IMG/VR virus record: IMGVR_UViG_2519899780_000005
DNA length: 47,693 bases
Reading direction: 5' to 3' (one strand)
Source of the DNA: a virus
Lineage: Duplodnaviria; Heunggongvirae; Uroviricota; Caudoviricetes
The notes under the pieces were generated by a model. That model ran no database searches, had not been told where the DNA came from, and worked only from the letters and a program-made list of their open reading frames with translations. How positions within the stretch are numbered: the stretch's first letter is position 1; the number at the start of each line of letters is the position of its first letter. Shown here one piece after another: positions 1 through 47,693 of the stretch. The translations under genes were made by a program, and so were the position numbers.

Positions 1-282
1 TCAATAAATCCCATCATTGCGATCAACCTCATCCTTAACCATTGATGCGAGCAGTTCTTCCAGTTTCTGCGCTGACAGCTTTACCTGGTGATCTTCAGCA
101 TCTTCCCGGGCTATTGTGGTTCGCGCAGTGGCTGATTTTGCTGACATCACCACAGGGGGCAGACGGACCATTGAACCATGGCCTCCGGAACAAATAAGGG
201 CAAAAATAACAACCACTATCGAAAGCTCACAAACTAACCGCAGCACGTTCCTGCATACGACGTGTCTGCGGCATAATCCCAA
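1..282 (-). CDS. Hypothetical small protein; a more likely start is the internal ATG near 147 (48 aa, MSAKSATARTT...)
   Basis: Complete ORF with stop at positions 1-3; weak ribosome-binding site; no recognisable family. Confidence 0.2.
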   Translation of the reverse strand: MGLCRRHVVCRNVLRLVCELSIVVVIFALICSGGHGSMVRLPPVVMSAKSATARTTIAREDAEDHQVKLSAQKLEELLASMVKDEVDRNDGIY

Positions 283-450
283 TGATTACTCCCTGACAGG
301 ATTTGCAGGCCACTCAATATCAGGTACAGTTGATGTATCAACACGATTCAACAATACCCGATATTTATTCCATGCCTCCAGCAACGATCTTTCTTCCTCC
401 GTTGCGATTTCCAGATCTACAGCATCCTGCAGTGGCGCAATATACTCACT
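236..450. repeat. Direct repeat copy A (~215 bp, ~88% identical to 1286..1500), covering the tfa 3' end and a downstream inverted repeat
   Basis: By-eye alignment of 236-450 with 1286-1500; the two copies bracket the methyltransferase gene. Confidence 0.7.
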
Positions 451-555
451 GAATTCCTGGATGTAGAACTGTGTGGTGACGGTCTTCCAGCCATTCGGCT
501 CCTGCTGTATCGAAGCATACCAGGCTATTTCAATATCGCTATGCTGCAGCAGCAT
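286..555 (-). CDS. Tail fibre assembly protein C-terminal domain, short chimeric ORF (89 aa)
   Basis: C-terminal ~55 aa nearly identical to the full tfa at 1335..1919 (…[39 protein letters not shown]); ATG preceded by AAGGGG. Confidence 0.55.
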
Positions 556-582
556 TTAACCCCTTGTAATTCATCGCCATAA

Positions 583-611
583 TTGATTTAATTCACAAAT
601 AAAACTATAAC
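583..611 (+). promoter_or_regulatory. Putative sigma70 promoter for the methyltransferase moron (TTGATT, 17 bp spacer, TATAAC)
   Basis: Near-consensus -35/-10 hexamers with 17-bp spacer immediately upstream of the ORF. Confidence 0.4.
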
Positions 612-1280
612 ATGGTGAAATCAATGAAAAAAAACACAGATGATGGGGCTAAAATTTACACACCACTTACCCTAAAGCTTTATGACTGGTGGGTTTTGGG
701 AGTATCAAATCGGCTTGCATGGGGATGTCCTACAAAGGAACACCTTCTTCCACACTTTCTGGAACATGTAGGTAACAACCATCTGGATATTGGTGTTGGA
801 ACTGGGTTTTACCTTACTCACGTACCTGAGAGTAGTCTGATATCTTTAATGGATTTGAACGAAGCTAGCCTGAACGCGGCATCTACAAGGGCTGGGGAAT
901 CAAAAATTAAACATAAAATTAGCCATGATGTTTTTGAACCTTATCCCGCGGCGTTACATGGTCAATTTGATTCCATTTCCATGTTTTACCTTCTTCACTG
1001 CCTGCCTGGAAATATATCTACAAAAAGCTGTGTAATACGCAATGCGGCGCAGGCCTTAACTGACGATGGAACTCTATACGGAGCCACAATTCTTGGCGAT
1101 GGAGTTGTGCACAATAGCTTCGGTCAAAAACTGATGCGCATTTACAATCAGAAAGGCATCTTTTCAAACACAAAAGATTCCGAAGAAGGCTTAACACATA
1201 TACTCTCAGAGCATTTCGAGAATGTTAAAACCAAGGTTCAAGGTACTGTAGTAATGTTTTCCGCTTCAGGGAAAAAATAG
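612..1280 (+). CDS. Class I SAM-dependent methyltransferase (moron); translation may begin at the ATG near 624
   Basis: Glycine-rich SAM-binding motif I (HLDIGVGTGFY) in the 222-aa ORF; opposite strand to the tail genes; own promoter. Confidence 0.75.
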   Translation: MVKSMKKNTDDGAKIYTPLTLKLYDWWVLGVSNRLAWGCPTKEHLLPHFLEHVGNNHLDIGVGTGFYLTHVPESSLISLMDLNEASLNAASTRAGESKIKHKISHDVFEPYPAALHGQFDSISMFYLLHCLPGNISTKSCVIRNAAQALTDDGTLYGATILGDGVVHNSFGQKLMRIYNQKGIFSNTKDSEEGLTHILSEHFENVKTKVQGTVVMFSASGKK

Positions 1281-1285
1281 CATCC

Positions 1286-1500
1286 AACCGCAGCACGTTC
1301 TTGCTTAAGACGTGCTGCGGCATAATCCCAATGATTACTCCCTGACAGGATTTGCAGGCCACTCAATATCAGGTGCAGTTGATGTATCAACACGGTTCAG
1401 CAACACCCGATACTTTTTCCAGGCTTCCAGCAATGAGGTTTCTTCCTCCGTTGCAATTTCCAGATCTGCAGCATCCTGAAGCGGCGCAATATGCTCACTG
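1286..1500. repeat. Direct repeat copy B (partner of 236..450)
   Basis: See copy A; includes perfect 11-bp inverted repeat ccgcagcacgt...acgtgctgcgg at ~1286-1318. Confidence 0.7.
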
Positions 1501-1919
1501 GCTACCTGCATCAGGTTGTTTTTTGTTTCTTCCGCCTCCCGGATCCGGAACAGTTTTTCTGCTTCCGTATCCTTCACCCAGGCTGTGCCGTTCCACTTCT
1601 GAAACTCCCCTTCCGGCGATAACCAGGTAACATTTTCCGGTAACGGACCGAGTTCAGAAATAAATAACTCGTCCCCTGACGCTACGTCATAAACCGTTTT
1701 ACCCCGATGGTCTTCAACGAGATGCCACGATGCCTCATCACTGTTGAAAACAGCCACAAAGCCAGCAGGAATATCTGGTGGTGCAATATCGGTACTGTTT
1801 GCTGGCAGACCTGTATGAGGCGGAATATATGCGTCACCTTCACCAATAAATTCATTAGTTCCGGCCAGCAGATTATAAATTTTTATGGTCCGTGCTTGTT
1901 CACTCATTCTGAATGCCAT
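1335..1919 (-). CDS. tfa: Tail fibre assembly protein
   Basis: 194-aa ORF immediately downstream of the side tail fibre gene; recalled similarity to lambda Tfa. Confidence 0.85.
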
Positions 1920-4900
1920 TATGCAAGCCTCACAATATAGTTAAATGCGATGTTTTTGACGGTGTTTTCCGCGTTACCAGCAGCGTTAACGGTGATGGTG
2001 TGTCCATGTGAACCAATCGCAACGGAGTGCGTATGCGCACCAATACCTACAGTATGTGCATGTGCGCCAGAACTTGCTGCAGTACCAGACAGCGAGTGGG
2101 TATGAGCACCTGCTGACTGTGTCTGAATACGTTGATAATACGATCTATAGGAAGAAGTCTCCGGGCTTACTTGATACTGTGAATCATGGACATAAGTGAA
2201 CCCACCGCCATCATAAAATGCTAACGCAGAACCGCCGCCTCCTGGCCAACGAATACCATTACCATGAGTATGATCACCGGCAGACCCCGTAGAGCCACTC
2301 AGACTGTGCGTATGCGCCCCGGTGTTATTCGTGGATTTAGTGCCGTAATCAAACGACGATGTGGTTTTCGTCCCCAAATCCGTACTGGATGCGCTGGCGC
2401 TGTGGGTGTGCGATTTAATGCCGTCCTGTTCCTGAGACAATACGGCTCGATCACTGGCGGGCTTGCCCTTAATCGTCCAGCCACGCATATCAGGAATAAC
2501 GCCTGACGGATAAGCCACTGCAAGTTTCGGGTAAGCAGATTTGTCAAAAGTCTGCCCCTGCATCAGGGCATAACCAGACGGAACGGTATCTGATGGCCAC
2601 GGGATTGGTGCGCCAACTGGGTAGCTTTCTGGTGGAAGATTTTTCGAGGTATAAACTTCTGCCCAGTCTTCCTCAAAACCATAACCGTCTCTTGAAGAAC
2701 GGTAGAACAGACCACGATTTCTGTAATGCGCCTTCATCTGCAGGGTCCGGCAACTTCCGACTCCGGTATAGAAGTTAACCAGAATATAGCTGTCGCCAGA
2801 GCGGGTGACATTGTAAGCGCCTGATTCGGCATTCCAGGGAACGGCTCCATCCGAATCCGCATAAGCCCCCGTCGAACGTCGGGCAAATGCACCAATATTT
2901 TCCGGCGTGAGGTTAATATCCGCCGAGCCATCAAACTTAACACCGTTAATTTTTGGGTCTGCCGCAAGTTTCGTCGCGGTATCGGCGTTCCCCTTCAGTG
3001 CCCCGGTGATCCCATCAGTAACAGACAACGGACCTGAAATAGTCCCTCCAGTTGTTGGCAGCGCTCCAATATCTGATGGTGTAGGTTTCTGATGTGAGCT
3101 ATACATCGTATAAACAACACCATCGGTAACGCTGGAAGGCTTACTCGCTGAATATGTTAGCGAGGTATAAATAGAAACTGACGCATTTGTAGTACAATCC
3201 CAATGGATATTTACACTCGTCGCATAATTGCCAATCTCAACGTAAATATCATATATATCGCCGGATGTGTTGATCCAGGCGAAATTCGTTAATCCGACGG
3301 CTGTACGCTTCCACAAAGCTCCGGTAACCCCTTTGGGGTTTCCATTGCCTGCTCGTAGAACCAGTTCAGATATACCTGCCTGTTGAGGTGCCCCCACGTT
3401 AAATCCAGCGCCACCAATCAATGCGATGTAAACGATGGAACTCGCTTGTGGCATGGTAACCGTTGCCAGTTTGAACCACCCTGCCCCGCCAGAGAAAGAG
3501 ATCGTTACTGAATTTAAAGTGCCAATATCTTTCGGTGTTAATGTTATATCCGCAGTCAGTGCTTTCCCGTTAACTTTTCGGTTAGATGGTACCCTGCCAT
3601 TCGCATTGTCATTCGCTGCTTTAACTGCCTTCGGTGTCGCGGCAAGCGTTTCAGATGTGCTGTTGGTCGCACTGCTGAGCTGTACTATCCCCTTTTTCGT
3701 CGTACTTGCATCCTCAAGCGCCACGGCGGATGCAATATCCTCTGCCCGTTTTGCCGCTGTCTCGGCGCGCGTTGCCGCGGATTCCGCCGTACTTTTGCTC
3801 TGTGCTGCCGCCGTCGCACTGCCAGCAGCCTCTGTTGCCTTCGTGGATGCCGTCGCGGCGCTGCCCTTCGCTGCTGACGCCTGTCTGGTCGCCTCATCTT
3901 TTGAAGCAGACGCAGATGATGCCGATGACGCCGCCGAACTGGCGGACGATGCGGCAGCCGTTTTTGAGGATTCTGCGCTGGTTTCCGACGCTTTCGCGTT
4001 CGTCTCGGATGTCTTCGCTGCGGAAGCAGACCTTGCTGCTGCACTGGCCTGTTCAGTGGCTTTGCCAGCCTTCGTTGTGGCTGTTGAAGCGGATGATGCG
4101 GCGCTTTCTGCCGATTTTCCGGCGGCGGTGGCACTGGCTGAGGCCTGCCCGGCACTTGTTGACGCGGCACTGGCAGATGATGCAGCCGCTGTTTTTGAGC
4201 CTGCCGCAGCTGAGGCACTCTGTCCCGCTGCCGTTTCAGAAGACCTGGCGTTCGTCTCGGACGTCTTTGCCGCCTTCGCGGAATTTCCTGCCGCCGTTGC
4301 CGAGGAAGCTGCACTACTGGCACTTGATGATGCATTCGTTTCTGAAGATTTCGCTGCCTCTTTTGAGGCCGCCGCACCCCGTGCCGAGGTGGCAGCTTCT
4401 GACGCCTTCGTGGTCGCTGTGGATGCAGAAGTGGCTGCCGATTTTTGTGATGCTGCGGCATTCGTTTCTGACGTTTTCGCGGCACTGGCGCTGGTAGCTG
4501 CCGCGCTTTTTGATGACTCTGCAGCAGCAGCACTTTTTGCTGCTTCACGGGCCTTTGTCGATGCCGTTCCTGCGCTGGAAGACGCTGACTGAGCCGACGA
4601 CGCGGCCTGTCCGGCTGACGTGCTGGCGGCACGTGCTGAGGCTGCAGCATCGGTTGCATGAGTTGCCGCCTCGCTGGCTGATGCACTGGCATCGCTGGCT
4701 GATTTTTTCGCGGCTGCCGTATTCTGTGCAACCGCGGAGGCGTTACGTGACACCTCTTCCACCATCTGCTCAAAGCGGCGCAGTGCCTCCGGTCGGACAT
4801 CATCCTCCGTCATGGCACCGAGAAAATCATTCAGCGTACCTGGTCTGGAACCTTCATAGACGGTAATGGTCCCGGCATGTGAAGGCGGAAAACCTTCAAC

Positions 4901-5089
4901 CAGCAGGGTGACGCTGTACTGACCATGCTCAACATCCATGCTGTAACGTCCGGCTTCATCCGGATTTTCAGAGGCCACCGTGTTCACCACCACCGTGCTG
5001 CTGGTTCGTCTGGCCTTCAGCACAATGGTGCAGTTCTGTACTGGTTTTCCTGTGCCATCTTTAAGCACGCCAGAAATTTTTACTGTCAT
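1919..5089 (-). CDS. stf: Side tail fibre protein with long Ala/Ser/Thr-rich repeat region
   Basis: N-terminus [26 protein letters not shown]... matches recalled lambda Stf N-terminus; position after lom; C-terminal His/Gly-rich fibre tip. Confidence 0.9.
3650..4700 (-). repeat. Coding tandem repeats (Ala/Ser/Thr-rich KTSETNA...SASAA units) inside stf
   Basis: Reiterated peptide motifs in the translation; these generate the spurious overlapping ORFs on both strands. Confidence 0.6.
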
Positions 5090-5100
5090 ACTTTTCCACC

Positions 5101-5137
5101 AATAAAAAAAGCCCGCAGCAGTGACGCCACGGGCTTC
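5101..5137 (-). terminator. Putative rho-independent terminator downstream of lom
   Basis: Minus-strand GC stem (gcccg...cgggc) followed by a T-run (plus strand: aaaaaaagcccgcagcagtgacgccacgggc). Confidence 0.4.
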
Positions 5138-5240
5138 AGGACAGTGTAACTTTACGTTTCCTCAAACGCAGTTCACCCCATAAAGTGGATGAACCTGCGT
5201 ATCATAACAATATTTACAGAAGATAAATCGGCGTCTGTTG

Positions 5241-5840
5241 TCAGAAACGGTATCCGATACCAACAATAAATGCATCCGATCGCCAGTCGCCACTACCGGA
5301 ACCTTCATAAGCAAGGTCAATGGTCACGGATTCGGTCGGGTTAAACTGCACGCCAGCCCCCCACGCCAGAGACGTGTTGCTGTGGCGACCGTCATCACTT
5401 CCGGTCAGCACATCGTGCGTTTTCCCCTTGTTGTCAGTTACGCGGAGATAATCCCCGGAGAAAGTCGACACACGGCTGTAAGCCACACCCGCCATCGAAT
5501 ACGCGCTGAACCATTCATTCACGCGTACAGACGGCCCCGCCATCACGCTGAACCAGCGGTTACGCACGGAATCTTCATGCCAGCGGGTATCGCTGTAGCG
5601 CGTTTTTTGCTCATCCTCAGCATTGGCATAACTGAAGGACGTAATCAGCCCCAGCGCGTCCGTAAACTCATAACGGTATTTCACGTTAATCCCGTTCAGA
5701 TCATCACTACCGGGAACGTTCGTCGAGGCATGGAGATACCCCGCGCTCAGCGTGGACTGATGTTCTGCTGCACTCGCTGGCGTAGCAGCGGCGACCTGCC
5801 AGACTACTGCGGACAAAATAACAGCACATAATTTACGCAT
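5241..5840 (-). CDS. lom: Lom-like outer membrane protein (Ail/Lom/OmpX/PagC family)
   Basis: 199 aa with signal peptide; beta-barrel-like alternating pattern ending GYRF; lambda lom position after J. Confidence 0.9.
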   Translation of the reverse strand: MRKLCAVILSAVVWQVAAATPASAAEHQSTLSAGYLHASTNVPGSDDLNGINVKYRYEFTDALGLITSFSYANAEDEQKTRYSDTRWHEDSVRNRWFSVMAGPSVRVNEWFSAYSMAGVAYSRVSTFSGDYLRVTDNKGKTHDVLTGSDDGRHSNTSLAWGAGVQFNPTESVTIDLAYEGSGSGDWRSDAFIVGIGYRF

Positions 5841-5865
5841 AATTACCTCTCGCTTTTCTGCAATA

Positions 5866-5893
5866 AAAAAGGCGCCATTTCTGGCGCCCGTAT
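5866..5893 (-). terminator. Putative rho-independent terminator after J
   Basis: Hairpin ggcgccagaaatggcgcc followed by a T-run on the minus strand. Confidence 0.45.
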
Positions 5894-5907
5894 CTGGGTT
5901 ATAAAAT

Positions 5908-8900
5908 TCAGCTAATCGTGATGCCTGCAGTGGCTTTCTTCATCACCACAACCAGCAAATCGCTGATACTTGCTGTGGGATACCAGTTATTTACCAGCCA
6001 TGCTGACACCGAAAACTCCAGTGTCATGTGACCGTGACCGGCAGGCATATCAATAACACCACTGTAAATCAGCGTATTATCCAGCGCGGTACGGTTATAA
6101 ATTTCAGCACCGTTTTTCCGTACTATCAGGCGGCATGACGAATAAATATCGTTATTCTCCCGCTCATGTTTAGCGCCGCTGAATGCCACCGCCGGAATAA
6201 CAATCTGCCGGTCAAACGGCTGATCGTCATAAACCCTGACGGTGATGGTCCCTGATGGCCACCGTTCCGGTGCACGGGAGTCCCGGGGGAAAGCTTTGCC
6301 CACTGTTTTAACGAGATCGCCTTCAATCTGGTTGGCGGACAATTTTCCCAGAACCCGACAGTTCTCGTTAATCGTGACGTTGTTGAGCGTCCCGGAGTTC
6401 GCATTCACGTTACCGCTGATATCGGCATTTTTCGCCGTCAGCCGCCCGTCCGGTGTCAGGGAAAATGCCGGAGGATTACCGCCGCTGGTAATGGTCGGAG
6501 CCGTCAGGCGTTTCAGGAACACGTCGTTCATGAATATCTGATCGCCCTGACCAACAAACATCGGCTTTGTGTTGCCATTCGCAGGATTAATCATCGCAAT
6601 CCGGTCAGCAGCCAGAAGCACCTGACTCTGCATACCTGCTGGCGTATTCTCAATACCGGCTCCGATACCCGCAATATAAAGGCGTCCGTCCTTCATCTGC
6701 TGCAGTTTCACGGCCCACATGCTGTTCAGGTTATTATTTGTATCAACCTGAACTTTCTGTATCTGCTGGATTGCCGCACTCTGGTCTTCCAGTTTTTTAT
6801 TGACGGTCTGCGTGATTTCATTGCTGACATTCGTAATGGACGTCCTGATTTCAGCCAGGTCCGGCGCAAGCTGACCGTTATCAATCTGCGTCCACAACTC
6901 CTGGGCCAGATGTGTTTTCCCGATTTCTCCTTTGAAAAAATCCAGGTAACCTTCCGCATCATCGCTCGCCCGACCGACGGCCTCCACGAATGCCGATTTG
7001 CCAACGGTGTTCACACTGCGGATATAAAAGTAATAATCATGGCCCGGTTTGATATTGATACTGGCGGCTATCCAGTACAGCCCCGTGCCAAGGTAGCGGG
7101 CTGTGGTTTCAACCTGCCTGATATCGGTAATCCGCGTTTCCGAGAACCAGAACTCAAACTGTACCGTCGGATCATAAACCGCAAGATGCGGCGTGGCGGT
7201 TATCTGAAAATAGCCCGGCGTCAGCTCAATCCTCGACGGTGCTGCCGGTGCGGCAATCCGGAACGATACCGACGCCGGATCGCCCTGCTGCCCCCGGGCA
7301 TTTACCGCCCGGACTGTCAGCCTGTAGTTCCCCAGCGCCAGTTGCGTGAAGCGGTATGTGGTTTCCGTCGTCCGGGCCGTGCTGACCAGTCGCTCACTGC
7401 CGTCGTCCGCTGTTACGGTCAGACGGAGCAGGAAGCTCACGCCCTTCACCACCTTCGGTGTGTCCCATCGCGCCAGCACCTGATATTCCCCGCTGTCTGC
7501 AGTGACTTCGGCGGTCAGGTGCTGCACTGCTGGCGGCGTGACACCATTCACCGTGCCGCTCTGGTCACCGTCAAAGTGCGCCCCGTTATCCACGATGGCT
7601 TCTTTCTCCGGTACATGCTGCACGGCGGTGATGGCATACGTGCCGTCATCGTTCTCACGGATACTCACGCAGCGGAACAGGCGCTGGCGCAGCGTCGGCA
7701 GCTTCAGCCCCCACACGCTGTATTCTGCAACGCCGTCAGGAACACGGCTCACTTTCACCTTCACGCCGTCGGTGACGGACTGGACCTCCACGCTGACCGG
7801 ATTACCCTGACCGTCAACCAGGCTTATCAGCGTGGTACCGGAGGATGGCAGCGTGATTTCACGGTCGAGCGTCAGCGTCCGGGTCTGGCTGTTCACCGCC
7901 AGCACGCGCCCGCCGGTGCTGATACCGGCATAGTCATCATCGCAGATTTCAATGACATCGCCCGGTACATGGCGAAGCCCTTCGGCACCCACGCTGAAGT
8001 CCACGGTCTGCGTTTCCAGCAGTTCTGTTTTAATCAGCCACAGCCCGGCGCGGTGTGCCTGCCCCCGGCTGGTACAGCCAAAAGCATCCATCTTCGTGAC
8101 GTTACGACCGTAACGGGCAATGGCCTGCGTGTCCTCCACAAGCTCTGTCGCCGTCTCCCAGCCGTTATTCGGGTCAATCCAGTTCACCTCAACGGCATTA
8201 TGGCGGTCCTTCAGGGCGCTGAAGCTGTAGCGGAACGGCGCGCCATCATCCGGCATCACCACATTACTGCGGTTATAGGTCCACACCTTATCCGACGGTC
8301 GGTCCTGCACGAACGTCAGCGTCTGCCCGTTCCATACCGGCATACAGCGCATCGCCGAGCAGAAATCACTGAGAACATCCCACGCCTTGCGCTGTGTGGT
8401 CAGGTAGGCATTACAGGTGATGCGCGGCTCCGTGCCACCAAAGCCATCCGGCACCGACTGGTCGCAATTCTGGCCGATGACATACAGCGCCCATTTGTCC
8501 ACATCCGCCGCACCGAGACGCTTCCCCATGCCGTAGCGCGGATGGGTCAGCATATCCCACAGACACCAGGCCATGTTGTTGCTGTATGCTGGCTTAAACG
8601 TTCCGTCCCAGATACCGCTGTATTGCCGCGTCTGCGGGTTATAGTTCGACGGCACCTGCAGAATGCGCCCGCGAAGATGATAATTACGGCTCACCTGCTG
8701 GCTGCCGAACTGTTCCGAGTCCACCTGCACGCCGACCAGTGCCGTGTTCGGGTAGCACTGTTTCACATCGATGATTTCGGTGTATGACGACCAGAGCGTT
8801 TTGTTCTGCAGCTGGTCTGTGGTGCTGTCCGGCGTCATTCTGCGCATCCGGATATTAAACGGGCGCGGCGGCAGGTTATCCACCACCACCGAGGCCAGAT

Positions 8901-9387
8901 ACTGCGAGGTGGTTTTGCCCTTAATGGTGATGTCTTTTTCCGTCACCCAGCCACCGTTACGCTGGATCTGAACCAGCAGGCGGACTTCCGACGGATTCCT
9001 GTCCCCCTTTGAGGTGGTTTCCACCAGTGCCTGCACACCGAAGGTAAAGCGCAGACGGTCGATGTTTGCCGACGTGATGGTCCGGGTGATCGGCGTGTCA
9101 TATTTCACTTCCGTACCCAGCACCGTCTCGGAGCCGGAGGATTCAAATCCCTCCGGCGGTGTCTGCTCCTGCTCACCTGCCCGGAACACCACCGTGACAC
9201 CGGATATATTGGTATTCCCCTCACTGTCCAGCACCGGCGTACTGTTCAGCAGCACGCTTTTTAATCCGTCCACCGGACCTTCAACCGGCCCTTCGCTGAT
9301 GGCATCGATCACACTCAGCAGCTGCGTGGACTTCAGGTTGTCCCTCGCTTCGCGCGGGGTATGCCCCTTACTGCTTCCTTTACCCAT
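5908..9387 (-). CDS. J: Tail tip / host specificity protein J
   Basis: 1159-aa ORF following I; size and position match lambda J. Confidence 0.95.
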
Positions 9388-9404
9388 TCCTCACACTCCA
9401 TAAA

Positions 9405-9432
9405 CAACAAAGCCGCCCAAAAGGCGGCTCAT
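9405..9432 (-). terminator. Putative rho-independent terminator downstream of the lipoprotein moron
   Basis: Hairpin gccgcc-tttt-gggcggc followed by a T-rich tract on the minus strand. Confidence 0.4.
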
Positions 9433-9453
9433 GAGTTACGACAGGATTAACTA

Positions 9454-9792
9454 TTATTTACATGCATTAACACTATCAGCAAAAATTTTTGGCGTTAATG
9501 CTGGTACACGTTCATAAAGAGTAAAACTACTGCCATTTCCTGCTTTTTTGATATCAAGCACAACATCATATCCCCCCATAGCCTGTGGAACTAAAAGGCT
9601 TACCCCATTCTCAATAGGAAGGGATGTTATAGGTGTTCCATTACCAGCCCATTGTCTGGATATGCAGCCTGACAATTCATCAATATTTTTTAATGAATTA
9701 CCTTCCATTACAGGTTTTCCGGATTTTACGTAATCCAAAGACTTACATCCTGTTAAGGCAATAATCGTGCAGAATAAAATCGTTTTGTTCAT
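9454..9792 (-). CDS. Putative lipoprotein (moron inserted between I and J)
   Basis: MNKTILFCTIIALTGC: signal peptide plus lipobox cysteine; AT-rich flanks; followed by a terminator. Confidence 0.6.
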   Translation of the reverse strand: MNKTILFCTIIALTGCKSLDYVKSGKPVMEGNSLKNIDELSGCISRQWAGNGTPITSLPIENGVSLLVPQAMGGYDVVLDIKKAGNGSSFTLYERVPALTPKIFADSVNACK

Positions 9793-9865
9793 ATAGCTAA
9801 CCAATAGAATAATTATCAGTGTTCGATATAAATATTAAATCAGTTAGAACATGAGTAAAATAATA

Positions 9866-10507
9866 TTACCGCCCAATTACCACAACCTGACCACCATCCC
9901 CTTCATCTGCCGTGCTGATCTCCTGAGATGCCACACGTGACCCCACGCGCATTTCACCGTACAGAACAGGCAGGACATTGCCCTGGGCAACCATGTTATC
10001 CAGTGAGGAGAAATAGGTGTTCTGTTTGCCGTTATCCGTTGTCTGTGTACGGGGAGTTCTGGCTTTCGGTGCCAGCATCTGCGCCACACCACCAAGCGTC
10101 ATCGCCGCACCCATTGAAAAGAGAATGTCACTGAAAGCGATACTGATCCCCGGCATCCAGATTGCCGTAGCAATCAACGCCGCACCCAGCACCGCCTGAA
10201 ACACACCGCCACTTTTTGCTCCCGCAAGACGCGGCACGATGTGGATCACGGCACCATTTGCCAGCGGCTCATTAAGACGGGATGATAATTCGGTTTCTCC
10301 TGCATCCCGCCCGGCAATCCGTACCTGATACCAGCCATCGCTCAGTTTCTGACGAAACGCCGGGAGCTGTGTGGCCAGTGCCCGGATGGCTTCAGCCCCC
10401 GTTTTCACTCGAAGGTCGATGCGGCGGCCAAATCGTTGCAAATCCCCGTAAAGGCAGATGCGTGCCATTCCCGGTGACGCCAGAGGGAGTGTGTGCGTCG
10501 CTGCCAT
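9866..10507 (-). CDS. I: Tail assembly protein I
   Basis: N-terminus MAATHTLPLASPGMARICLYGDLQRFGRRIDLRV matches recalled lambda gpI. Confidence 0.9.
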   Translation of the reverse strand: MAATHTLPLASPGMARICLYGDLQRFGRRIDLRVKTGAEAIRALATQLPAFRQKLSDGWYQVRIAGRDAGETELSSRLNEPLANGAVIHIVPRLAGAKSGGVFQAVLGAALIATAIWMPGISIAFSDILFSMGAAMTLGGVAQMLAPKARTPRTQTTDNGKQNTYFSSLDNMVAQGNVLPVLYGEMRVGSRVASQEISTADEGDGGQVVVIGR

Positions 10508-11148
10508 TTGTCGGTATACCTCTCTCGTTTACTCAGTTGTTCAGGAATATGGTGCAGCAGCTCACCGTCGCCGCAGTAAATGGCGGCGTGATTCGGCACC
10601 GATGAACCAAAACAGCACAGCAGCACATCGCCCGGCTGCGCCTCTGTCAGTGCGACACGGTAAAAACCAGTAGCCTCCATATTGTCAAGATAGAGATTCT
10701 GACCGTGACGCCACCAGTCATCCCCGCGATGAAAATCCGGCATCTCAATCCCCGCCAGATGGTAAGCATCCCGGAACAGTGTGTAACAGTCCGTCACCCC
10801 GTACTCAAAGCGCCGCCCGGTGAGATGCGGCACACAGCGGAACTTGTGAATCGCCCCCCGGCAGACCAGCCACCACGGCAAATCGCTCTGCACCTGCAGC
10901 CGCCGGTCAGCCTCACTCAGCCAGGGCAGACCACCGGGGTGGCTGTGGACCAGCGCCACAATCTCACCCTGCATCTCTGCCTGCAGCCAGTCCTCCGGAG
11001 CCATCCGGAAATACGCCTCCGGCTCACCGGAGATATTCACGCAGGGGAAATATCTTTCCCCCTCCGGCGTGCTTACCACGAAGCCGCACGACTCCGCTGG
11101 CGCACATCGCCGGGCGTGCGCCAGAATCGCTGATTCTGTCTCTGTCAT
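10405..11148 (-). CDS. K: Tail assembly protein K (JAB/MPN plus NlpC/P60-like); start taken at MTETESAIL
   Basis: HSHP metalloprotease-like motif; position between L and I; overlaps I by ~100 nt. Confidence 0.85.
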   Translation of the reverse strand: MTETESAILAHARRCAPAESCGFVVSTPEGERYFPCVNISGEPEAYFRMAPEDWLQAEMQGEIVALVHSHPGGLPWLSEADRRLQVQSDLPWWLVCRGAIHKFRCVPHLTGRRFEYGVTDCYTLFRDAYHLAGIEMPDFHRGDDWWRHGQNLYLDNMEATGFYRVALTEAQPGDVLLCCFGSSVPNHAAIYCGDGELLHHIPEQLSKRERYTDKWQRRTHSLWRHREWHASAFTGICNDLAAASTFE

Positions 11149-11152
11149 GGGA

Positions 11153-11851
11153 TTACTGCGAAAGTTTGTTAATGGAAAGGAAGCCGCCAAAGTTGCCGAC
11201 GTTATTGCGAAACTTACAGCCGCTCAGGCATTTGCTGCATTTATCCTTCGTGATATCGGACGTCGGCTGGTCATATTCATCCGCGACTGCCGGACCGTGA
11301 TAACCGCACTCATCACCGCGATAGGTCCAGGTGCAGGTGTTGGCCAGCATGATACGCCCCGGAAAAACAGCGCCATCCGTTTCCGTCGGCGTGGACAGTA
11401 CAAAGGAGGCACTCACCGCGCTCAGTTCGCTGCACTGCTCGATGCGCCAGCGGCTGATCACCTCCTGCTCCGGATCGGCGTCTCTGTTTCCGTTGACGAA
11501 GTTCACCGCATCCAGAAAACGGGCGTAAACCTTACGCCGGACCACCGTTCCGCCGACCAGACTCTGCATATCTTCCACCATACCGGTGACCATGCCGTAC
11601 AGGTTAGAGACTGCCAGCGTGGGCCGCGTACTGGTGCCTTTGCCATTCAGTTCAAAACCGCTCCCCTGAATGGGATACGCCTGATACTGCCTCCCCTGCC
11701 AGGTGACCGGCTCACCTTTTTCGTTCTGCTCATTACAGAAAAAATAACGTTCTCCACCGACCTCTGTCAGATCGATTTCCCAGAGCACCACGCTGGCCGA
11801 CTGCTCCGCACGGGTGCATTCATTCAGTGTTTCCTGCCGGATATCCTGCAT
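11153..11851 (-). CDS. L: Minor tail protein L
   Basis: MQDIRQETLNECTRAEQSASVVLWEIDLTEV... matches recalled lambda gpL (232 aa). Confidence 0.9.
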   Translation of the reverse strand: MQDIRQETLNECTRAEQSASVVLWEIDLTEVGGERYFFCNEQNEKGEPVTWQGRQYQAYPIQGSGFELNGKGTSTRPTLAVSNLYGMVTGMVEDMQSLVGGTVVRRKVYARFLDAVNFVNGNRDADPEQEVISRWRIEQCSELSAVSASFVLSTPTETDGAVFPGRIMLANTCTWTYRGDECGYHGPAVADEYDQPTSDITKDKCSKCLSGCKFRNNVGNFGGFLSINKLSQ

Positions 11852-12180
11852 CAGTTCACCACCTGTTCAAACTCTGCGCTGAACTCAACACGCAGCATAC
11901 TGACCCGCGACGACCATTTTGCGCAGGTCACCTTTATCTGCCGCCACTCATAAGGCGGCGTCCACAGAAAGGATTTCCAGCCCCCGTGCTCTTCCAGAAA
12001 CGACTCCAGTACCGTGGCCTCCTCACGGGGGACAGAAAGCGTCACGCTGTACGTTTTCAGGTTGGCATTCAGCCCGGCAGGCGCTCGCTGAGAATAGCCA
12101 TCACCAAAGCGCACCTTTCTTACAGAAGGGACCGAAGCCACATCCATACCGGGTTTCACTTTCCAGCGGAAGGTCTTCAT
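11851..12180 (-). CDS. M: Minor tail protein M
   Basis: 109 aa; position and size match lambda gpM. Confidence 0.9.
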   Translation of the reverse strand: MKTFRWKVKPGMDVASVPSVRKVRFGDGYSQRAPAGLNANLKTYSVTLSVPREEATVLESFLEEHGGWKSFLWTPPYEWRQIKVTCAKWSSRVSMLRVEFSAEFEQVVN

Positions 12181-14750
12181 CGTCCACCTCCGGAGAACAG
12201 GCCACCATCACGCATCTGTGTCTGAATTTCATCACGGGCACCCTTGCGGGCCATGTCATACACCGCCTTCAGAGCAGCCGGACCTATCTGCCCGTTCGTG
12301 CCGTCGTTGTTAATCACCACATGGTTATTCTGCTCAAACGTCCCGGACGCCTGCGACCGGCTGTCTGCCATGCTGCCCGGTGTACCGACATAACCGCCGG
12401 TGGCATAGCCGCGCATCAGCCGGTAAAGATTCCCCACGCCAATCCGGCTGGTTGCCTCCTTCGTGAAGACAAACTCACCACGGTGAACAATCCCCGCTGG
12501 CTCATATTTGCCGCCGGTTCCCGTAAATCCTCCGGTTGCAAAATGGAATTTCGCCGCAGCGGCCTGAATGGCTGTACCGCCTGACGCGGATGCGCCGCCA
12601 CCAACAGCCCCGCCAATGGCGCTGCCGATACTCCCGACAATCCCCACCATTGCCTGCTTAAGCAGAATTTCTGTCATCATGGACAGCACGGAACGGGTGA
12701 ATCCCCGCCAGTTCTGTTCGCTGCCGGTCAGCATCGCCGCCATATTCTGTGCAATACCGTCAAAGGTCTGCGTGGCCACACTTTTAACCTGCGAAAAACT
12801 GTCCGTCGCACTTTCCGCCCACTCTCCCCAGCCGGACTTCATCCCGGCCATCCAGCTTCCACGAAGCTGCTCCTCCGCAGACCAGGTGTTCTTCAGTGCC
12901 GATGTGGCCTTCGCCAGCGCAGCCGGATTATCACCGTACACCTCACGAAGGCGCTGCTCTTCCGACTCCCGCTGCGCCTGACGGTCGGTGAGGCCGCGGG
13001 CTTTTGCGCTGATTGCCGCCTGCTTCGCGCTTTGCTGCTGTTCAAACCGCGCCGCCTGCTGTGCCAGCTCATTCAGCCGCTTCTGGTGTTCAATCTTGTC
13101 TCCCAGCTCAGCCAGCTGGCGTTTGTACTCCAGCGTCTCTTTCTCATGAGCCAGCAGGGATTTTTCCTGCTCAGATAACTGCCGTTTCGTGGCGGCCTCT
13201 TTCAGGACCACATACTGACTTTCCGCTTCCCATAAATCCCGGCGCTGCTGGCTGATTTTCTCATTCACACCGCTGTGTTTTTCCAGCGTCCTGAGCTCGG
13301 TTTCAAGCGCCAGCAGGGCTGCATGCGCCCGGTCTTCCTGGCGCTCACCGGCAGACACCTTCACACCTGACGGCTTTTTCAGCGTCGATTCATAATCCTT
13401 TTTTGCCGACGCCATCAGCGTGTTGTAATCCGCCTGCAGGATTTTTCCGTCTTTCAGGGCCTTATTCAGCTCTTTCTGACGGGCGGTATATTTATCCAGC
13501 GGCGTCTGCAGGCGCTCATACGCCTTCTGCGCCTCTCCGGTATACTTCAGCTGTGACGACTCACGCTCAGCCCTGTCCCTTGCCGCCAGTTCACCGGCTT
13601 TTTCCATATCCGACTGCAGCGTGGCCGCTGCCAGACCCAGACGGGCATTTTCCCGGTCATCCCATGCCCCCTGAAGGTTCGCACGAAAAGAGGAGGTCTT
13701 TCCCCGGCGCTGGCTCCGGCTCTGGTACCACTGCCATTTTTTATCCGCCTCATCAAATGCCCTCTGCGCACTGGCGAGCATATCCGCTGAGGATTCCGGA
13801 CGACCGATATCCAGAATGGCATCCCACATCGATTTGAATGCCTTCCCTGTTTTATCCGCCCAGGTCTCCAGTGTTCCCATGTTTTCTTTCAGGCGACGGG
13901 TCTGCTCATCAAAGCCTTTCGTGGCGATATCGTTCGCCGCCTGCAATGCCCCGGCCTCGTCTCCGGAACGCTGCAGCTGTGCAACATACGCAATCTGCTC
14001 TGCCGTCACGTTACGGAACTGGCGCGCCATCGCCATCAGTCCCGACGTCGGGTCAGTGGTCAGCTTCCCGAAGGCTTCAGCGACTTTATCCACCTCCACA
14101 CCGGATGCAGACGCAAAACGCGCGACACTCTGGTTGATGGCATCAAACTGTTCACCACCACGCACACCGGCATTCACCAGGGCTGCCAGTGACTCTCTCG
14201 CCTGGTTAAACGTCAGCCCTGCTGCCTGCCCGGCTCTTGAGAGCGTCAGCATACGATCGGCAGTCAGTCCGGCCTGATTGCCGGAAAGGACCAGCGTTTT
14301 ATTAAATTCTGAAAGCGTGGCGTCGCCCTGGTACCAGGCGTACGCCAGCGCACCTGTCGCCACCGCCAGCGAGGTGACCCCGACCATCGGCAGGGTGATC
14401 GCACCGGCAAGCCCCCTGAACATGGGGATCATCCCGCCGAAGGAGTCCTTCACCTGACCGCCCTGTTGCAGCAGGATCAACCAGGGATTCTGACCACCGG
14501 CAAGCTGCGTGGCGATATCCGTAAACTGTGCGGGCAGGGTTCGCATGGCCGCTTTATACTGCCCGACGGAAATCCCGGCTTTTTGTGCAGCCAGCGCCTG
14601 GCGGCTCAGGCCCTGTTCAACAGCACTGGCGGTTTTTCTGGCGTCGGTATCCAGACCTGAAAAATGACGCCTTACCCGGCTCATCTGCTCATCGAAACGG
14701 ACAGCATCCAGACTCAGGTCAATAACAAGATCACCAACCGGCTGGGACAT
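12177..14750 (-). CDS. H: Tail tape measure protein H
   Basis: 857 aa, coiled-coil rich; position between G/T and M. Confidence 0.95.
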   Translation of the reverse strand: MSQPVGDLVIDLSLDAVRFDEQMSRVRRHFSGLDTDARKTASAVEQGLSRQALAAQKAGISVGQYKAAMRTLPAQFTDIATQLAGGQNPWLILLQQGGQVKDSFGGMIPMFRGLAGAITLPMVGVTSLAVATGALAYAWYQGDATLSEFNKTLVLSGNQAGLTADRMLTLSRAGQAAGLTFNQARESLAALVNAGVRGGEQFDAINQSVARFASASGVEVDKVAEAFGKLTTDPTSGLMAMARQFRNVTAEQIAYVAQLQRSGDEAGALQAANDIATKGFDEQTRRLKENMGTLETWADKTGKAFKSMWDAILDIGRPESSADMLASAQRAFDEADKKWQWYQSRSQRRGKTSSFRANLQGAWDDRENARLGLAAATLQSDMEKAGELAARDRAERESSQLKYTGEAQKAYERLQTPLDKYTARQKELNKALKDGKILQADYNTLMASAKKDYESTLKKPSGVKVSAGERQEDRAHAALLALETELRTLEKHSGVNEKISQQRRDLWEAESQYVVLKEAATKRQLSEQEKSLLAHEKETLEYKRQLAELGDKIEHQKRLNELAQQAARFEQQQSAKQAAISAKARGLTDRQAQRESEEQRLREVYGDNPAALAKATSALKNTWSAEEQLRGSWMAGMKSGWGEWAESATDSFSQVKSVATQTFDGIAQNMAAMLTGSEQNWRGFTRSVLSMMTEILLKQAMVGIVGSIGSAIGGAVGGGASASGGTAIQAAAAKFHFATGGFTGTGGKYEPAGIVHRGEFVFTKEATSRIGVGNLYRLMRGYATGGYVGTPGSMADSRSQASGTFEQNNHVVINNDGTNGQIGPAALKAVYDMARKGARDEIQTQMRDGGLFSGGGR

Positions 14751-15602
14751 ATCTCACACCTCCCGGAATCCCCGCTGAAGCCATCATTAATGCGGCATCA
14801 TCCACCATGACATCCGCCACATCCGCAGACGATAAAATATCGCGCCCTCCGTCCCCACCGAACCGGACGCCTCCGGCAAGTCCTGCCGCTTTCTGCATCA
14901 GCATTTTGTCCTCATCCGGCCTCTCCACCTGCTCTTCCTCATGCCGGGGGACAAGCAGACTGAAATCAGAGGGATGCATATCCGGATCGCAAAAAAACAG
15001 GCTGAGTACAGCGTACGTCAGCCCGGAAAAATGCATATCCAGCTGGGTATCCTGAAAATAATGCGTGCGGTAAAAACGGTGCCAGTCGGCATATTCGGTG
15101 GATGTCATCCCGGCAAGCATGGCGCGCCAGTCGGGTCTCCCCATCTCACGCGCCAGTCTGAGGGCAAAGTTCAGCTCGCCGTCGAAGACTTTCCCGCAGA
15201 AAAATCATCATCAGTCAGCGTGTTATTTTTCGCCACTTCAGTAATATCAGTATCCGGACGAACAGCTTCGATCATCCCGGACAGGCACAACACCACGTCT
15301 TCCGCCCGGGCAATGGCATCGGCAGGCCAGGTGGTGAGCACTTCCTGCTCTATCTTCATCACGGCCTCATTCATTGACGGTGACTGCGTTTTCTGTGGAT
15401 GGTTATGCCACAGGGACATCGCCACCAGAAACGCGCCGGTTCTGACGAGATCTTCCACGCTAACCTGCAGGTTGCCGCAGGATTCTGCCTGTTCTGCACG
15501 CCGTTTCAGGAGGGCAAGATGCTCGATACGCTGCAGCGCAGACAATTCGGAAAGCGTGACAGACACACCGTTATATTCAAATTGTTCTGTTTTCAGAAAC
15601 AT
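14731..15602 (-). CDS. GT: Tail assembly chaperone G-T fusion made by programmed -1 frameshift
   Basis: T-frame ORF (…WRAMLAGMTSTEYADWHRFY…) overlaps the 3' end of G in the -1 frame; slippery GGGAAAG is near the G stop. Confidence 0.75.
15171..15602 (-). CDS. G: Tail assembly chaperone G
   Basis: MFLKTEQFEYNGVSVTLSELSALQRIEHLAL... matches recalled lambda gpG. Confidence 0.9.
   Translation of the reverse strand: MFLKTEQFEYNGVSVTLSELSALQRIEHLALLKRRAEQAESCGNLQVSVEDLVRTGAFLVAMSLWHNHPQKTQSPSMNEAVMKIEQEVLTTWPADAIARAEDVVLCLSGMIEAVRPDTDITEVAKNNTLTDDDFSAGKSSTAS
15190..15196 (-). other. Slippery heptamer G GGA AAG for the G/GT -1 frameshift
   Basis: Minus-strand sequence ctgcGGGAAAGtc about 20 nt upstream of the G stop codon. 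Confidence 0.6.
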
Positions 15603-15615
15603 GTATTACCTCCGT

Positions 15616-16368
15616 TTACCCTGCAGCGCCCGCTTCAGTAACGGTGACTTCAGCCACTGCGGCGAACTGACCATTTCCGCTCACCACAGGGATCTGCACC
15701 TTACCTGTCGCCACGCCGTTTACCGTAATTGTCATATCTTTCACACTAATGGTGGCTTTCGACGGATCGGCGGAAACCGCTCTGAACGTCTTGTCGGTTG
15801 CACTTTCCGGCTCAAAAGAAACCGTCAGGGTGGTTGTTTTCCCTTTTGCCACCGTACCGGATGTCGGCGTCACCTTAATCGCACTGACCGGCGTAATTTT
15901 GCTGCGTTCTTCCGCTACAGAAGGTTTACCCACGTTAGTGACTTTCACCGTGCGGGTGATCACTTCTTTCGCCGTCACGGCCTTACCGATACTGCTGACC
16001 CAGCCACGAAACACATCCACCGTGCCATTCGGAAAACGGATTTTATAGGCCCGGACATCGCCGCTTTCAAACCAGCCTATAAGCCCTTTCTGACATTCCT
16101 CTCCCGGTTTCCAGGCCAGCGTAAAACTGGTATCACCTGCAGATTTCTGCCCCTGCCCGGTCGCGGTCCAGTCTGCGTCTTCATCATCCAGGTAGTTATC
16201 ATCGTAGGATTCTGCCGTCATCTCGCCCGGCGTCAGATCCTTCACCTTAGCCAGTCGCTGCCAGTCAGCGTCTGACAACGGGTTTGCATAAGCATCACCC
16301 TTGCCGTTGTAAACCCACAGAGTGGTACCGGCACCTTTTACTGGCTCCAGGGGATTTGGTGTTGCCAT
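15616..16368 (-). CDS. V: Major tail protein V with C-terminal Ig-like domain
   Basis: [33 protein letters not shown]... matches recalled lambda gpV. Confidence 0.95.
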
Positions 16369-16375
16369 ATCGTCC

Positions 16376-16771
16376 TCACATCTCGTATGTAATGGAATAA
16401 GTCAGATCCGCAGAGCTCCATAACGCCATATCGTCATCACGACGATACTCATAGCCCTGCGTAACCATCGTGGTAATCAGTCCTGCCAGTGCCGGGATCG
16501 CAGTCATCGCCGGATAAATCCGGCTTTCCATCCACTGATCAAGCTCTGAATCCGGTACCTGTGCCGGTAAAAACACCTCAATATGCAGTGTGGCCCGCCA
16601 GGTATCTGCATCCAGCTCTTCACCGGTATACTCTGCATCCGTCAGATAAACCGCGATCGCAGGAAAATCCTCTTCGTCAAAAACAACGGGGCGACCATCA
16701 AACAGCGTCGCCCCGTGTTCATGCTGCTCGAGTGCATCCAGCACTGCAGCACGGATATCAGTGTGTTTCAT
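16376..16771 (-). CDS. U: Tail terminator protein U
   Basis: 131 aa; position and size match lambda gpU. Confidence 0.9.
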
Positions 16772-17343
16772 CGTTTTATCGCAATCCTCAGTTGTTGTTT
16801 CAGCGCGGATGCCAGTTCTCCGGGCAGGCGTTCACGCCGGATACGGTCAACATTCTCATCAAATGCCTGTTTCAGTGGGGCCGCCATCGGGATTTTCACC
16901 ACCTGAATGGGAAGGCGATTACGCTTTTTCCTTCCCTTGTCGTCATTGCCCTCCTCATATCTGGCCTGGGGAAGACGTTGCATAACATGCCAGCGCCCAT
17001 TATTTAATCGCTGGATAAATGCCCGCTGATAACGATGCTGACCGGCTTTGAGTATGCTGTTCGGACGACGCCCCAGCATTCTGATCCCCAGCTTAATCAC
17101 AGGGAGATCACCGCGGTTAACGATAATTCTGGCATTCGGATTTCTGACCGTCGCCCGTTTCAGTCTGGACCGTTCCTTAACCAGTTTCCGGCGAACCTTT
17201 GTCTCCCGGGCAACCTGTGATGAAGACTGATTAATCGCCGTTGTGGCCACGCGGTTAATGGTCATTGCAGAAGCAGCCGGAATGGCGTTTTTACGAACCC
17301 GGCTCAGATTGTCAATCGCCTGATCAAGCCCTTTTATCGCCAT
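16768..17343 (-). CDS. Z: Tail completion protein Z
   Basis: 191 aa; position match to lambda gpZ. Confidence 0.85.
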   Translation of the reverse strand: MAIKGLDQAIDNLSRVRKNAIPAASAMTINRVATTAINQSSSQVARETKVRRKLVKERSRLKRATVRNPNARIIVNRGDLPVIKLGIRMLGRRPNSILKAGQHRYQRAFIQRLNNGRWHVMQRLPQARYEEGNDDKGRKKRNRLPIQVVKIPMAAPLKQAFDENVDRIRRERLPGELASALKQQLRIAIKR

Positions 17344-17357
17344 AATTCACCCTGCGT

Positions 17358-17711
17358 TTATCGTCGCCGGTTAACTGCGGGTGGTTGCCCACGGTTGAGC
17401 CAGAGATAACAGCTACCCCCGTCATCCGGAGAAACACGATCCACCCAGAATGTCTCACCATTAATGGTCAGCGTGTCACCACGCCGCACGGCACGAACCG
17501 TATCCGTCCGCACAAATAATGACGGGCTGCTTCCTTCAATACGGACCCCGCTACCGGCAAACCCCAGCGACTCCGGATCGTCAAAAACCCCCTGAACTTC
17601 GCTGCCACACTGTGCCCCCGAGGTGAACTGCGCACAGAGCCCCATCACTTCAACAATCGTTCTGTCCACCCCGGCAAGGGCAGCATCAAAGGAATTCTCA
17701 AAATCACGCAT
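17358..17711 (-). CDS. FII: Head-tail connector protein FII
   Basis: C-terminus …TLTINGETFWVDRVSPDDGGSCYLWLNRGQPPAVNRRR matches recalled lambda gpFII. Confidence 0.9.
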   Translation of the reverse strand: MRDFENSFDAALAGVDRTIVEVMGLCAQFTSGAQCGSEVQGVFDDPESLGFAGSGVRIEGSSPSLFVRTDTVRAVRRGDTLTINGETFWVDRVSPDDGGSCYLWLNRGQPPAVNRRR

Positions 17712-18072
17712 AAACGGCCATTCCGCTCCTGACCATGTCTTTTGCCACTGAGGGGGGCATCAGAATTACTCTGCCAGCATCAACATGCTCAACAGGCTCA
17801 CCTGTTTCATCGTCAACACCGCACAGGTAAAAACACTTCAGAAGCCTGATACGTTCCAGAATACCAACGTCATCCTCACCGGTGTGCCTGCATGCCTGCT
17901 CATGAACGGTATCATCAACATCTGCGATTTCATTTTCCGAGGCGCAAACCTCCTCTTCCCACTCTGCCACACGCTGTGCGATATCCGCAGCACTCCCCGA
18001 CATATCCGCCTCGCGCCCCAGCAGACCAGCCAGTTCACAAAGACGTTTCTGATTTTCTTCTTTTGTTGCCAT
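17704..18072 (-). CDS. FI: DNA packaging protein FI-like (start taken at MATKEENQ)
   Basis: Acidic small protein between E and FII; assigned by position. Confidence 0.65.
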   Translation of the reverse strand: MATKEENQKRLCELAGLLGREADMSGSAADIAQRVAEWEEEVCASENEIADVDDTVHEQACRHTGEDDVGILERIRLLKCFYLCGVDDETGEPVEHVDAGRVILMPPSVAKDMVRSGMAVYA

Positions 18073-18123
18073 ATCCAGCTCCCTGTGAAAAAAACACGGG
18101 GGCATTTCGCCCCCGCTCACGGA

Positions 18124-19152
18124 TTATTTCACCTGTACCACCACAAACTCATCCGGATCCGGCAGCACCATCAGCGGCGCGGACTGCGTCATGGTGAATT
18201 CACAGGACGGATCGCCCACGGTCAGCCAGTGTTTCGGGTAACGGGAAGAAGCCACCACCCCTTCAGACAACGCCTGTGCATCCTTAATGGCTCCATAGCA
18301 ACGAATCCCCTCTGCTGCCGTATTCCCCAGCACCAGCGTGCCCTCCGGCAGATAACGTTTTTCGGTACCGTCCTCTGCCACATAAGACGTTTTCGCTACC
18401 ACAATGGCCAGATCGCCGTAATACCCCTTGAAGGATACCACTGCGCCCAGATCTTTCACTGCCGTTTCGAGTTGTGAATTTGAACCGCGACGGGTATCCA
18501 TTTTTTCGCGGAAAAGCTTAAAGCCATTCAGCAGACGCCAGACGGTACCGTCCATAATGGCAATATTCACAAGACCACTGGCCTGATCACAGAAAAGGTC
18601 GATATCATATGTCGGGTCGAACGTGTCACGATCCTGTTTTGACCACTCCTTACCGCTACCTTGTATGATGTTATTCTTCGTCGATCGGCCAAAATCGACT
18701 TCAATTTTCTCGAACTGGTCTCCTTCCATCGTATATTTGCCATACAGCACGGCATTCACCGCCTGCATTTCTTCCACCTGCACAATAGCGTGCTCTTCCT
18801 GTTTGAGGTTATCAGTGATGATACGCAGACGACGGTAGGCCGGGTCGTTCAGCTGAGCCGGATCTTCACCGGGAAGGCGCTCAACCGCCTGCTGGTAATT
18901 AAATTCGTGTTTCGGCTTGACGTAGCCCGGACGCAACACGCGGGTTTCACCACCACGATGGCGCAGCACTTTTCCTTCAACGATCGGGGAGACATAGGCC
19001 GCCACCGGCGTTTTTCCGGTAATTTTGTCCAGCATCACCTCTTCGGTGTGGAAATTCACCGTACGGCGGAAAAACAGCTCCAGAAATAGCGCACGGAATT
19101 TAACTTTTTGTTCGGTATAACCGAGTAACTGGCGGGTCGTAAACAATCCCAT
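18124..19152 (-). CDS. E: Major capsid protein E
   Basis: 342 aa; multiple blocks match recalled lambda gpE (YVSPIV.G.V...GYVKPKHE..., ...RRGSNS.LETAVKDLG...). Confidence 0.95.
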   Translation of the reverse strand: MGLFTTRQLLGYTEQKVKFRALFLELFFRRTVNFHTEEVMLDKITGKTPVAAYVSPIVEGKVLRHRGGETRVLRPGYVKPKHEFNYQQAVERLPGEDPAQLNDPAYRRLRIITDNLKQEEHAIVQVEEMQAVNAVLYGKYTMEGDQFEKIEVDFGRSTKNNIIQGSGKEWSKQDRDTFDPTYDIDLFCDQASGLVNIAIMDGTVWRLLNGFKLFREKMDTRRGSNSQLETAVKDLGAVVSFKGYYGDLAIVVAKTSYVAEDGTEKRYLPEGTLVLGNTAAEGIRCYGAIKDAQALSEGVVASSRYPKHWLTVGDPSCEFTMTQSAPLMVLPDPDEFVVVQVK

Positions 19153-19209
19153 AAATCAGTTCCTTTCATTCAGAAATCAGTCAGGCCACCATGGTGGCCT
19201 GATAACGTG

Positions 19210-19557
19210 TTACGGCAGAGCCGCGTGACTCAGGGCTGTGCCGGCAAAGGCATTTGCCTTTTTGTGTTCATCCACACTGTCAGGCCAGCGGATTGCCTCC
19301 GTCGCAAAGGTCCCCGACTTGTAATAGGTCAGCACCGTCTCTGTGCCTTCAAGCGGCAGTACCAGTATGCCAACCGCACTACCGGCTTTCTGTCCATCCC
19401 AGACCACCAGTTTCCCGGTGGCTTCATCCAGCATCAGGGGCGTCAGAGCCGGTGTTGCAGAAGAAATCCCGCTGCTGCCTGTGGCGGTATGAGCCGGATC
19501 ATTACCAGCAAAAATACGTACTTCCGCACGCTGTTCAGTGATGGTTTTCGTCACCAT
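19210..19557 (-). CDS. D: Head decoration protein D
   Basis: …NDPAHTAT…TPLMLD…KLV.WDG…GILV…YKSGTF… matches recalled lambda gpD. Confidence 0.9.
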   Translation of the reverse strand: MVTKTITEQRAEVRIFAGNDPAHTATGSSGISSATPALTPLMLDEATGKLVVWDGQKAGSAVGILVLPLEGTETVLTYYKSGTFATEAIRWPDSVDEHKKANAFAGTALSHAALP

Positions 19558-19593
19558 TTTGTTAAAACCTCATATTGATGGTCAGCACTGACT

Positions 19594-21099
19594 TCATGGC
19601 ATGGCCATGAGCATTTTCACGTCCGCATCACCGTCTGCTGACGTCTGTGACACGCCACCCCGCACCGCTGCCGGTGAATGATTCGCCATGAAATGTTCAA
19701 ACAGGGCGGTTGTGGATGCAGAGACCGGTTCGGCCTTACCTGATCCCGCAGCCAGCACAGCCCGGGCGTTCTCCACGGTCATTCCCGGGCAGGCCGCCAG
19801 TTTTTCAGCCTGCGCTTCTGCCCCTTTTGCCTCATCCAGGGCCATGATCTGATCACGAAGTGAGGGCCCGGCATCCGCCTGCGGTGAGGCAGCCAAGATC
19901 GGGCGGGCTTTTTCCACCGTCATCTCCGGCATCGCCGCCAGCGTTGCCGCCAGTTGTTCACGACCGTTCGCTTCTTCACACGCCATAATGCGATCGGCTT
20001 CACTCTGCGCGGATGCCACCGGCTGCTGCGGTGCCGCCGCGGTCAGAATCGCCCGGGCCTGTTCAACGCTCATGCCCTGTTGCCCTGCCAGCATCGTGGC
20101 AAGCTGTTCACGTCCTTTCGCTTCCTGGCATGTCAGGATCCCCATCACTCGCTGGTTCTCCTGCACGGCGGCTTCCGTTGCAGTTAATTGCGGCATAGTG
20201 CCTCCTCTGACATTACTGTTCAGCGCCGTGGCCATCACACTGATGGCATCCGACGCATTGATTAATTCATCCGCCAGCCCGGCCTCAATGCCGGACTGAC
20301 CTTCAAAAACGGCGGCCTCTGTTCCCGTGACCGCATCCACAGACAACCCGGTATACATCGCCACTTTTTCGGCAAACATCCGGTGCGCCGCATCAACCCG
20401 CTGCTGCATGTCCTGACGCACCTCTGCCGGTAAGACTTCAAACTGATTGCCATCCACCTTGTGCGCCCCGGCATAAATCAGCGTGATATCCACCCCGGCC
20501 TGCGCCAGATTACCGGCATAGCTGACATGGCTCATCATCACACCAATGGAGCCGATACGGGATGTCTGGGTAACCAGCCGTCGGGAGCAGGCCGACGCCA
20601 GCAGCATGGCTGCAGAACAGGCCGTGTCATTGCACAGTGCCCAGACCGGCTTCTGCTGACGGAGGCGGTAAATCATGTCAGCGCAGTCAAACGCGCCGGC
20701 GGCCTGCCCGCCCGGACTGTCAATGTCCAGCAGTACGCCCCGCACCTGGCTATCTGCCATTGCCTGCTGAAGACAGGCGACAATGCCGTCATAGCCTGTC
20801 ATTCCGGAAAATGGCCGCATACCGCCCAGCCGGTGCACCAGCGTGCCGGTCACCGGCAGTACAGCAATACCGTTCACCACCCGGTAAACACGGGCCGGTC
20901 GTTTACCTCCGGCCATGTACTCGTCCGTTTCAGCCAGCATTCCGGGAGCATCAAACTGTACCTGCTGTTGTGGTACCGAAAGACTTGCTGCCCCCATCTC
21001 GCGCCCGAGCGCGCAAAAGAAAACCCGCGCATAGGCGGGCTCCAGAAGCAGCGGTTCATTGAATGCTGCGGCAATAATGTGTGAAAGATTACGTCTCAC
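19594..21099 (-). CDS. C: Capsid assembly protease C (S49 family) with embedded scaffold (Nu3-like) region
   Basis: MRRNLSHIIAAAFNEPLLLEPAYARVFFCAL... matches recalled lambda gpC; 501 aa, longer than lambda because of an internal triplication. Confidence 0.9.
   Translation of the reverse strand: MRRNLSHIIAAAFNEPLLLEPAYARVFFCALGREMGAASLSVPQQQVQFDAPGMLAETDEYMAGGKRPARVYRVVNGIAVLPVTGTLVHRLGGMRPFSGMTGYDGIVACLQQAMADSQVRGVLLDIDSPGGQAAGAFDCADMIYRLRQQKPVWALCNDTACSAAMLLASACSRRLVTQTSRIGSIGVMMSHVSYAGNLAQAGVDITLIYAGAHKVDGNQFEVLPAEVRQDMQQRVDAAHRMFAEKVAMYTGLSVDAVTGTEAAVFEGQSGIEAGLADELINASDAISVMATALNSNVRGGTMPQLTATEAAVQENQRVMGILTCQEAKGREQLATMLAGQQGMSVEQARAILTAAAPQQPVASAQSEADRIMACEEANGREQLAATLAAMPEMTVEKARPILAASPQADAGPSLRDQIMALDEAKGAEAQAEKLAACPGMTVENARAVLAAGSGKAEPVSASTTALFEHFMANHSPAAVRGGVSQTSADGDADVKMLMAMP
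19737..20187 (-). repeat. Three tandem ~47-51-aa coding repeats in the C-terminal scaffold part of C (coordinates approximate)
   Basis: Repeated motif I(L/M)(T/A)C(Q/E)EA(K/N)GREQLA…M(S/T)VE(Q/K)AR.IL.A seen three times in the translation. Confidence 0.6.
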
Positions 21100-22684
21100 G
21101 TGGTGTTGTCTCCTCTTCCGGCCTGCGACTCTCCGCTATCTGCTGCTGATACGCCTGCGCTATCCACACCGGACGTGAGAGTCCGGCTTTTTCCCGCTCT
21201 GCAGATTCCCTGACCTGCTGGCGGAAAATGTCCTGATAATCCTCGCCCATCAGCGCCAGCTCTTTCTCATACGTGCTCAGTCCGGCCTCAATGCGCATCA
21301 CTGATTCCTGAACCTCCTTGAGCCCGTCAATGGCCATTCTTCCGGCTCCAATCCACTCAGCCCGTGACCAGGCTGATCGCGCCTGATAAAAATCAAAACG
21401 TGCCCGTGGCGGACGAATAATCCCCCGAAGAAGTGCCTCTTCCAGCCAGCAGGAAAACATCTGCGTGGCCAGCCGGGACGCAATAAATTTTCGCCGCCCC
21501 ATAAAATAGCGCCACGACTCATTGGCGGATGCGCGGGCACTTGAATAACTGACCTTCGAGTAATCACGGGACAACTGTTCGTAGGAAACGCCAAGACCGG
21601 CGGCGATATACCGCAGCAGCGCCTGTTCAAGCGCCGAAAATCCATTGTCTGAATCCTGCGCGGTCTGAAGTTTCAGATCATCACCGGGGAAAAGGTGCGG
21701 AATTTTGACACCGCCCAGCGTCACGCTATTCGTGTCATACCAGGTGGAGAACTTATCCAGAATATTAATAAGCGGATTATCCTTCTGCCCCTGCGGCGCA
21801 CCGGCGATATATTCAAAGGCCTTTTCGGTATCAAGGTCACTTTCAATCGTCGCTGCATACATCGCCTTCACTATGGCCGACTGAAGCTGTGTTGCCTGCA
21901 GGGAATCGAGCATCTTCAGCCGTTCCATTACGCTGTAAAACTGATTGGCCCCACGGGTCTGCCCGTCCTCCACCGGCTCGAAAATATGCAGCATGGCCGG
22001 ACGCCCGGTGGGAAGTTCACGCGGGATCCGTTCCCATCGTCCACTCCCGGAGCGAGGAAAATCATCCTCACAGATATGGTACGCAACGGCACGACCATAT
22101 CGATCGACCTCCACACCGAGCTCCGCAGAAAACGGTTCCCCATACCGGTGTCCTGGCGTGTCCACCCGTTTCGGACTCACGGCTTTAAAACGCGTACGAA
22201 ACAGTTGCGTGCTCTCCGTATCCCAGACCGGCTGCACAAAGATTTCGCCGTTAAACGCATGAACGCCCACACCTTCACGGATAAATTCCGTAAACGTGCG
22301 TTTCCCTTCTACGTCGATCTCGCCAAACATCCCTTCGGCGTATTCCGACCAGGCCGCCTCCACCTCATCGACAAAACTTTTTGCCGCAGTCTCCCGCATC
22401 CCCAGCCAGCGCCAGTTCGGACGGTAGCTGATCAGAAACATATGCCCGACAATATGATCCTTATGCAGGGCCACCGCATTAGCCGCTATCCCGTTATTGC
22501 GCACCAGATCATCTGCCCGGGCATTCCCCAGACGCAACGCAGGCAGCAGGGCTGCATCGGCACTCTGCGCCGGTGGCAACCACTCCGCCATTTGCCCGCC
22601 AAATCCTGCGCCGCCCCCGTTGTAGCTGAGACTCTCACGAAGCGGAACGCCGTTCACATCAATCAGGACAGGCGTTCGTTTCAT
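21089..22684 (-). CDS. B: Portal protein B
   Basis: 531 aa; position between W and C; size matches lambda gpB. Confidence 0.95.
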   Translation of the reverse strand: MKRTPVLIDVNGVPLRESLSYNGGGAGFGGQMAEWLPPAQSADAALLPALRLGNARADDLVRNNGIAANAVALHKDHIVGHMFLISYRPNWRWLGMRETAAKSFVDEVEAAWSEYAEGMFGEIDVEGKRTFTEFIREGVGVHAFNGEIFVQPVWDTESTQLFRTRFKAVSPKRVDTPGHRYGEPFSAELGVEVDRYGRAVAYHICEDDFPRSGSGRWERIPRELPTGRPAMLHIFEPVEDGQTRGANQFYSVMERLKMLDSLQATQLQSAIVKAMYAATIESDLDTEKAFEYIAGAPQGQKDNPLINILDKFSTWYDTNSVTLGGVKIPHLFPGDDLKLQTAQDSDNGFSALEQALLRYIAAGLGVSYEQLSRDYSKVSYSSARASANESWRYFMGRRKFIASRLATQMFSCWLEEALLRGIIRPPRARFDFYQARSAWSRAEWIGAGRMAIDGLKEVQESVMRIEAGLSTYEKELALMGEDYQDIFRQQVRESAEREKAGLSRPVWIAQAYQQQIAESRRPEEETTPRET

Positions 22685-22887
22685 AACCTCACTCCCAGCG
22701 GACGACGGCGACGTCGGGTTGTCCCCAGTACCGACTCCGCATCATTGATCGCCCGGTTAAGCTCATCCAGAGAAGCCGCCGTATATTCAATTCTGCGACC
22801 ATCTTTCTGGACAGACACCACCCGTTTACCGGTTAATAAATCAAGGCGCGCCTGACGCAGCGCCTGTAGTTCAGCGACTGTAACCAT
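22681..22887 (-). CDS. W: Head-tail joining protein W
   Basis: 68 aa, same length and position as lambda gpW. Confidence 0.85.
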   Translation of the reverse strand: MVTVAELQALRQARLDLLTGKRVVSVQKDGRRIEYTAASLDELNRAINDAESVLGTTRRRRRPLGVRL

Positions 22888-24799
22888 TCACTCCTCCGGA
22901 CAGCTTCGCTGCCAGTTCTTTAAGGGTTGGCCGGGTCGTCTCTTCTTCCCGGGATTTTGCCAGTACAGCCAGATCAAGCTGCCAGCGTTGCACGGACACA
23001 CGTAATGCCGCATAGGCATACACCAGGCAGTCCAGCGCTTCGTTACGCCGCTTTTTGTTATCCCACAGCAGACGCATCTTTCCTTTTTCCCACTTCTCCA
23101 CAAGCTCTTCCGCCACCAGTTGCTGCGCCTCTGTCTGCGAAAAAATCTCCGGATCATCAGGAAAACGGATGGCATACGACGTGGCTTCATCCGCAGGCGT
23201 GGGATCGGCTTTCATACGGGCATAGAGAATTTCTTTTGCGGTGTCCGTCCCCACTTCACACAGATACACGCCCCGCTGATTGCGGGTTTTCGGCATGGTG
23301 ATCACCGGCTTGCCATAGACAGATGCGCCTTTTACCGGCAGCACCCGGAAAACACCGTGTTTTTTTGACCTCTGATAGACAATTTCACCATCGATCCCCC
23401 CGGTGTCCCAGCAGACACGGGAAATGGTCATTTCGGTTCCGTCTGCATGGCAGTATTTTTTGTTGATCGCCGCATCCACACGTAACAGCGTCTCTTCCTC
23501 ATCGGGACGGCCCATAATGATGATTTTATCCACCAGAAAAGCTTCCTCTCCCGGTGCCCATCCCCAGACATACATCTCAAAACGGTTTCGCTGCGAGTCA
23601 ATGCCCGCCGTCAGATAAACCACCCGGGCTGGCACCGCCGCCGTGTAATGCACGACCTTATCCATCAGTACCTGGTGATCGAGTTTTTCGCCCACGGCCT
23701 CTTCCCAGGTCTCGCCCAGCGTGGTGTTCACAAAGGTTTTCAGGCCGTTGGGATCTTTCAGTGCATCCAGCCAGTCATAGACTATCTGTACCCAGGTGGT
23801 GAACGGACTGTACGCCGTCCAGATATGGAACGTGATGGAGCGCGGCGGCGGAATTTCATTATCCGCGGCGCTGAAAAACGTCAGACCGTCACGGGTCCAC
23901 ATCCCCGTGTTTTCACAGATCCACCGCCCGTTGCTCTGGTCAAGCTCAGACTGATGGATCACGCAGCCATGATGTTCACAGAGGTAGAAAACGCTTTCGG
24001 GGCTGTCCTTCTCCCATTTAAGGCCAAAAGGCGTGGATTCATCGCCAAATTTCAGATACTGCTCCTCCCCACAGTGTGGGCAGGGCACATAAAAACGCAT
24101 GAAATGCGCCGACTCGTTGGCCGCTTTTTCGATCTGGCAGGTGCCTTTGATTTTAGGCGTCGAGCCGCGAATGGATTTGGGCCATACAGAGCCCTCAATA
24201 CGTTTATCCCCAAGCAGGGTTGGCGAACCCTCTTTTTCGACATCCGGTTCGAACGAGGAAAGTTCGTCATAGCAGACCACGTCCACGGATTTTTCACGGT
24301 AGTTTTTAGCGGCAGCCCCGCCCAGGCACCAGAAGCCCACGCCCGATGAAAAACGTTTCAGCGTGAGGGTATTATCACGATGTTTACGCCCAAACCACGG
24401 TGCAAGATCGAGTAAAACCGGCACATCCCTGATCGTGGGTTCCACATGAGATTTCATAAAATCTTCAGCAGCAGAATCCGTGGGCTGGAAAAGAAGGCTG
24501 TTGCGTGATTTATGCTCAATAAAATAAGCCTCCACTCCCAGCAACATCTTTGTATAACCAACACGGGCAGATTTAATCAGATTAACAGTGCGGATCCGGT
24601 CATTCCCCATGCTGTTCATGATGGCAACCTGAAACGGCAGTGTTTCCCACCGCCCCGGGGTATAAGACGACTCTTTAGGAAGGTAATAATGTTTATTGGC
24701 CCACTGAACTGTCGTCAGTGGAACAGGAATAATGAGAGATAAAAGCCCTGTTGCTATCGCACCGGCTGCATTAGCTGCCTTCTGCGCGTCTGAAATCAT
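22871..24799 (-). CDS. A: Terminase large subunit A (likely start MISDAQKA…; ORF-track start is 24841)
   Basis: Extensive identity to recalled lambda gpA (…[17 protein letters not shown]…, …[14 protein letters not shown]…). Confidence 0.95.
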
Positions 24800-25319
24800 C
24801 GATCCACCCGCCCACGTTTTCACCGGCCTTAGCTGAAACATTGGAGGCTTTCGCGATTTCAGTTTTCACCACATCAAGGTGTGATGGTGAAATGTCCGGA
24901 TATTTACGCTGTAATGTCAACGGCACACGCACAAGTATCCCCGAAATCTCCTGTGCCACACGTTGCAGAATGAAGGTAAACAGTTCAGTTTCCAGCACTA
25001 CTCCGTCTTCACGGGCATTTTTCAGTTCCTGCGCATCTGCCTGCGCTTTTGTGAGCCGGTAGCGTTCATAGTCAATGGTGCCGGGTTGTAAATCTGACTC
25101 CGCTGCCGCACGCAAATCGTCCAGTTCTTTGCGGAGCTTTTCGTTTTCGATATCAGTTTCCCTCTGCGCATACCACTGAATTGCCATGGCAGTATCAAAT
25201 ACAGATTCAATGCCCTTACTACCTTTGGAGGCGCAAGGGAGTCCCTGAGACTGCCAGCGTTCAATCGTCCGCGGGTCCACGTTGAAAATTTCGGCAAGCC
25301 TCTTTTTATTAACCTTCAT
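24771..25319 (-). CDS. nu1: Terminase small subunit Nu1
   Basis: [28 protein letters not shown]… matches recalled lambda Nu1. Confidence 0.95.
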
Positions 25320-25345
25320 GAAAACAACCCATTATCAAATACAAG

Positions 25346-25393
25346 GCCCGACATGAAAACGCCAGAAAAAGGCATTTTCGGACACTTTCATGT
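25346..25393. promoter_or_regulatory. cosB-like inverted repeat between cosN and nu1
   Basis: ggcccgacatgaaa…tttcatgtcggacc inverted repeat, analogous to the terminase-binding region of lambda cos. Confidence 0.5.
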
Positions 25394-25495
25394 CGGACCT
25401 TTACGGATGCAATATTAAAAAAAACAAAAAGTTATATTCGAGAAGTACCGACACGATTTTCCCTGAAAAATTTTCATAAATAGTGAAAAACCGCG

Positions 25496-25507
25496 AGGTC
25501 GCCGCCC
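25496..25507 (-). other. cos: cosN cohesive-end sequence (GGGCGGCGACCT on the minus strand)
   Basis: Minus strand reads gggcggcgacctcgcggtttttcactatttatgaaaattt, near-identical to the recalled lambda left end. Confidence 0.8.
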
Positions 25508-25719
25508 CGTAACCTGTCGGATCGCCGGAAAGGACCCACCAAAAATGATAATGATTGTCAAATACGTTTATCACACTGATATTCAGAATCACTACTGAAA
25601 GACTCCCTTTGTGGTGCGCGAGGGATGCGCATAAAAAAACCACCAGCAAATGCCAGTGGCTAAAGATATTCATTGCGAATAACCATCACAAAACAACTTA
25701 ACTCGTGAGGGTAGAAATT

Positions 25720-26124
25720 TTACTCGAGGCCAAATTTCTTCTTTAAATAGGCCTTCGTTAACTCCAGCCCAACATCTTTGATTGTACTCAAAGGGGCATC
25801 GCTCATTGACTTTAATTTCTCAAAAACCGTAGGTTCATTTAATGCCTGGGCGAATTCTTGTCCCTGCGCAGATAGTCGCACGTCGGTACCCATATCTAGC
25901 ATATGGCCACAATGGCGCATGTAGCCCAGTTTAGTTATGTCATCCGTTATTAGATCTTTATTACTGATATAACCTTGCTCAATAAGAAGTAGATAATGAA
26001 ACATCCCTTCATTCGAGCAGATATCGTACCCCGCATTAGCTAAGTCTTTTGTAGATATAAAGGGAGTTTTCGCTTTCAAAAATACCTCAAGCATCCCCTT
26101 CATGTATTCTAAATTTTTAACCAC
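25720..26124 (-). CDS. Hypothetical protein (134 aa), AT-rich moron, GTG start
   Basis: Strong SD (AAGGAGG) 5 nt upstream of the GTG; AT-rich; no family recognised. Confidence 0.55.
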   Translation of the reverse strand: MVKNLEYMKGMLEVFLKAKTPFISTKDLANAGYDICSNEGMFHYLLLIEQGYISNKDLITDDITKLGYMRHCGHMLDMGTDVRLSAQGQEFAQALNEPTVFEKLKSMSDAPLSTIKDVGLELTKAYLKKKFGLE

Positions 26125-26259
26125 AAAAACCTCCTTAGGATAATTGGAGGTCTAGAATACCGTTTGCAAGCACGTTGATAAATCATTATCACAGGCACTC
26201 AATGAATGCCTGCTGTAATTGCGTACGGTAATGAACGTAAAAAACCGCCCGAGGTATAT

Positions 26260-26484
26260 TTAGACATTAGATGGCGCTTTGTCAGTATAGACCCGGTACG
26301 CCCTGACAAACATCCCGTTACATTCAGAGTCCGCCTTGATATACGCCAATTCGTAACCCCGATGCTTTAGCTCTTCACGAGCTCTTTTCTCTTCCTTAGC
26401 CATGAAGTTAAGATCTTTAATTTCTGAGTAGGTATATGTTCCCACTATAAAATCTCTGCCTGGCCGTCCATTTATCAGTTCCAT
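26260..26484 (-). CDS. Hypothetical small protein (74 aa, MELINGRPGRDFIV…)
   Basis: ATG preceded by GGGAGG; ORF-track version has a longer TTG-initiated extension to 26550. Confidence 0.5.
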   Translation of the reverse strand: MELINGRPGRDFIVGTYTYSEIKDLNFMAKEEKRAREELKHRGYELAYIKADSECNGMFVRAYRVYTDKAPSNV

Positions 26485-26577
26485 GTGTCCTCCCAAAAAG
26501 TTGGTAGTCAGAACATACCATGCTAAGCGAGGTGAAAGCACCTTTATCAAGCCCCCCGCAGATAGACTTTGTAATGG

Positions 26578-26865
26578 CTACTTCTTCAGAAATGATTCGA
26601 TGAACTCACGCCGGGGATGACGATAGTTCAGAATATCTTCTGGCATCCTCATAAAGCGGTTGTTGCCGTCTTTGGCAGTAACGAAACAGCAGTGAACTCC
26701 GCAGACATCCGTTTTGATCGTGTCGCCATACTCAAAAAGCAACTGCGCCATCTTCTCTTGCCATTCTTGCGGCATAGCCTCCATGAATACTCTCGGCATC
26801 ACGCAGAACGACGCATGCGTCAGGCCAAACCACAATTGCAGGTCTTTACGATATTCTTCATCCAT
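26578..26865 (-). CDS. Hypothetical protein (95 aa)
   Basis: Complete ORF between spanin genes and cos; modest RBS; no family recognised. Confidence 0.45.
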   Translation of the reverse strand: MDEEYRKDLQLWFGLTHASFCVMPRVFMEAMPQEWQEKMAQLLFEYGDTIKTDVCGVHCCFVTAKDGNNRFMRMPEDILNYRHPRREFIESFLKK

Positions 26866-27083
26866 CGTCTTTACCTTTGTTGCAATAAAAAGCCCCGCGA
26901 ATGCGAGGCTAAATCCTGGTGTTTGTGATGACTGGCTCTTATCTCAACGCAGCCCCTTACCGCGCGCAAGATGCTCAATATCAAGCATCAGCAATGAGAT
27001 GTTAAATCTGGATTCACTCCAGAAGTGATCACCACCCTGTCTACAGAGCCAGATGTGAAGGATGATGAGTAAAATTATCGCTA

Positions 27084-27551
27084 TCATCGAAGGCATTGCG
27101 TCCTGATGTATTCCTGAAGCGTTCTCAGTGCTGTTTGGTCGCGGATAATTCCGTCCCGGATACCGAGAACGTTTCGTCCAGCAACTGGAGAGAGTTCGAC
27201 GGTGGCATCATTGCCCATGCCGGAGGCGCTGGAGGTTTCGGCTGAGGATGGCACAGGGCATTTTCCTTTGACGAGCACCCTGCCACCATTATCAAGCTTG
27301 CGACGAAGAGCATCATTTTCAGCTTTCGCATCAGCTAACTCCTTCGTGTATTTTGCATCGAGCGCAGCAACATCACGCTGACGCATCTGCATGTCAGTAA
27401 TTGCCGCGTTCGCCAGCTTCAGTTCTCTGACATTTTTGTCGCGCTGGGCTTTGTAGGTAATGGCGTTATCACGGTAATGATTCAGCCCCAGACTAAGCAC
27501 ACCACAGGCTACCAGCAGGACAATAATCACCACACACAGAACACGGTTCAT
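27084..27551 (-). CDS. Rz: Inner-membrane spanin Rz (start at MNRVLCVV)
   Basis: N-terminal TM segment then coiled-coil (…[47 protein letters not shown]…); contains the embedded Rz1 frame. Confidence 0.85.
27125..27331 (-). CDS. Rz1: Outer-membrane lipoprotein spanin Rz1 (embedded in the +1 frame of Rz)
   Basis: Lipoprotein signal LIMVAGC followed by Pro-rich mature region [11 protein letters not shown]. Confidence 0.8.
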
Positions 27552-27552
27552 A

Positions 27553-27639
27553 TCACCACCAACGGATTGTCCAGACCAGAACAGCAATGGCCACAATACG
27601 AATGGCAAATGCCATTGCCCGAATAAGTTCAGCACTCAT
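27553..27639 (-). CDS. Tiny hydrophobic ORF d (28 aa, [28 protein letters not shown])
   Basis: Single predicted TM helix; its stop overlaps the Rz start (tggtgatATG); homologous to the TM segment of ORF c. Confidence 0.3.
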
Positions 27640-27650
27640 CTTTTTAAAGT

Positions 27651-27773
27651 TCACGATTTCAGCGCAATGACCAGTTTTGCCAGCCCATACAGCATCGGAG
27701 ACACAGCAATACCAACAGCCACCCACTTAATAGCAAAAGCCAGCGCTCTGCTGATGTCATCAGTCACTGTCAC
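27651..27773 (-). CDS. Tiny hydrophobic ORF c (40 aa, GTG start, …ISRALAFAIKWVAVGIAVSPMLYGLAKLVIALKS)
   Basis: C-terminal part of track ORF 27651..27923; GTG start overlaps the stop of ORF b. Confidence 0.3.
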   Translation of the reverse strand: MTVTDDISRALAFAIKWVAVGIAVSPMLYGLAKLVIALKS

Positions 27774-27901
27774 CCCAGCAGCCCCGACGAAGACAACATC
27801 ACCCAGGCGAGGGACAGAAAAAGAGCAACCAGCATTAGTGAAAATGAAATACCGACAATCACACACAGGACCTTTGCCGGCGTTATGAGTTTGTCTGACA
27901 T
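27770..27901 (-). CDS. Tiny hydrophobic ORF b (43 aa, MSDKLITPAKVLCVIVGISFSLMLVALFLSLAWVMLSSSGLLG)
   Basis: ATG preceded by AAGGGG; below the 60-aa cutoff so absent from the ORF track; hand-translated. Confidence 0.3.
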   Translation of the reverse strand: MSDKLITPAKVLCVIVGISFSLMLVALFLSLAWVMLSSSGLLG

Positions 27902-27903
27902 AG

Positions 27904-27999
27904 CTACCCCTTAATTGCCACAATTAACTGGGATACTACCCATAAAAAAGGGATGCTCCAGACCAGCAAAAATTTCCAGTTTGGTAATTGACTAATCAT
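27904..27999 (-). CDS. Tiny hydrophobic ORF a (31 aa, MISQLPNWKFLLVWSIPFLWVVSQLIVAIKG)
   Basis: ATG preceded by GGGAG; the longer track ORF 27904..28116 would have to read through a terminator hairpin. Confidence 0.3.
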   Translation of the reverse strand: MISQLPNWKFLLVWSIPFLWVVSQLIVAIKG

Positions 28000-28065
28000 G
28001 AGTCGCAACTCCCTAATCAGTTTGCTAAAATCAATCAAGGCAGCCTCCCATAGCTTACTGCCATA

Positions 28066-28105
28066 AAAACAAAACCCCGCTTGCTGCCAACAAACGGGGT
28101 TTTTA
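28066..28105 (-). terminator. Rho-independent terminator immediately downstream of the endolysin gene
   Basis: Minus strand aaaaCCCCGTTTG-ttggcag-CAAGCGGGG-ttttgttttt: 9-bp stem, 7-nt loop, T-run. Confidence 0.6.
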
Positions 28106-28193
28106 CTTTTATTCACTTACATTTTGCCAGTTCGCAGGATTTCGTGTTATCCGTCCGCCTTGGCCAACGTCATTTATTAGCAAAATATTCTGC

Positions 28194-28727
28194 TTATCTG
28201 TCGATTCCCCAGCACGCCAGCGCGCTCTCCTGGTCACGACGGGATACCTGACCGTAACAGTTATTTGAGCGAATACGGCAGTCTCTGCCACCGTCCTTAA
28301 TCCACCAGCGAATCGCCTCACATGCTCCCCTGCGATCACCAGCATTAATTCGTCTGTAAAACGTCGACGGGAAACACTTACCGGGACCAATGTTGTACGG
28401 ACAGAATGACGCGATCCCCGCTTTCTGGGGTTCGGTCAATGGCACTCTGATGTTTTTCTCCACCCATGCCAGCGCCTTATCACGTTCGATGGCGTTAACC
28501 TGGTCGCATTTCTCCTTCGACAACTTCATGCCCGGGACGACAGGTTTACCATCCACCAGAATGGCACCGCGACAGATGGTCCAGATACCCGCGCCATCAC
28601 GGTATGCCGTGGTGTGGTTACCTTCCTTTTCATCCAGAAACTGGTCGAGAATGTCAGGCGCAGGCGCACCAGCGGCAATCAGCGCCAGAACGGCAGCCGA
28701 CAGGCCGTATTTGATTTTGGTGTTCAT
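28194..28727 (-). CDS. R: Endolysin R (lysozyme with N-terminal signal-anchor, SAR type)
   Basis: 177 aa; N-terminal hydrophobic segment; position in the lysis cassette. Confidence 0.9.
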   Translation of the reverse strand: MNTKIKYGLSAAVLALIAAGAPAPDILDQFLDEKEGNHTTAYRDGAGIWTICRGAILVDGKPVVPGMKLSKEKCDQVNAIERDKALAWVEKNIRVPLTEPQKAGIASFCPYNIGPGKCFPSTFYRRINAGDRRGACEAIRWWIKDGGRDCRIRSNNCYGQVSRRDQESALACWGIDR

Positions 28728-28769
28728 GGATATTTATCAGGATTTATCGGCAACAGATAACGAGCCAGC

Positions 28770-29576
28770 TTATATACGTCCTTTAAGATAAGTCAGTCCT
28801 GGATGAAACCAGTAAGCCGGCACTTTTTTAAAGGGCGGATTATCAAAATCACGAAGAAGAGCCTCCCGCACAACTGCATCCTTGTCCGCACCACTGGCCA
28901 GCGCTTCAATCTCAGCAGCTATCTGCAGATATCCCATGCAACGGCCAACGCGCTTCATCAGCCCCTGCTTTTTATTGTTCTTCAGGTAATCAATGGCAAA
29001 TTCAATGAGCGCCTCACTATGCTGGTGCGATGGCGGTGTTAATTTCCCATTTTCTGAGATGGTTATTTTCCCGCCATCTCCGTATACAACAAAGGATGGC
29101 CGGTTACACTCCCATTCCTGATCTTTATCAGGTGCAGACGCAATAAAATAACGTTTATTTCCTTCCTCTCCGGCACTTTTAACCGTAATGGAGTACTCAG
29201 ACTGCAGACAAGACGCCTCTTTTTCTGACCGCAGTGTTGACGGCGGCATCTTCAGAGAACCAGTAATTCTTCCCGGTAGCTTTCCTTTGTAGGTTATCAA
29301 CACATCCTGCGCCTCTAAAATTATGGGGCGCTTTTCCGGCAACGGTTCGTTCCCTTCACATAACCCGGCAGCAACATCCATGAAAAACTGCTTCGCCTGC
29401 TTTTTCGCCTCAGCTTCGTAAAACTCCAGCGTGGCACCTTCAGTACGGTCAAGACTAATCGCCACATCTGGCAACAACAGTGACGGATACCCACCAATTT
29501 CCAGTGCCACAGTAACAGTAATCTTATCCGGATAATTATTTATCCCTTTAACACCCAGTTCGTATTTTTTCTTCAT
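28770..29576 (-). CDS. Hypothetical 268-aa soluble protein inserted between holin and endolysin
   Basis: ATG 4 nt after the holin stop with GGGGGAG SD inside the holin 3' end; ends 42 nt before the endolysin start; no TM or signal peptide; no family recognised. Confidence 0.6.
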   Translation of the reverse strand: MKKKYELGVKGINNYPDKITVTVALEIGGYPSLLLPDVAISLDRTEGATLEFYEAEAKKQAKQFFMDVAAGLCEGNEPLPEKRPIILEAQDVLITYKGKLPGRITGSLKMPPSTLRSEKEASCLQSEYSITVKSAGEEGNKRYFIASAPDKDQEWECNRPSFVVYGDGGKITISENGKLTPPSHQHSEALIEFAIDYLKNNKKQGLMKRVGRCMGYLQIAAEIEALASGADKDAVVREALLRDFDNPPFKKVPAYWFHPGLTYLKGRI

Positions 29577-29580
29577 CGCT

Positions 29581-29796
29581 TTACTCCCCCCGCGCCGCCT
29601 TACGACGGTCCTCTCTGATTTTGAAATACAGGTTAGTCAGATATGTCAGCAGCCCAAACAGCAGACTCCCCAGCACGCCTATTGCCGCCCACTGAGACGG
29701 GGAAACCCTGTCCAGCAACTGCAGGAACCAGTAGCCCGTTCCCACCGCTGACGTGGTGTATGACACACCTGTTGTGATTTTTTCCATCTGGTACAT
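29581..29796 (-). CDS. S: Holin S (71 aa, dual-start motif MYQM)
   Basis: [29 protein letters not shown]… with two TM segments and charged C-terminus; recalled similarity to Stx-phage holins. Confidence 0.9.
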
Positions 29797-29946
29797 ACCC
29801 CGTCTCCCGTTATCCGGAAGCTGACAACAATAAAAAAAGCCACCAGTTAAGTACTGATGGCTCTGATAACTCATGCAGGCATCTCAGACGACCCACTGAC
29901 ACTACCGGTGAGTTTAACGATACCTTCCATTTGACTGGCTCACTTT

Positions 29947-31800
29947 TTATGATGATGCCGGTGCATTTATCTCCAGCACCAGACTTTCTATCTCAACGCC
30001 ATACGCTGCATTTTTGGTAATATCCGTCAGCGTCAGCGCATTCAGCCCCAGTGTCAGACTGTCTTTTATGACCTGGAATGCCGGGCCAGCCACTCCATTC
30101 AGTTTCGGAGTAACCGTGGCACTGCCGGCGGTGAACACCAGCTCCAGCGTCTGCCAGTCGTTACTGTAATTCCCGAACTCGCCCAACTTTGTGTTTCCTG
30201 CTTTCTTGTGATGCATCAGATTCAGTTTGCCGTCTGTGGTCTGGGTGAAGAACGACATCAGGAACGGGTTACCAGTCCCGGTCATCGCCACGACGTCAGG
30301 TAACGCTACATCGGTATACAGATAAATTCCCAGACCGAACTGATTGTTGGTCAGTGCGCCTGACAGTCGAAACTTACAGCTCAGTCTGCCACCCCGTGTC
30401 AGCAGGGAGACTGCGTCATCCACCGGGCGCGTCAGGGACCAGGCTTTATTGCTCTGCTTGGCGATCTTAAATACACCACCCGACAACTGAATTCCGCCGT
30501 CCTTAATGGTCCAGCCCTGCGCAGCAGCCTCTCCGGCTGTCGGCAGCAGGGAGATTGTGCGAACGGACGTATCTGCAGACGGACCCGATGGCGTGTCGCC
30601 GCCGGGCGAGGGTTTGATTTCCGGTGCCTTACCACTGATGAAGGCTGAGGTGCGCCCGGCTACGTTCAGAATAGCAGTTGCCATACGATCGGGAATAATG
30701 CCACGACGCGCCCATGAGCTGAAATGCGTCGGGCGATTTGATGATACCCAGTTTTTGTTCGTTCGGGATGCCGAACCGTAATAACCAGACCCGGCAATAT
30801 CAGGATCTTCTGACGGGTTGTTTGTCGGTGTATTAACTCCGCTACCATCGGTCATAAAGGGAACAAAATAAATCTGCTGGGATTCTTTACCTTTATATGC
30901 ACCATATACCACTTCATATTGCGTACCGTGTTCTTGTTTCCACGCGTATGTCGTGTCGCCACAAATCCAGGGGACTGATGCCGGACTTCCACCGTGACAC
31001 TGCGCTGCCAGCCCGGCAAGGTCAGCACGGAACTGCTGTACCATTGCAAGAAATGCTGCTGGCTGCTGGGCGTAACTGGCATTCGTCATATCGAATTCCC
31101 CCTGCATCCAGCATATCGCCAGCAAAACGTTTTTCGGGTTTTTCTGCAATGCTGCCTTCGTGCGGAAAAGCAGATCCTGATATAACGGCTTACCCACTCC
31201 CCAGCGAGCCGAATCCTGACTGGCCCCCGTGGACTCGCTGAATGTCCCCTCCGTGCCCTGGGTGAATGCCGAACCACCACGACAGCATGGTACCAGCAGG
31301 ATCCCCGCATTATTAGGGATATACGGAAGCAGTTTTTTGGCAATATGTAAGCCCTGGCCGACACAGCCGTACTGCCCTTTGCTCAGGTCAGCCCGGGGAT
31401 GGTTAATCGTACTCATATCCTGAACATCATGCAGACAATGGTCAGCAGGAATGATGTCGTTAAATACGCATACTTCACCACCGGGAGTCACTGTGTTACG
31501 ACGGGCCAGTTGCTTAATGCGCGGATGGGGCGCATCGTATGAATCCGGAAGCGGAAGCCCTTCACCGTAAGCCATGGCATTGGACTGCCCGGCCAGTACG
31601 ATGACGTAGTACCACTCCGGCTCAGTTGCACCACTGACGACCACATCACCTTCTGCTGCAATCGCCTGCATCAGGGTATAAGGGGTTATGGCCACCGGAC
31701 TACCAAACGGCTGCCAGCCCTCTTTCAGTTTATGTGTCAGCTTTTCCGCAAGATCTGACGGCGACGCCGCCCTGACAACATCATAGTGTTTAAATGCCAT
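29947..31800 (-). CDS. nanS-p: NanS-p-like sialate O-acetylesterase (SGNH/SASA hydrolase with DUF1737-like N-terminus); ORF-track start is 31815
   Basis: GQSNAMAYGEG catalytic motif; ~620 aa; position immediately upstream of the holin as in Stx-converting phages. Confidence 0.8.
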   Translation of the reverse strand: MAFKHYDVVRAASPSDLAEKLTHKLKEGWQPFGSPVAITPYTLMQAIAAEGDVVVSGATEPEWYYVIVLAGQSNAMAYGEGLPLPDSYDAPHPRIKQLARRNTVTPGGEVCVFNDIIPADHCLHDVQDMSTINHPRADLSKGQYGCVGQGLHIAKKLLPYIPNNAGILLVPCCRGGSAFTQGTEGTFSESTGASQDSARWGVGKPLYQDLLFRTKAALQKNPKNVLLAICWMQGEFDMTNASYAQQPAAFLAMVQQFRADLAGLAAQCHGGSPASVPWICGDTTYAWKQEHGTQYEVVYGAYKGKESQQIYFVPFMTDGSGVNTPTNNPSEDPDIAGSGYYGSASRTNKNWVSSNRPTHFSSWARRGIIPDRMATAILNVAGRTSAFISGKAPEIKPSPGGDTPSGPSADTSVRTISLLPTAGEAAAQGWTIKDGGIQLSGGVFKIAKQSNKAWSLTRPVDDAVSLLTRGGRLSCKFRLSGALTNNQFGLGIYLYTDVALPDVVAMTGTGNPFLMSFFTQTTDGKLNLMHHKKAGNTKLGEFGNYSNDWQTLELVFTAGSATVTPKLNGVAGPAFQVIKDSLTLGLNALTLTDITKNAAYGVEIESLVLEINAPASS

Positions 31801-31993
31801 GGTTCTTTCCACCATCTGAAAAATGATTCTTTAAAATACCTGACATGTAATACAGAAAAAACACAAAACCATACCTTAATTAAAAACCTCATCATCAAGC
31901 AGATATGCATGGATAAACTACAAGACGAGATATAAACCACCCTGCATTTAAATAAACAATAAACAACATCAGAAAAATAATTCTGCTCTATGG

Positions 31994-32020
31994 TTTACAA
32001 TCAAAAATATCATTTATACT
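31994..32020 (+). promoter_or_regulatory. Putative promoter (TTTACA, 15 bp spacer, TATACT) for the plus-strand moron gene
   Basis: Hexamers read from the sequence; AT-rich context. Confidence 0.3.
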
Positions 32021-32060
32021 TTTCAGAACATCACCAGCAAGGCATAAACAAGGAAACTAA

Positions 32061-32396
32061 ATGAAGTGGATTGTGATTGATACAGTTATCCAGCCATCAT
32101 GCGGAATATCTTTTTCAGTCATATGGAGTAAAATAAAATTAATAATCTGGTATCAATCGGATGCTTTCTTACCTCCTGAAAGTATATTTACACTGACTCA
32201 CACAGGCATCATGCTCAATAACAAAGTGCTGCCTGTAACCATTTACAACGTAGTACCATTCAATAAAACATTCTGGAATTTAATCAAAAACAGCCAGGAA
32301 TGCCCTACAAATACAGATAACGTATTGAATGAATGCTTTAATAACCGTTGCACTCTGCAAATATGTCCTTATGGGCTAAAACAACAAAGTCCATAA
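32061..32396 (+). CDS. Hypothetical Cys-containing 111-aa protein (AT-rich moron at the toxin locus)
   Basis: AAGGAAACTAA-ATG ribosome-binding site; perfect hairpin follows at 32441-32462. Confidence 0.5.
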
Positions 32397-32440
32397 GGAG
32401 TTTACTCACATCTGACAAAATCAATATAAACAGCCCCTCC

Positions 32441-32462
32441 GGAGAGGGGCTGGAGAGTGGCG
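32441..32462. terminator. Perfect 9-bp stem-loop (cagcccctc-cgga-gaggggctg), likely a bidirectional terminator between convergent cargo genes
   Basis: Inverted repeat read directly; T-rich tract follows on the minus strand. Confidence 0.45.
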
Positions 32463-32843
32463 CTATGTGCCATTGCATGGTGCCGGGTGCCTCCCGGTGA
32501 ATTCAGTACCAGCACCTGAATCCGCGATTATCCCATATACCTACTCGCTGATTGCCCCTCCGCACAGGGGGATTCACCATGCCAGTTTCTTTTAACAAAC
32601 TCCCCGCAAACCAGACAACAGTCAACCGCCTGAATTGTGAAGTATTTAAAAATTTCTCCCGCTAACTGATACCCGGCTAACAGTCTGGCGTTTTCTTTTT
32701 CAGCAACGGGAAAGCAGCAACCACCACACCCGCCACCAGCACACCGTCAGCCAGCACTGACATTATCCGGCTGCTGCAATGCCATTCACAAAAACAGTAA
32801 GCAATCACTTTTTACCGTAACCGGTGATAATCCAGATATGTAT

Positions 32844-33200
32844 CTACCCCAGATGAGTAATCCGAAGTTCATCCATACCACAGGTCCTGGCTATTCTGTT
32901 GTACTCCTGAACAAGAGCAAATAATTCTGAATTAGCCACCATGAACTCATCGCAAACCCTCTGTATAGCATCACTATTCAGAATAATAACGTCTCTTCCC
33001 GAAAGACGATCAGGAGTACAGAACAAAACTGTCAAACGGCTGAAGGCCTTTGCTCGTTCTGCATTGACTATATCAATACGCTGCCTAAGGATGAAACACC
33101 CCGACGCCTCATCAATATTCACTCTACCCACACCATATGAATGATAAATATTTAATGCTGAAAAAACCATTAGACCGTATAACAAACACTCAATCAACAC
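32844..33200 (-). CDS. Hypothetical 118-aa protein occupying the position where stx genes sit in Stx phages
   Basis: ORF directly downstream of the tRNA cluster in the late transcript; start codon uncertain (GTG at 33200 or ATG near 33170). Confidence 0.4.
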   Translation of the reverse strand: MLIECLLYGLMVFSALNIYHSYGVGRVNIDEASGCFILRQRIDIVNAERAKAFSRLTVLFCTPDRLSGRDVIILNSDAIQRVCDEFMVANSELFALVQEYNRIARTCGMDELRITHLG

Positions 33201-33307
33201 TTAACAGAACTTTTATTTTTGACAAACATATAATATTTTCAACAATATCCTGAGCCAGGTATATTTCAGTATAAGGCTCTGCCGAAAGGAATCTGGAAGA
33301 ATGAATA

Positions 33308-33384
33308 TGGCGCGCTGTACTGGATTCGAACCAGTGACCGATTGCTTAGAAGGCAATTGCTCTGTCCGGCTGAGCTAACAACGC
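33308..33384 (-). tRNA. tRNA-Arg (anticodon UCU)
   Basis: Cloverleaf folds by hand: acceptor GCGTTGT/ACAGCGC, anticodon loop CUUCUAA, T-arm GGTTCGAATCC, 3' CCA; probably argO or argN of Stx-phage nomenclature. Confidence 0.85.
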
Positions 33385-33397
33385 ATGATGCAGATAA

Positions 33398-33474
33398 TGG
33401 ACCGCCATCGGGGACTTGAACCCCGCGCAGCCAGCTTCGAAGGCTGGCGCTCTATCCCGATGAGCTAATGGCGG
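33398..33474 (-). tRNA. tRNA-Arg (anticodon UCG)
   Basis: Anticodon stem CCAGC/GCTGG with loop CUUCGAA, T-arm GGTTCAAGTCC, 3' CCA. Confidence 0.8.
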
Positions 33475-33481
33475 TATGTGA

Positions 33482-33557
33482 TGGTGGCCCTTGCTGGATT
33501 TGAACCAGCGACCTGGCGATTATGAGTCGCTCGCTCTCACCACTGAGCTAAAGGGCC
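33482..33557 (-). tRNA. ileZ: tRNA-Ile2 / Met-like (anticodon CAU)
   Basis: GGCCCTTTAGCTCAGTGGT…ACTCATAATCG…GGTTCAAATCC…CCA; CAU anticodon in an Ile2-like body. Confidence 0.8.
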
Positions 33558-33606
33558 GGAAGCAGAATAATAATGGTGCGTAATTAATTCTGCAATCTCA
33601 TCCGTT

Positions 33607-34656
33607 TCAAACGATTAAATCCTGAACTTCCCTGACTGTCTGCTCAAAACGTCCGGTCTCCAGTTCAACGCCAATCGCACGACGCCCGAGCGCCAGTGCA
33701 GCTTTTACCGTTGAACCTGAGCCCATAAAAAAATCTGCAACCAGGTCACCCGGACGACTGCTTGCGCTGATTATCTGCTGCAGCATTTCTGCCGGTTTTT
33801 CGCACGGATGTTTCCCGGGATAGAACTGCACCGGTTTATGTGTCCACACATCCGTGTACGGCACCTGCGCCGTCACACCAAAATACCGCCGCAGATGCTT
33901 ATATTCACTCTGCAGCTCCACATACTGCCGGTTCAGTGACGTATACGTATCCACCAGCTGGTGGTGGGGCTTTTCCAGTTCACCGCGCTGATGTTTCTCT
34001 TCTGCCACCCGGGCAAACAGCGACTGTAATTTCAGATAATCGCTTTCGTTCGGTAGCTGCCACTGACTGGCACTGAACCAGTGCGACACCATGTTTTTCT
34101 TTCCTGTGGCATCTGCAATCTGTTTTGCCGTTATCCCCAGGGCCGCGCGCGCATCACGAAAGTAAGAAATCAGCGGGGCCATCACATGCTGTTTCAGTGC
34201 ACTGCCCTTCGCCGCATACCCGGCATCTTTCGGACGATACGGCCCCTGATAATGTTCCGCGAACAGAATGCGCTCTGTGGCGGGGAAATACGCCCGCAGG
34301 CTTTCCTTGTTGCATCCGTTCCAGCGTCCGGACGGCTTCGCCCAGATAATATGGTTCAGCACACTGAAGCGTTCACGCATCATGATTTCGATATCAGATG
34401 CCAGGCGATGACCACAGAACAGGTAAAGACTTCCGACAGGTTTCAGCACCCGCCAGAACTGCGCCAGACACTGGTCCAGCCACTTCAGGTAATCATCGTC
34501 GCCCTTCCACTGGTTATCCCAGCCCTCAGGCTTCACTTTAAAGTACGGTGGGTCCGTGACTATCAGGTCAACAGAATTTTCGGGTAACGACCGGATAAAT
34601 TCCAGGCAGTCGGCGTTGATTAACTCACAACTGGATATTTTTACAGTATTAAGCAT
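33607..34656 (-). CDS. Orphan DNA methyltransferase (N6-adenine/N4-cytosine class, DPPY motif)
   Basis: …VDLIVTDPPYF… motif IV near the N-terminus; 349 aa; no adjacent restriction enzyme. Confidence 0.8.
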   Translation of the reverse strand: MLNTVKISSCELINADCLEFIRSLPENSVDLIVTDPPYFKVKPEGWDNQWKGDDDYLKWLDQCLAQFWRVLKPVGSLYLFCGHRLASDIEIMMRERFSVLNHIIWAKPSGRWNGCNKESLRAYFPATERILFAEHYQGPYRPKDAGYAAKGSALKQHVMAPLISYFRDARAALGITAKQIADATGKKNMVSHWFSASQWQLPNESDYLKLQSLFARVAEEKHQRGELEKPHHQLVDTYTSLNRQYVELQSEYKHLRRYFGVTAQVPYTDVWTHKPVQFYPGKHPCEKPAEMLQQIISASSRPGDLVADFFMGSGSTVKAALALGRRAIGVELETGRFEQTVREVQDLIV

Positions 34657-34806
34657 GGATCATTAAGCCTGTCTCTGATAGGCTCATTCTGCTTTTGCGC
34701 AAAGCAGTGGGCCTGAGGTGTGCTTGTGAACCCAACGCATGAGCAGATGGCTGGTGGGTGCCCCTAACACCCACCAGCCGCCCATTTACCACAAATAAAA
34801 AAGCCT

Positions 34807-35004
34807 TCACTGCGGAAGGCGTCTGTAACAACCGAACTGATAGTCTGCCAGACCCGCCATAACCAGCTGGGTCAGTATTAACTGGCAGCGTTCGCGTGAA
34901 AGGTAAGTATTCTGCGCAATCTCCCCGACTGTCGCCGGGTCGTTAACGCTTAATTCATTAAACACCACTCTGGCGGTTTCTGTCATATCCTGCTGTTTTA
35001 GCAT
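34807..35004 (-). CDS. Hypothetical small protein (65 aa, MLKQQDMTETARVV…)
   Basis: ATG with AAGGGA ribosome-binding site; lies between tR' and the methyltransferase. Confidence 0.4.
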   Translation of the reverse strand: MLKQQDMTETARVVFNELSVNDPATVGEIAQNTYLSRERCQLILTQLVMAGLADYQFGCYRRLPQ

Positions 35005-35123
35005 GTCTTTTTCCCTTTTCCGGTTAACGTGACACACCAATAACTCTTGTCGAAAAAGCCAGCAAGCTGAAAGACAGGTATTCACCGCCACCAGCGCGTT
35101 TACTGTACTGACGCGATTTCAGT

Positions 35124-35147
35124 CATAAAAAACCCGCCAGGCGGCGG
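35124..35147 (-). terminator. tR'-like terminator downstream of the late promoter
   Basis: Minus strand CCGCC-gcct-GGCGG followed by gttttttat, ~90 bp after the Q stop. Confidence 0.5.
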
Positions 35148-35149
35148 AG

Positions 35150-35230
35150 TGTAAAAAATCTTCTAACGTCAGGCATAAAACGCCCATCGTTAGAGCAAAT
35201 TTACCACAGATTCGGGAAAAATCAACAACA
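35150..35230 (-). promoter_or_regulatory. Late promoter PR' / qut region (approximate)
   Basis: Position between Q and the tR'-like terminator; candidate TTGTTG…TAAATT hexamers. Confidence 0.35.
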
Positions 35231-36052
35231 CTATCGCGTTACCCTCTTTAACTGCCGCTCCGCCCATGCCTCTTCAATGTCAAACCGAACCACCAACGTA
35301 TCGTAAAAGCGTTTCACTGATTTTTTCCACGTATCAAGCGTGATAGCACTCGTCACTTTGCATATGGCATTAAATGCCTCCGTTGATGGCAGCCTTTCAC
35401 AGCCACGACCACCACAACGCTGGCAATCTCTGATAACAGGCATACCACGTTTTACCGACTCTTCACGATGAATGGCGACACCACGCCCACGGCAATCCTT
35501 ACAGGCGGTGGAAACCTCACCCTTTCCGCCACACTCCGGACAGGCAACTTTTACCACCTCCCTGACTTTTTTCCATTCTTCCCAGTAAGACGGATACACG
35601 CCTTTTGTGCACTTTGCCCACACTGGTGGCTTACCATCCGGATACTGGATCTTGTTTGTAAAAACCTCGCTTTCAATAAATTTTTTTCCGTGACAGCAGG
35701 GGCACTGTTTTTTGCTCGCCGCGCTACGGGCATAATCTTCAAACGCATACGAAGCCATAATGCGCATCACTACCGGTTTTATTTCTGCCGGAAGTTTTCT
35801 CAACGCCGCCACACGATCGCACCGACTGAGTGCATAATCTGCCAGTAATTCTGTTGCCCGCGCCCTGTCATTCATACTGATGCCCATTTTCCCCAGGAAC
35901 GCAGAAAACCCCATCTCAGCCCGATTCTGTGTCATGCCCTGCGCGGCCATCACATCAGTGATACTCAGCGCATCTTTTGACGTTGAGGCCGATGCATCGG
36001 TCAGGCCAGGGGATTTTGGGGAGTAGTATTTCGGTAAATCTTCCAGTTTCAT
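35231..36052 (-). CDS. Q: Late-gene antiterminator Q
   Basis: 273 aa with several CxxC zinc-binding pairs (CPCCHGKK, CPECGGKG, CKDCRGRG, CQRCGGRG); upstream of tR' and the lysis genes. Confidence 0.8.
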   Translation of the reverse strand: MKLEDLPKYYSPKSPGLTDASASTSKDALSITDVMAAQGMTQNRAEMGFSAFLGKMGISMNDRARATELLADYALSRCDRVAALRKLPAEIKPVVMRIMASYAFEDYARSAASKKQCPCCHGKKFIESEVFTNKIQYPDGKPPVWAKCTKGVYPSYWEEWKKVREVVKVACPECGGKGEVSTACKDCRGRGVAIHREESVKRGMPVIRDCQRCGGRGCERLPSTEAFNAICKVTSAITLDTWKKSVKRFYDTLVVRFDIEEAWAERQLKRVTR

Positions 36053-36423
36053 TTTTTGACCTGCCCTTCAAGCATTATGGGGTAAATCTTCACGCCCAGC
36101 CGCCCCCCAGGAACGCGCTGACCGCGCACAATATTGATTTCATCAAACTGCTCGTCGTCTATGAGAAGTCCGGCATGCGTCAGCGCATCCAGTGGTGCTT
36201 TCAGAATATTGTCCAGGTCGCGACGACGCTTATCCGGTGGCTCTGCAATCACCTTTATCGCCAGCCTTCCGGACAGGCTTAATTTCAGCCGCTGCTGGCG
36301 AACAATAAGCGCCACAGCCCGGCGATAACGCTTTCCCTCCTCCGAGATAAAATATGTGCTGCCACGGCGTCGCCAGTAAGTGTTCACCGTCGGCGGGTAA
36401 GGTAAAACCAAATCTATGAGCAT
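36049..36423 (-). CDS. rusA: Holliday junction resolvase RusA
   Basis: …EPPDKRRRDLDNILKAPLDALTHAGLLIDD… matches the recalled RusA catalytic motif. Confidence 0.85.
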   Translation of the reverse strand: MLIDLVLPYPPTVNTYWRRRGSTYFISEEGKRYRRAVALIVRQQRLKLSLSGRLAIKVIAEPPDKRRRDLDNILKAPLDALTHAGLLIDDEQFDEINIVRGQRVPGGRLGVKIYPIMLEGQVKK

Positions 36424-36435
36424 CAGTCACCTCTT

Positions 36436-37482
36436 TTACCCAAGCACGCCAGTTGCAAAGGCGTGATCAAGAAAACGAAAAATTAAATCAACCTGAGAAC
36501 CATGCTTTTCTTCGAACGCCAGAGGATCCGCATGAAGCTCGTTGTGATGCTCCCGACACAGCGGTAGCGTGAAAATATCGTGAGATTTTGTCCCCATTCC
36601 GCCCTGACCATGACCAATCAGGTGATGGGGATCGTCGGCTGGCTTACCACAACACGCACACGGCTGTGTCTTCACCCAGCGTGTGTATTTCTCGTTAACC
36701 CAGCGGCGACGTTTAGGTCGTTTCATGAAAGATTCCGGAGACTCAGGATCAACGGCAATGCTGACCACCGTCTCTTCCTGTGGCGGGTTTTGCTGGTGGG
36801 CGTGAGGCAGCGGCGCAAGATTTTTTGTGCGCTGCTTCAGTATGCTGGTGGCGGTCTGCTCTCCCGGTACGATGTCGCTTTCACGGTACATTGAGCGGAT
36901 TTTTTCCGCACGCAACCCCAGCGAACGACGTAATACCGCTTCCGGTAGCGCGTCCGCCACCTGATTGCGGACCGCCCACCAGGATAATTCAGCCAGCGAT
37001 AATTCCCGTTCCTGCGAGCCATTCATTGCATGGCGTATGACGTCAATCATCCATGCAAACAGGTTTTGGTGAGCAAGTTGCCCGAGTGATTCGGAGGTCT
37101 GGTCGCGCAGCTGGTTGTCGCAGTGCCAGCACAACACCATTGCGCCGGTACCATAACGGTGAATGACGGTTTCACTGTGGTGATAATCGCCGTGTGGCCA
37201 CTGGCAGGATTTAACATGGCGCAGTAACCAGTCAGACAATGCGCCAGCGCCACCAGCAGCACGAATCACTCGTTCGTCGCTGAAAAATGGCAGTAATGAT
37301 TTATCCTCCGCCAGCGGCTGGCGAACGGCAGGAACGACCCCGGACGGCAGATTACGCATGCTTTTCGGTTCCGGCTCCACCAGTACCCGGGTATTGTGGA
37401 ATACCGGCATGGATTCACGGCCCGGCTTAACGATCACCAGCCCGAGTTCCGGTACCAGAACAGGTCGAAGTAATACCCGCAC
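36436..37482 (-). CDS. DUF968-like protein with C-terminal HNH-type zinc motif
   Basis: …CACCGKPADDPHHLIGHGQGGMGTKSHDIFTLPLCREHHNELH…. Confidence 0.6.
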   Translation of the reverse strand: MRVLLRPVLVPELGLVIVKPGRESMPVFHNTRVLVEPEPKSMRNLPSGVVPAVRQPLAEDKSLLPFFSDERVIRAAGGAGALSDWLLRHVKSCQWPHGDYHHSETVIHRYGTGAMVLCWHCDNQLRDQTSESLGQLAHQNLFAWMIDVIRHAMNGSQERELSLAELSWWAVRNQVADALPEAVLRRSLGLRAEKIRSMYRESDIVPGEQTATSILKQRTKNLAPLPHAHQQNPPQEETVVSIAVDPESPESFMKRPKRRRWVNEKYTRWVKTQPCACCGKPADDPHHLIGHGQGGMGTKSHDIFTLPLCREHHNELHADPLAFEEKHGSQVDLIFRFLDHAFATGVLG

Positions 37483-37483
37483 G

Positions 37484-37756
37484 TTACCTCCAGATGCGTT
37501 GCTGGAATGTGCGGGACGGACGCGGTGGGCGTTCAGAGTAAGGAAGCCTGACGGAGATTATCCAGTGACGATAATCGAGGCTGAGGGCTTTCTTAATCTC
37601 GTATCCGCGTCTGCGGTAGTTATGAATTAGCCATTCGGCCTGTTCTTCAGTACATGGTGGGTGTTGGTACCAGTCGGTTTTAAATGCGTGTGAACGCCGC
37701 CCATGCCGGATGGCAAGGTCGGTATCAGAATTGTGAAATTTGGTTTTGTGCGCCAT
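37484..37756 (-). CDS. Hypothetical nin-region protein (90 aa)
   Basis: Complete ORF tightly packed with neighbours. Confidence 0.45.
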   Translation of the reverse strand: MAHKTKFHNSDTDLAIRHGRRSHAFKTDWYQHPPCTEEQAEWLIHNYRRRGYEIKKALSLDYRHWIISVRLPYSERPPRPSRTFQQRIWR

Positions 37757-37923
37757 CTGTTTTCTCTGCTGGCGCAGCAGGTGTCAGGTGTTCAGGCTGA
37801 CGTGCGAATTGTAAACCAGAATGCCAGAAAAAAACAAAACCCGCCGAACCGGGTTAAGTGCGGGTGCGTTGAGGATGCCTGACACATCAGAGGTGGCGAG
37901 GGATTTCTCCCCCGCCAGGTCTC

Positions 37924-38079
37924 TTACTCCTCAGGTTCGTAAGCTGTGAAGACAGCGACCTCCGTCTGGCCGGTTCGGAGTCGTACCTCGCAGAGGTCTT
38001 TCCTCGTTACCAGTGCCGTCACTATGACGGTTAAACAGATGACGATCAGGGCGATTAACATCGCCTTTTGCTGCTTCAT
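37924..38079 (-). CDS. hok: Hok/Gef family type I toxin (51 aa)
   Basis: MKQQKAMLIALIVICLTVIVTALVTRKDLCEVRLRTGQTEVAVFTAYEPEE matches the recalled Hok family sequence. Confidence 0.85.
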   Translation of the reverse strand: MKQQKAMLIALIVICLTVIVTALVTRKDLCEVRLRTGQTEVAVFTAYEPEE

Positions 38080-38316
38080 AGCCTGCTTCCCCTTGCCTTT
38101 CGGCACGTAAGAGGCTAACCTACATTTGTGAGACATAGATTGGGCCTCAGATTAATGTTAAGCGTCTTGCAGGACGCGAAATGTTAACTGGGGCTTTTCT
38201 CTATCTGCCTTTCAGTGTTCATGCCTGAGACAGATAGCCTCAAGCACCCGCAGCCATTCTACTTAACTCACGTCACCTCGCCAATATGAAATCAATCAGA
38301 AAGGTGATCCATAAAA

Positions 38317-39003
38317 TCACTCCTTCTCTTCTTTTCCGTAGTGGAGTTGGCCAATTTTGATAAGAGGGCGTCCCTGAGATTTGCGGTGTAGATTGGTATC
38401 GCGCAGAGAATACACACAGCCACAATATTCCTGCTGATAGAATTTTTCGCGCTTGCTGATTTCAATCATACGGGACGAGCCGCCCTGCTTGCGCCAGTTA
38501 TAATCCCAGTACACCATACCCGGATAATGCGCAACAGCTCGCCGCCCACACTCGTTAACCTGCTGCATATTTTTCCAGCGTGAAATGCCCAGTGAACTGC
38601 TGATCACACTGAAACCATTTTCAGCAGCGTACAACGCTGTCCGCTCAAAACGCATGTCAAAACACATGGTACAACGGATCCCCCTCTCAGGCTCCCATTC
38701 CATTCCTTTGGCACGTTCAAACCAGTTGTCGGTGTCGTAATCAGCATCGATAAACGGCACGCCGTGTTGTTCAGCAAAGCGAATATTTTCATCCTTACGA
38801 ATTAAATACTCTTTCTGAGGATGAATGTTCGGGTTGTAGAAAAAGATGGTGTAGTCGATTCCCGAGGCCTGAAGCGCCTCCATCACTTCACCGGAACATG
38901 GAGCACAGCAAGAGTGCAGTAGTAGTTTGTTTGCCCCGTTTGGGAGCTCCAATTTAGGCCGTTTGAAATCAGCAATAGTCATAAATATTTTTATTGGGGT
39001 CAT
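38317..39003 (-). CDS. QueH-like (DUF208) putative epoxyqueuosine reductase
   Basis: N-terminal [14 protein letters not shown] motif plus additional conserved Cys; identification from memory of the DUF208 signature. Confidence 0.5.
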
Positions 39004-39156
39004 GAAAATAGCACAGAGTGTAGCATCAGAGCAGGGCTATCGGGAATATATGTCTAAATCTGGTAATATCTGGTTTTGACGCAAAGCGGACAACCACGCT
39101 GGCTCTACCCTGCGCCATGAAAATGTCAATTCACATCTGAACTAATGCTCTTTAAT

Positions 39157-39582
39157 CTAGTAACGTCTAAAATACCTAACATTTCCTTGATAAAATGCCA
39201 GTACACGCTGCATAGCTTCGCTCTTCCGGCACTCGCGACAGATTATATTCAGGCGCCTGTCGTAGCGGCGTATTTCGCCGTCTGGTAACGACCAGATAAG
39301 GTCCGGATCAACCACTGCAGGTTTCTTCACCTTTGCCCTTGAGAGTTTTTTGCGAGCATTTTGCCAGTCCTTACGCGCCTGTTCAGACGGGAATAACCCG
39401 TAACCAGAGTTGTATACATCGCCACTGGCAACCAGTTCTCTGGCCAGAACGCTCATCAGATATCTTGTTGCCCCAGTTTTAGTTTCCAGTTGTCGTAACG
39501 TCTCGCGCCCACTCTGGCGTACGAGTTCAACAACCTGCCCTTTAATTTTCTCCCGCTCTTCTTGTGTAAAAACTTTTGCCAC
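39157..39582 (-). CDS. Hypothetical protein (141 aa, GTG start)
   Basis: AGGAGG 5 nt upstream of the GTG; basic C-terminus with CxxC. Confidence 0.5.
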   Translation of the reverse strand: MAKVFTQEEREKIKGQVVELVRQSGRETLRQLETKTGATRYLMSVLARELVASGDVYNSGYGLFPSEQARKDWQNARKKLSRAKVKKPAVVDPDLIWSLPDGEIRRYDRRLNIICRECRKSEAMQRVLAFYQGNVRYFRRY

Positions 39583-39622
39583 AAGCCCTCCTGAAAATTA
39601 CCTCATGACCAGAAATTAACAC

Positions 39623-40585
39623 TTACCCCCTGAAGCCCGGCGGAATTTCAGTGTCCGGTTCAGAAATGTGATTCACGCAACGCTGCGCAGGCGAACGCCC
39701 CAGGCGGATAACCAGTTCATCCCATTTTTCCCGGAGTTTTGCCGGACTCATGATGTTTTTTACCCAGAACGAATCCCGCTGGAGACGCCCAAACATTTCA
39801 CAAATTTGTCTGTGAGTTCTGCCATCCAGCATCCGCATTGTGCGAACGTCATTGGCCCATGCTGTCCAGTTGGGTTCTTTCGGTCTAGTGATCTCGCCAT
39901 CATCGCTGGCCGCCTGCTCGTAAAGACTCACGATTCGTCCCCAGATCCACTGTGCGCACACCAAATCTTCCTGACTTCCCCACTGGCGTTTTTTCGCACT
40001 GAACACAACCGCGTCAGGGTGTCGGGTTAAAAAATCCTGTTCAGCCGTCTGCGGGTCCGGTTGCGAAGCGTCCGGACAAGAAGATCTTTTATCTGACGGA
40101 TCAGGTTTTAATACTGACGGATCGGGGTCAATCATCGCCCCCCTAATCGGCAGTTTTTTATCAACAGTTGATCCATCAAAATTTGACGGGTCAACCGTTG
40201 AGGGGTCAATATTTGACGGGTCAACTGTTAACGGGTCATTTTTTGCCGGGCTAATTTTTCTTTTCGGTTTATATGACTCACGCGCCGCCGCCGCAGCTGC
40301 TTCGAGTTTTTCCACATTAAGCCGATAGATATTGCTTACATTACGCCCACCGACCTTACGCTCTTCCTTCGTCAGCCAGCCCTCTTTCGCCAGTTCTGCA
40401 ATAGCCGATTTCACTGTGGATTCACTTCTTGCACCGATCTGACGCCGGATAGTTTCAATGGCAGGCCATGACACGCCCTCGTCATTGCTGTAGTCTGCAA
40501 GACGGGCCATAACCGCCACCCTGGATAAGATCATGCCGGTGAAGGCGCACCCTTCCCAGACAAGACCATGAAGCTTGCTGCTCAT
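39623..40585 (-). CDS. Replication initiation protein (O-like, N-terminal HTH) containing the origin iterons
   Basis: Position after the Cro/YdaT-like genes; DPS-repeat peptide encoded by DNA iterons; GGGGG SD before the ATG. Confidence 0.65.
   Translation of the reverse strand: MSSKLHGLVWEGCAFTGMILSRVAVMARLADYSNDEGVSWPAIETIRRQIGARSESTVKSAIAELAKEGWLTKEERKVGGRNVSNIYRLNVEKLEAAAAAARESYKPKRKISPAKNDPLTVDPSNIDPSTVDPSNFDGSTVDKKLPIRGAMIDPDPSVLKPDPSDKRSSCPDASQPDPQTAEQDFLTRHPDAVVFSAKKRQWGSQEDLVCAQWIWGRIVSLYEQAASDDGEITRPKEPNWTAWANDVRTMRMLDGRTHRQICEMFGRLQRDSFWVKNIMSPAKLREKWDELVIRLGRSPAQRCVNHISEPDTEIPPGFRG
40168..40270. repeat. Origin-like iterons (ttgacgggtcaa-type, 4-5 copies, ~14-bp period) plus adjacent AT-rich tract inside the O-like gene
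   Basis: ttgacgggtcaa twice, ttgaggggtcaa, ttaacgggtcat, then cattttttgccgggctaattttt. Confidence 0.6.
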
Positions 40586-40607
40586 AAAACCCCCGAACAC
40601 CGTGCTT

Positions 40608-41033
40608 TTAGTGCATCACCACAGCATTCCCTGCCGGGCCGCCGCGATTCATCTGGTCATACAAAACAACCGCTGACGCAACAAAATCATCGACATCCTT
40701 CACCAGCCGATCCCTCCGTTCGACGATCTCACGATAATATTCAGAACTGTGGCTGCGCATACGGGCCACCAGCAAAGGCGGCATCGCCTTTTCGATCGCC
40801 GGTAACAGAGCCTGCATTTTTTCAACAGCATCAGGGGTGTCTTTCTCTACCCAGCGGAAAATTTTCTGGGTATTGCGAGCCAGGGCTTCCGGATGGCTGT
40901 CGTCATACAGTTCTGGGAACGTCATACCCAACTCAAAATAAGCCTGGGTTATTCCAGCTGCTGGAACTTTTTCGCCATCAGGACGCGCCCAGGCATTCAT
41001 CGCCATGCGGATGTGTTCATGCTTGATTTTCAT
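40608..41033 (-). CDS. YdaT-like protein
   Basis: 141 aa starting MKIKHEHI…; start overlaps the stop of the upstream Cro-like gene (ATGA). Confidence 0.55.
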   Translation of the reverse strand: MKIKHEHIRMAMNAWARPDGEKVPAAGITQAYFELGMTFPELYDDSHPEALARNTQKIFRWVEKDTPDAVEKMQALLPAIEKAMPPLLVARMRSHSSEYYREIVERRDRLVKDVDDFVASAVVLYDQMNRGGPAGNAVVMH

Positions 41034-41284
41034 GAATCAACTCCCATCAGCTTTTTCGTAGTAGTTTTATTCCTGCCAATAGTTAAAATTGCATCGGCAG
41101 AAAATAATCCGTTTGATGCAAGAGCGATTTTTTCAGCGTAATTTGTTTCGCCGGTATATTCTGTGCGAGGCAATTTTCCGTTATCCATCCATTTATAGAT
41201 TGCTCTTTGGCTGACACCACAAACGTCGGCCACAACAGCAACGCGAACAGTTTTGATTACATCTTCAAGTGTTTTCTGGTTCAT
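41030..41284 (-). CDS. Cro/YdaS-like HTH regulator (84 aa, start MNQKTLED)
   Basis: HTH-like segment …VADVCGVSQRAIYKWMDNGKLP…; divergent from the repressor gene. Confidence 0.65.
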   Translation of the reverse strand: MNQKTLEDVIKTVRVAVVADVCGVSQRAIYKWMDNGKLPRTEYTGETNYAEKIALASNGLFSADAILTIGRNKTTTKKLMGVDS

Positions 41285-41363
41285 ATCACCCTCACAATGT
41301 GAACTTTGAGTACATGCTATAACAGAACTGACAGTACATTCAAGAGCGAATATCATTGAACTT
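41285..41363. promoter_or_regulatory. Divergent promoter/operator region of the immunity switch
   Basis: 80-bp intergenic region with repeated TTGA-GTACAT … GTACAT-TCAA elements. Confidence 0.4.
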
Positions 41364-41783
41364 ATGGTTCATGAAGATAAAGCGCGTAAAGAGTTCGCCA
41401 GTAGGCTTGCGCTAGCCTGTGAAAACGCTGGTTATGAACAACATGGAAGGCAGGCAGAAATTGCCCGTCGAATGAAATTAACACCAAAAGCGGTTAGCAA
41501 ATGGTTTAATGGCGAAACAATTCCTCGCCGGGAGAAATTAAGGGAATTAGCAACACTAATAGGAACAACACCAACCTATCTTTTGGGAGAGGATACAGAA
41601 GAAAGTGGACAGGTACGTTTCTATCAGGAGTTAAATCCAAGACAAAAAATCATCATTGACCTTCTGGACGAGCTCCCTGACAGTGAGACAGATGAACTTT
41701 TAAAAACTCTTGAAGAGAAAAAACAGAAGTACAATGCAATTTACGAAGAGTTAGCACGAAAGAAAAAACAAAAAGCCTCTTAA
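41364..41783 (+). CDS. Prophage repressor (XRE-family HTH), in the DicA position
   Basis: …QAEIARRMKLTPKAVSKWFNGETIPRREKLRELATLIG… HTH; heads the ydfA-dicF-dicB-like operon. Confidence 0.75.
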   Translation: MVHEDKARKEFASRLALACENAGYEQHGRQAEIARRMKLTPKAVSKWFNGETIPRREKLRELATLIGTTPTYLLGEDTEESGQVRFYQELNPRQKIIIDLLDELPDSETDELLKTLEEKKQKYNAIYEELARKKKQKAS

Positions 41784-42079
41784 ACCAGCATAAATCCGGT
41801 AGCGCCTTCCTCCGGGTTTGTGCTTCACTTTATCCCATCTCATTTTTTTACACACAAAATGTACCAAAAGTACTTTACAACAATGAACGCAAAGTACATT
41901 ATATACCTGCCACCACCCCGCCCCACAGAATGCAGGGCAATACTTCGAGTTACCAGGCAGTGGTCAGGGGTTAAGTAGCCAGCCCGAGGCGTAAGAACAT
42001 GACGGCAGGGTTCAACTTTAATAACTATGCAGCAGGTTTTTGTTCCGCTACCCCGGCGTTAAGGGGAAATGAGGTCAGC

Positions 42080-42232
42080 ATGGATACTATCGATCTTGGC
42101 AACAACGAATCTCTGGTATGCGGTGTGTTCCCTAACCAGGACGGCACCTTCACCGCGATGACGTATACCAAAAGTAAAACGTTTAAAACCGCAGCTGGCG
42201 CGCATCGCTGGTTAGCAAGAAACACTGACTGA
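42080..42232 (+). CDS. ydfA: YdfA-like small protein (start MDTIDLG)
   Basis: GAGG SD; recalled similarity to Qin YdfA. Confidence 0.5.
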   Translation: MDTIDLGNNESLVCGVFPNQDGTFTAMTYTKSKTFKTAAGAHRWLARNTD

Positions 42233-42243
42233 TGAGGTTGACG

Positions 42244-42582
42244 ATGGAATTTAAAGATTTACCTCCTTCAATCCAGGAGATTGCAGCACACACACTTCGT
42301 CATCGTCTGAACGAACTTGAATTGGAATCGGTAACAAAAAAAGACACTGATAATATGGCTCGTAATGTGCGCGATGCGTTTACTGGGCTGTTTTCAGATA
42401 CAGCTTTAAATATCCATGGCACAGAGGATACAGCAAAACAATTTGCAGAAAAAGAAGTGGAAGATCCCAGCTCAAAGAGCCAGAAACAGCCAAACAACCA
42501 TGAAATTAACGAACTGCTTCTGGCAACAGGCTTCATAAATATTAACGAATATGAACGCCGTAAAAAAATGTTATCTGATTAA
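42244..42582 (+). CDS. YdfB/YdfC-like protein (112 aa, MEFKDLPP…)
   Basis: Position between ydfA and DicF; GAGG SD. Confidence 0.5.
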   Translation: MEFKDLPPSIQEIAAHTLRHRLNELELESVTKKDTDNMARNVRDAFTGLFSDTALNIHGTEDTAKQFAEKEVEDPSSKSQKQPNNHEINELLLATGFININEYERRKKMLSD

Positions 42583-42765
42583 TCCATCAAGATATCTTTT
42601 TAGCATCAGCGTTTCTACGTTATTAAAACCATCAGATTTTAACATAGCTTCGATTCGCTGATTTAAATTGCCAACTAACTGTTGATACTGAGTAGATGGA
42701 AGCATGTGTACCAGCTCCTTGAGAACACAATAACATGCACCAAGTTTTAACTCCTGCTCTGACAT
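42571..42765 (-). CDS. Hypothetical 64-aa protein convergent with the ydfBC-like gene
   Basis: GGAGG 5 nt upstream of ATG; 3' ends of the two genes overlap by ~12 nt. Confidence 0.45.
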   Translation of the reverse strand: MSEQELKLGACYCVLKELVHMLPSTQYQQLVGNLNQRIEAMLKSDGFNNVETLMLKRYLDGLIR

Positions 42766-43104
42766 TTTATCCTCCATTGAGGTTACTGGTTGAGAATGGA
42801 GACCTCTCGTGACAGCGTGTGGTCGTGCGCCGGACACGGATAAGAATCCGGCACTGACAGTTTACTGAAAGGATATTTCCCTGAAAAGTCAGACCATAAC
42901 GCGAAAGCGCACGGCGAGGTAGCTGGTTCATAGATAGCCTGTCGTTAAATTTTCGTCGACCGTGCGCTTCCGGTTGTGGCAATCCGCGAAATGGCGCGGC
43001 GGTAAGTATGGCGGGGTTATTCCTTCCCCCGTTGAGGACACCGGGTTGTCAGGTTGGCCATACGCTTAAGTGACAACCCCGCTGCAACGCCCTCTGTTAT
43101 CAAT

Positions 43105-43162
43105 TTTCTGGTGACGTTTGGCGGTATCAGTTTTACTCCGTGACTGCTCTGCCGCCCTTTTT
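43105..43162 (+). ncRNA. dicF: DicF small regulatory RNA
   Basis: TTTCTGGTGACGTTTGGCGGTATCAGTTTTACTCCGTGACTGCTCTGCCGCCCTTTTT matches recalled E. coli DicF, ending in a terminator hairpin plus U-run. Confidence 0.8.
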
Positions 43163-43331
43163 AAAGTGAATTTTGTGATGTGGTGAATGCGGCTGAGCGC
43201 ACGCGGAACAGTTAAAACCAAAAACAGTGTTATGGGTGGATTCTCTGTATCCGGCGTTAATTGTTAACTGGTTAACGTCACCTGGAGGCACCAGGCACCG
43301 CATCACAAAATTCATTGTTGAGGACGCGATA

Positions 43332-43520
43332 ATGGAAACGTTATTACCAAACGTTAATACGTCTGAAGGTTGTTTTGAAATTGGTGTCACTATCAGTAAC
43401 CCTGTATTTACTGAAGATGCCATTAACAAGAGAAAACACGAACGGGAGCTATTAAATAAAATATGCATTCTTTCAATGCTGGCCCGTTTACGTCCGATAC
43501 AAAAAGGATGCTGGCAATGA
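43332..43520 (+). CDS. dicB: Cell division inhibitor DicB
   Basis: METLLPNVNTSEGCFEIGVTISNPVFTEDAINKRKHERELLNKICILSMLARLRPIQKGCWQ; recalled near-identity to Qin DicB; GAGG SD. Confidence 0.75.
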   Translation: METLLPNVNTSEGCFEIGVTISNPVFTEDAINKRKHERELLNKICILSMLARLRPIQKGCWQ

Positions 43521-43708
43521 ATACAGCATTTGCACTTGTTCTGACAGTTTTTCTTGTTTCCGGAGAGCCAGTTGATATTGCAGTCAGTGTTCACAGGACA
43601 ATGCAGGAGTGTGTGACTGCAGCAACCGAACAGAAAATTCCCGGTAACTGTTACCCGGTCGATAAAGTTATTCACCAGGATAATAACGAAATCCCGGCAG
43701 GTCTTTAA
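43517..43708 (+). CDS. ydfD: YdfD-like small membrane/lysis protein (63 aa)
   Basis: MNTAFALVLTVFLVSGEPVDIAVSV…; start overlaps the dicB stop. Confidence 0.55.
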   Translation: MNTAFALVLTVFLVSGEPVDIAVSVHRTMQECVTAATEQKIPGNCYPVDKVIHQDNNEIPAGL

Positions 43709-43800
43709 AACAGTTCCGTAATAAATATCCGGATTCATTCTTATATGCCAGCAATGGCAGGGATTTGTTCACCCTTAAATCTGTAATGAGGTAAAACAAA

Positions 43801-46272
43801 ATGAGTAAAGTCTTTATTTGCGCCGCCATTCCGGACGAACAGGCAATAAAGGAAGAAGGTGCCGTCGCTGTAGCCACTGCCATTGAAGCCGGTGATGAAC
43901 GTCGCGCCCGCGCAAAATTTCACTGGCAATTCCTGGAGCATTATCCGGCTGCTCAGGACTGCGCTTATAAATTTCTTGTCTGCGAGGATAAACCCGGTAT
44001 ACCCCGCCCTGCCCTCGATTCCTGGGATGCTGAATATATGCAGGAAAACCGCTGGGATGAGGAGTCTGCTTCCTTTGTCCCGGTTGAGACTGAATCCGAT
44101 CCGATGAACGTCACTTTTGACAAGCTGGCCCCTGAAGTACAGAACGCTGTCATGGTTAAGTTCGACACATGTGAAAACATCACCGTTGATATGGTTATTA
44201 GCGCACAGGAATTGTTGCAGGAAGACATGGCAACATTCGACGGACATATCGTTGAAGCGTTGATGAAAATGCCAGAAGTTAACGCCATGTATCCGGAGCT
44301 TAAGCTGCATGCCATCGGGTGGGTTAAGCATAAATGTAAGCCTGGTGCCAAATGGCCCGAAATTCAGGCAGAGATGCGCATCTGGAAAAAACGTCGCGAA
44401 GGTGAACGCAAGGAAACCGGAAAATACACGTCTGTTGTTGATCTCGCCCGCGCCAGAACCAATCAACAGCACAGTGAAAATTCAACAGGAAAAATCAGCC
44501 CGGTCATTGCTGCCATTCATCGCGAATACAAGCAGACATGGAAAACACTGGATGACGAACTGGCCTACGCTCTCTGGCCTGGTGATGTGGATGCCGGAAA
44601 CATTGACGGCAGCATCCATCGCTGGGCAAAAAATGAAGTTATCGACAACGACCGCGAAGACTGGAAGCGTATCTCGGCATCAATGCGCAAACAGCCTGAT
44701 GCCCTTCGCTACGACCGCCAGACTATTTTTGGCCTTGTCCGTGAACGTCCGATCGACATTCACAAAGACCCTGTGGCACTGAACAAATACATTACTGAAT
44801 ACCTGACTACAAAGGGCGTGTTTGAAGATGAAGGAAGAAATCAGAGCGCAACTGATACTCTCTCGTCGCCAGTACCAGAAACTGATGCAGTGGAAACGGC
44901 AATTCCGGGCAACGAAAAAACCGAATGCAAAGTGGAAGTCGAACCATCTGTAGAGCGTGAGGGGCCGTTCTACTTCCTCTTCACCGACAAGGATGGCGAA
45001 AAATACGGTCGCGCAAACAAACTTTCTGGTCTGGAAAAAGCACTAGCCTTGGGAGCTACGGAAATCACAAAAGAGGAATACTTCGCACGTAAAAACGGCA
45101 CGTACTCAGGTTCACAACAAAATACTGGTGCATCTGACACGACCGCACAACCAGAGCCGGTAAAAGTTACCGCTGACGAAGTAAACAAAATTATGCAGGC
45201 AGCCAATATCAGCCAGCCTGACGCCGATAAGTTGCTTGCTGCCTCTCGCGGAGAATTTGTTGCAGGGATTAGCGACCCGAATGATCCGAAATGGGTAAAG
45301 GGGATTGAAACCCGCGATTCTGTAAACCAGAACCAGCAAGAATCGGAACAGAACGACCAGAAAGCGGAACAAAACAGCCCAAATACGCAACAAAACGAGC
45401 CAGAAACAAAACAACCTGAGCCAGTAGCGCAACAGGAACCGGAAAAAGTCTGCACCGCCTGCGGTCAAAGCGGTGGCGGCAACTGCCCTGATTGTGGCGC
45501 GGTGATGGGTGACGCAACATACCAGGAAACATTCGATGAAGAGAATCAGGTTGAAGTTCAGGAAAATGATCCGAAGGAAATGGAAGGCGCTGAACATCCA
45601 CACAAGGAGAATGCTGGTAGCGCTCAGGATCACGCCAGCGATAGTGAAACTGGCGAGACGGCAGATCCCTTAATTACGATGAACGGTCATCACGTTATCA
45701 CATCCACCAGCAGGACGTGTGACCATCTAATGATCGACCTTGAAACCATGGGAAAAAATCCTGATGCCCCGATTATCTCAATAGGTGCAATATTTTTCGA
45801 TCCGCAAACCGGAGATATGGGACCGGAATTTAGTAAGACTATCGATCTGGAAACTGCTGGCGGAGTCATTGATCGTGACGTCATTAAAAGGTGGCTTAAG
45901 CAATCACGCGAAGCGCAATCTGCCATTATGACCGATGAAATCCCGTTAGATGATGCACTGTTACAATTGCGGGAATTTATCGATGAAAACTCCGGTGAAT
46001 TTTTTGTTCAGGTTTGGGGAAATGGAGCCAACTTCGACAACACGATTTTGCGCCGTTCATACGAACGGCAGGGGATCCCCTGCCCGTGGCGTTACTACAA
46101 CGATCGCGATGTACGCACAATCGTTGAGCTGGGGAAAGCCATAGACTTCGATGCCAGAACGGCTATTCCATTCGAAGGTGAGCGCCATAATGCACTTGAT
46201 GACGCCCGTTACCAGGCAAAATACGTTTCAGTTATCTGGCAAAAACTGATCCCGAGTCAGGCTGATTTTTAA
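43801..46272 (+). CDS. Large exonuclease with C-terminal DnaQ-like DEDDh 3'-5' domain and internal zinc ribbon
   Basis: C-terminus DLETMG…(W)GNGANFD…HNALDDA (DEDDh motifs); CTACGQSGGGNCPDCG zinc ribbon; acidic Q/E-rich linker; N-terminal ~550 aa of unknown fold. Confidence 0.75.
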   Translation: MSKVFICAAIPDEQAIKEEGAVAVATAIEAGDERRARAKFHWQFLEHYPAAQDCAYKFLVCEDKPGIPRPALDSWDAEYMQENRWDEESASFVPVETESDPMNVTFDKLAPEVQNAVMVKFDTCENITVDMVISAQELLQEDMATFDGHIVEALMKMPEVNAMYPELKLHAIGWVKHKCKPGAKWPEIQAEMRIWKKRREGERKETGKYTSVVDLARARTNQQHSENSTGKISPVIAAIHREYKQTWKTLDDELAYALWPGDVDAGNIDGSIHRWAKNEVIDNDREDWKRISASMRKQPDALRYDRQTIFGLVRERPIDIHKDPVALNKYITEYLTTKGVFEDEGRNQSATDTLSSPVPETDAVETAIPGNEKTECKVEVEPSVEREGPFYFLFTDKDGEKYGRANKLSGLEKALALGATEITKEEYFARKNGTYSGSQQNTGASDTTAQPEPVKVTADEVNKIMQAANISQPDADKLLAASRGEFVAGISDPNDPKWVKGIETRDSVNQNQQESEQNDQKAEQNSPNTQQNEPETKQPEPVAQQEPEKVCTACGQSGGGNCPDCGAVMGDATYQETFDEENQVEVQENDPKEMEGAEHPHKENAGSAQDHASDSETGETADPLITMNGHHVITSTSRTCDHLMIDLETMGKNPDAPIISIGAIFFDPQTGDMGPEFSKTIDLETAGGVIDRDVIKRWLKQSREAQSAIMTDEIPLDDALLQLREFIDENSGEFFVQVWGNGANFDNTILRRSYERQGIPCPWRYYNDRDVRTIVELGKAIDFDARTAIPFEGERHNALDDARYQAKYVSVIWQKLIPSQADF

Positions 46273-46336
46273 TGTTCAACCCCGGTCGTTGCCCACCAGC
46301 TATAGTGGCGGCGACCATGATTAGCGAACGACGCCC

Positions 46337-46585
46337 ATGGCAAGACTTATTCTGCTCACTGAGTGGGCAAAAGAGGAATTCAGTGAACCGGTCCCTACTC
46401 CGAGTACGTTAAGTAAATACGCTAAAGCCGGAATGATATTTCCTCTCCCCAAAAAAGTTGGAAGACGCTGGCGAGTGGATCCGCAAGCTCGCTTTGTCGG
46501 AATGGTAAACAAGCCGGAGGTGATCGCCACAGATCACCCTGCTTTGAAGAGGATACTGGAAGATGGCGCGCCCGCGAAAATATAA
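46337..46585 (+). CDS. xis: Excisionase-like protein
   Basis: 82-aa basic protein directly upstream of and overlapping int; recalled similarity to lambdoid Xis. Confidence 0.65.
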   Translation: MARLILLTEWAKEEFSEPVPTPSTLSKYAKAGMIFPLPKKVGRRWRVDPQARFVGMVNKPEVIATDHPALKRILEDGAPAKI

Positions 46586-47693
46586 AACCGATGTTCCGGG
46601 ATTATCTCCGTATTTTGACAAAAGAAATAACAAAGTTTACTGGCGTTACAGGCATCCCATAACAGGCAAAAATCACGGTCTCGGCAGTATTGACCAGAAA
46701 CTGGCAGAAACTATTGCAGCAGAAGCGAACAGCCGTCTTGCCCGGCAGCAAATGGAACAAATGCTCAGTCTGCAGGAGAAAATTATTAGTGATACCGGCG
46801 GTTCATCAACCGTTACCATTTTTCTGAATAATTACAGAAAAATTCAACAGGAAAGATATGAAAACGGCGAGATCAAACTCAACACGCTGAAACAGAAAGC
46901 GGCCCCTCTCAGGGTATTTGATGAACGTTTTGGCACCAGACGGTTAGATGCCATAACCGTAAAAGATGTGGTATCAGTACTGGAAGAGTACAAGGCCAGA
47001 GGACATAACAGAATGGGACAAATTTTCAGGAAAGTACTGATCGATGTTTTCCGGGAAGCTCAGCAAACGGGCGATGTCCCGCCAGGCTTTAACCCTGCAG
47101 AATCGGCAAAAAAACCGCAGGTGCGGATATCAAGACAGCGACTGACTTTTGATGAGTGGATGATGATTTATAACGCAGCGGAAAAGGATGGTTACTTTTT
47201 ACAGCGCGGTATGCTGCTGGCACTGACGACAGGCCAGCGCCTTTCAGATATTTGCAAAATGCAATTTTCGGATATCCGGGATGGTTATCTTCATGTCGAA
47301 CAGCAAAAAACAGGAACCCGGATTGCCATCCCTCTGGCTCTGCGTTGCGATAAATTAAATCTCACCCTGGATGATGTGGTGTCATCCTGCCGCGATTGCG
47401 TTCTTAGTCCGTGGCTATTGCACCACCATCACGCGAAAGGGACAGCTAAGCGCGGCGGGATGGTTAAGCCAGCAACATTAACCGTTGCATTTAAAAAAGC
47501 CCGGGATTCTGTGGATTACAACTGGCGTGCTAATGGCACCCCTCCCTCTTTCCATGAGCAGAGATCTTTATCAGAGCGATTGTTCAGAGAGCAGGGGGTT
47601 GATACCAATATTTTGCTAGGCCATTCGAATCAAAAAATGACCGATATTTACAACGACGCACGCGGTAAGGAATGGAAAAAACTGGTCATTTGA
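46563..47693 (+). CDS. int: Tyrosine integrase
   Basis: 376 aa; N-terminal arm-binding-like region, C-terminal catalytic region (…LLGHSNQKMTDIYNDARG…); complete, stop at the window end. Confidence 0.9.
   Translation: MARPRKYKTDVPGLSPYFDKRNNKVYWRYRHPITGKNHGLGSIDQKLAETIAAEANSRLARQQMEQMLSLQEKIISDTGGSSTVTIFLNNYRKIQQERYENGEIKLNTLKQKAAPLRVFDERFGTRRLDAITVKDVVSVLEEYKARGHNRMGQIFRKVLIDVFREAQQTGDVPPGFNPAESAKKPQVRISRQRLTFDEWMMIYNAAEKDGYFLQRGMLLALTTGQRLSDICKMQFSDIRDGYLHVEQQKTGTRIAIPLALRCDKLNLTLDDVVSSCRDCVLSPWLLHHHHAKGTAKRGGMVKPATLTVAFKKARDSVDYNWRANGTPPSFHEQRSLSERLFREQGVDTNILLGHSNQKMTDIYNDARGKEWKKLVI

Follow-up and report, generated by a model that had tools for sequence, protein, structure and literature searches.

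A predicted cobalamin-independent epoxyqueuosine reductase, QueH, as probable cargo of lambda-like prophages in Escherichia coli

The pathway to queuosine (Q) is fully established in Escherichia coli (PMC5372724): QueA makes oQ34 on tRNA-Asp, -Asn, -His and -Tyr, and either QueG or QueH then takes oQ to Q (PMC5372724, PMC9508795). QueG, the enzyme of the E. coli core genome (b4166), is a cobalamin/[4Fe-4S] protein and belongs to the cobamide-dependent enzymes of this species (PMC5175355, PMC11841063); PMC5175355, at the point where it cites them, credits cobamide-dependent oQ reduction in E. coli to Frey et al. 1988. QueH is a non-orthologous replacement for QueG (PMC5372724). The closest described relatives of the protein reported here are QueH of T. 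maritima (7LC5, 7LC7, 9DEU), with which it has in common the fold, the seven ligand positions and the family-conserved residues, and the chromosomal QueH proteins of other Enterobacterales, which are 80-92% identical to it. The QueH (DUF208) family was reportedly described by Zallot et al. in 2017, and Li et al. are said to have found in 2021 that seven positions of T. maritima QueH (CCxxC/D, RCxxC and CGC) bind a [4Fe-4S] cluster and an adjacent iron. The copy described here, a predicted enzyme, differs from known QueH in being phage-borne and in residing in a host that already owns QueG.

Among phage functions, the nearest likenesses are the morons, or lysogenic-conversion cargo genes, of which lambda lom and bor are examples, and the 7-deazaguanine DNA modification clusters (DpdA plus preQ0/G+ synthesis), which lie in the same queuosine/7-deazaguanine metabolic neighbourhood as QueH. 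Homologues of QueA, QueG and QueH were not found in the viruses analysed by Hutinet et al. 2019 (PMC6884629), and our literature search found no paper discussing phage or prophage QueH/DUF208. The QueH family, its chemistry and the RefSeq name of the present protein are already known; a Q-specific tRNA-modification enzyme on temperate phages, present in ~18% of E. coli beside QueG, appears to be undescribed. The advance would be one of biological context, not of new mechanism. We consider it likely that the gene is functional, host-derived prophage cargo that would give lysogens cobalamin-independent maturation of oQ to Q.

The window, by which we mean the whole stretch of 47,693 nucleotides that was analysed, is a complete lambda-like prophage, with the following features around queH:

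612-1280, plus strand: SAM methyltransferase
1335-1919: tail-fibre assembly
1919-5089: tail fibre
5241-5840: Lom
5908-9387: J
about 9.4-24.8 kb: lambda-like head/tail genes, function assumed from position
24771-31815: SASA esterase, holin, lysozyme, Rz and Nu1
33308-33557: three tRNAs, Met-CAT (Ile2-like), Arg-TCG and Arg-TCT
33607-34656: N6/N4 DNA methylase
35231..36052, minus strand: antiterminator Q, distal nin-like boundary (Pfam PF03589, 2e-49)
36049-36423: RusA
36436-37482: DUF968
37484-37756: 90-aa ORF
37924..38249, minus strand: hokD/mok toxin ORF and sok antisense region, a type I toxin-antitoxin directly downstream of queH
39157..39582, minus strand: DUF977 gene (Pfam PF06163, 3.1e-28)
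39623..40600, minus strand: O-like replication/HTH protein, proximal nin-like boundary (Pfam HTH_36)
40608-41033: YdaT/cII-like
41030-41356, minus strand: cro-like
41364-41783, plus strand: repressor
43801-46272: large exonuclease
46563 onwards: integrase

The queH gene occupies the equivalent of the lambda nin region, between the replication genes and antiterminator Q. A sequence-only reading of the same DNA had assigned it to the nin region, and its position between the O-like/DUF977 genes and RusA/Q bears this out. The homologue of the O-like gene in Escherichia phage HannyBb is annotated 'replication initiation O-like protein', and DUF977 lies directly upstream of queH in all prophages examined. 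On the other side, the antisense region matches Rfam RF01794 (sok; 2.3e-28, 38074-38249), and hokD is annotated by PGAP in the syntenic locus. This was the only Rfam match in 37500-39700 at E up to 1; neither a preQ1 nor a cobalamin riboswitch was found in that interval. The tRNA cluster lies ~4.8 kb from queH and none of its three tRNAs has a GUN anticodon, in agreement with the earlier statement that the nearby tRNAs are not queuosine substrates. A role in a defence system was considered and rejected, the PADLOC models having given no match for QueH and five neighbours.

The ORF listing of the window gives queH as a minus-strand frame of 228 aa at 38317..39003; the earlier reading had given these coordinates correctly and had left the strand unstated. 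Judging from allele comparison, translation most likely begins at the second ATG, 38982, and not at 39003:

38317..38982, minus strand: queH CDS, 221 aa plus stop; homologue of cobalamin-independent tRNA epoxyqueuosine(34) reductase
38983..39003, minus strand: 21-nt in-frame extension of the mechanical ORF, probably 5' UTR and not coding

Five alleles were compared: those of the window, phage HannyBb, E. coli B, strain GF47 and isolate OZ040192. The start at 38982 is preferred for three reasons. In the GF47 allele a stop codon interrupts the frame between the two ATGs; the seven extra upstream codons vary non-conservatively among prophage alleles (MTPIKIF / MNLINTF / ITPT*TF); and PGAP uses the same start, 38982, for the identical protein WP_000150294.1, which it names QueH. 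The 228-aa reading from ATG 39003 was accordingly rejected. Downstream of ATG 38982 the frame is open in all five alleles and can be aligned to homologues from other genera. No Shine-Dalgarno sequence is recognisable before this ATG. A still shorter reading, from Met41 of the long ORF, is adopted in PHROG 3217 and in many database entries; it removes the CCAPC motif, and it was rejected because codons 8-40 evolve as coding sequence. Relative to GF47, the most distant allele, these codons carry 7-9 synonymous changes and one non-synonymous change, and from this synonymous excess we take codons 8-40 to be coding and the short versions to be gene-calling artefacts.

By all features that can be tested in silico, the window protein is a member of the QueH family. 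Pfam returned PF02677 (QueH) at E 1.1e-65, with 221.5 bits against a cutoff of 23.5 and profile positions 1-174 of 175 covered, so that the QueH/DUF208 identity first proposed from the letters of the sequence stands up to an HMM comparison; Pfam returned QueH only, with no QueG-type domain in the protein. A phmmer search of the PDB matched T. maritima QueH only (7lc5, 9dco, 9d86), with E of about 1e-21 (8e-22). The NCBIfam search with the window protein gave no match, so that equivalog-level support is absent and the identity is based on Pfam, the PDB and the fold.

Residue conservation points in the same direction. A search of a representative set of 1.84 billion proteins gave 4774 relatives at E up to 0.001, from which 61 diverse full-length homologues were aligned with the window protein. 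It departs from the family at none of the 24 positions with 90% or higher conservation in these 61 homologues, and the invariant columns of a further family alignment agree with this result. The CCAPC motif and additional cysteines that had been pointed out beforehand are indeed present (CCAPC within aa 27-39, with RCTMC at aa 110-114 and YCGC at aa 193-196). The metal-ligand positions, in 228-aa numbering, are C32, C33, C36, C111, C114, C194 and C196, each at least 90% conserved among the 61 homologues; in 221-aa numbering the same seven cysteines are C25, C26, C29, C104, C107, C187 and C189. They align to C, C, D13, C, C, C and C of T. maritima QueH. CCAPC is the family norm, being found in 57 of the 61 homologues, and T. 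maritima has Asp13 at the third ligand position. Structures of C9S and D13N mutant QueH exist in the PDB. Further family-invariant residues kept by the window protein include N57, N59, E65, Y66, R69, W94, E106, R110, R118 and K144, among others.

The AlphaFold2 model, built from a 31-sequence alignment, has a mean pLDDT of 95.5 and a pTM of 0.91. In a Foldseek search of the PDB with this model, the top five matches were all T. maritima QueH (E 1e-14 to 1e-12, TM(target) 0.90-0.92, rmsd 1.2-2.0 Å), the best being 7lc5 (TM 0.92, rmsd 1.2 Å). The next matches were TtuA, TilS, GMP synthase and other proteins of the adenine-nucleotide-alpha-hydrolase fold, at E ~1e-4 or weaker, a gap of 10 orders of magnitude in E-value. 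Structure comparison could have pointed to an unrelated Cys-rich family; T. maritima QueH came first instead. The prophage gene therefore seems to be a sound candidate for a functional QueH, which would have oQ reductase activity in vivo. It would then carry out the same step, oQ to Q, in the same cells as QueG, an enzyme of unrelated fold and family that needs cobalamin (PMC5175355, PMC11841063).

A phage-borne QueH might instead act in phage nucleic-acid modification, for example of 7-deazaguanine phage DNA, and not on host tRNA; the earlier reading had offered phage DNA modification as an alternative. Phages are known to employ Q-pathway enzymes for that purpose (PMC6884629), and this prophage does have genes for a DNA methylase and a SAM methyltransferase at other places. 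The genes that define 7-deazaguanine clusters are absent, however, among the 31 window ORFs, all outside the lambda-like head/tail genes at 9.4-24.8 kb, that were scanned with Pfam: no TGT/DpdA, FolE, QueC, QueD, QueE or QueF domain was found in them, and hence neither a TGT/DpdA nor a preQ0-synthesis gene to sustain the alternative. Moreover, none of QueA, QueG and QueH turned up when deazaguanine phages were surveyed (PMC6884629), and the present sequence is undiverged from housekeeping tRNA QueH. We regard involvement in phage DNA modification as extremely improbable.

The relatives of the prophage gene point to a host origin. Chromosomal QueH is common and highly conserved in Enterobacterales and other Proteobacteria (75-92% identity), and the genera that have it include Providencia, Photorhabdus, Serratia, Erwinia, Enterobacter, Kluyvera and Scandinavium. 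The expectation that enterobacteria normally use QueG accordingly holds for the E. coli core genome and fails for the many Enterobacterales with a chromosomal QueH. Outside Escherichia, the closest relatives come from Scandinavium (92%), Kluyvera (91%) and Enterobacter (88-90%). They are chromosomal and non-phage, have metabolic and regulatory genes as neighbours and occupy a different site from one genome to the next; in one case, an Enterobacter, the gene lies beside icd-rluE-mnmA. Providencia queH (84% identity) adjoins tmcA, purC, bamC and dapA, and Photorhabdus queH also lies in a non-phage region. Among 80 species representatives, the prophage context was found again only in E. albertii.

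Identity to the prophage protein falls in the order Enterobacteriaceae, then Pectobacteriaceae/Erwiniaceae, then Morganellaceae/Yersiniaceae. Because this ranking tracks host taxonomy, we infer that queH was captured from an Enterobacteriaceae chromosome. Recent capture from a sampled donor was rejected: dS to Providencia and Photorhabdus is saturated, the nearest relatives are at differing sites in each genus, and no donor locus can be named.

Prophage queH is under strong purifying selection. By the Nei-Gojobori method, the five prophage alleles have pairwise dN/dS of 0.017-0.074 at dS values that reach 0.46, and the N-terminal segment with CCAPC is as constrained as the remainder of the gene. 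In these genomes the constraint on DUF977 is roughly twofold weaker (dN/dS 0.08-0.18). From the prophage protein to QueH of Providencia or Photorhabdus, dN is 0.13-0.17, and from one of these two genera to the other it is 0.14; since prophage-versus-housekeeping dN equals housekeeping-versus-housekeeping dN, there is no acceleration hinting at a changed function, and these rates give no sign of neofunctionalisation of prophage QueH.

These rates also bear on the possibility that queH is a functionless passenger, a recently hitch-hiked host gene that is neutral or decaying. That 82% of E. coli genomes, and K-12 Qin, lack it would suit a passenger, as would its constant redundancy with queG. A passenger would hardly keep dN/dS at 0.017-0.074 over dS of up to 0.46, or be found on several different prophage backbones; furthermore, at least 80% of the gene is covered in 984 of the 994 carrier genomes, and all 80 of the retrieved IMG/VR copies are intact. 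We therefore consider this explanation very unlikely, and return to that of a functional, host-derived cargo gene, the distribution of which is as follows.

A megablast search found queH in 994 of 5426 complete E. coli genomes (18%). Of its 1016 places, 1013 were chromosomal, with two copies per genome at most. The earlier reading had called a phage-borne QueH unusual; within E. coli this does not hold, given its presence in 18% of complete genomes and its name in RefSeq, where the label was 'epoxyqueuosine reductase QueH' throughout, among the matches listed. Carriage by only 18% indicates at the same time that queH is dispensable. As queG is present in 5425 of the 5426 genomes, every queH carrier owns both enzymes. 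Laboratory strains in wide use, other than K-12, are among the carriers: E. coli B REL606, E. coli B, E. coli C, ATCC 8739 and ATCC 11303 all have the gene; BL21(DE3) was not among the matches listed. In K-12 MG1655, Qin has relBE-ydfV-flxA at the corresponding place, and queH is absent. The REL606 prophage is decayed, with a frameshifted integrase, a truncated DUF968 and an IS3 insertion; its queH is intact.

In 50,697 deposited phage records, HannyBb was the only isolated phage with a close copy (93.6% nucleotide identity), in the same order as in the window: O-like, DUF977 ('Ren-like'), queH, hok, DUF968 and Q. IMG/VR gave 190 close relatives, the best 80 of which all encode a 100% identical protein. 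With the family alignment as query, the number grew to no more than 215 among 2.9 million viral contigs, so that phage-borne QueH is essentially one clade. Within it, queH occurs on at least four immunity/replication backbones (LexA-like repressor plus DnaC-like gene; DicA/DicC; RacR/YdaS/YdaT/YdaU/YdaV; AlpA-type), always right after DUF977.

Two candidate expression signals flank the gene:

39017..39031, minus strand: candidate queH promoter block CTCTGATGCTACACT, with an extended -10-like TG-C-TACACT, ~35 nt upstream of the ATG
38298..38327, minus strand: weak candidate terminator, a hairpin that spans the stop codon of queH and has a U-rich stretch after it

In the extended -10-like element, TG is at 39024-39025 and the hexamer at 39017-39022. 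Its -35 is weak, and a simple -35/-10 consensus scan gave no call. The stretch CTCTGATGCTACAC (39018-39031) is invariant in the five alleles, even in GF47, in which the sequence further upstream is unrelated; among the IMG/VR loci, 78 of 80 have TGATGCTACAC, and TGCTACACT is kept in the other two. As a rough estimate, the chance of 14 consecutive neutral sites remaining unchanged at dS of about 0.3-0.46 is <1%. This conservation makes a dedicated queH promoter, weak and of the extended -10 type, plausible, and the fact that the invariant block travels with the gene despite differing flanks suggests that queH is a cargo-like unit. The stop-codon hairpin is not significant against shuffled sequences (MFE z = -1.6), and HannyBb and E. 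coli B, which have the alternative downstream flank, lack it.

No terminator-like site is predicted between the early rightward genes and queH, which should therefore be transcribed upon induction. It could be that this is its only expression: queH would then be silent in the lysogen, and only induction or infection would bring it to expression, on the early rightward (pR-type) transcript; the resulting higher Q/oQ of host tRNAs would favour efficient translation of phage late proteins, or pre-empt a host response. The gene is on the same strand as the cro, cII-like, O-like and DUF977 genes and downstream of them with no predicted terminator between, the viable isolated phage HannyBb carries it, and infection by a Shewanella phage induces queG and shifts oQ to Q (bioRxiv 10.64898/2026.03.05.709803). 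The conserved promoter-like block directly upstream of queH weighs against silence in the lysogen. So does the state of the gene in defective prophages such as that of REL606, which are unable to make phage: queH is intact there and under purifying selection, and its retention argues for a benefit to the host.

Codon usage likewise speaks against a lytic role, the NAY codons of the prophage showing no special demand. In 36 prophage genes, the NAU fraction is 0.58 for His, 0.49 for Asn, 0.62 for Asp and 0.58 for Tyr, and late and early genes are alike; we take NAU/NAC usage in the prophage to be similar to ordinary E. coli averages, which counts against a benefit to the lysogen as well. Phage demand for Q-decoded codons was accordingly rejected as an explanation, the NAU fractions giving no signal. 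Overall, expression confined to the lytic phase seems to us unlikely.

In the reading that we favour, a cargo gene serving the lysogen, QueH would be a [4Fe-4S]-plus-iron, cobalamin-independent enzyme that reduces oQ to Q at position 34 of tRNA-Asp, -Asn, -His and -Tyr. The gene would be of host derivation, its nearest kin being the chromosomal queH of other Enterobacteriaceae, and would have become fixed at one site of the nin-like region, after DUF977 and before hokD, in what appears to be a mosaic Qin/Rac-like family of lambdoid prophages in E. coli and E. albertii. The gene probably has a weak extended -10 promoter that is active in the lysogen, and it would also be readable from the early rightward transcript at induction. 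When B12 is scarce, QueG would be limited and lysogens with QueH could still complete Q synthesis. E. coli is not known to synthesise cobalamin de novo; since, in addition, QueG needs cobalamin, the likeliest benefit of the gene would be Q completion at low B12, and independence of B12 is presumably the advantage for which queH was selected.

In these respects queH behaves like a phage cargo ('moron') gene. Like the morons, it appears to be host-derived and dispensable for phage growth, lies between conserved phage modules and varies in presence between prophages of otherwise matching gene order, being absent from K-12 Qin and missing altogether from 4432 of the 5426 complete E. coli genomes; a candidate promoter accompanies it. 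It differs from them in that QueH is a tRNA-modification enzyme and not a surface or virulence factor, and in that its promoter and terminator are candidates only.

If the enzyme is active, a tRNA-maturation enzyme would join the functions of lysogenic conversion, and the oQ/Q status of E. coli tRNA-Asp, -Asn, -His and -Tyr would be set by prophage content together with B12 supply. Comparisons of tRNA modification or translation between K-12 and B-lineage strains in minimal medium may then be affected, and strains with and without the gene would offer a simple genetic system for asking whether and how oQ and Q differ in decoding. Going further, and with somewhat less than even confidence, we suggest that prophage queH uncouples Q completion from B12, creating a phage-determined polymorphism of the tRNA epitranscriptome that is selected as a lysogenic-conversion trait. 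If so, at low B12 (in minimal media or competitive gut niches) lysogens would have Q34 and non-lysogens oQ34; about one in five E. coli would be affected, including the experimental-evolution ancestor REL606, E. coli C and ATCC 8739, and not K-12; and no Q-specific tRNA-modification enzyme would have been documented on a phage before this QueH.

Relatedly, PHROG 3217, a family of 188 positions, carries the label 'unknown function' and was built from gene calls that lack the N-terminus; its annotation gap is corrected here to QueH.

Many database proteins are QueH begun at an internal methionine, Met41 (counted in the 228-residue reading frame from 39003), and PHROG 3217 (188 positions, labelled 'unknown function') is likewise QueH called from this residue. 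A Shine-Dalgarno-like GGTGAAG lies upstream of the Met41 codon; a start there drops the CCAPC metal-binding motif, and we reject it as a gene-calling artefact, one that conceals the function of the protein in phage annotation. The shortened version and the flanking genes of queH are located as follows.

38317-38882, minus strand: QueH as begun at Met41 (start at 38883), the version in PHROG 3217 and database entries
39157-39582, minus strand: DUF977 gene, directly 5' of queH
37924-38249, minus strand: hokD/mok-sok type I toxin-antitoxin locus, directly 3' of queH; its sok match in Rfam scores 120 bits with E 2.3e-28

In each of the eight loci examined, the DUF977 gene stands directly before queH, an adjacency that is kept over four different replication/immunity backbones. 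Its copy in HannyBb, an isolated Escherichia phage with a close copy of queH, is annotated 'Ren-like exclusion protein'. On the other side of queH, a promoter-like match on the minus strand (38284 to 38256) is probably the promoter of the hok mRNA.

Intact queH genes also occur within the decayed Qin-like prophages of REL606 (E. coli B; NC_012967, 1611063-1630363), E. coli C, ATCC 8739 and ATCC 11303, whereas relBE-ydfV-flxA occupies the place of queH in the Qin prophage of K-12 MG1655. Because of this difference, the B lineage and K-12 may differ in epoxyqueuosine/queuosine status in B12-free media. REL606 is the ancestor of the long-term evolution experiment.

The chromosomal neighbourhood differs in every case among the nearest QueH genes outside Escherichia (L094-L098: Scandinavium, Kluyvera and three Enterobacter genomes), so that queH seems to belong to the accessory, mobile genes of the Enterobacteriaceae and not to their fixed core. 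In Enterobacter sp. ECC-175 (L097, 270-8420), the chromosomal gene is 89% identical and lies just downstream of mnmA-rluE-icd, with no phage genes seen within 5 kb of it. In E. coli, icd is a classical site of lambdoid/e14 attachment, and this proximity suggests a possible route by which a phage could have captured queH.

Some records deposited as phage also contain QueH. Those named 'Acinetobacter phage MD-2021a' (H28 and H29) have one of 78% identity, annotated 'putative prophage protein'; their size (328-379 kb) suggests bacterial or mis-binned sequence, not a phage genome. QueH matches at 32-52% identity are carried by 18 short 'Bacteriophage sp.' faecal contigs, whose viral origin is uncertain.

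The sequence-only reading held that the prophage's own tRNAs are not queuosine substrates, and this stands: the tRNA cluster holds none. Its Met-CAT tRNA is probably of the lysidine Ile2 type, since PGAP names the counterpart in a syntenic prophage tRNA-Ile. The cluster is listed here, followed by the cargo-like genes that the prophage has besides queH.

33308-33557, minus strand: tRNA cluster Met-CAT, Arg-TCG, Arg-TCT, between the DNA methylase and lysis genes
33607-34656, minus strand: N6/N4 DNA methylase, after Q
29947-31815, minus strand: protein of the SASA family, resembling sialate O-acetylesterase, upstream of the holin
5241-5840, minus strand: Lom/Ail
612-1280, plus strand: SAM-dependent methyltransferase, next to the gene for tail-fibre assembly

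What the first reader, a model, noticed from the sequence alone, without database searches (positions are those of the whole stretch)
40168..40270. Origin-like iterons embedded in the O-like replication gene
Four or five ~12-bp repeats at ~14-bp spacing, followed by an AT-rich tract, lie inside the coding region and are reflected as DPS-repeat peptides. This is the lambda ori arrangement and marks the likely phage replication origin. No P or DnaC-like helicase loader is evident downstream, so the loader may be novel or host-derived.
Basis: partly seen in the sequence, partly recalled or inferred. Interest (0 to 1): 0.4.

Follow-up and report, generated by a model that had tools for sequence, protein, structure and literature searches.

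The report
Replication-origin repeats inside a prophage initiator gene
A prophage of E. coli O104:H4 carries, inside its own replication-initiator gene, a tight row of short palindromic DNA repeats that are conserved as DNA rather than as protein. This is most likely the phage's replication origin, built on the textbook lambda plan but with a different initiator family and no phage-encoded helicase loader.

Summary
Window 40163-40239 contains five head-to-tail 15-bp units (not ~14 bp). In gene sense each has the 12-bp palindromic core TTGACCCGTCAA. They lie in the disordered linker of a 320-aa O-like initiator on the minus strand (39623-40585).

The repeats are constrained as DNA:
- Recoding the same peptide with synonymous codons gives four or more TGA-N4-TCA sites with P = 4.5e-5.
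- Across 62 homologous genes the core T-G-A-N4-T-C-A is kept while the amino acids change (DPS, EGS, DAS, VPS).
- The repeat serine is TCA in 120 of 128 units, against 16% elsewhere in the same genes.

Two further conserved sites (GATCCGTCAG twice, 40093-40123) flank a family-conserved AT-rich, GATC-rich stretch. This lies downstream of the repeats in gene direction, as in lambda.

No P, DnaC or DnaB gene exists anywhere in the prophage. Sister prophages pair the same initiator allele with a DnaC-like gene. More distant relatives with a different C-terminal tail carry a lambda-P gene. The initiator ends with the last 20 residues of host DnaT, which points to host-dependent helicase loading.

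Verdict: a lambda-type origin in a non-lambda-O initiator family. Origin activity is inferred, not shown.

The parts
39623..40585 (-). O-like replication initiator gene (320 aa, stop codon included). It has an N-terminal winged-helix domain, a disordered linker, a helical C-terminal domain and a DnaT-like tail.
   Evidence: PHROG 391 at E 2e-115 and Pfam PF13730 HTH_36. PGAP annotates a helix-turn-helix domain protein, WP_000095671.1. AlphaFold model.
40271..40585 (-). N-terminal winged-helix DNA-binding domain (aa 1-105), the presumed iteron reader.
40163..40239 (-). Iteron array: five 15-bp units with the 12-bp palindromic core TTGACCCGTCAA. Cores lie at 40228-40239, 40213-40224, 40198-40209, 40183-40194 and 40168-40179. 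The last is an inverted, degenerate copy.
   Evidence: Recoding test P = 4.5e-5. The family position matrix keeps T-G-A-N4-T-C-A. Serine codon bias.
40093..40131 (-). Distal conserved sites: TTGACCCCGATCCGTCAG (40114-40131) and TGATCCGTCAG (40093-40103). These are two exact GATCCGTCAG copies 21 bp apart, and both fit the (T)GA-N4-TCA pattern.
   Evidence: the only two exact copies in the window. A pair of such sites 18-24 bp apart lies downstream of the array in 60 of 62 homologous genes.
40073..40118 (-). Candidate DNA-unwinding region: AT-rich spacers (GTATTAAAACC and GATAAAAGATCTTCTT in gene sense) around the distal sites, with three GATC sites.
   Evidence: The 30-mer 40084-40113 is 70% AT and in the least stable 2.4% of the window. 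In 44 of 62 homologues the most AT-rich 30-mer of the whole gene starts 45-64 nt after the array. GATC density is 19.5 per kb here against 3.7 per kb in the rest of the gene, family-wide. The role is inferred.
40240..40280 (-). In gene sense it lies upstream of the iterons and encodes KPKRKISPAKN.
   Evidence: 65-73% AT. 40251-40280 is the least stable 30-mer in the gene. It is not AT-rich in relatives (mean 49% AT for the 40 nt upstream of the array).
39695..40054 (-). Helical C-terminal domain (aa 178-297), the presumed replisome-recruitment domain.
39626..39685 (-). C-terminal tail QRCVNHISEPDTEIPPGFRG, matching the last 20 residues of E. coli DnaT.
   Evidence: NCBIfam PRK02854 DnaT positions 159-179 of 179. 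phmmer against PDB DnaT chains 2ru8, 6aep and 9zbt_D at E 1e-4 to 3e-4. The identical tail occurs on the otherwise unrelated initiator of phage Tritos.
39157..39582 (-). DUF977 gene immediately downstream (a 40-bp gap). It takes the place where relatives have a loader gene. Its role is unknown.
   Evidence: Pfam PF06163 at E 3e-28 and PHROG 142 'Ren-like exclusion protein'. The O-to-DUF977 junction is present in 1849 of 5426 complete E. coli genomes.

Best explanation
Window 40073-40280 is the replication origin of this lambdoid prophage, embedded in the linker-coding part of its initiator gene.

Proposed mechanism:
1. After induction the O-like protein is made from the rightward early operon.
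2. Its N-terminal winged-helix domain, probably as dimers, binds the five closely packed palindromic iterons (TTGACCCGTCAA, 15-bp register) and the two distal GATCCGTCAG sites.
3. The resulting nucleoprotein complex destabilises the adjacent AT-rich, GATC-rich stretch, most likely at about 40084-40118. That stretch is downstream in the direction of transcription, as in lambda.
4. The C-terminal domain and its DnaT-like tail then bring in the host DnaB helicase through host DnaC, because the prophage encodes no loader of its own.

What is shown:
- The repeats, their palindromy and their position in the linker.
- Selection at the DNA level across the family.
- A different set of repeats at the same position in the mEp460 gene, which has a different N-terminal domain.
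- Absence of a loader gene.
- Tail identity with DnaT.

What is inferred: binding by the N-domain, origin firing, the site of unwinding, and the route of helicase loading.
For: 1. Array geometry and chance. Five units at exactly 15 bp, and all near-matches in 47.7 kb are confined to 40168-40239.

2. DNA-level constraint in this window. The same peptide recoded with the region's own codon usage gives four or more TGA-N4-TCA sites with P = 4.5e-5.

3. DNA-level constraint across the family.
- In 151 distinct units from 62 genes of many Enterobacterales genera, information content is high at T, G, A ... T, C, A, including the synonymous serine third position (1.54 bits).
- It is low at the non-synonymous positions of codon 2 (0.58-0.68 bits).
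- Serine at unit position 3 is TCA in 120 of 128 units, against 16% TCA elsewhere in the same genes.
- Serine at position 5 is TCT in 62 of 82, against 9% elsewhere.
- AGC, 34% elsewhere, is never used in the repeats.
- The base before each unit is T whatever the amino acid (I, V, F, S, P, N, C, Y).
- DPS (TGACCCCTCA) and EGS (TGAGGGGTCA) units are reverse complements and occur together in 7 arrays.

4. Position. The array encodes a disordered linker between two folded domains.

5. Modularity. mEp460 shares the C-terminal domain but has another N-terminal domain. It has different repeats at the same place: 23-bp units with dyad symmetry, four or five copies, plus three 12-bp units.

6. Copy number. 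It varies in steps of 5 aa among alleles of 86% identity or more (protein lengths 320, 315, 310, 305), as lambda (4) and Stx phages (6) differ (PMC7466680).

7. Fold. The N-domain resembles dimeric winged-helix regulators that read palindromes.

8. Conserved downstream architecture. There are two sites 18-24 bp apart. The most AT-rich 30-mer of the whole gene starts 45-64 nt after the array in 44 of 62 genes. GATC is about fivefold enriched.

9. Viable phages replicate with loaderless modules built on this C-terminal module or initiator family. No P, DnaC or DnaB gene is annotated in the regions examined around the initiator in mEp460 and Tritos, nor anywhere in the whole SfIV genome.
Against: - No experiment shows origin activity or initiator binding for any member of this family in the literature I could reach. 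The SfIV genome paper PMC3851460 does not mention an origin, and the SfV paper is not held.
- The AT-rich stretches are modest (65-77% AT in 30-mers) compared with the lambda AT-rich region as I recall it, and they occur on both sides of the array.
- A 15-bp centre-to-centre spacing is not helically phased and is unusually tight for dimer-per-site binding, so the true binding register is unknown.
- The units are related by descent, so counts over units are not independent. The internal contrast between synonymous and non-synonymous positions addresses this only partly.
- The prophage has a frameshifted tail gene and may not be inducible, so the origin may be intact but unused in this strain.
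Confidence: 0.75

Rival explanations
1. The repeats are only a slippage-prone, low-complexity protein linker (pentapeptide DPSxx). The DNA periodicity is a by-product with no function as DNA.
For: The region encodes a disordered linker. Copy number changes by whole 5-aa units, as expected for replication slippage. Linkers tolerate such variation.
Against: The peptide is poorly conserved (position 2 is P, G, A, T, V, R or H; position 1 is D, E, V, H or N), while the bases T-G-A-N4-T-C-A are kept. This includes a synonymous site that is more conserved than non-synonymous ones. The recoding test gives P = 4.5e-5. Inverted copies of the core (DPS versus EGS) make sense only as DNA.
Confidence: 0.07
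2. The repeats are real protein-binding sites but not the origin. For example, they could be sites for autoregulation or copy-number control of the initiator, or targets of another phage or host protein such as DUF977, the CII-like protein, or Dam/SeqA acting through the GATC sites. The true origin would lie elsewhere.
For: In iteron plasmids, by my recollection, iterons also act in negative control by handcuffing. The GATC cluster suggests input from the methylation state. Two DnaA-box-like 9-mers flank the array.
Against: No other repeat cluster or comparably organised region was seen in the early region. The motif occurs nowhere else in the window. The position inside the initiator gene, with a different set of repeats in a gene with a different N-domain, is the signature of the lambda-type origin (PMC7466680). 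Control functions and origin function are not mutually exclusive.
Confidence: 0.1
3. The array is a former origin in a replication-defective prophage remnant. Loss of the DnaC-like loader gene, which sits between the O-like gene and DUF977 in sister prophages, has left a module that can no longer fire.
For: The same O allele is followed by a DnaC-like AAA+ gene and DUF1627 before DUF977 in pZ1322PEC0161-2 and, by the junction search, in 1243 E. coli genomes. One tail gene of this prophage is frameshifted.
Against: The direct O-to-DUF977 junction is even more common (1849 genomes). It is present in isolated phages (mEp460, Tritos, HannyBb, vB_EcoS-640R1). SfIV, an isolated phage, has no annotated loader at all. 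The host supplies DnaC. The O gene here is intact.
Confidence: 0.08

Closest known systems
Bacteriophage lambda ori with O protein, and the Stx-phage variants with six iterons
   Same: The origin lies in the middle of the initiator gene. It has tandem initiator-binding repeats with internal dyad symmetry. The repeats fall in the linker between a DNA-binding N-domain and a recruitment C-domain. An AT-rich tract lies downstream in the direction of transcription. Copy number differs between relatives. The gene sits in the rightward early operon after cro- and cII-like genes (PMC7466680).
   Different: The initiator matches Pfam HTH_36, not Phage_rep_O. The iterons are 12-bp cores in a 15-bp register rather than the ~19-bp lambda units (sequences as in PMC7466680, Table 1). 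The AT-rich tract is weaker and carries a GATC cluster. There is no P gene. The C-terminus carries a DnaT-like tail.
Loaderless ('initiator-solo') phage replication modules, a class I recall from Weigel and Seitz 2006, FEMS Microbiol Rev (paper not held; from memory). Examples seen here are Shigella phages SfII and SfIV, and coliphages mEp460 and Tritos.
   Same: A single origin-binding initiator with no phage helicase, loader or primase. SfIV gp41 ('primosomal protein') is a homologue (53% identity over residues 1-177) and is the only recognisable replication gene in that genome. The homologous gene of vB_EcoM-720R4, matched at the same 53% identity, carries the same pentapeptide TGAC..GTCA repeats.
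   Different: No origin has been described for these phages in the papers I could read (PMC3851460). The present locus belongs to the MSSKLHG subfamily, whose unit is TTGACCCGTCAAnnn rather than TCTGACGCATCAAAA.
Iteron plasmids with winged-helix Rep initiators (pPS10, R6K, RK2, P1 oriR)
   Same: A winged-helix initiator, tandem binding sites next to an AT-rich unwinding element, and reliance on host DnaB-DnaC. P1 oriR also has a GATC cluster in its AT-rich part (established knowledge; review PMC4980987 for the general scheme).
   Different: No Rep_3 or other plasmid Rep Pfam match. Plasmid iterons, as I recall them, are about 17-22 bp spaced about two helical turns apart and lie outside the rep gene. 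Here the units are 15 bp and lie inside the gene.
E. coli DnaT (primosomal protein i)
   Same: The last 20 residues are nearly identical: QRCVNHISEPDTEIPPGFRG against [20 protein letters not shown].

Membership tests
Lambda-type origin (iterons plus AT-rich tract inside the initiator gene) | Three or more tandem direct repeats with internal dyad symmetry inside the initiator coding sequence | tested here: met
   Five units at 15 bp with the palindromic core TTGAC-CC-GTCAA.
Lambda-type origin (iterons plus AT-rich tract inside the initiator gene) | Repeats are under selection as DNA, beyond what the encoded peptide requires | tested here: met
   Recoding test P = 4.5e-5. Serine TCA in 120 of 128 units against 16% elsewhere. 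A synonymous site is more conserved than non-synonymous ones.
Lambda-type origin (iterons plus AT-rich tract inside the initiator gene) | Repeats lie in the linker between the DNA-binding N-domain and the C-domain, and differ when the N-domain differs | tested here: met
   The linker at residues 107-169 has pLDDT about 30. mEp460 has a different N-domain and different repeats at the same place.
Lambda-type origin (iterons plus AT-rich tract inside the initiator gene) | AT-rich unwinding tract adjacent to the iterons, downstream in the direction of transcription | tested here: inconclusive
   A downstream stretch at 40084-40118 is 65-70% AT, and its position is conserved in 44 of 62 genes. It is weaker than the lambda tract as I recall it, and a second AT tract lies upstream at 40251-40280. 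Unwinding was not tested.
Lambda-type origin (iterons plus AT-rich tract inside the initiator gene) | Initiator binds the repeats, and the fragment supports replication in cis | not testable with these tools
   Needs EMSA or footprinting and a plasmid replication assay.
Lambda O protein family (Pfam PF04492, Phage_rep_O) | Sequence match to the Phage_rep_O N-terminal domain | tested here: not met
   A Pfam scan at E 0.01 or better returns only HTH_36 (27.8 bits) and a sub-threshold DnaD_N match.
Lambda O-P initiator and helicase-loader module | P-type (PF06992) loader gene immediately downstream of the initiator | tested here: not met
   The downstream gene is DUF977. The RefSeq annotation of the whole prophage lists no P, DnaC or DnaB gene, and tblastn with P-like and DnaC-like queries finds nothing in the window. 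A P gene is present in relatives with non-GFRG tails (L005, L007, L008, L009 and others).
PHROG 391 / Pfam HTH_36 O-like initiators (type of SfII, SfIV and vB_EcoM-720R4) | Full-length profile match, with N-terminal HTH_36 above the gathering score | tested here: met
   phrog_391 at E 2e-115 over residues 6-325 of the 325-aa ORF. PF13730 scores 27.8 bits against a cut-off of 25. 915 homologues at E 1e-5 or better.
DnaT (primosomal protein i) | Match to the whole protein, including the three-helix ssDNA-binding C-terminal domain | tested here: not met
Plasmid iteron Rep initiators (Rep_3 and relatives) | Rep-family sequence match, with iterons outside the rep gene at about two-turn spacing | tested here: not met
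   No Rep Pfam match. The repeats are inside the gene at 15-bp spacing.

The most novel reading that the evidence does not exclude
The DnaT-like C-terminal tail (…SEPDxxIPxGFRG) is a portable docking peptide. Phage origin-binding proteins of several unrelated architectures would use it to plug directly into the host DnaC-type helicase-loading pathway, by mimicking the restart protein DnaT. This would explain why these phages can dispense with a loader gene, and it would identify a function for the DnaT tail itself.

Supporting observations:
- The identical tail sits on three different initiator types: this one, the mEp460 type and the Tritos Phage_rep_org_N type.
- In 63 loci, initiators with a GFR tail never have a lambda-P-like or DnaC-like gene within 4 kb (0 of 39). 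Initiators with other tails do in 10 of 24 (Fisher P = 1.5e-5, not corrected for phylogeny).
- Where a loader does accompany this tail, in E. coli sister prophages, it is DnaC-like and never P-like.

In addition, the 15-bp packed palindromic iterons may define a polymer-like mode of initiator binding unlike lambda's O-some.
Probability: 0.3. Interest if true: 0.65.

Novelty: new member of a known kind. Interest (0 to 1): 0.4.

Why it matters
- It locates the probable replication origin of a prophage family present in most sequenced E. coli: 4344 of 5426 complete genomes have a match to this 2-kb region. The family extends to SfII/SfIV-type Shigella serotype-converting phages, for which I found no origin described.
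- It gives a clear example of a coding sequence whose codons are dictated by a DNA-binding site rather than by the protein.
- It supplies testable predictions for how loaderless temperate phages recruit the host helicase, including a possible role for the unexplained, conserved C-terminal tail of DnaT.
- The lambda plan of an origin inside the initiator gene is textbook, so on that central point the finding is expected rather than surprising.

Tried and rejected
- Rfam scan of 38900-41900 at E up to 1: only a chance mir-250 hit on the palindromic array (21 bits against a gathering score of 58). No RNA element.
- Promoter and terminator scan of 39000-41900: nothing in the array.
- DnaA boxes: two one-mismatch 9-mers flank the array, at 40158-40166 and 40308-40316. 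One overlaps an iteron-like sequence, and such matches occur 18 times in the window. Not used as evidence.
- My first reading, 'the GFRG tail replaces a loader gene', had to be weakened. The same O allele is followed by a DnaC-like gene in pZ1322PEC0161-2 and in 1243 E. coli genomes. It is now phrased as 'never with lambda P; with DnaC-type or none'.
- Plasmid search for independent evidence of autonomous replication: most hits lie in very large records, and the 16-kb and ~40-kb circular records look to me like prophage or phage DNA deposited as plasmids. Not evidence for plasmid-type maintenance.
- Literature: no hits for 'initiator-solo', for DUF977 with replication, or for PPGFRG or 'DnaT-like' in a phage context. 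Weigel and Seitz 2006 and the SfV genome paper are not held.
- DNA-curvature modelling was not done, because I had no validated parameter set at hand.

Full report
**Context**

The window is a complete lambdoid prophage integrated beside ompW in E. coli O104:H4. It is 100% identical over the 2-kb query to strain 2011C-3493 and many others.

The finding lies in the rightward early operon, which is read on the minus strand. In order it encodes:
- a cI-like repressor (41364-41783, plus strand),
- a cro-like HTH protein,
- a YdaT/CII-like protein (40608-41033),
- the O-like gene (39623-40585),
- DUF977 (39157-39582),
- then QueH, hokD, DUF968, RusA and the Q antiterminator.

**The observation**

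The repeat finder reports five copies at exactly 15-bp intervals. Read in gene sense, the units are (T)GACCCGTTAACAGTT, GACCCGTCAAATATT, GACCCCTCAACGGTT, GACCCGTCAAATTTT and GATGGATCAACTGTT, at window 40237-40163. They encode DPLTV, DPSNI, DPSTV, DPSNF and DGSTV.

The core is TTGACCCGTCAA, a 12-bp palindrome. The fifth unit is best read as an inverted copy.

All matches to this 12-mer with two or fewer mismatches in the whole 47.7 kb lie in 40168-40239. Otherwise the description is accurate.

**Is it DNA or just peptide?** Three independent lines say DNA.

1. Recoding. I kept the peptide and drew synonymous codons from the usage of eight genes of this prophage's early region. Four or more TGA-N4-TCA sites arose in 9 of 200,000 trials.

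2. Family comparison. I fetched 79 loci encoding relatives from one genome per species and extracted 285 repeat units (151 distinct) from 62 genes.
   - The consensus is T-GA(C/T)-(G/C)C-N-TCA-AAA-T(C/T)T.
   - Information is concentrated on T, G, A ... T, C, A, A.
   - The amino acids at unit positions 1, 2, 4 and 5 are highly variable (2.1-2.7 bits of entropy).
   - The synonymous third base of the serine codon carries 1.54 bits. The two non-synonymous bases of codon 2 carry 0.58-0.68 bits. Third positions in the well-conserved N-domain average 0.64 bits.
   - Serine at unit position 3 is TCA in 120 of 128 distinct units, against 16% TCA elsewhere in the same genes. Serine at position 5 is TCT in 62 of 82, against 9%. 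AGC, the commonest serine codon elsewhere (34%), is never used.

3. Orientation. Units such as DPS (TGACCCCTCA) and EGS (TGAGGGGTCA) are reverse complements of one another. They coexist in the same array in 7 genes. That is meaningless for a peptide but natural for a symmetric DNA site.

**Where it sits in the protein**

AlphaFold, run with a 62-sequence alignment, gives:
- a confident N-terminal winged-helix domain (residues 1-105),
- a disordered segment at 107-169 (pLDDT about 30),
- a confident helical C-terminal domain (178-297),
- a disordered tail.

**Modularity**

- Phage mEp460 shares the C-terminal domain and DUF977 at about 88% DNA identity up to window ~40090.
- It has an unrelated N-terminal domain.
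- Its linker carries a different set of repeats: 23-bp units with dyad symmetry, four or five copies at 23-24 bp, plus three 12-bp units.
- Phage Tritos shares only the last 20 residues.
- Among close E. coli alleles the protein length steps by 5 residues (320, 315, 310, 305), through gain or loss of whole units.

All this is the behaviour described for the lambda-type origin. There, iterons and an AT-rich tract lie in the middle of gene O, and lambda has four iterons while Stx phages have six (PMC7466680).

**The rest of the origin**

Downstream of the array in gene sense lie two exact copies of GATCCGTCAG, 21 bp apart (40114-40123 and 40093-40102). They are the only exact copies in the window, and both fit (T)GA-N4-TCA. 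A pair of such sites 18-24 bp apart follows the array in 60 of 62 family genes.

In 44 of 62 genes the most AT-rich 30-mer of the entire gene starts 45-64 nt after the array, that is, at these sites.

GATC density in the 110 nt after the array is 19.5 per kb, against 3.7 per kb in the rest of the gene. 55 of 62 genes have two or more GATC there. This window has four GATC in 40083-40173.

I therefore place the likely unwinding element at about 40084-40118, downstream of the iterons as in lambda. Both tracts are only moderately AT-rich, so this part is inference.

**The loader question**

The RefSeq annotation of the entire prophage lists no P, DnaC, DnaB or primase gene. tblastn with lambda-P-like and DnaC-like queries finds nothing in the window.

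Relatives are informative.
- Family members whose C-terminus ends in ...GWEDVL or similar are followed, usually with a 4-nt overlap, by a bona fide lambda-P gene (PF06992, E 6e-59). One with another tail is followed by a DnaC/IstB-like gene.
- Members ending in ...IPxGFRG (39 loci, including this one) have neither within 4 kb. Members with other tails do in 10 of 24 (Fisher P = 1.5e-5, not corrected for phylogeny).
- That tail is the C-terminus of host DnaT: QRCVNHISEPDTEIPPGFRG against [20 protein letters not shown] (NCBIfam; PDB chains 2ru8, 6aep and 9zbt_D).

The rule is not absolute.
- In the 16-kb record pZ1322PEC0161-2, a 96% identical O allele with the same tail is followed by a DnaC-like AAA+ gene, DUF1627 and DUF977.
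- That junction occurs in 1243 complete E. coli genomes. The direct O-to-DUF977 junction seen here occurs in 1849.

So the tail goes with a DnaC-type loader or with none, never with lambda P. No loader gene is annotated in the regions examined around the initiator in the isolated phages mEp460 and Tritos, nor anywhere in the SfIV genome. The simplest reading is that the loaderless form uses host DnaC-DnaB.

How DnaT itself recruits DnaB/DnaC is unresolved (PMC13377028). What the tail binds is therefore unknown.

**Comparison with known systems**

Functionally this is a lambda-type origin. It is not a member of the lambda O Pfam family: HTH_36, not Phage_rep_O.

It differs in three respects:
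- iteron geometry, with 12-bp palindromes in a 15-bp register rather than ~19-bp units,
- the absence of a P gene,
- the DnaT-like tail.

It belongs to the large PHROG 391 O-like family (915 homologues at E 1e-5 or better), which includes the initiators of Shigella phages SfII and SfIV. I found no description of an origin for this family in the literature I could reach.

**Verdict**

It remains untested experimentally (confidence 0.75).
- It is a new member of a well-known kind of element, so interest is moderate.
- The most novel lead is the DnaT-tail mimicry shared by several initiator architectures.

Noticed in passing
window 39626-39685 (-): The last 20 residues of the O-like initiator (QRCVNHISEPDTEIPPGFRG) match the last 20 residues of the E. 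coli restart protein DnaT. The identical tail is found on the unrelated initiator of phage Tritos and on the mEp460-type initiator. Tail type correlates with loader type: it is never found with lambda P, and occurs with a DnaC-like gene or with none.
   Followed up: partly
window 40083-40173; L005-L083, 110 nt after each array: A GATC (Dam site) cluster lies next to the iterons: four sites in 91 bp here, and 19.5 per kb family-wide against 3.7 per kb in the rest of the gene. In many relatives the gene right after the initiator is a Dam (PF05869) or MT-A70 methyltransferase. This suggests methylation-linked control of the origin.
   Followed up: partly
L003:3972-4143 (phage mEp460_ev081, O-like gene): A different initiator N-domain has its own repeat set at the equivalent linker position: four or five 23-bp units with dyad symmetry (CATCnGGnCATTTTGACCnGATG) at 23-24 bp spacing, then three 12-bp units (TATTCTCTGTAG).
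   Followed up: partly
L085 (NZ_CP148542.1, pZ1322PEC0161-2, 15,977 bp circular): A record deposited as a plasmid consists only of lambdoid early and lysis genes: cI/cro, the same O allele, a DnaC-like gene, DUF1627, DUF977, hokD, RusA, Q, holin and lysozyme. The O reading frame is interrupted exactly in the distal-site region (…IDPIRQY*), either by a sequencing indel or by a real frameshift. It is unclear whether this is an autonomously replicating mini-phage replicon or an assembly artefact.
   Followed up: no
window 39157-39582 (-): DUF977 (named 'LygF' or 'Ren-like exclusion protein' in phage records) always travels with the DnaT-like tail block in the E. coli phages examined. It also follows the DnaC-like gene in sister prophages. 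Its role, in replication or exclusion, is unknown.
   Followed up: no
window 40158-40166 and 40308-40316 (+): Two DnaA-box-like 9-mers (TTATCAACA and TTTTCCACA, one mismatch each) flank the iteron array. Such matches occur 18 times in the window against about 10 expected, so this may be chance.
   Followed up: no
window 38317-38982 (-), 37924-38079 (-): The prophage carries an epoxyqueuosine reductase QueH gene (Pfam E 1e-65) and a hokD type I toxin gene between the replication module and DUF968/RusA/Q.
   Followed up: no
L080 (uncultured Serratia MAG), initiator C-terminus: One relative ends in …IPEGFNQNLPATNQGGTDDDFI, an acidic-aromatic tail that reminds me of the SSB C-terminus (from memory). 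It is followed by a DnaC-like gene.
   Followed up: no
window about 15621-16371 (-) and about 33300-33560: The RefSeq annotation of the identical O104:H4 prophage marks one tail gene as frameshifted, so the prophage may be defective for particle formation. It also lists three tRNA genes (Arg, Arg, Ile) upstream of the late genes.
   Followed up: no

What the first reader, a model, noticed from the sequence alone, without database searches (positions are those of the whole stretch)
42571..43162. Qin-like dicB operon with DicF sRNA and a convergent, 3'-overlapping small gene
The ydfA, ydfBC, DicF and dicB arrangement is recognisable. A minus-strand 64-aa ORF with a strong GGAGG RBS sits antisense between the ydfBC-like gene and DicF, with ~12 nt 3' overlap. 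Convergent transcription here could modulate read-through into DicF/dicB, both of which inhibit cell division, or the ORF could be an unannotated small protein.
Basis: partly seen in the sequence, partly recalled or inferred. Interest (0 to 1): 0.5.

Follow-up and report, generated by a model that had tools for sequence, protein, structure and literature searches.

The report
Swappable reverse small gene beside DicF
The backwards-facing 64-codon reading frame next to the DicF small RNA is a real, conserved prophage gene, one of at least a dozen unrelated small genes that can occupy the same slot behind a shared folded RNA leader, and its protein faintly resembles the stress-response regulator IraP.

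Summary
DicF (43105-43157, identical to K-12), dicB, ydfD and ydfA are present. A minus-strand 64-aa ORF (42571-42765) has a GGAGG site 5 nt before its ATG and overlaps the upstream plus-strand gene by 12 nt. Two details are wrong. The plus-strand gene is unrelated to ydfB or ydfC. The ORF is already annotated (RefSeq WP_001295058.1, phrog_4987), though its function is unknown.

It is a genuine gene: dN/dS is 0.22-0.31, only its frame is open in five diverged versions, and homologs at 34-86% identity occur in Salmonella, Citrobacter and Edwardsiella prophages. They always face against the early-left operon, often without DicF nearby.

The main new result is its 5' leader, three hairpins with the third sequestering the ribosome-binding site. 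This leader is conserved, shows covariation and has no Rfam match. In other prophages the same leader precedes at least 12 unrelated small ORFs. The slot is where lambda and Rac carry sieB.

The protein models as a three-helix bundle. It is weakly but reproducibly IraP-like and lacks IraP's N-terminal helix. Its function and its promoter are inferred, not shown. A DicF-specific interference role is not supported as the main function.

The parts
42571..42765 (-). ORF64, the cargo gene. It encodes a 64-aa soluble protein modelled as a three-helix bundle (RefSeq WP_001295058.1, phrog_4987).
   Evidence: dN/dS 0.22-0.31 against Salmonella and Citrobacter. Only the sense frame is open in 5 versions. 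AF2 pLDDT 88.7 with helices 3-20, 24-43 and 49-63. GC 35.9% against 51.5% for the window.
42771..42775 (-). Shine-Dalgarno GGAGG, 5 nt upstream of the ATG at 42763-42765.
   Evidence: Sequence. TGGAGGAT(A/G)AAATG is invariant in 5 aligned leaders.
42772..42801 (-). Leader hairpin H3. The anti-SD CUCCAUU (42795-42801) pairs with AAUGGAG (42772-42778) and so sequesters the ribosome-binding site.
   Evidence: RNAalifold. 91.5% of cells are paired and 2 of 6 pairs covary (AU<->UA in 10 sequences, UA<->AU in 8) among 32 distinct leaders.
42802..42824 (-). Leader hairpin H2. Its position is conserved but its sequence is not; in this window it has two mismatches.
   Evidence: 6 of 10 pairs change on both sides across 32 distinct leaders.
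42829..42852 (-). Leader hairpin H1, GCCGGA-N12-UCCGGC. It is nearly invariant and contains U.G and G.U pairs that would be mismatches on the + strand.
   Evidence: It is also retained in K-12 Qin, which lacks the cargo (22.6 bits).
42859..42887 (-). Putative sigma-70 promoter: -35 TTTTCA (42882-42887), 17-nt spacer, -10 TAAACT (42859-42864). This would place the transcription start at about the first base of H1.
   Evidence: Inference only. The match is 8 of 12, below the scanner's threshold. A -10-like hexamer lies 6-8 nt before H1 in several unrelated upstream backgrounds: TGGTATAAC, TTGAGA-17-GATAAT and TGATATAGG.
42244..42582 (+). Convergent partner gene, ORF116 (112 aa from MEFKDL). Its N-terminal ~100 aa belong to phrog_2151. 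Its C-terminal tail (~42508-42579) carries the motif L-x-L-x-x-G-x-I-N-x-x-E-Y.
   Evidence: The Salmonella ortholog is 119 aa; dN/dS is 0.39 overall and 0.19 in the tail. RefSeq calls it a C-terminally truncated pseudogene, which these data contradict.
42571..42582 (.). The 12-nt overlap between the 3' ends of the two convergent genes.
   Evidence: Equivalent overlaps of 4, 11 and 33 nt occur in Edwardsiella and two Salmonella contexts.
42562..42605 (.). AT-rich hairpin flanked by an A-run and a T-run, so it looks like a terminator on both strands. On the minus strand the stem is followed by AUUUUUUU; on the plus strand by CUUUUU.
   Evidence: My folding: -14.4 kcal/mol for the minus strand and -8.4 for the plus. 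The consensus scanner did not call it because it has fewer than 3 GC pairs. Weak and unverified.
43105..43157 (+). DicF sRNA.
   Evidence: Rfam 76.7 bits. Identical to the 53-nt K-12 DicF.
43332..43520 (+). dicB, cell-division inhibitor.
   Evidence: PF05358 E 1.7e-37; NF049927 132.7 bits.
43517..43708 (+). ydfD (DUF1482).
42080..42232 (+). ydfA homolog (DUF1391).

Best explanation
ORF64 is a genuine protein-coding accessory gene. It occupies a reverse-oriented, interchangeable cargo slot in the early-left operon of enterobacterial lambdoid prophages, at the position where lambda and Rac carry sieB.

The unit consists of:
- a weak promoter-like element (inferred);
- a conserved 5' leader of about 90 nt with three hairpins, the last of which pairs an anti-SD (CUCCAUU) with the Shine-Dalgarno sequence;
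- the cargo ORF;
- a 3' end that overlaps or abuts the convergent early-left gene.

In other prophages the same leader precedes at least a dozen unrelated small ORFs of 57-101 aa.

Most likely mode of action (inferred): the unit is transcribed from its own promoter, against the direction of the DicA-repressed dicBF-type operon. It can therefore be expressed in the lysogen independently of the toxic dicF/dicB genes. Translation is gated by the SD-sequestering hairpin.

The product is a soluble three-helix protein that presumably acts by binding another protein. Its only detectable relative is the RssB anti-adaptor IraP, whose three C-terminal helices it matches in register while lacking the N-terminal helix.

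My probabilities:
- real gene within a cassette-plus-leader unit: about 0.9;
- distant IraP homology: about 0.5;
- actual RssB anti-adaptor activity: about 0.2.
For: Coding:
- dN/dS 0.22-0.31 with no indels.
- Only the sense frame is open in 5 versions.
- The start context is invariant.
- The family spans Escherichia, Salmonella, Citrobacter and Edwardsiella at 34-86% identity.

Arrangement:
- The gene is always opposite to the flanking early-left genes and convergent with its neighbour.
- Low GC, 35.9%.
- Rac and lambda have sieB in the same place and the same orientation.

Leader:
- RNAalifold predicts three hairpins.
- Covariance model R1, built from 5 sequences, finds full-length leaders in loci it was not trained on: L009 at 61.6 bits and L013 at 46.7 bits.
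- Across 32 distinct strong leaders, 89.9% of cells are paired against 22-50% in slid controls. 48 cells change on both sides against 16.8+-2.8 in shuffles, with 0 of 500 shuffles reaching the observed value.
- U.G and G.U pairs favour the cargo-sense strand.
- There is no Rfam family here at E<=5.

Variable cargo:
- The H1 pattern occurs in at least 120 IMG/VR loci, followed by ORF64, ORF69, ORF77, ORF92, ORF91, ORF61, ORF94, ORF73/74, ORF75, ORF63, ORF101 or ORF57. All that match a PHROG are marked unknown function.
- Salmonella L005 carries two such modules in tandem.

IraP link:
- PF10796 is the top hit for 7 of 11 family members. Two pass the gathering score of 23.2 bits, at 24.2 and 24.5 bits.
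- hhalign scores 24.5 (E 3e-4). 200 block-shuffled IraP controls average 13.5+-2.8 with a maximum of 23.8, and reversed profiles score 10.
- The AF2 helices of ORF64 (3-20, 24-43, 49-63) coincide with IraP helices 19-38, 42-58 and 67-82 at the +18 offset given by the alignments.
- The same prophage also carries an IraM-family anti-adaptor gene (NF007393, 162 bits).
Against: - No transcript, transcription-start or translation data were available. The promoter is a weak 8/12 match that the scanner did not call.
- The covariation counts come from alignments fitted to the model, and H1 is nearly invariant, so it is uninformative.
- The window's own H2 has two mismatches, and its leader fold is not better than shuffles (z -0.69).
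- The window ORF scores only 14.4 bits (E 0.062) on PF10796, and nothing on NCBIfam IraP, whose cutoff is 78.
- hhalign gives a probability of only 33-41%.
- ORF64 lacks IraP residues 1-18. L9S in that N-terminal coiled coil reduces IraP activity (PMC4428439).
- No PADLOC defence model matches it.
Confidence: 0.6

Rival explanations
1. Superinfection-exclusion or anti-phage cargo. The slot would be a sieB-like defence hotspot, and ORF64, like the other cargos, would protect the lysogen against incoming phages rather than tune host stress responses.
For: It has the same position and orientation as sieB in Rac and lambda. The slot holds hypervariable, unrelated small cargos behind a common leader. 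That pattern is typical of arms-race loci such as the P2/P4 hotspots (PMC9122126, listed). One cargo is weakly GhoS-like.
Against: No PADLOC hit for ORF64, ORF69 or their relatives. ORF64 is a soluble helical protein, whereas I recall SieB to be a membrane protein (not tested here). There is no sequence or leader similarity to sieB.
Confidence: 0.25
2. The main function would be RNA-level: convergent transcription or antisense pairing from the ORF64 unit would limit read-through from the early-left promoter into the toxic dicF/dicB genes.
For: The layout is convergent with a 12-nt overlap. A hairpin with flanking A- and T-runs at the junction could terminate in both directions. The promoter-like element and H1 are retained even in K-12 Qin, which has no cargo.
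Against: The family and its leader occur in loci without DicF or dicB. The protein is under purifying selection and conserved down to 34% identity. The terminator-like stem is weak and the scanner did not call it. Distant contexts show no such terminator.
Confidence: 0.12
3. A functional pair with the convergent partner. ORF64 would bind or regulate the conserved C-terminal tail of the gene it overlaps, for example as a small regulator and anti-regulator module of the prophage's early programme.
For: The partners of ORF64-family members in four contexts share a C-terminal motif, L-x-L-x-x-G-x-[IM]-[NS]-x-x-E-[YF], although their N-terminal parts are unrelated (116, 119, 74 and 186 aa). The two distant tails match at BLASTP E 1.8e-6. 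The tail has the lowest dN/dS, 0.19. The tail and ORF64 form one low-GC block and travel together in 29 IMG/VR loci.
Against: In Citrobacter ORF64 follows ydfA directly and no tail-bearing partner gene was called. Linkage could simply reflect a mosaic recombination boundary. No interaction test was possible. The match between the E. coli-type tails and the distant ones was made by eye.
Confidence: 0.15
4. Chance ORF or annotation artefact on the antisense strand of an AT-rich stretch.
For: It is short, sits in low-GC sequence, has no characterised homolog and gives no tblastn hit in 50,697 deposited phage genomes.
Against: dN/dS 0.22-0.31, no frame disruption in four genera, an invariant SD-ATG context, a confident AF2 fold and a full-length PHROG match.
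Confidence: 0.02

Closest known systems
sieB locus of lambda and of the Rac prophage (superinfection exclusion gene embedded backwards in the PL / early-left operon)
   Same: It has the same position and orientation. sieB is a reverse-oriented gene immediately after the first early-left gene(s), convergent with 0-4 nt overlap. It is followed by a small RNA (KilS in Rac, DicF here), then a cell-division inhibitor (kilR or dicB) and an exonuclease.
   Different: There is no sequence relationship. The conserved three-hairpin leader is absent at sieB (best R1 score 9 bits). ORF64 is 64 aa and soluble, whereas the annotated sieB CDSs are 162 aa (Rac) and 184 aa (lambda).
IraP (PF10796 / NF007598), anti-adaptor that blocks RssB-mediated delivery of RpoS to ClpXP
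   Same: Both are small helical enterobacterial proteins. The profile match is weak but reproducible and collinear, ORF64 12-64 against IraP 30-83, with identical predicted helix boundaries. NCBI names two family members IraP.
   Different: ORF64 lacks IraP's N-terminal helix including L9. The window protein is below all curated cutoffs. It is prophage-borne rather than next to phoA. No fold-search hit to 8GKV was reported. RssB binding is untested.
dicBF operon of the Qin cryptic prophage (ydfA-ydfB-ydfC-dicF-dicB-ydfD)
   Same: ydfA, DicF (identical), dicB and ydfD are present in the same order.
   Different: The K-12 ydfB-ydfC segment is replaced by a 600-nt block (42224-42823) carrying ORF116 and the reverse ORF64 unit. 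The repressor is a different immunity type, with 32 identical residues of 139 against DicA. K-12 keeps only the promoter-like element plus H1 and an H2-like hairpin of the leader.
Phage morons and variable accessory-gene hotspots (for example the P2/P4 defence hotspots, PMC9122126)
   Same: Low-GC cargo with an apparently autonomous expression signal, inserted between conserved phage genes. Many unrelated alternative cargos occupy one site.
   Different: The cargos here are single tiny ORFs rather than multi-gene defence systems. They share a conserved structured leader that sequesters the SD, a feature I did not find described in my searches.

Membership tests
dicBF (Qin-type) operon | DicF sRNA with its terminator | tested here: met
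   RF00039 at 76.7 bits. Identical to the 53-nt K-12 DicF.
dicBF (Qin-type) operon | dicB and ydfD downstream, ydfA upstream | tested here: met
   PF05358, PF07358 and PF07151 matches. 56/62, 60/63 and 44/50 residues identical to K-12.
dicBF (Qin-type) operon | ydfB and ydfC between ydfA and dicF | tested here: not met
   No DNA homology to K-12 across 42224-42823. No BLASTP hit of ORF116 to YdfB or YdfC.
phrog_4987 (phage protein family of unknown function) | Full-length profile match | tested here: met
   E 3.1e-49, residues 1-64 of 64.
IraP anti-adaptor (PF10796 / NF007598) | Score above the curated profile cutoff | tested here: not met
   The window ORF scores 14.4 bits against a cutoff of 23.2 on Pfam, and has no NCBIfam hit. 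The relatives P0006 and P0008 just pass Pfam at 24.2 and 24.5 bits. They are far below the NCBIfam equivalog cutoff, scoring 26.8 and 17.3 against 78.
IraP anti-adaptor (PF10796 / NF007598) | Collinear profile-profile similarity and matching helix boundaries | tested here: inconclusive
   hhalign E 3e-4 to 5e-4, probability 30-41%. 1 of 200 block-shuffled controls reached 23.8 against the real score of 24.5. Helix boundaries coincide at offset +18.
IraP anti-adaptor (PF10796 / NF007598) | N-terminal coiled coil (residues 1-35, including L9) implicated in activity | tested here: not met
   ORF64 aligns only from about IraP residue 19-30 onward and has no equivalent of residues 1-18. The importance of L9S comes from PMC4428439.
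IraP anti-adaptor (PF10796 / NF007598) | Fold match to the solved IraP structure (8GKV) | tested here: not met
IraP anti-adaptor (PF10796 / NF007598) | Binds RssB and stabilises RpoS | not testable with these tools
   Needs two-hybrid or pull-down assays and RpoS half-life measurements.
SieB superinfection exclusion | Reverse-oriented gene after the first early-left gene(s), convergent with them | tested here: met
   Compare.
SieB superinfection exclusion | Sequence homology to SieB and a shared upstream region | tested here: not met
   No SieB family appears among the Pfam hits of ORF64. Leader model R1 scores at most 9.3 bits in the Rac and lambda sieB regions.
Type I toxin-antitoxin (small ORF with a structured, SD-sequestering leader and antisense RNA) | Small hydrophobic or membrane toxin, with a dedicated antisense sRNA | tested here: not met
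   ORF64 is modelled as a soluble amphipathic three-helix bundle. No antisense sRNA family was detected. SD sequestration is the only shared trait.
Moron / autonomous accessory cassette | Deviant base composition and its own promoter and terminator, independent of the flanking operon | tested here: inconclusive
   The GC criterion is met: 35.9% against 51.5%. The promoter is inferred from recurrent -10-like hexamers 6-8 nt before H1 but is weak in the window. The terminator-like hairpin is weak.

The most novel reading that the evidence does not exclude
The three-hairpin leader (H1-H2-H3, with an anti-SD) would be an undescribed cis-regulatory RNA. It would define a widespread plug-in slot in enterobacterial lambdoid prophages, keeping a rotating set of tiny effector proteins transcribed but translationally gated in the lysogen. 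ORF64 itself would be a truncated, phage-borne IraP-type anti-adaptor. Together with the IraM-family gene in the same prophage, it would let the O104:H4-type prophage raise RpoS levels in its host.
Probability: 0.15. Interest if true: 0.75.

Novelty: new variant of a known kind. Interest (0 to 1): 0.5.

Why it matters
As filed, the finding is mostly ordinary: a known dicBF-type locus plus a hypothetical protein that is already annotated. The follow-up adds three things.

1. A conserved structured leader with covariation support and no Rfam family precedes at least a dozen unrelated small ORFs. These sit at the sieB position of many E. coli, Salmonella, Citrobacter and Edwardsiella prophages, and the leader region is also found in deposited phage genomes such as phiP27. 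That gives a simple handle, the leader, for harvesting uncharacterised small prophage effectors. It also gives a testable translational-control element.

2. ORF64 is a candidate truncated IraP-like protein in a prophage of the 2011 outbreak lineage. The same prophage also encodes an IraM-family anti-adaptor. This suggests, without showing, that the prophage may influence RpoS stability.

3. The RefSeq pseudogene call for the partner gene is probably wrong.

Tried and rejected
- K-12 comparison: I expected ydfB/ydfC and found a replacement block instead.
- tblastn of ORF64 and ORF69 against 50,697 phage records: no match.
- Species-representative genome scan: patterns matched but no tblastn-confirmed relative.
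- Full HMMER search of 1.84 billion representatives: only 6 clusters, and IraP was not reached.
- BLASTP of ORF64 against E. coli IraP: nothing.
- Solved-structure sequence search: only noise.
- PADLOC: no hits.
- ORF69 against ORF64 or IraP by hhalign: unrelated, score 9.1. These served as negative controls.
- Consensus promoter and terminator scans: nothing called at the expected places in the window, L009 or L013.
- Expression values in the supplements of an O104:H4 RNA-seq paper: the ORF64 locus tag was not found in the held text.
- Literature searches for the RefSeq accession and for a sieB-slot hotspot: nothing specific.
- Leader model R1 against the sieB regions of Rac and lambda: no match.
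- I rejected the longer 88-aa GTG-initiated reading. It has no RBS, and all homologs begin at the conserved SD-ATG.
Full report
**1. What is at the coordinates**

The window is a complete lambdoid prophage of about 47.7 kb inserted in ompW. It is 99.9% identical to one in E. coli O104:H4 2011C-3493.

On the + strand, in order:
- a DicA-position HTH repressor (41364-41783);
- ydfA/DUF1391 (42080-42232);
- a 116-aa ORF (42232-42582; RefSeq starts it at 42244);
- DicF;
- dicB (43332-43520);
- ydfD (43517-43708);
- an exonuclease, xis and int.

DicF is an Rfam match of 76.7 bits at 43106-43157. The 53-nt K-12 DicF is found 100% identical at 43105-43157.

On the minus strand, 42571-42765 encodes a 64-aa protein starting MSEQELK. 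GGAGG lies 5 nt before its ATG, and it overlaps the 116-aa ORF by 12 nt at the 3' ends.

**2. Two corrections**

The plus-strand ORF is not ydfB- or ydfC-like.
- K-12 Qin aligns only to 42042-42223 (ydfA, 90%) and to 42824-43800 (96.8%). The 600 nt in between are a different block.
- BLASTP finds no similarity to YdfB or YdfC.
- Its first ~100 residues belong to phrog_2151, a 212-aa family that is full length in O157:H7 prophages.

The minus-strand ORF is not unannotated. It is RefSeq WP_001295058.1, 'hypothetical protein', and it matches phrog_4987 end to end at E 3e-49.

**3. Is ORF64 a real gene? Yes**

- Homologs with the same length and the same start occur in Salmonella (86% identity), Citrobacter (72%), a 70%-identical cluster that carries no source name, Edwardsiella tarda (45%) and a second Salmonella group (34-39%).
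- Pairwise dN/dS among the E. coli, Salmonella and Citrobacter genes is 0.22-0.31. There are no indels, and substitutions are enriched at third positions.
- In five diverged versions only the ORF64 frame is open. The other five frames carry 2-9 stops each.
- AlphaFold2 with a 7-sequence alignment gives a confident three-helix bundle: pLDDT 88.7, helices 3-20, 24-43 and 49-63.
- The family is very narrow. A full HMMER pass over 1.84 billion representatives returns six clusters.
- tblastn finds it in none of 50,697 deposited phage genomes.
- About 151 of 5,426 complete E. coli genomes carry it. One strain has an 11-bp deletion that frameshifts the C-terminus.

**4. The context is conserved, but it is not tied to DicF**

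In every locus recovered, the small gene faces against the surrounding early-left genes and converges on its neighbour. The overlap is 12 nt here, 33 nt in Salmonella L005, 4 nt in Edwardsiella L009 and 11 nt in Salmonella L013. In Citrobacter there is a 41-nt gap instead.

DicF is absent from L005, L009 and L013 and from several E. coli-type IMG/VR loci. It does not exclude interference as a by-product.

The partner genes differ in their N-terminal parts (116, 119, 74 and 186 aa; the last has an Xre-type HTH). They nevertheless share a C-terminal tail motif, L-x-L-x-x-G-x-[IM]-[NS]-x-x-E-[YF]. The tail has the lowest dN/dS, 0.19, while the gene as a whole is at 0.39. The RefSeq 'pseudogene' call is therefore probably wrong. 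The tail plus ORF64 forms one low-GC block of 31-36% against 51.5% for the window.

**5. The leader and the slot: the main new result**

O157:H7 prophages carry, at the same site, a different convergent 69-aa ORF (WP_001133037.1). It shares with the window the ~90 nt upstream of the ATG. Salmonella L005 carries both modules in tandem.

RNAalifold on five leaders predicts three hairpins:
- H1: (G)CCGGAU...GUCCGG(C).
- H2: conserved in position but variable in sequence.
- H3: CUCCAUU pairs with AAUGGAG of the Shine-Dalgarno region.

A covariance model built from these five (R1) finds full-length leaders upstream of the distant ORF64 homologs, which were not in the training set. L009 scores 61.6 bits and L013 scores 46.7 bits. 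It also finds a remnant in K-12 Qin at 22.6 bits.

Of these, 50 give strong R1 matches, 32 of them distinct. On that alignment:
- 89.9% of cells are paired, against 22-50% when the partners are slid.
- 48 cells change on both sides, against 16.8+-2.8 in shuffles (0 of 500 shuffles reach this).
- H2 has 6 of 10 covarying pairs.
- The anti-SD:SD helix has 2 of 6 covarying pairs.

Caveats: the alignment is fitted to the model, H1 is nearly invariant, and the window's own H2 is imperfect (z -0.69 for the window leader alone).

U.G and G.U pairs in H1 and H2 would be C.A or A.C mismatches on the other strand. This points to the cargo-sense RNA as the functional one.

Rfam has nothing here at E<=5.

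Downstream of the leader the cargo differs: ORF64, ORF69, ORF77, ORF92, ORF91, ORF61, ORF94, ORF73/74, ORF75, ORF63, ORF101 and ORF57.
- Those that match a PHROG are all marked 'unknown function'.
- ORF94 is marginally GhoS-like, 21.2 bits against a cutoff of 21, and ORF63 looks like a zinc ribbon.

The leader region also occurs in 38 deposited phage records, including phiP27 and ompW-integrated prophages.

**6. Promoter (inferred)**

The scanner calls no promoter upstream of ORF64. However, a -10-like hexamer lies 6-8 nt before H1 in unrelated upstream backgrounds:
- TAAACT with TTTTCA 17 nt upstream, in the window and most E. coli loci;
- TGGTATAAC in Salmonella;
- TTGAGA-17-GATAAT in the L048, L077 and L103 group;
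- TGATATAGG in L013.

This would put the transcription start at about the first base of H1. It remains an inference.

**7. Position**

Rac and lambda have the same layout. The first early-left gene(s) come first, then a reverse-oriented sieB (convergent, 0-4 nt overlap), then KilS sRNA and kilR in Rac or ral...kil in lambda, and then the exonuclease. ORF64 therefore sits in the 'sieB slot'. R1 does not match the sieB upstream regions, and ORF64 shows no similarity to SieB.

**8. What the protein resembles**

Evidence for an IraP link:
- The only recurring family signal is IraP (PF10796). It is the top hit for 7 of 11 members. Two pass the gathering score, at 24.2 and 24.5 bits against 23.2. 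The window protein scores 14.4 bits, E 0.062.
- NCBI itself names the Citrobacter and Edwardsiella members 'IraP'.
- hhalign of the family against 13 IraP sequences gives E 3-5e-4 and probability 30-41%, in the same register as Pfam.
- In my control, 200 block-shuffled IraP profiles scored 13.5+-2.8 with a maximum of 23.8, against 24.5 for the real one. Reversed profiles scored 10.
- The unrelated ORF69 scores 9.1.
- AF2 helices of IraP (19-38, 42-58, 67-82) coincide with those of ORF64 at the +18 offset.

Evidence against:
- BLASTP finds nothing.
- The NCBIfam equivalog cutoff is far from met.
- ORF64 lacks IraP's N-terminal helix, where L9S reduces activity (PMC4428439).

I rate distant homology at about 0.5 and RssB anti-adaptor activity at about 0.2.

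The same prophage carries a bona fide IraM-family gene at 32061-32396 (NF007393, 162 bits). Anti-adaptor cargo in this element is therefore not far-fetched.

**9. Verdict**

The finding as filed is largely a known locus plus an annotated hypothetical gene. The DicF-centred mechanism is not supported as the main role.

What is there is a real small gene in a reverse-oriented, hypervariable cargo slot. The slot is defined by a conserved structured leader that sequesters the SD and has no Rfam family. I did not find it described in my searches.

The function of ORF64 is unproven. The best lead is an IraP-like protein binder, and the main rival is a sieB-like exclusion or defence role.

Noticed in passing
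window 32061-32396 (+), next to the STnc100 RNA at 32422-32611 (-): An IraM-family RssB anti-adaptor gene (NF007393, 162 bits against a cutoff of 121) sits as a reverse-oriented insert between the late-region esterase gene and the tRNA cluster. The same prophage thus carries a recognised anti-adaptor family gene in addition to the IraP-like ORF64.
   Followed up: partly
window 42244-42582 (+): RefSeq annotates only 42244-42394 as a C-terminally truncated pseudogene. The full 112/116-aa ORF has a 119-aa Salmonella ortholog with dN/dS 0.39 (0.19 in the tail), so it is probably an intact gene.
   Followed up: yes
L005 6001-7500 (Salmonella Gifsy-like prophage): Two leader-cargo modules lie in tandem. 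One is a 200-aa phrog_2151 gene with a convergent ORF69; the other is a 119-aa variant with a convergent ORF64. Each has its own copy of the leader.
   Followed up: partly
L002 3540-3636 (-) = K-12 Qin, between ydfC and dicF: K-12 keeps the promoter-like element, H1 and an H2-like hairpin (CUCCAC/GUGGAG) of the leader, but has no H3 and no cargo (R1 22.6 bits). If the promoter is real, K-12 would make an RNA antisense to ydfC.
   Followed up: no
window ~42876-42893 (+), and most related loci: Just upstream of the leader, most loci have the inverted repeat CCCTGA-(AAAG)-TCAGGG. On the early-left strand it reads CCCTGAAAAGTCAGGG, which from memory resembles lambda boxB (GCCCTGAAAAAGGGC). In this window the repeat is imperfect (TCCCTGAAAAGTCAGACC). 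It overlaps the putative -35.
   Followed up: no
L167 3906-4003 (Rac prophage, K-12): Rac carries the annotated sRNA KilS between sieB and kilR. This is the same relative position as DicF between ORF64 and dicB, so the layout of reverse gene, then sRNA, then division inhibitor is parallel in the two prophages.
   Followed up: no
IMG/VR loci L095, L136, L140 (cargo ORF94): One alternative cargo behind the same leader is marginally similar to the GhoS antitoxin/endoribonuclease: PF11080 at 21.2 bits against a cutoff of 21, E 2.8e-4.
   Followed up: no
L017 ~1525 (E. coli O16:H6 CU37RT-2): An 11-bp deletion frameshifts the last 7 codons of ORF64 and removes part of the junction hairpin, in a locus where dicB is also fragmented. 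RefSeq annotates no gene there.
   Followed up: yes
window 37924-38249 (-): A hokD/sok type I toxin-antitoxin lies in the early-right region (Rfam sok 120.5 bits). An Rfam IS009 match of 225 bits lies at 1378-1576 (-).
   Followed up: no
window 41364-41783 (+): The repressor at the DicA position shares only 32 identical residues of 139 with K-12 DicA. The immunity region therefore differs from Qin even though the dicF-dicB-ydfD block is ~97% identical.
   Followed up: no
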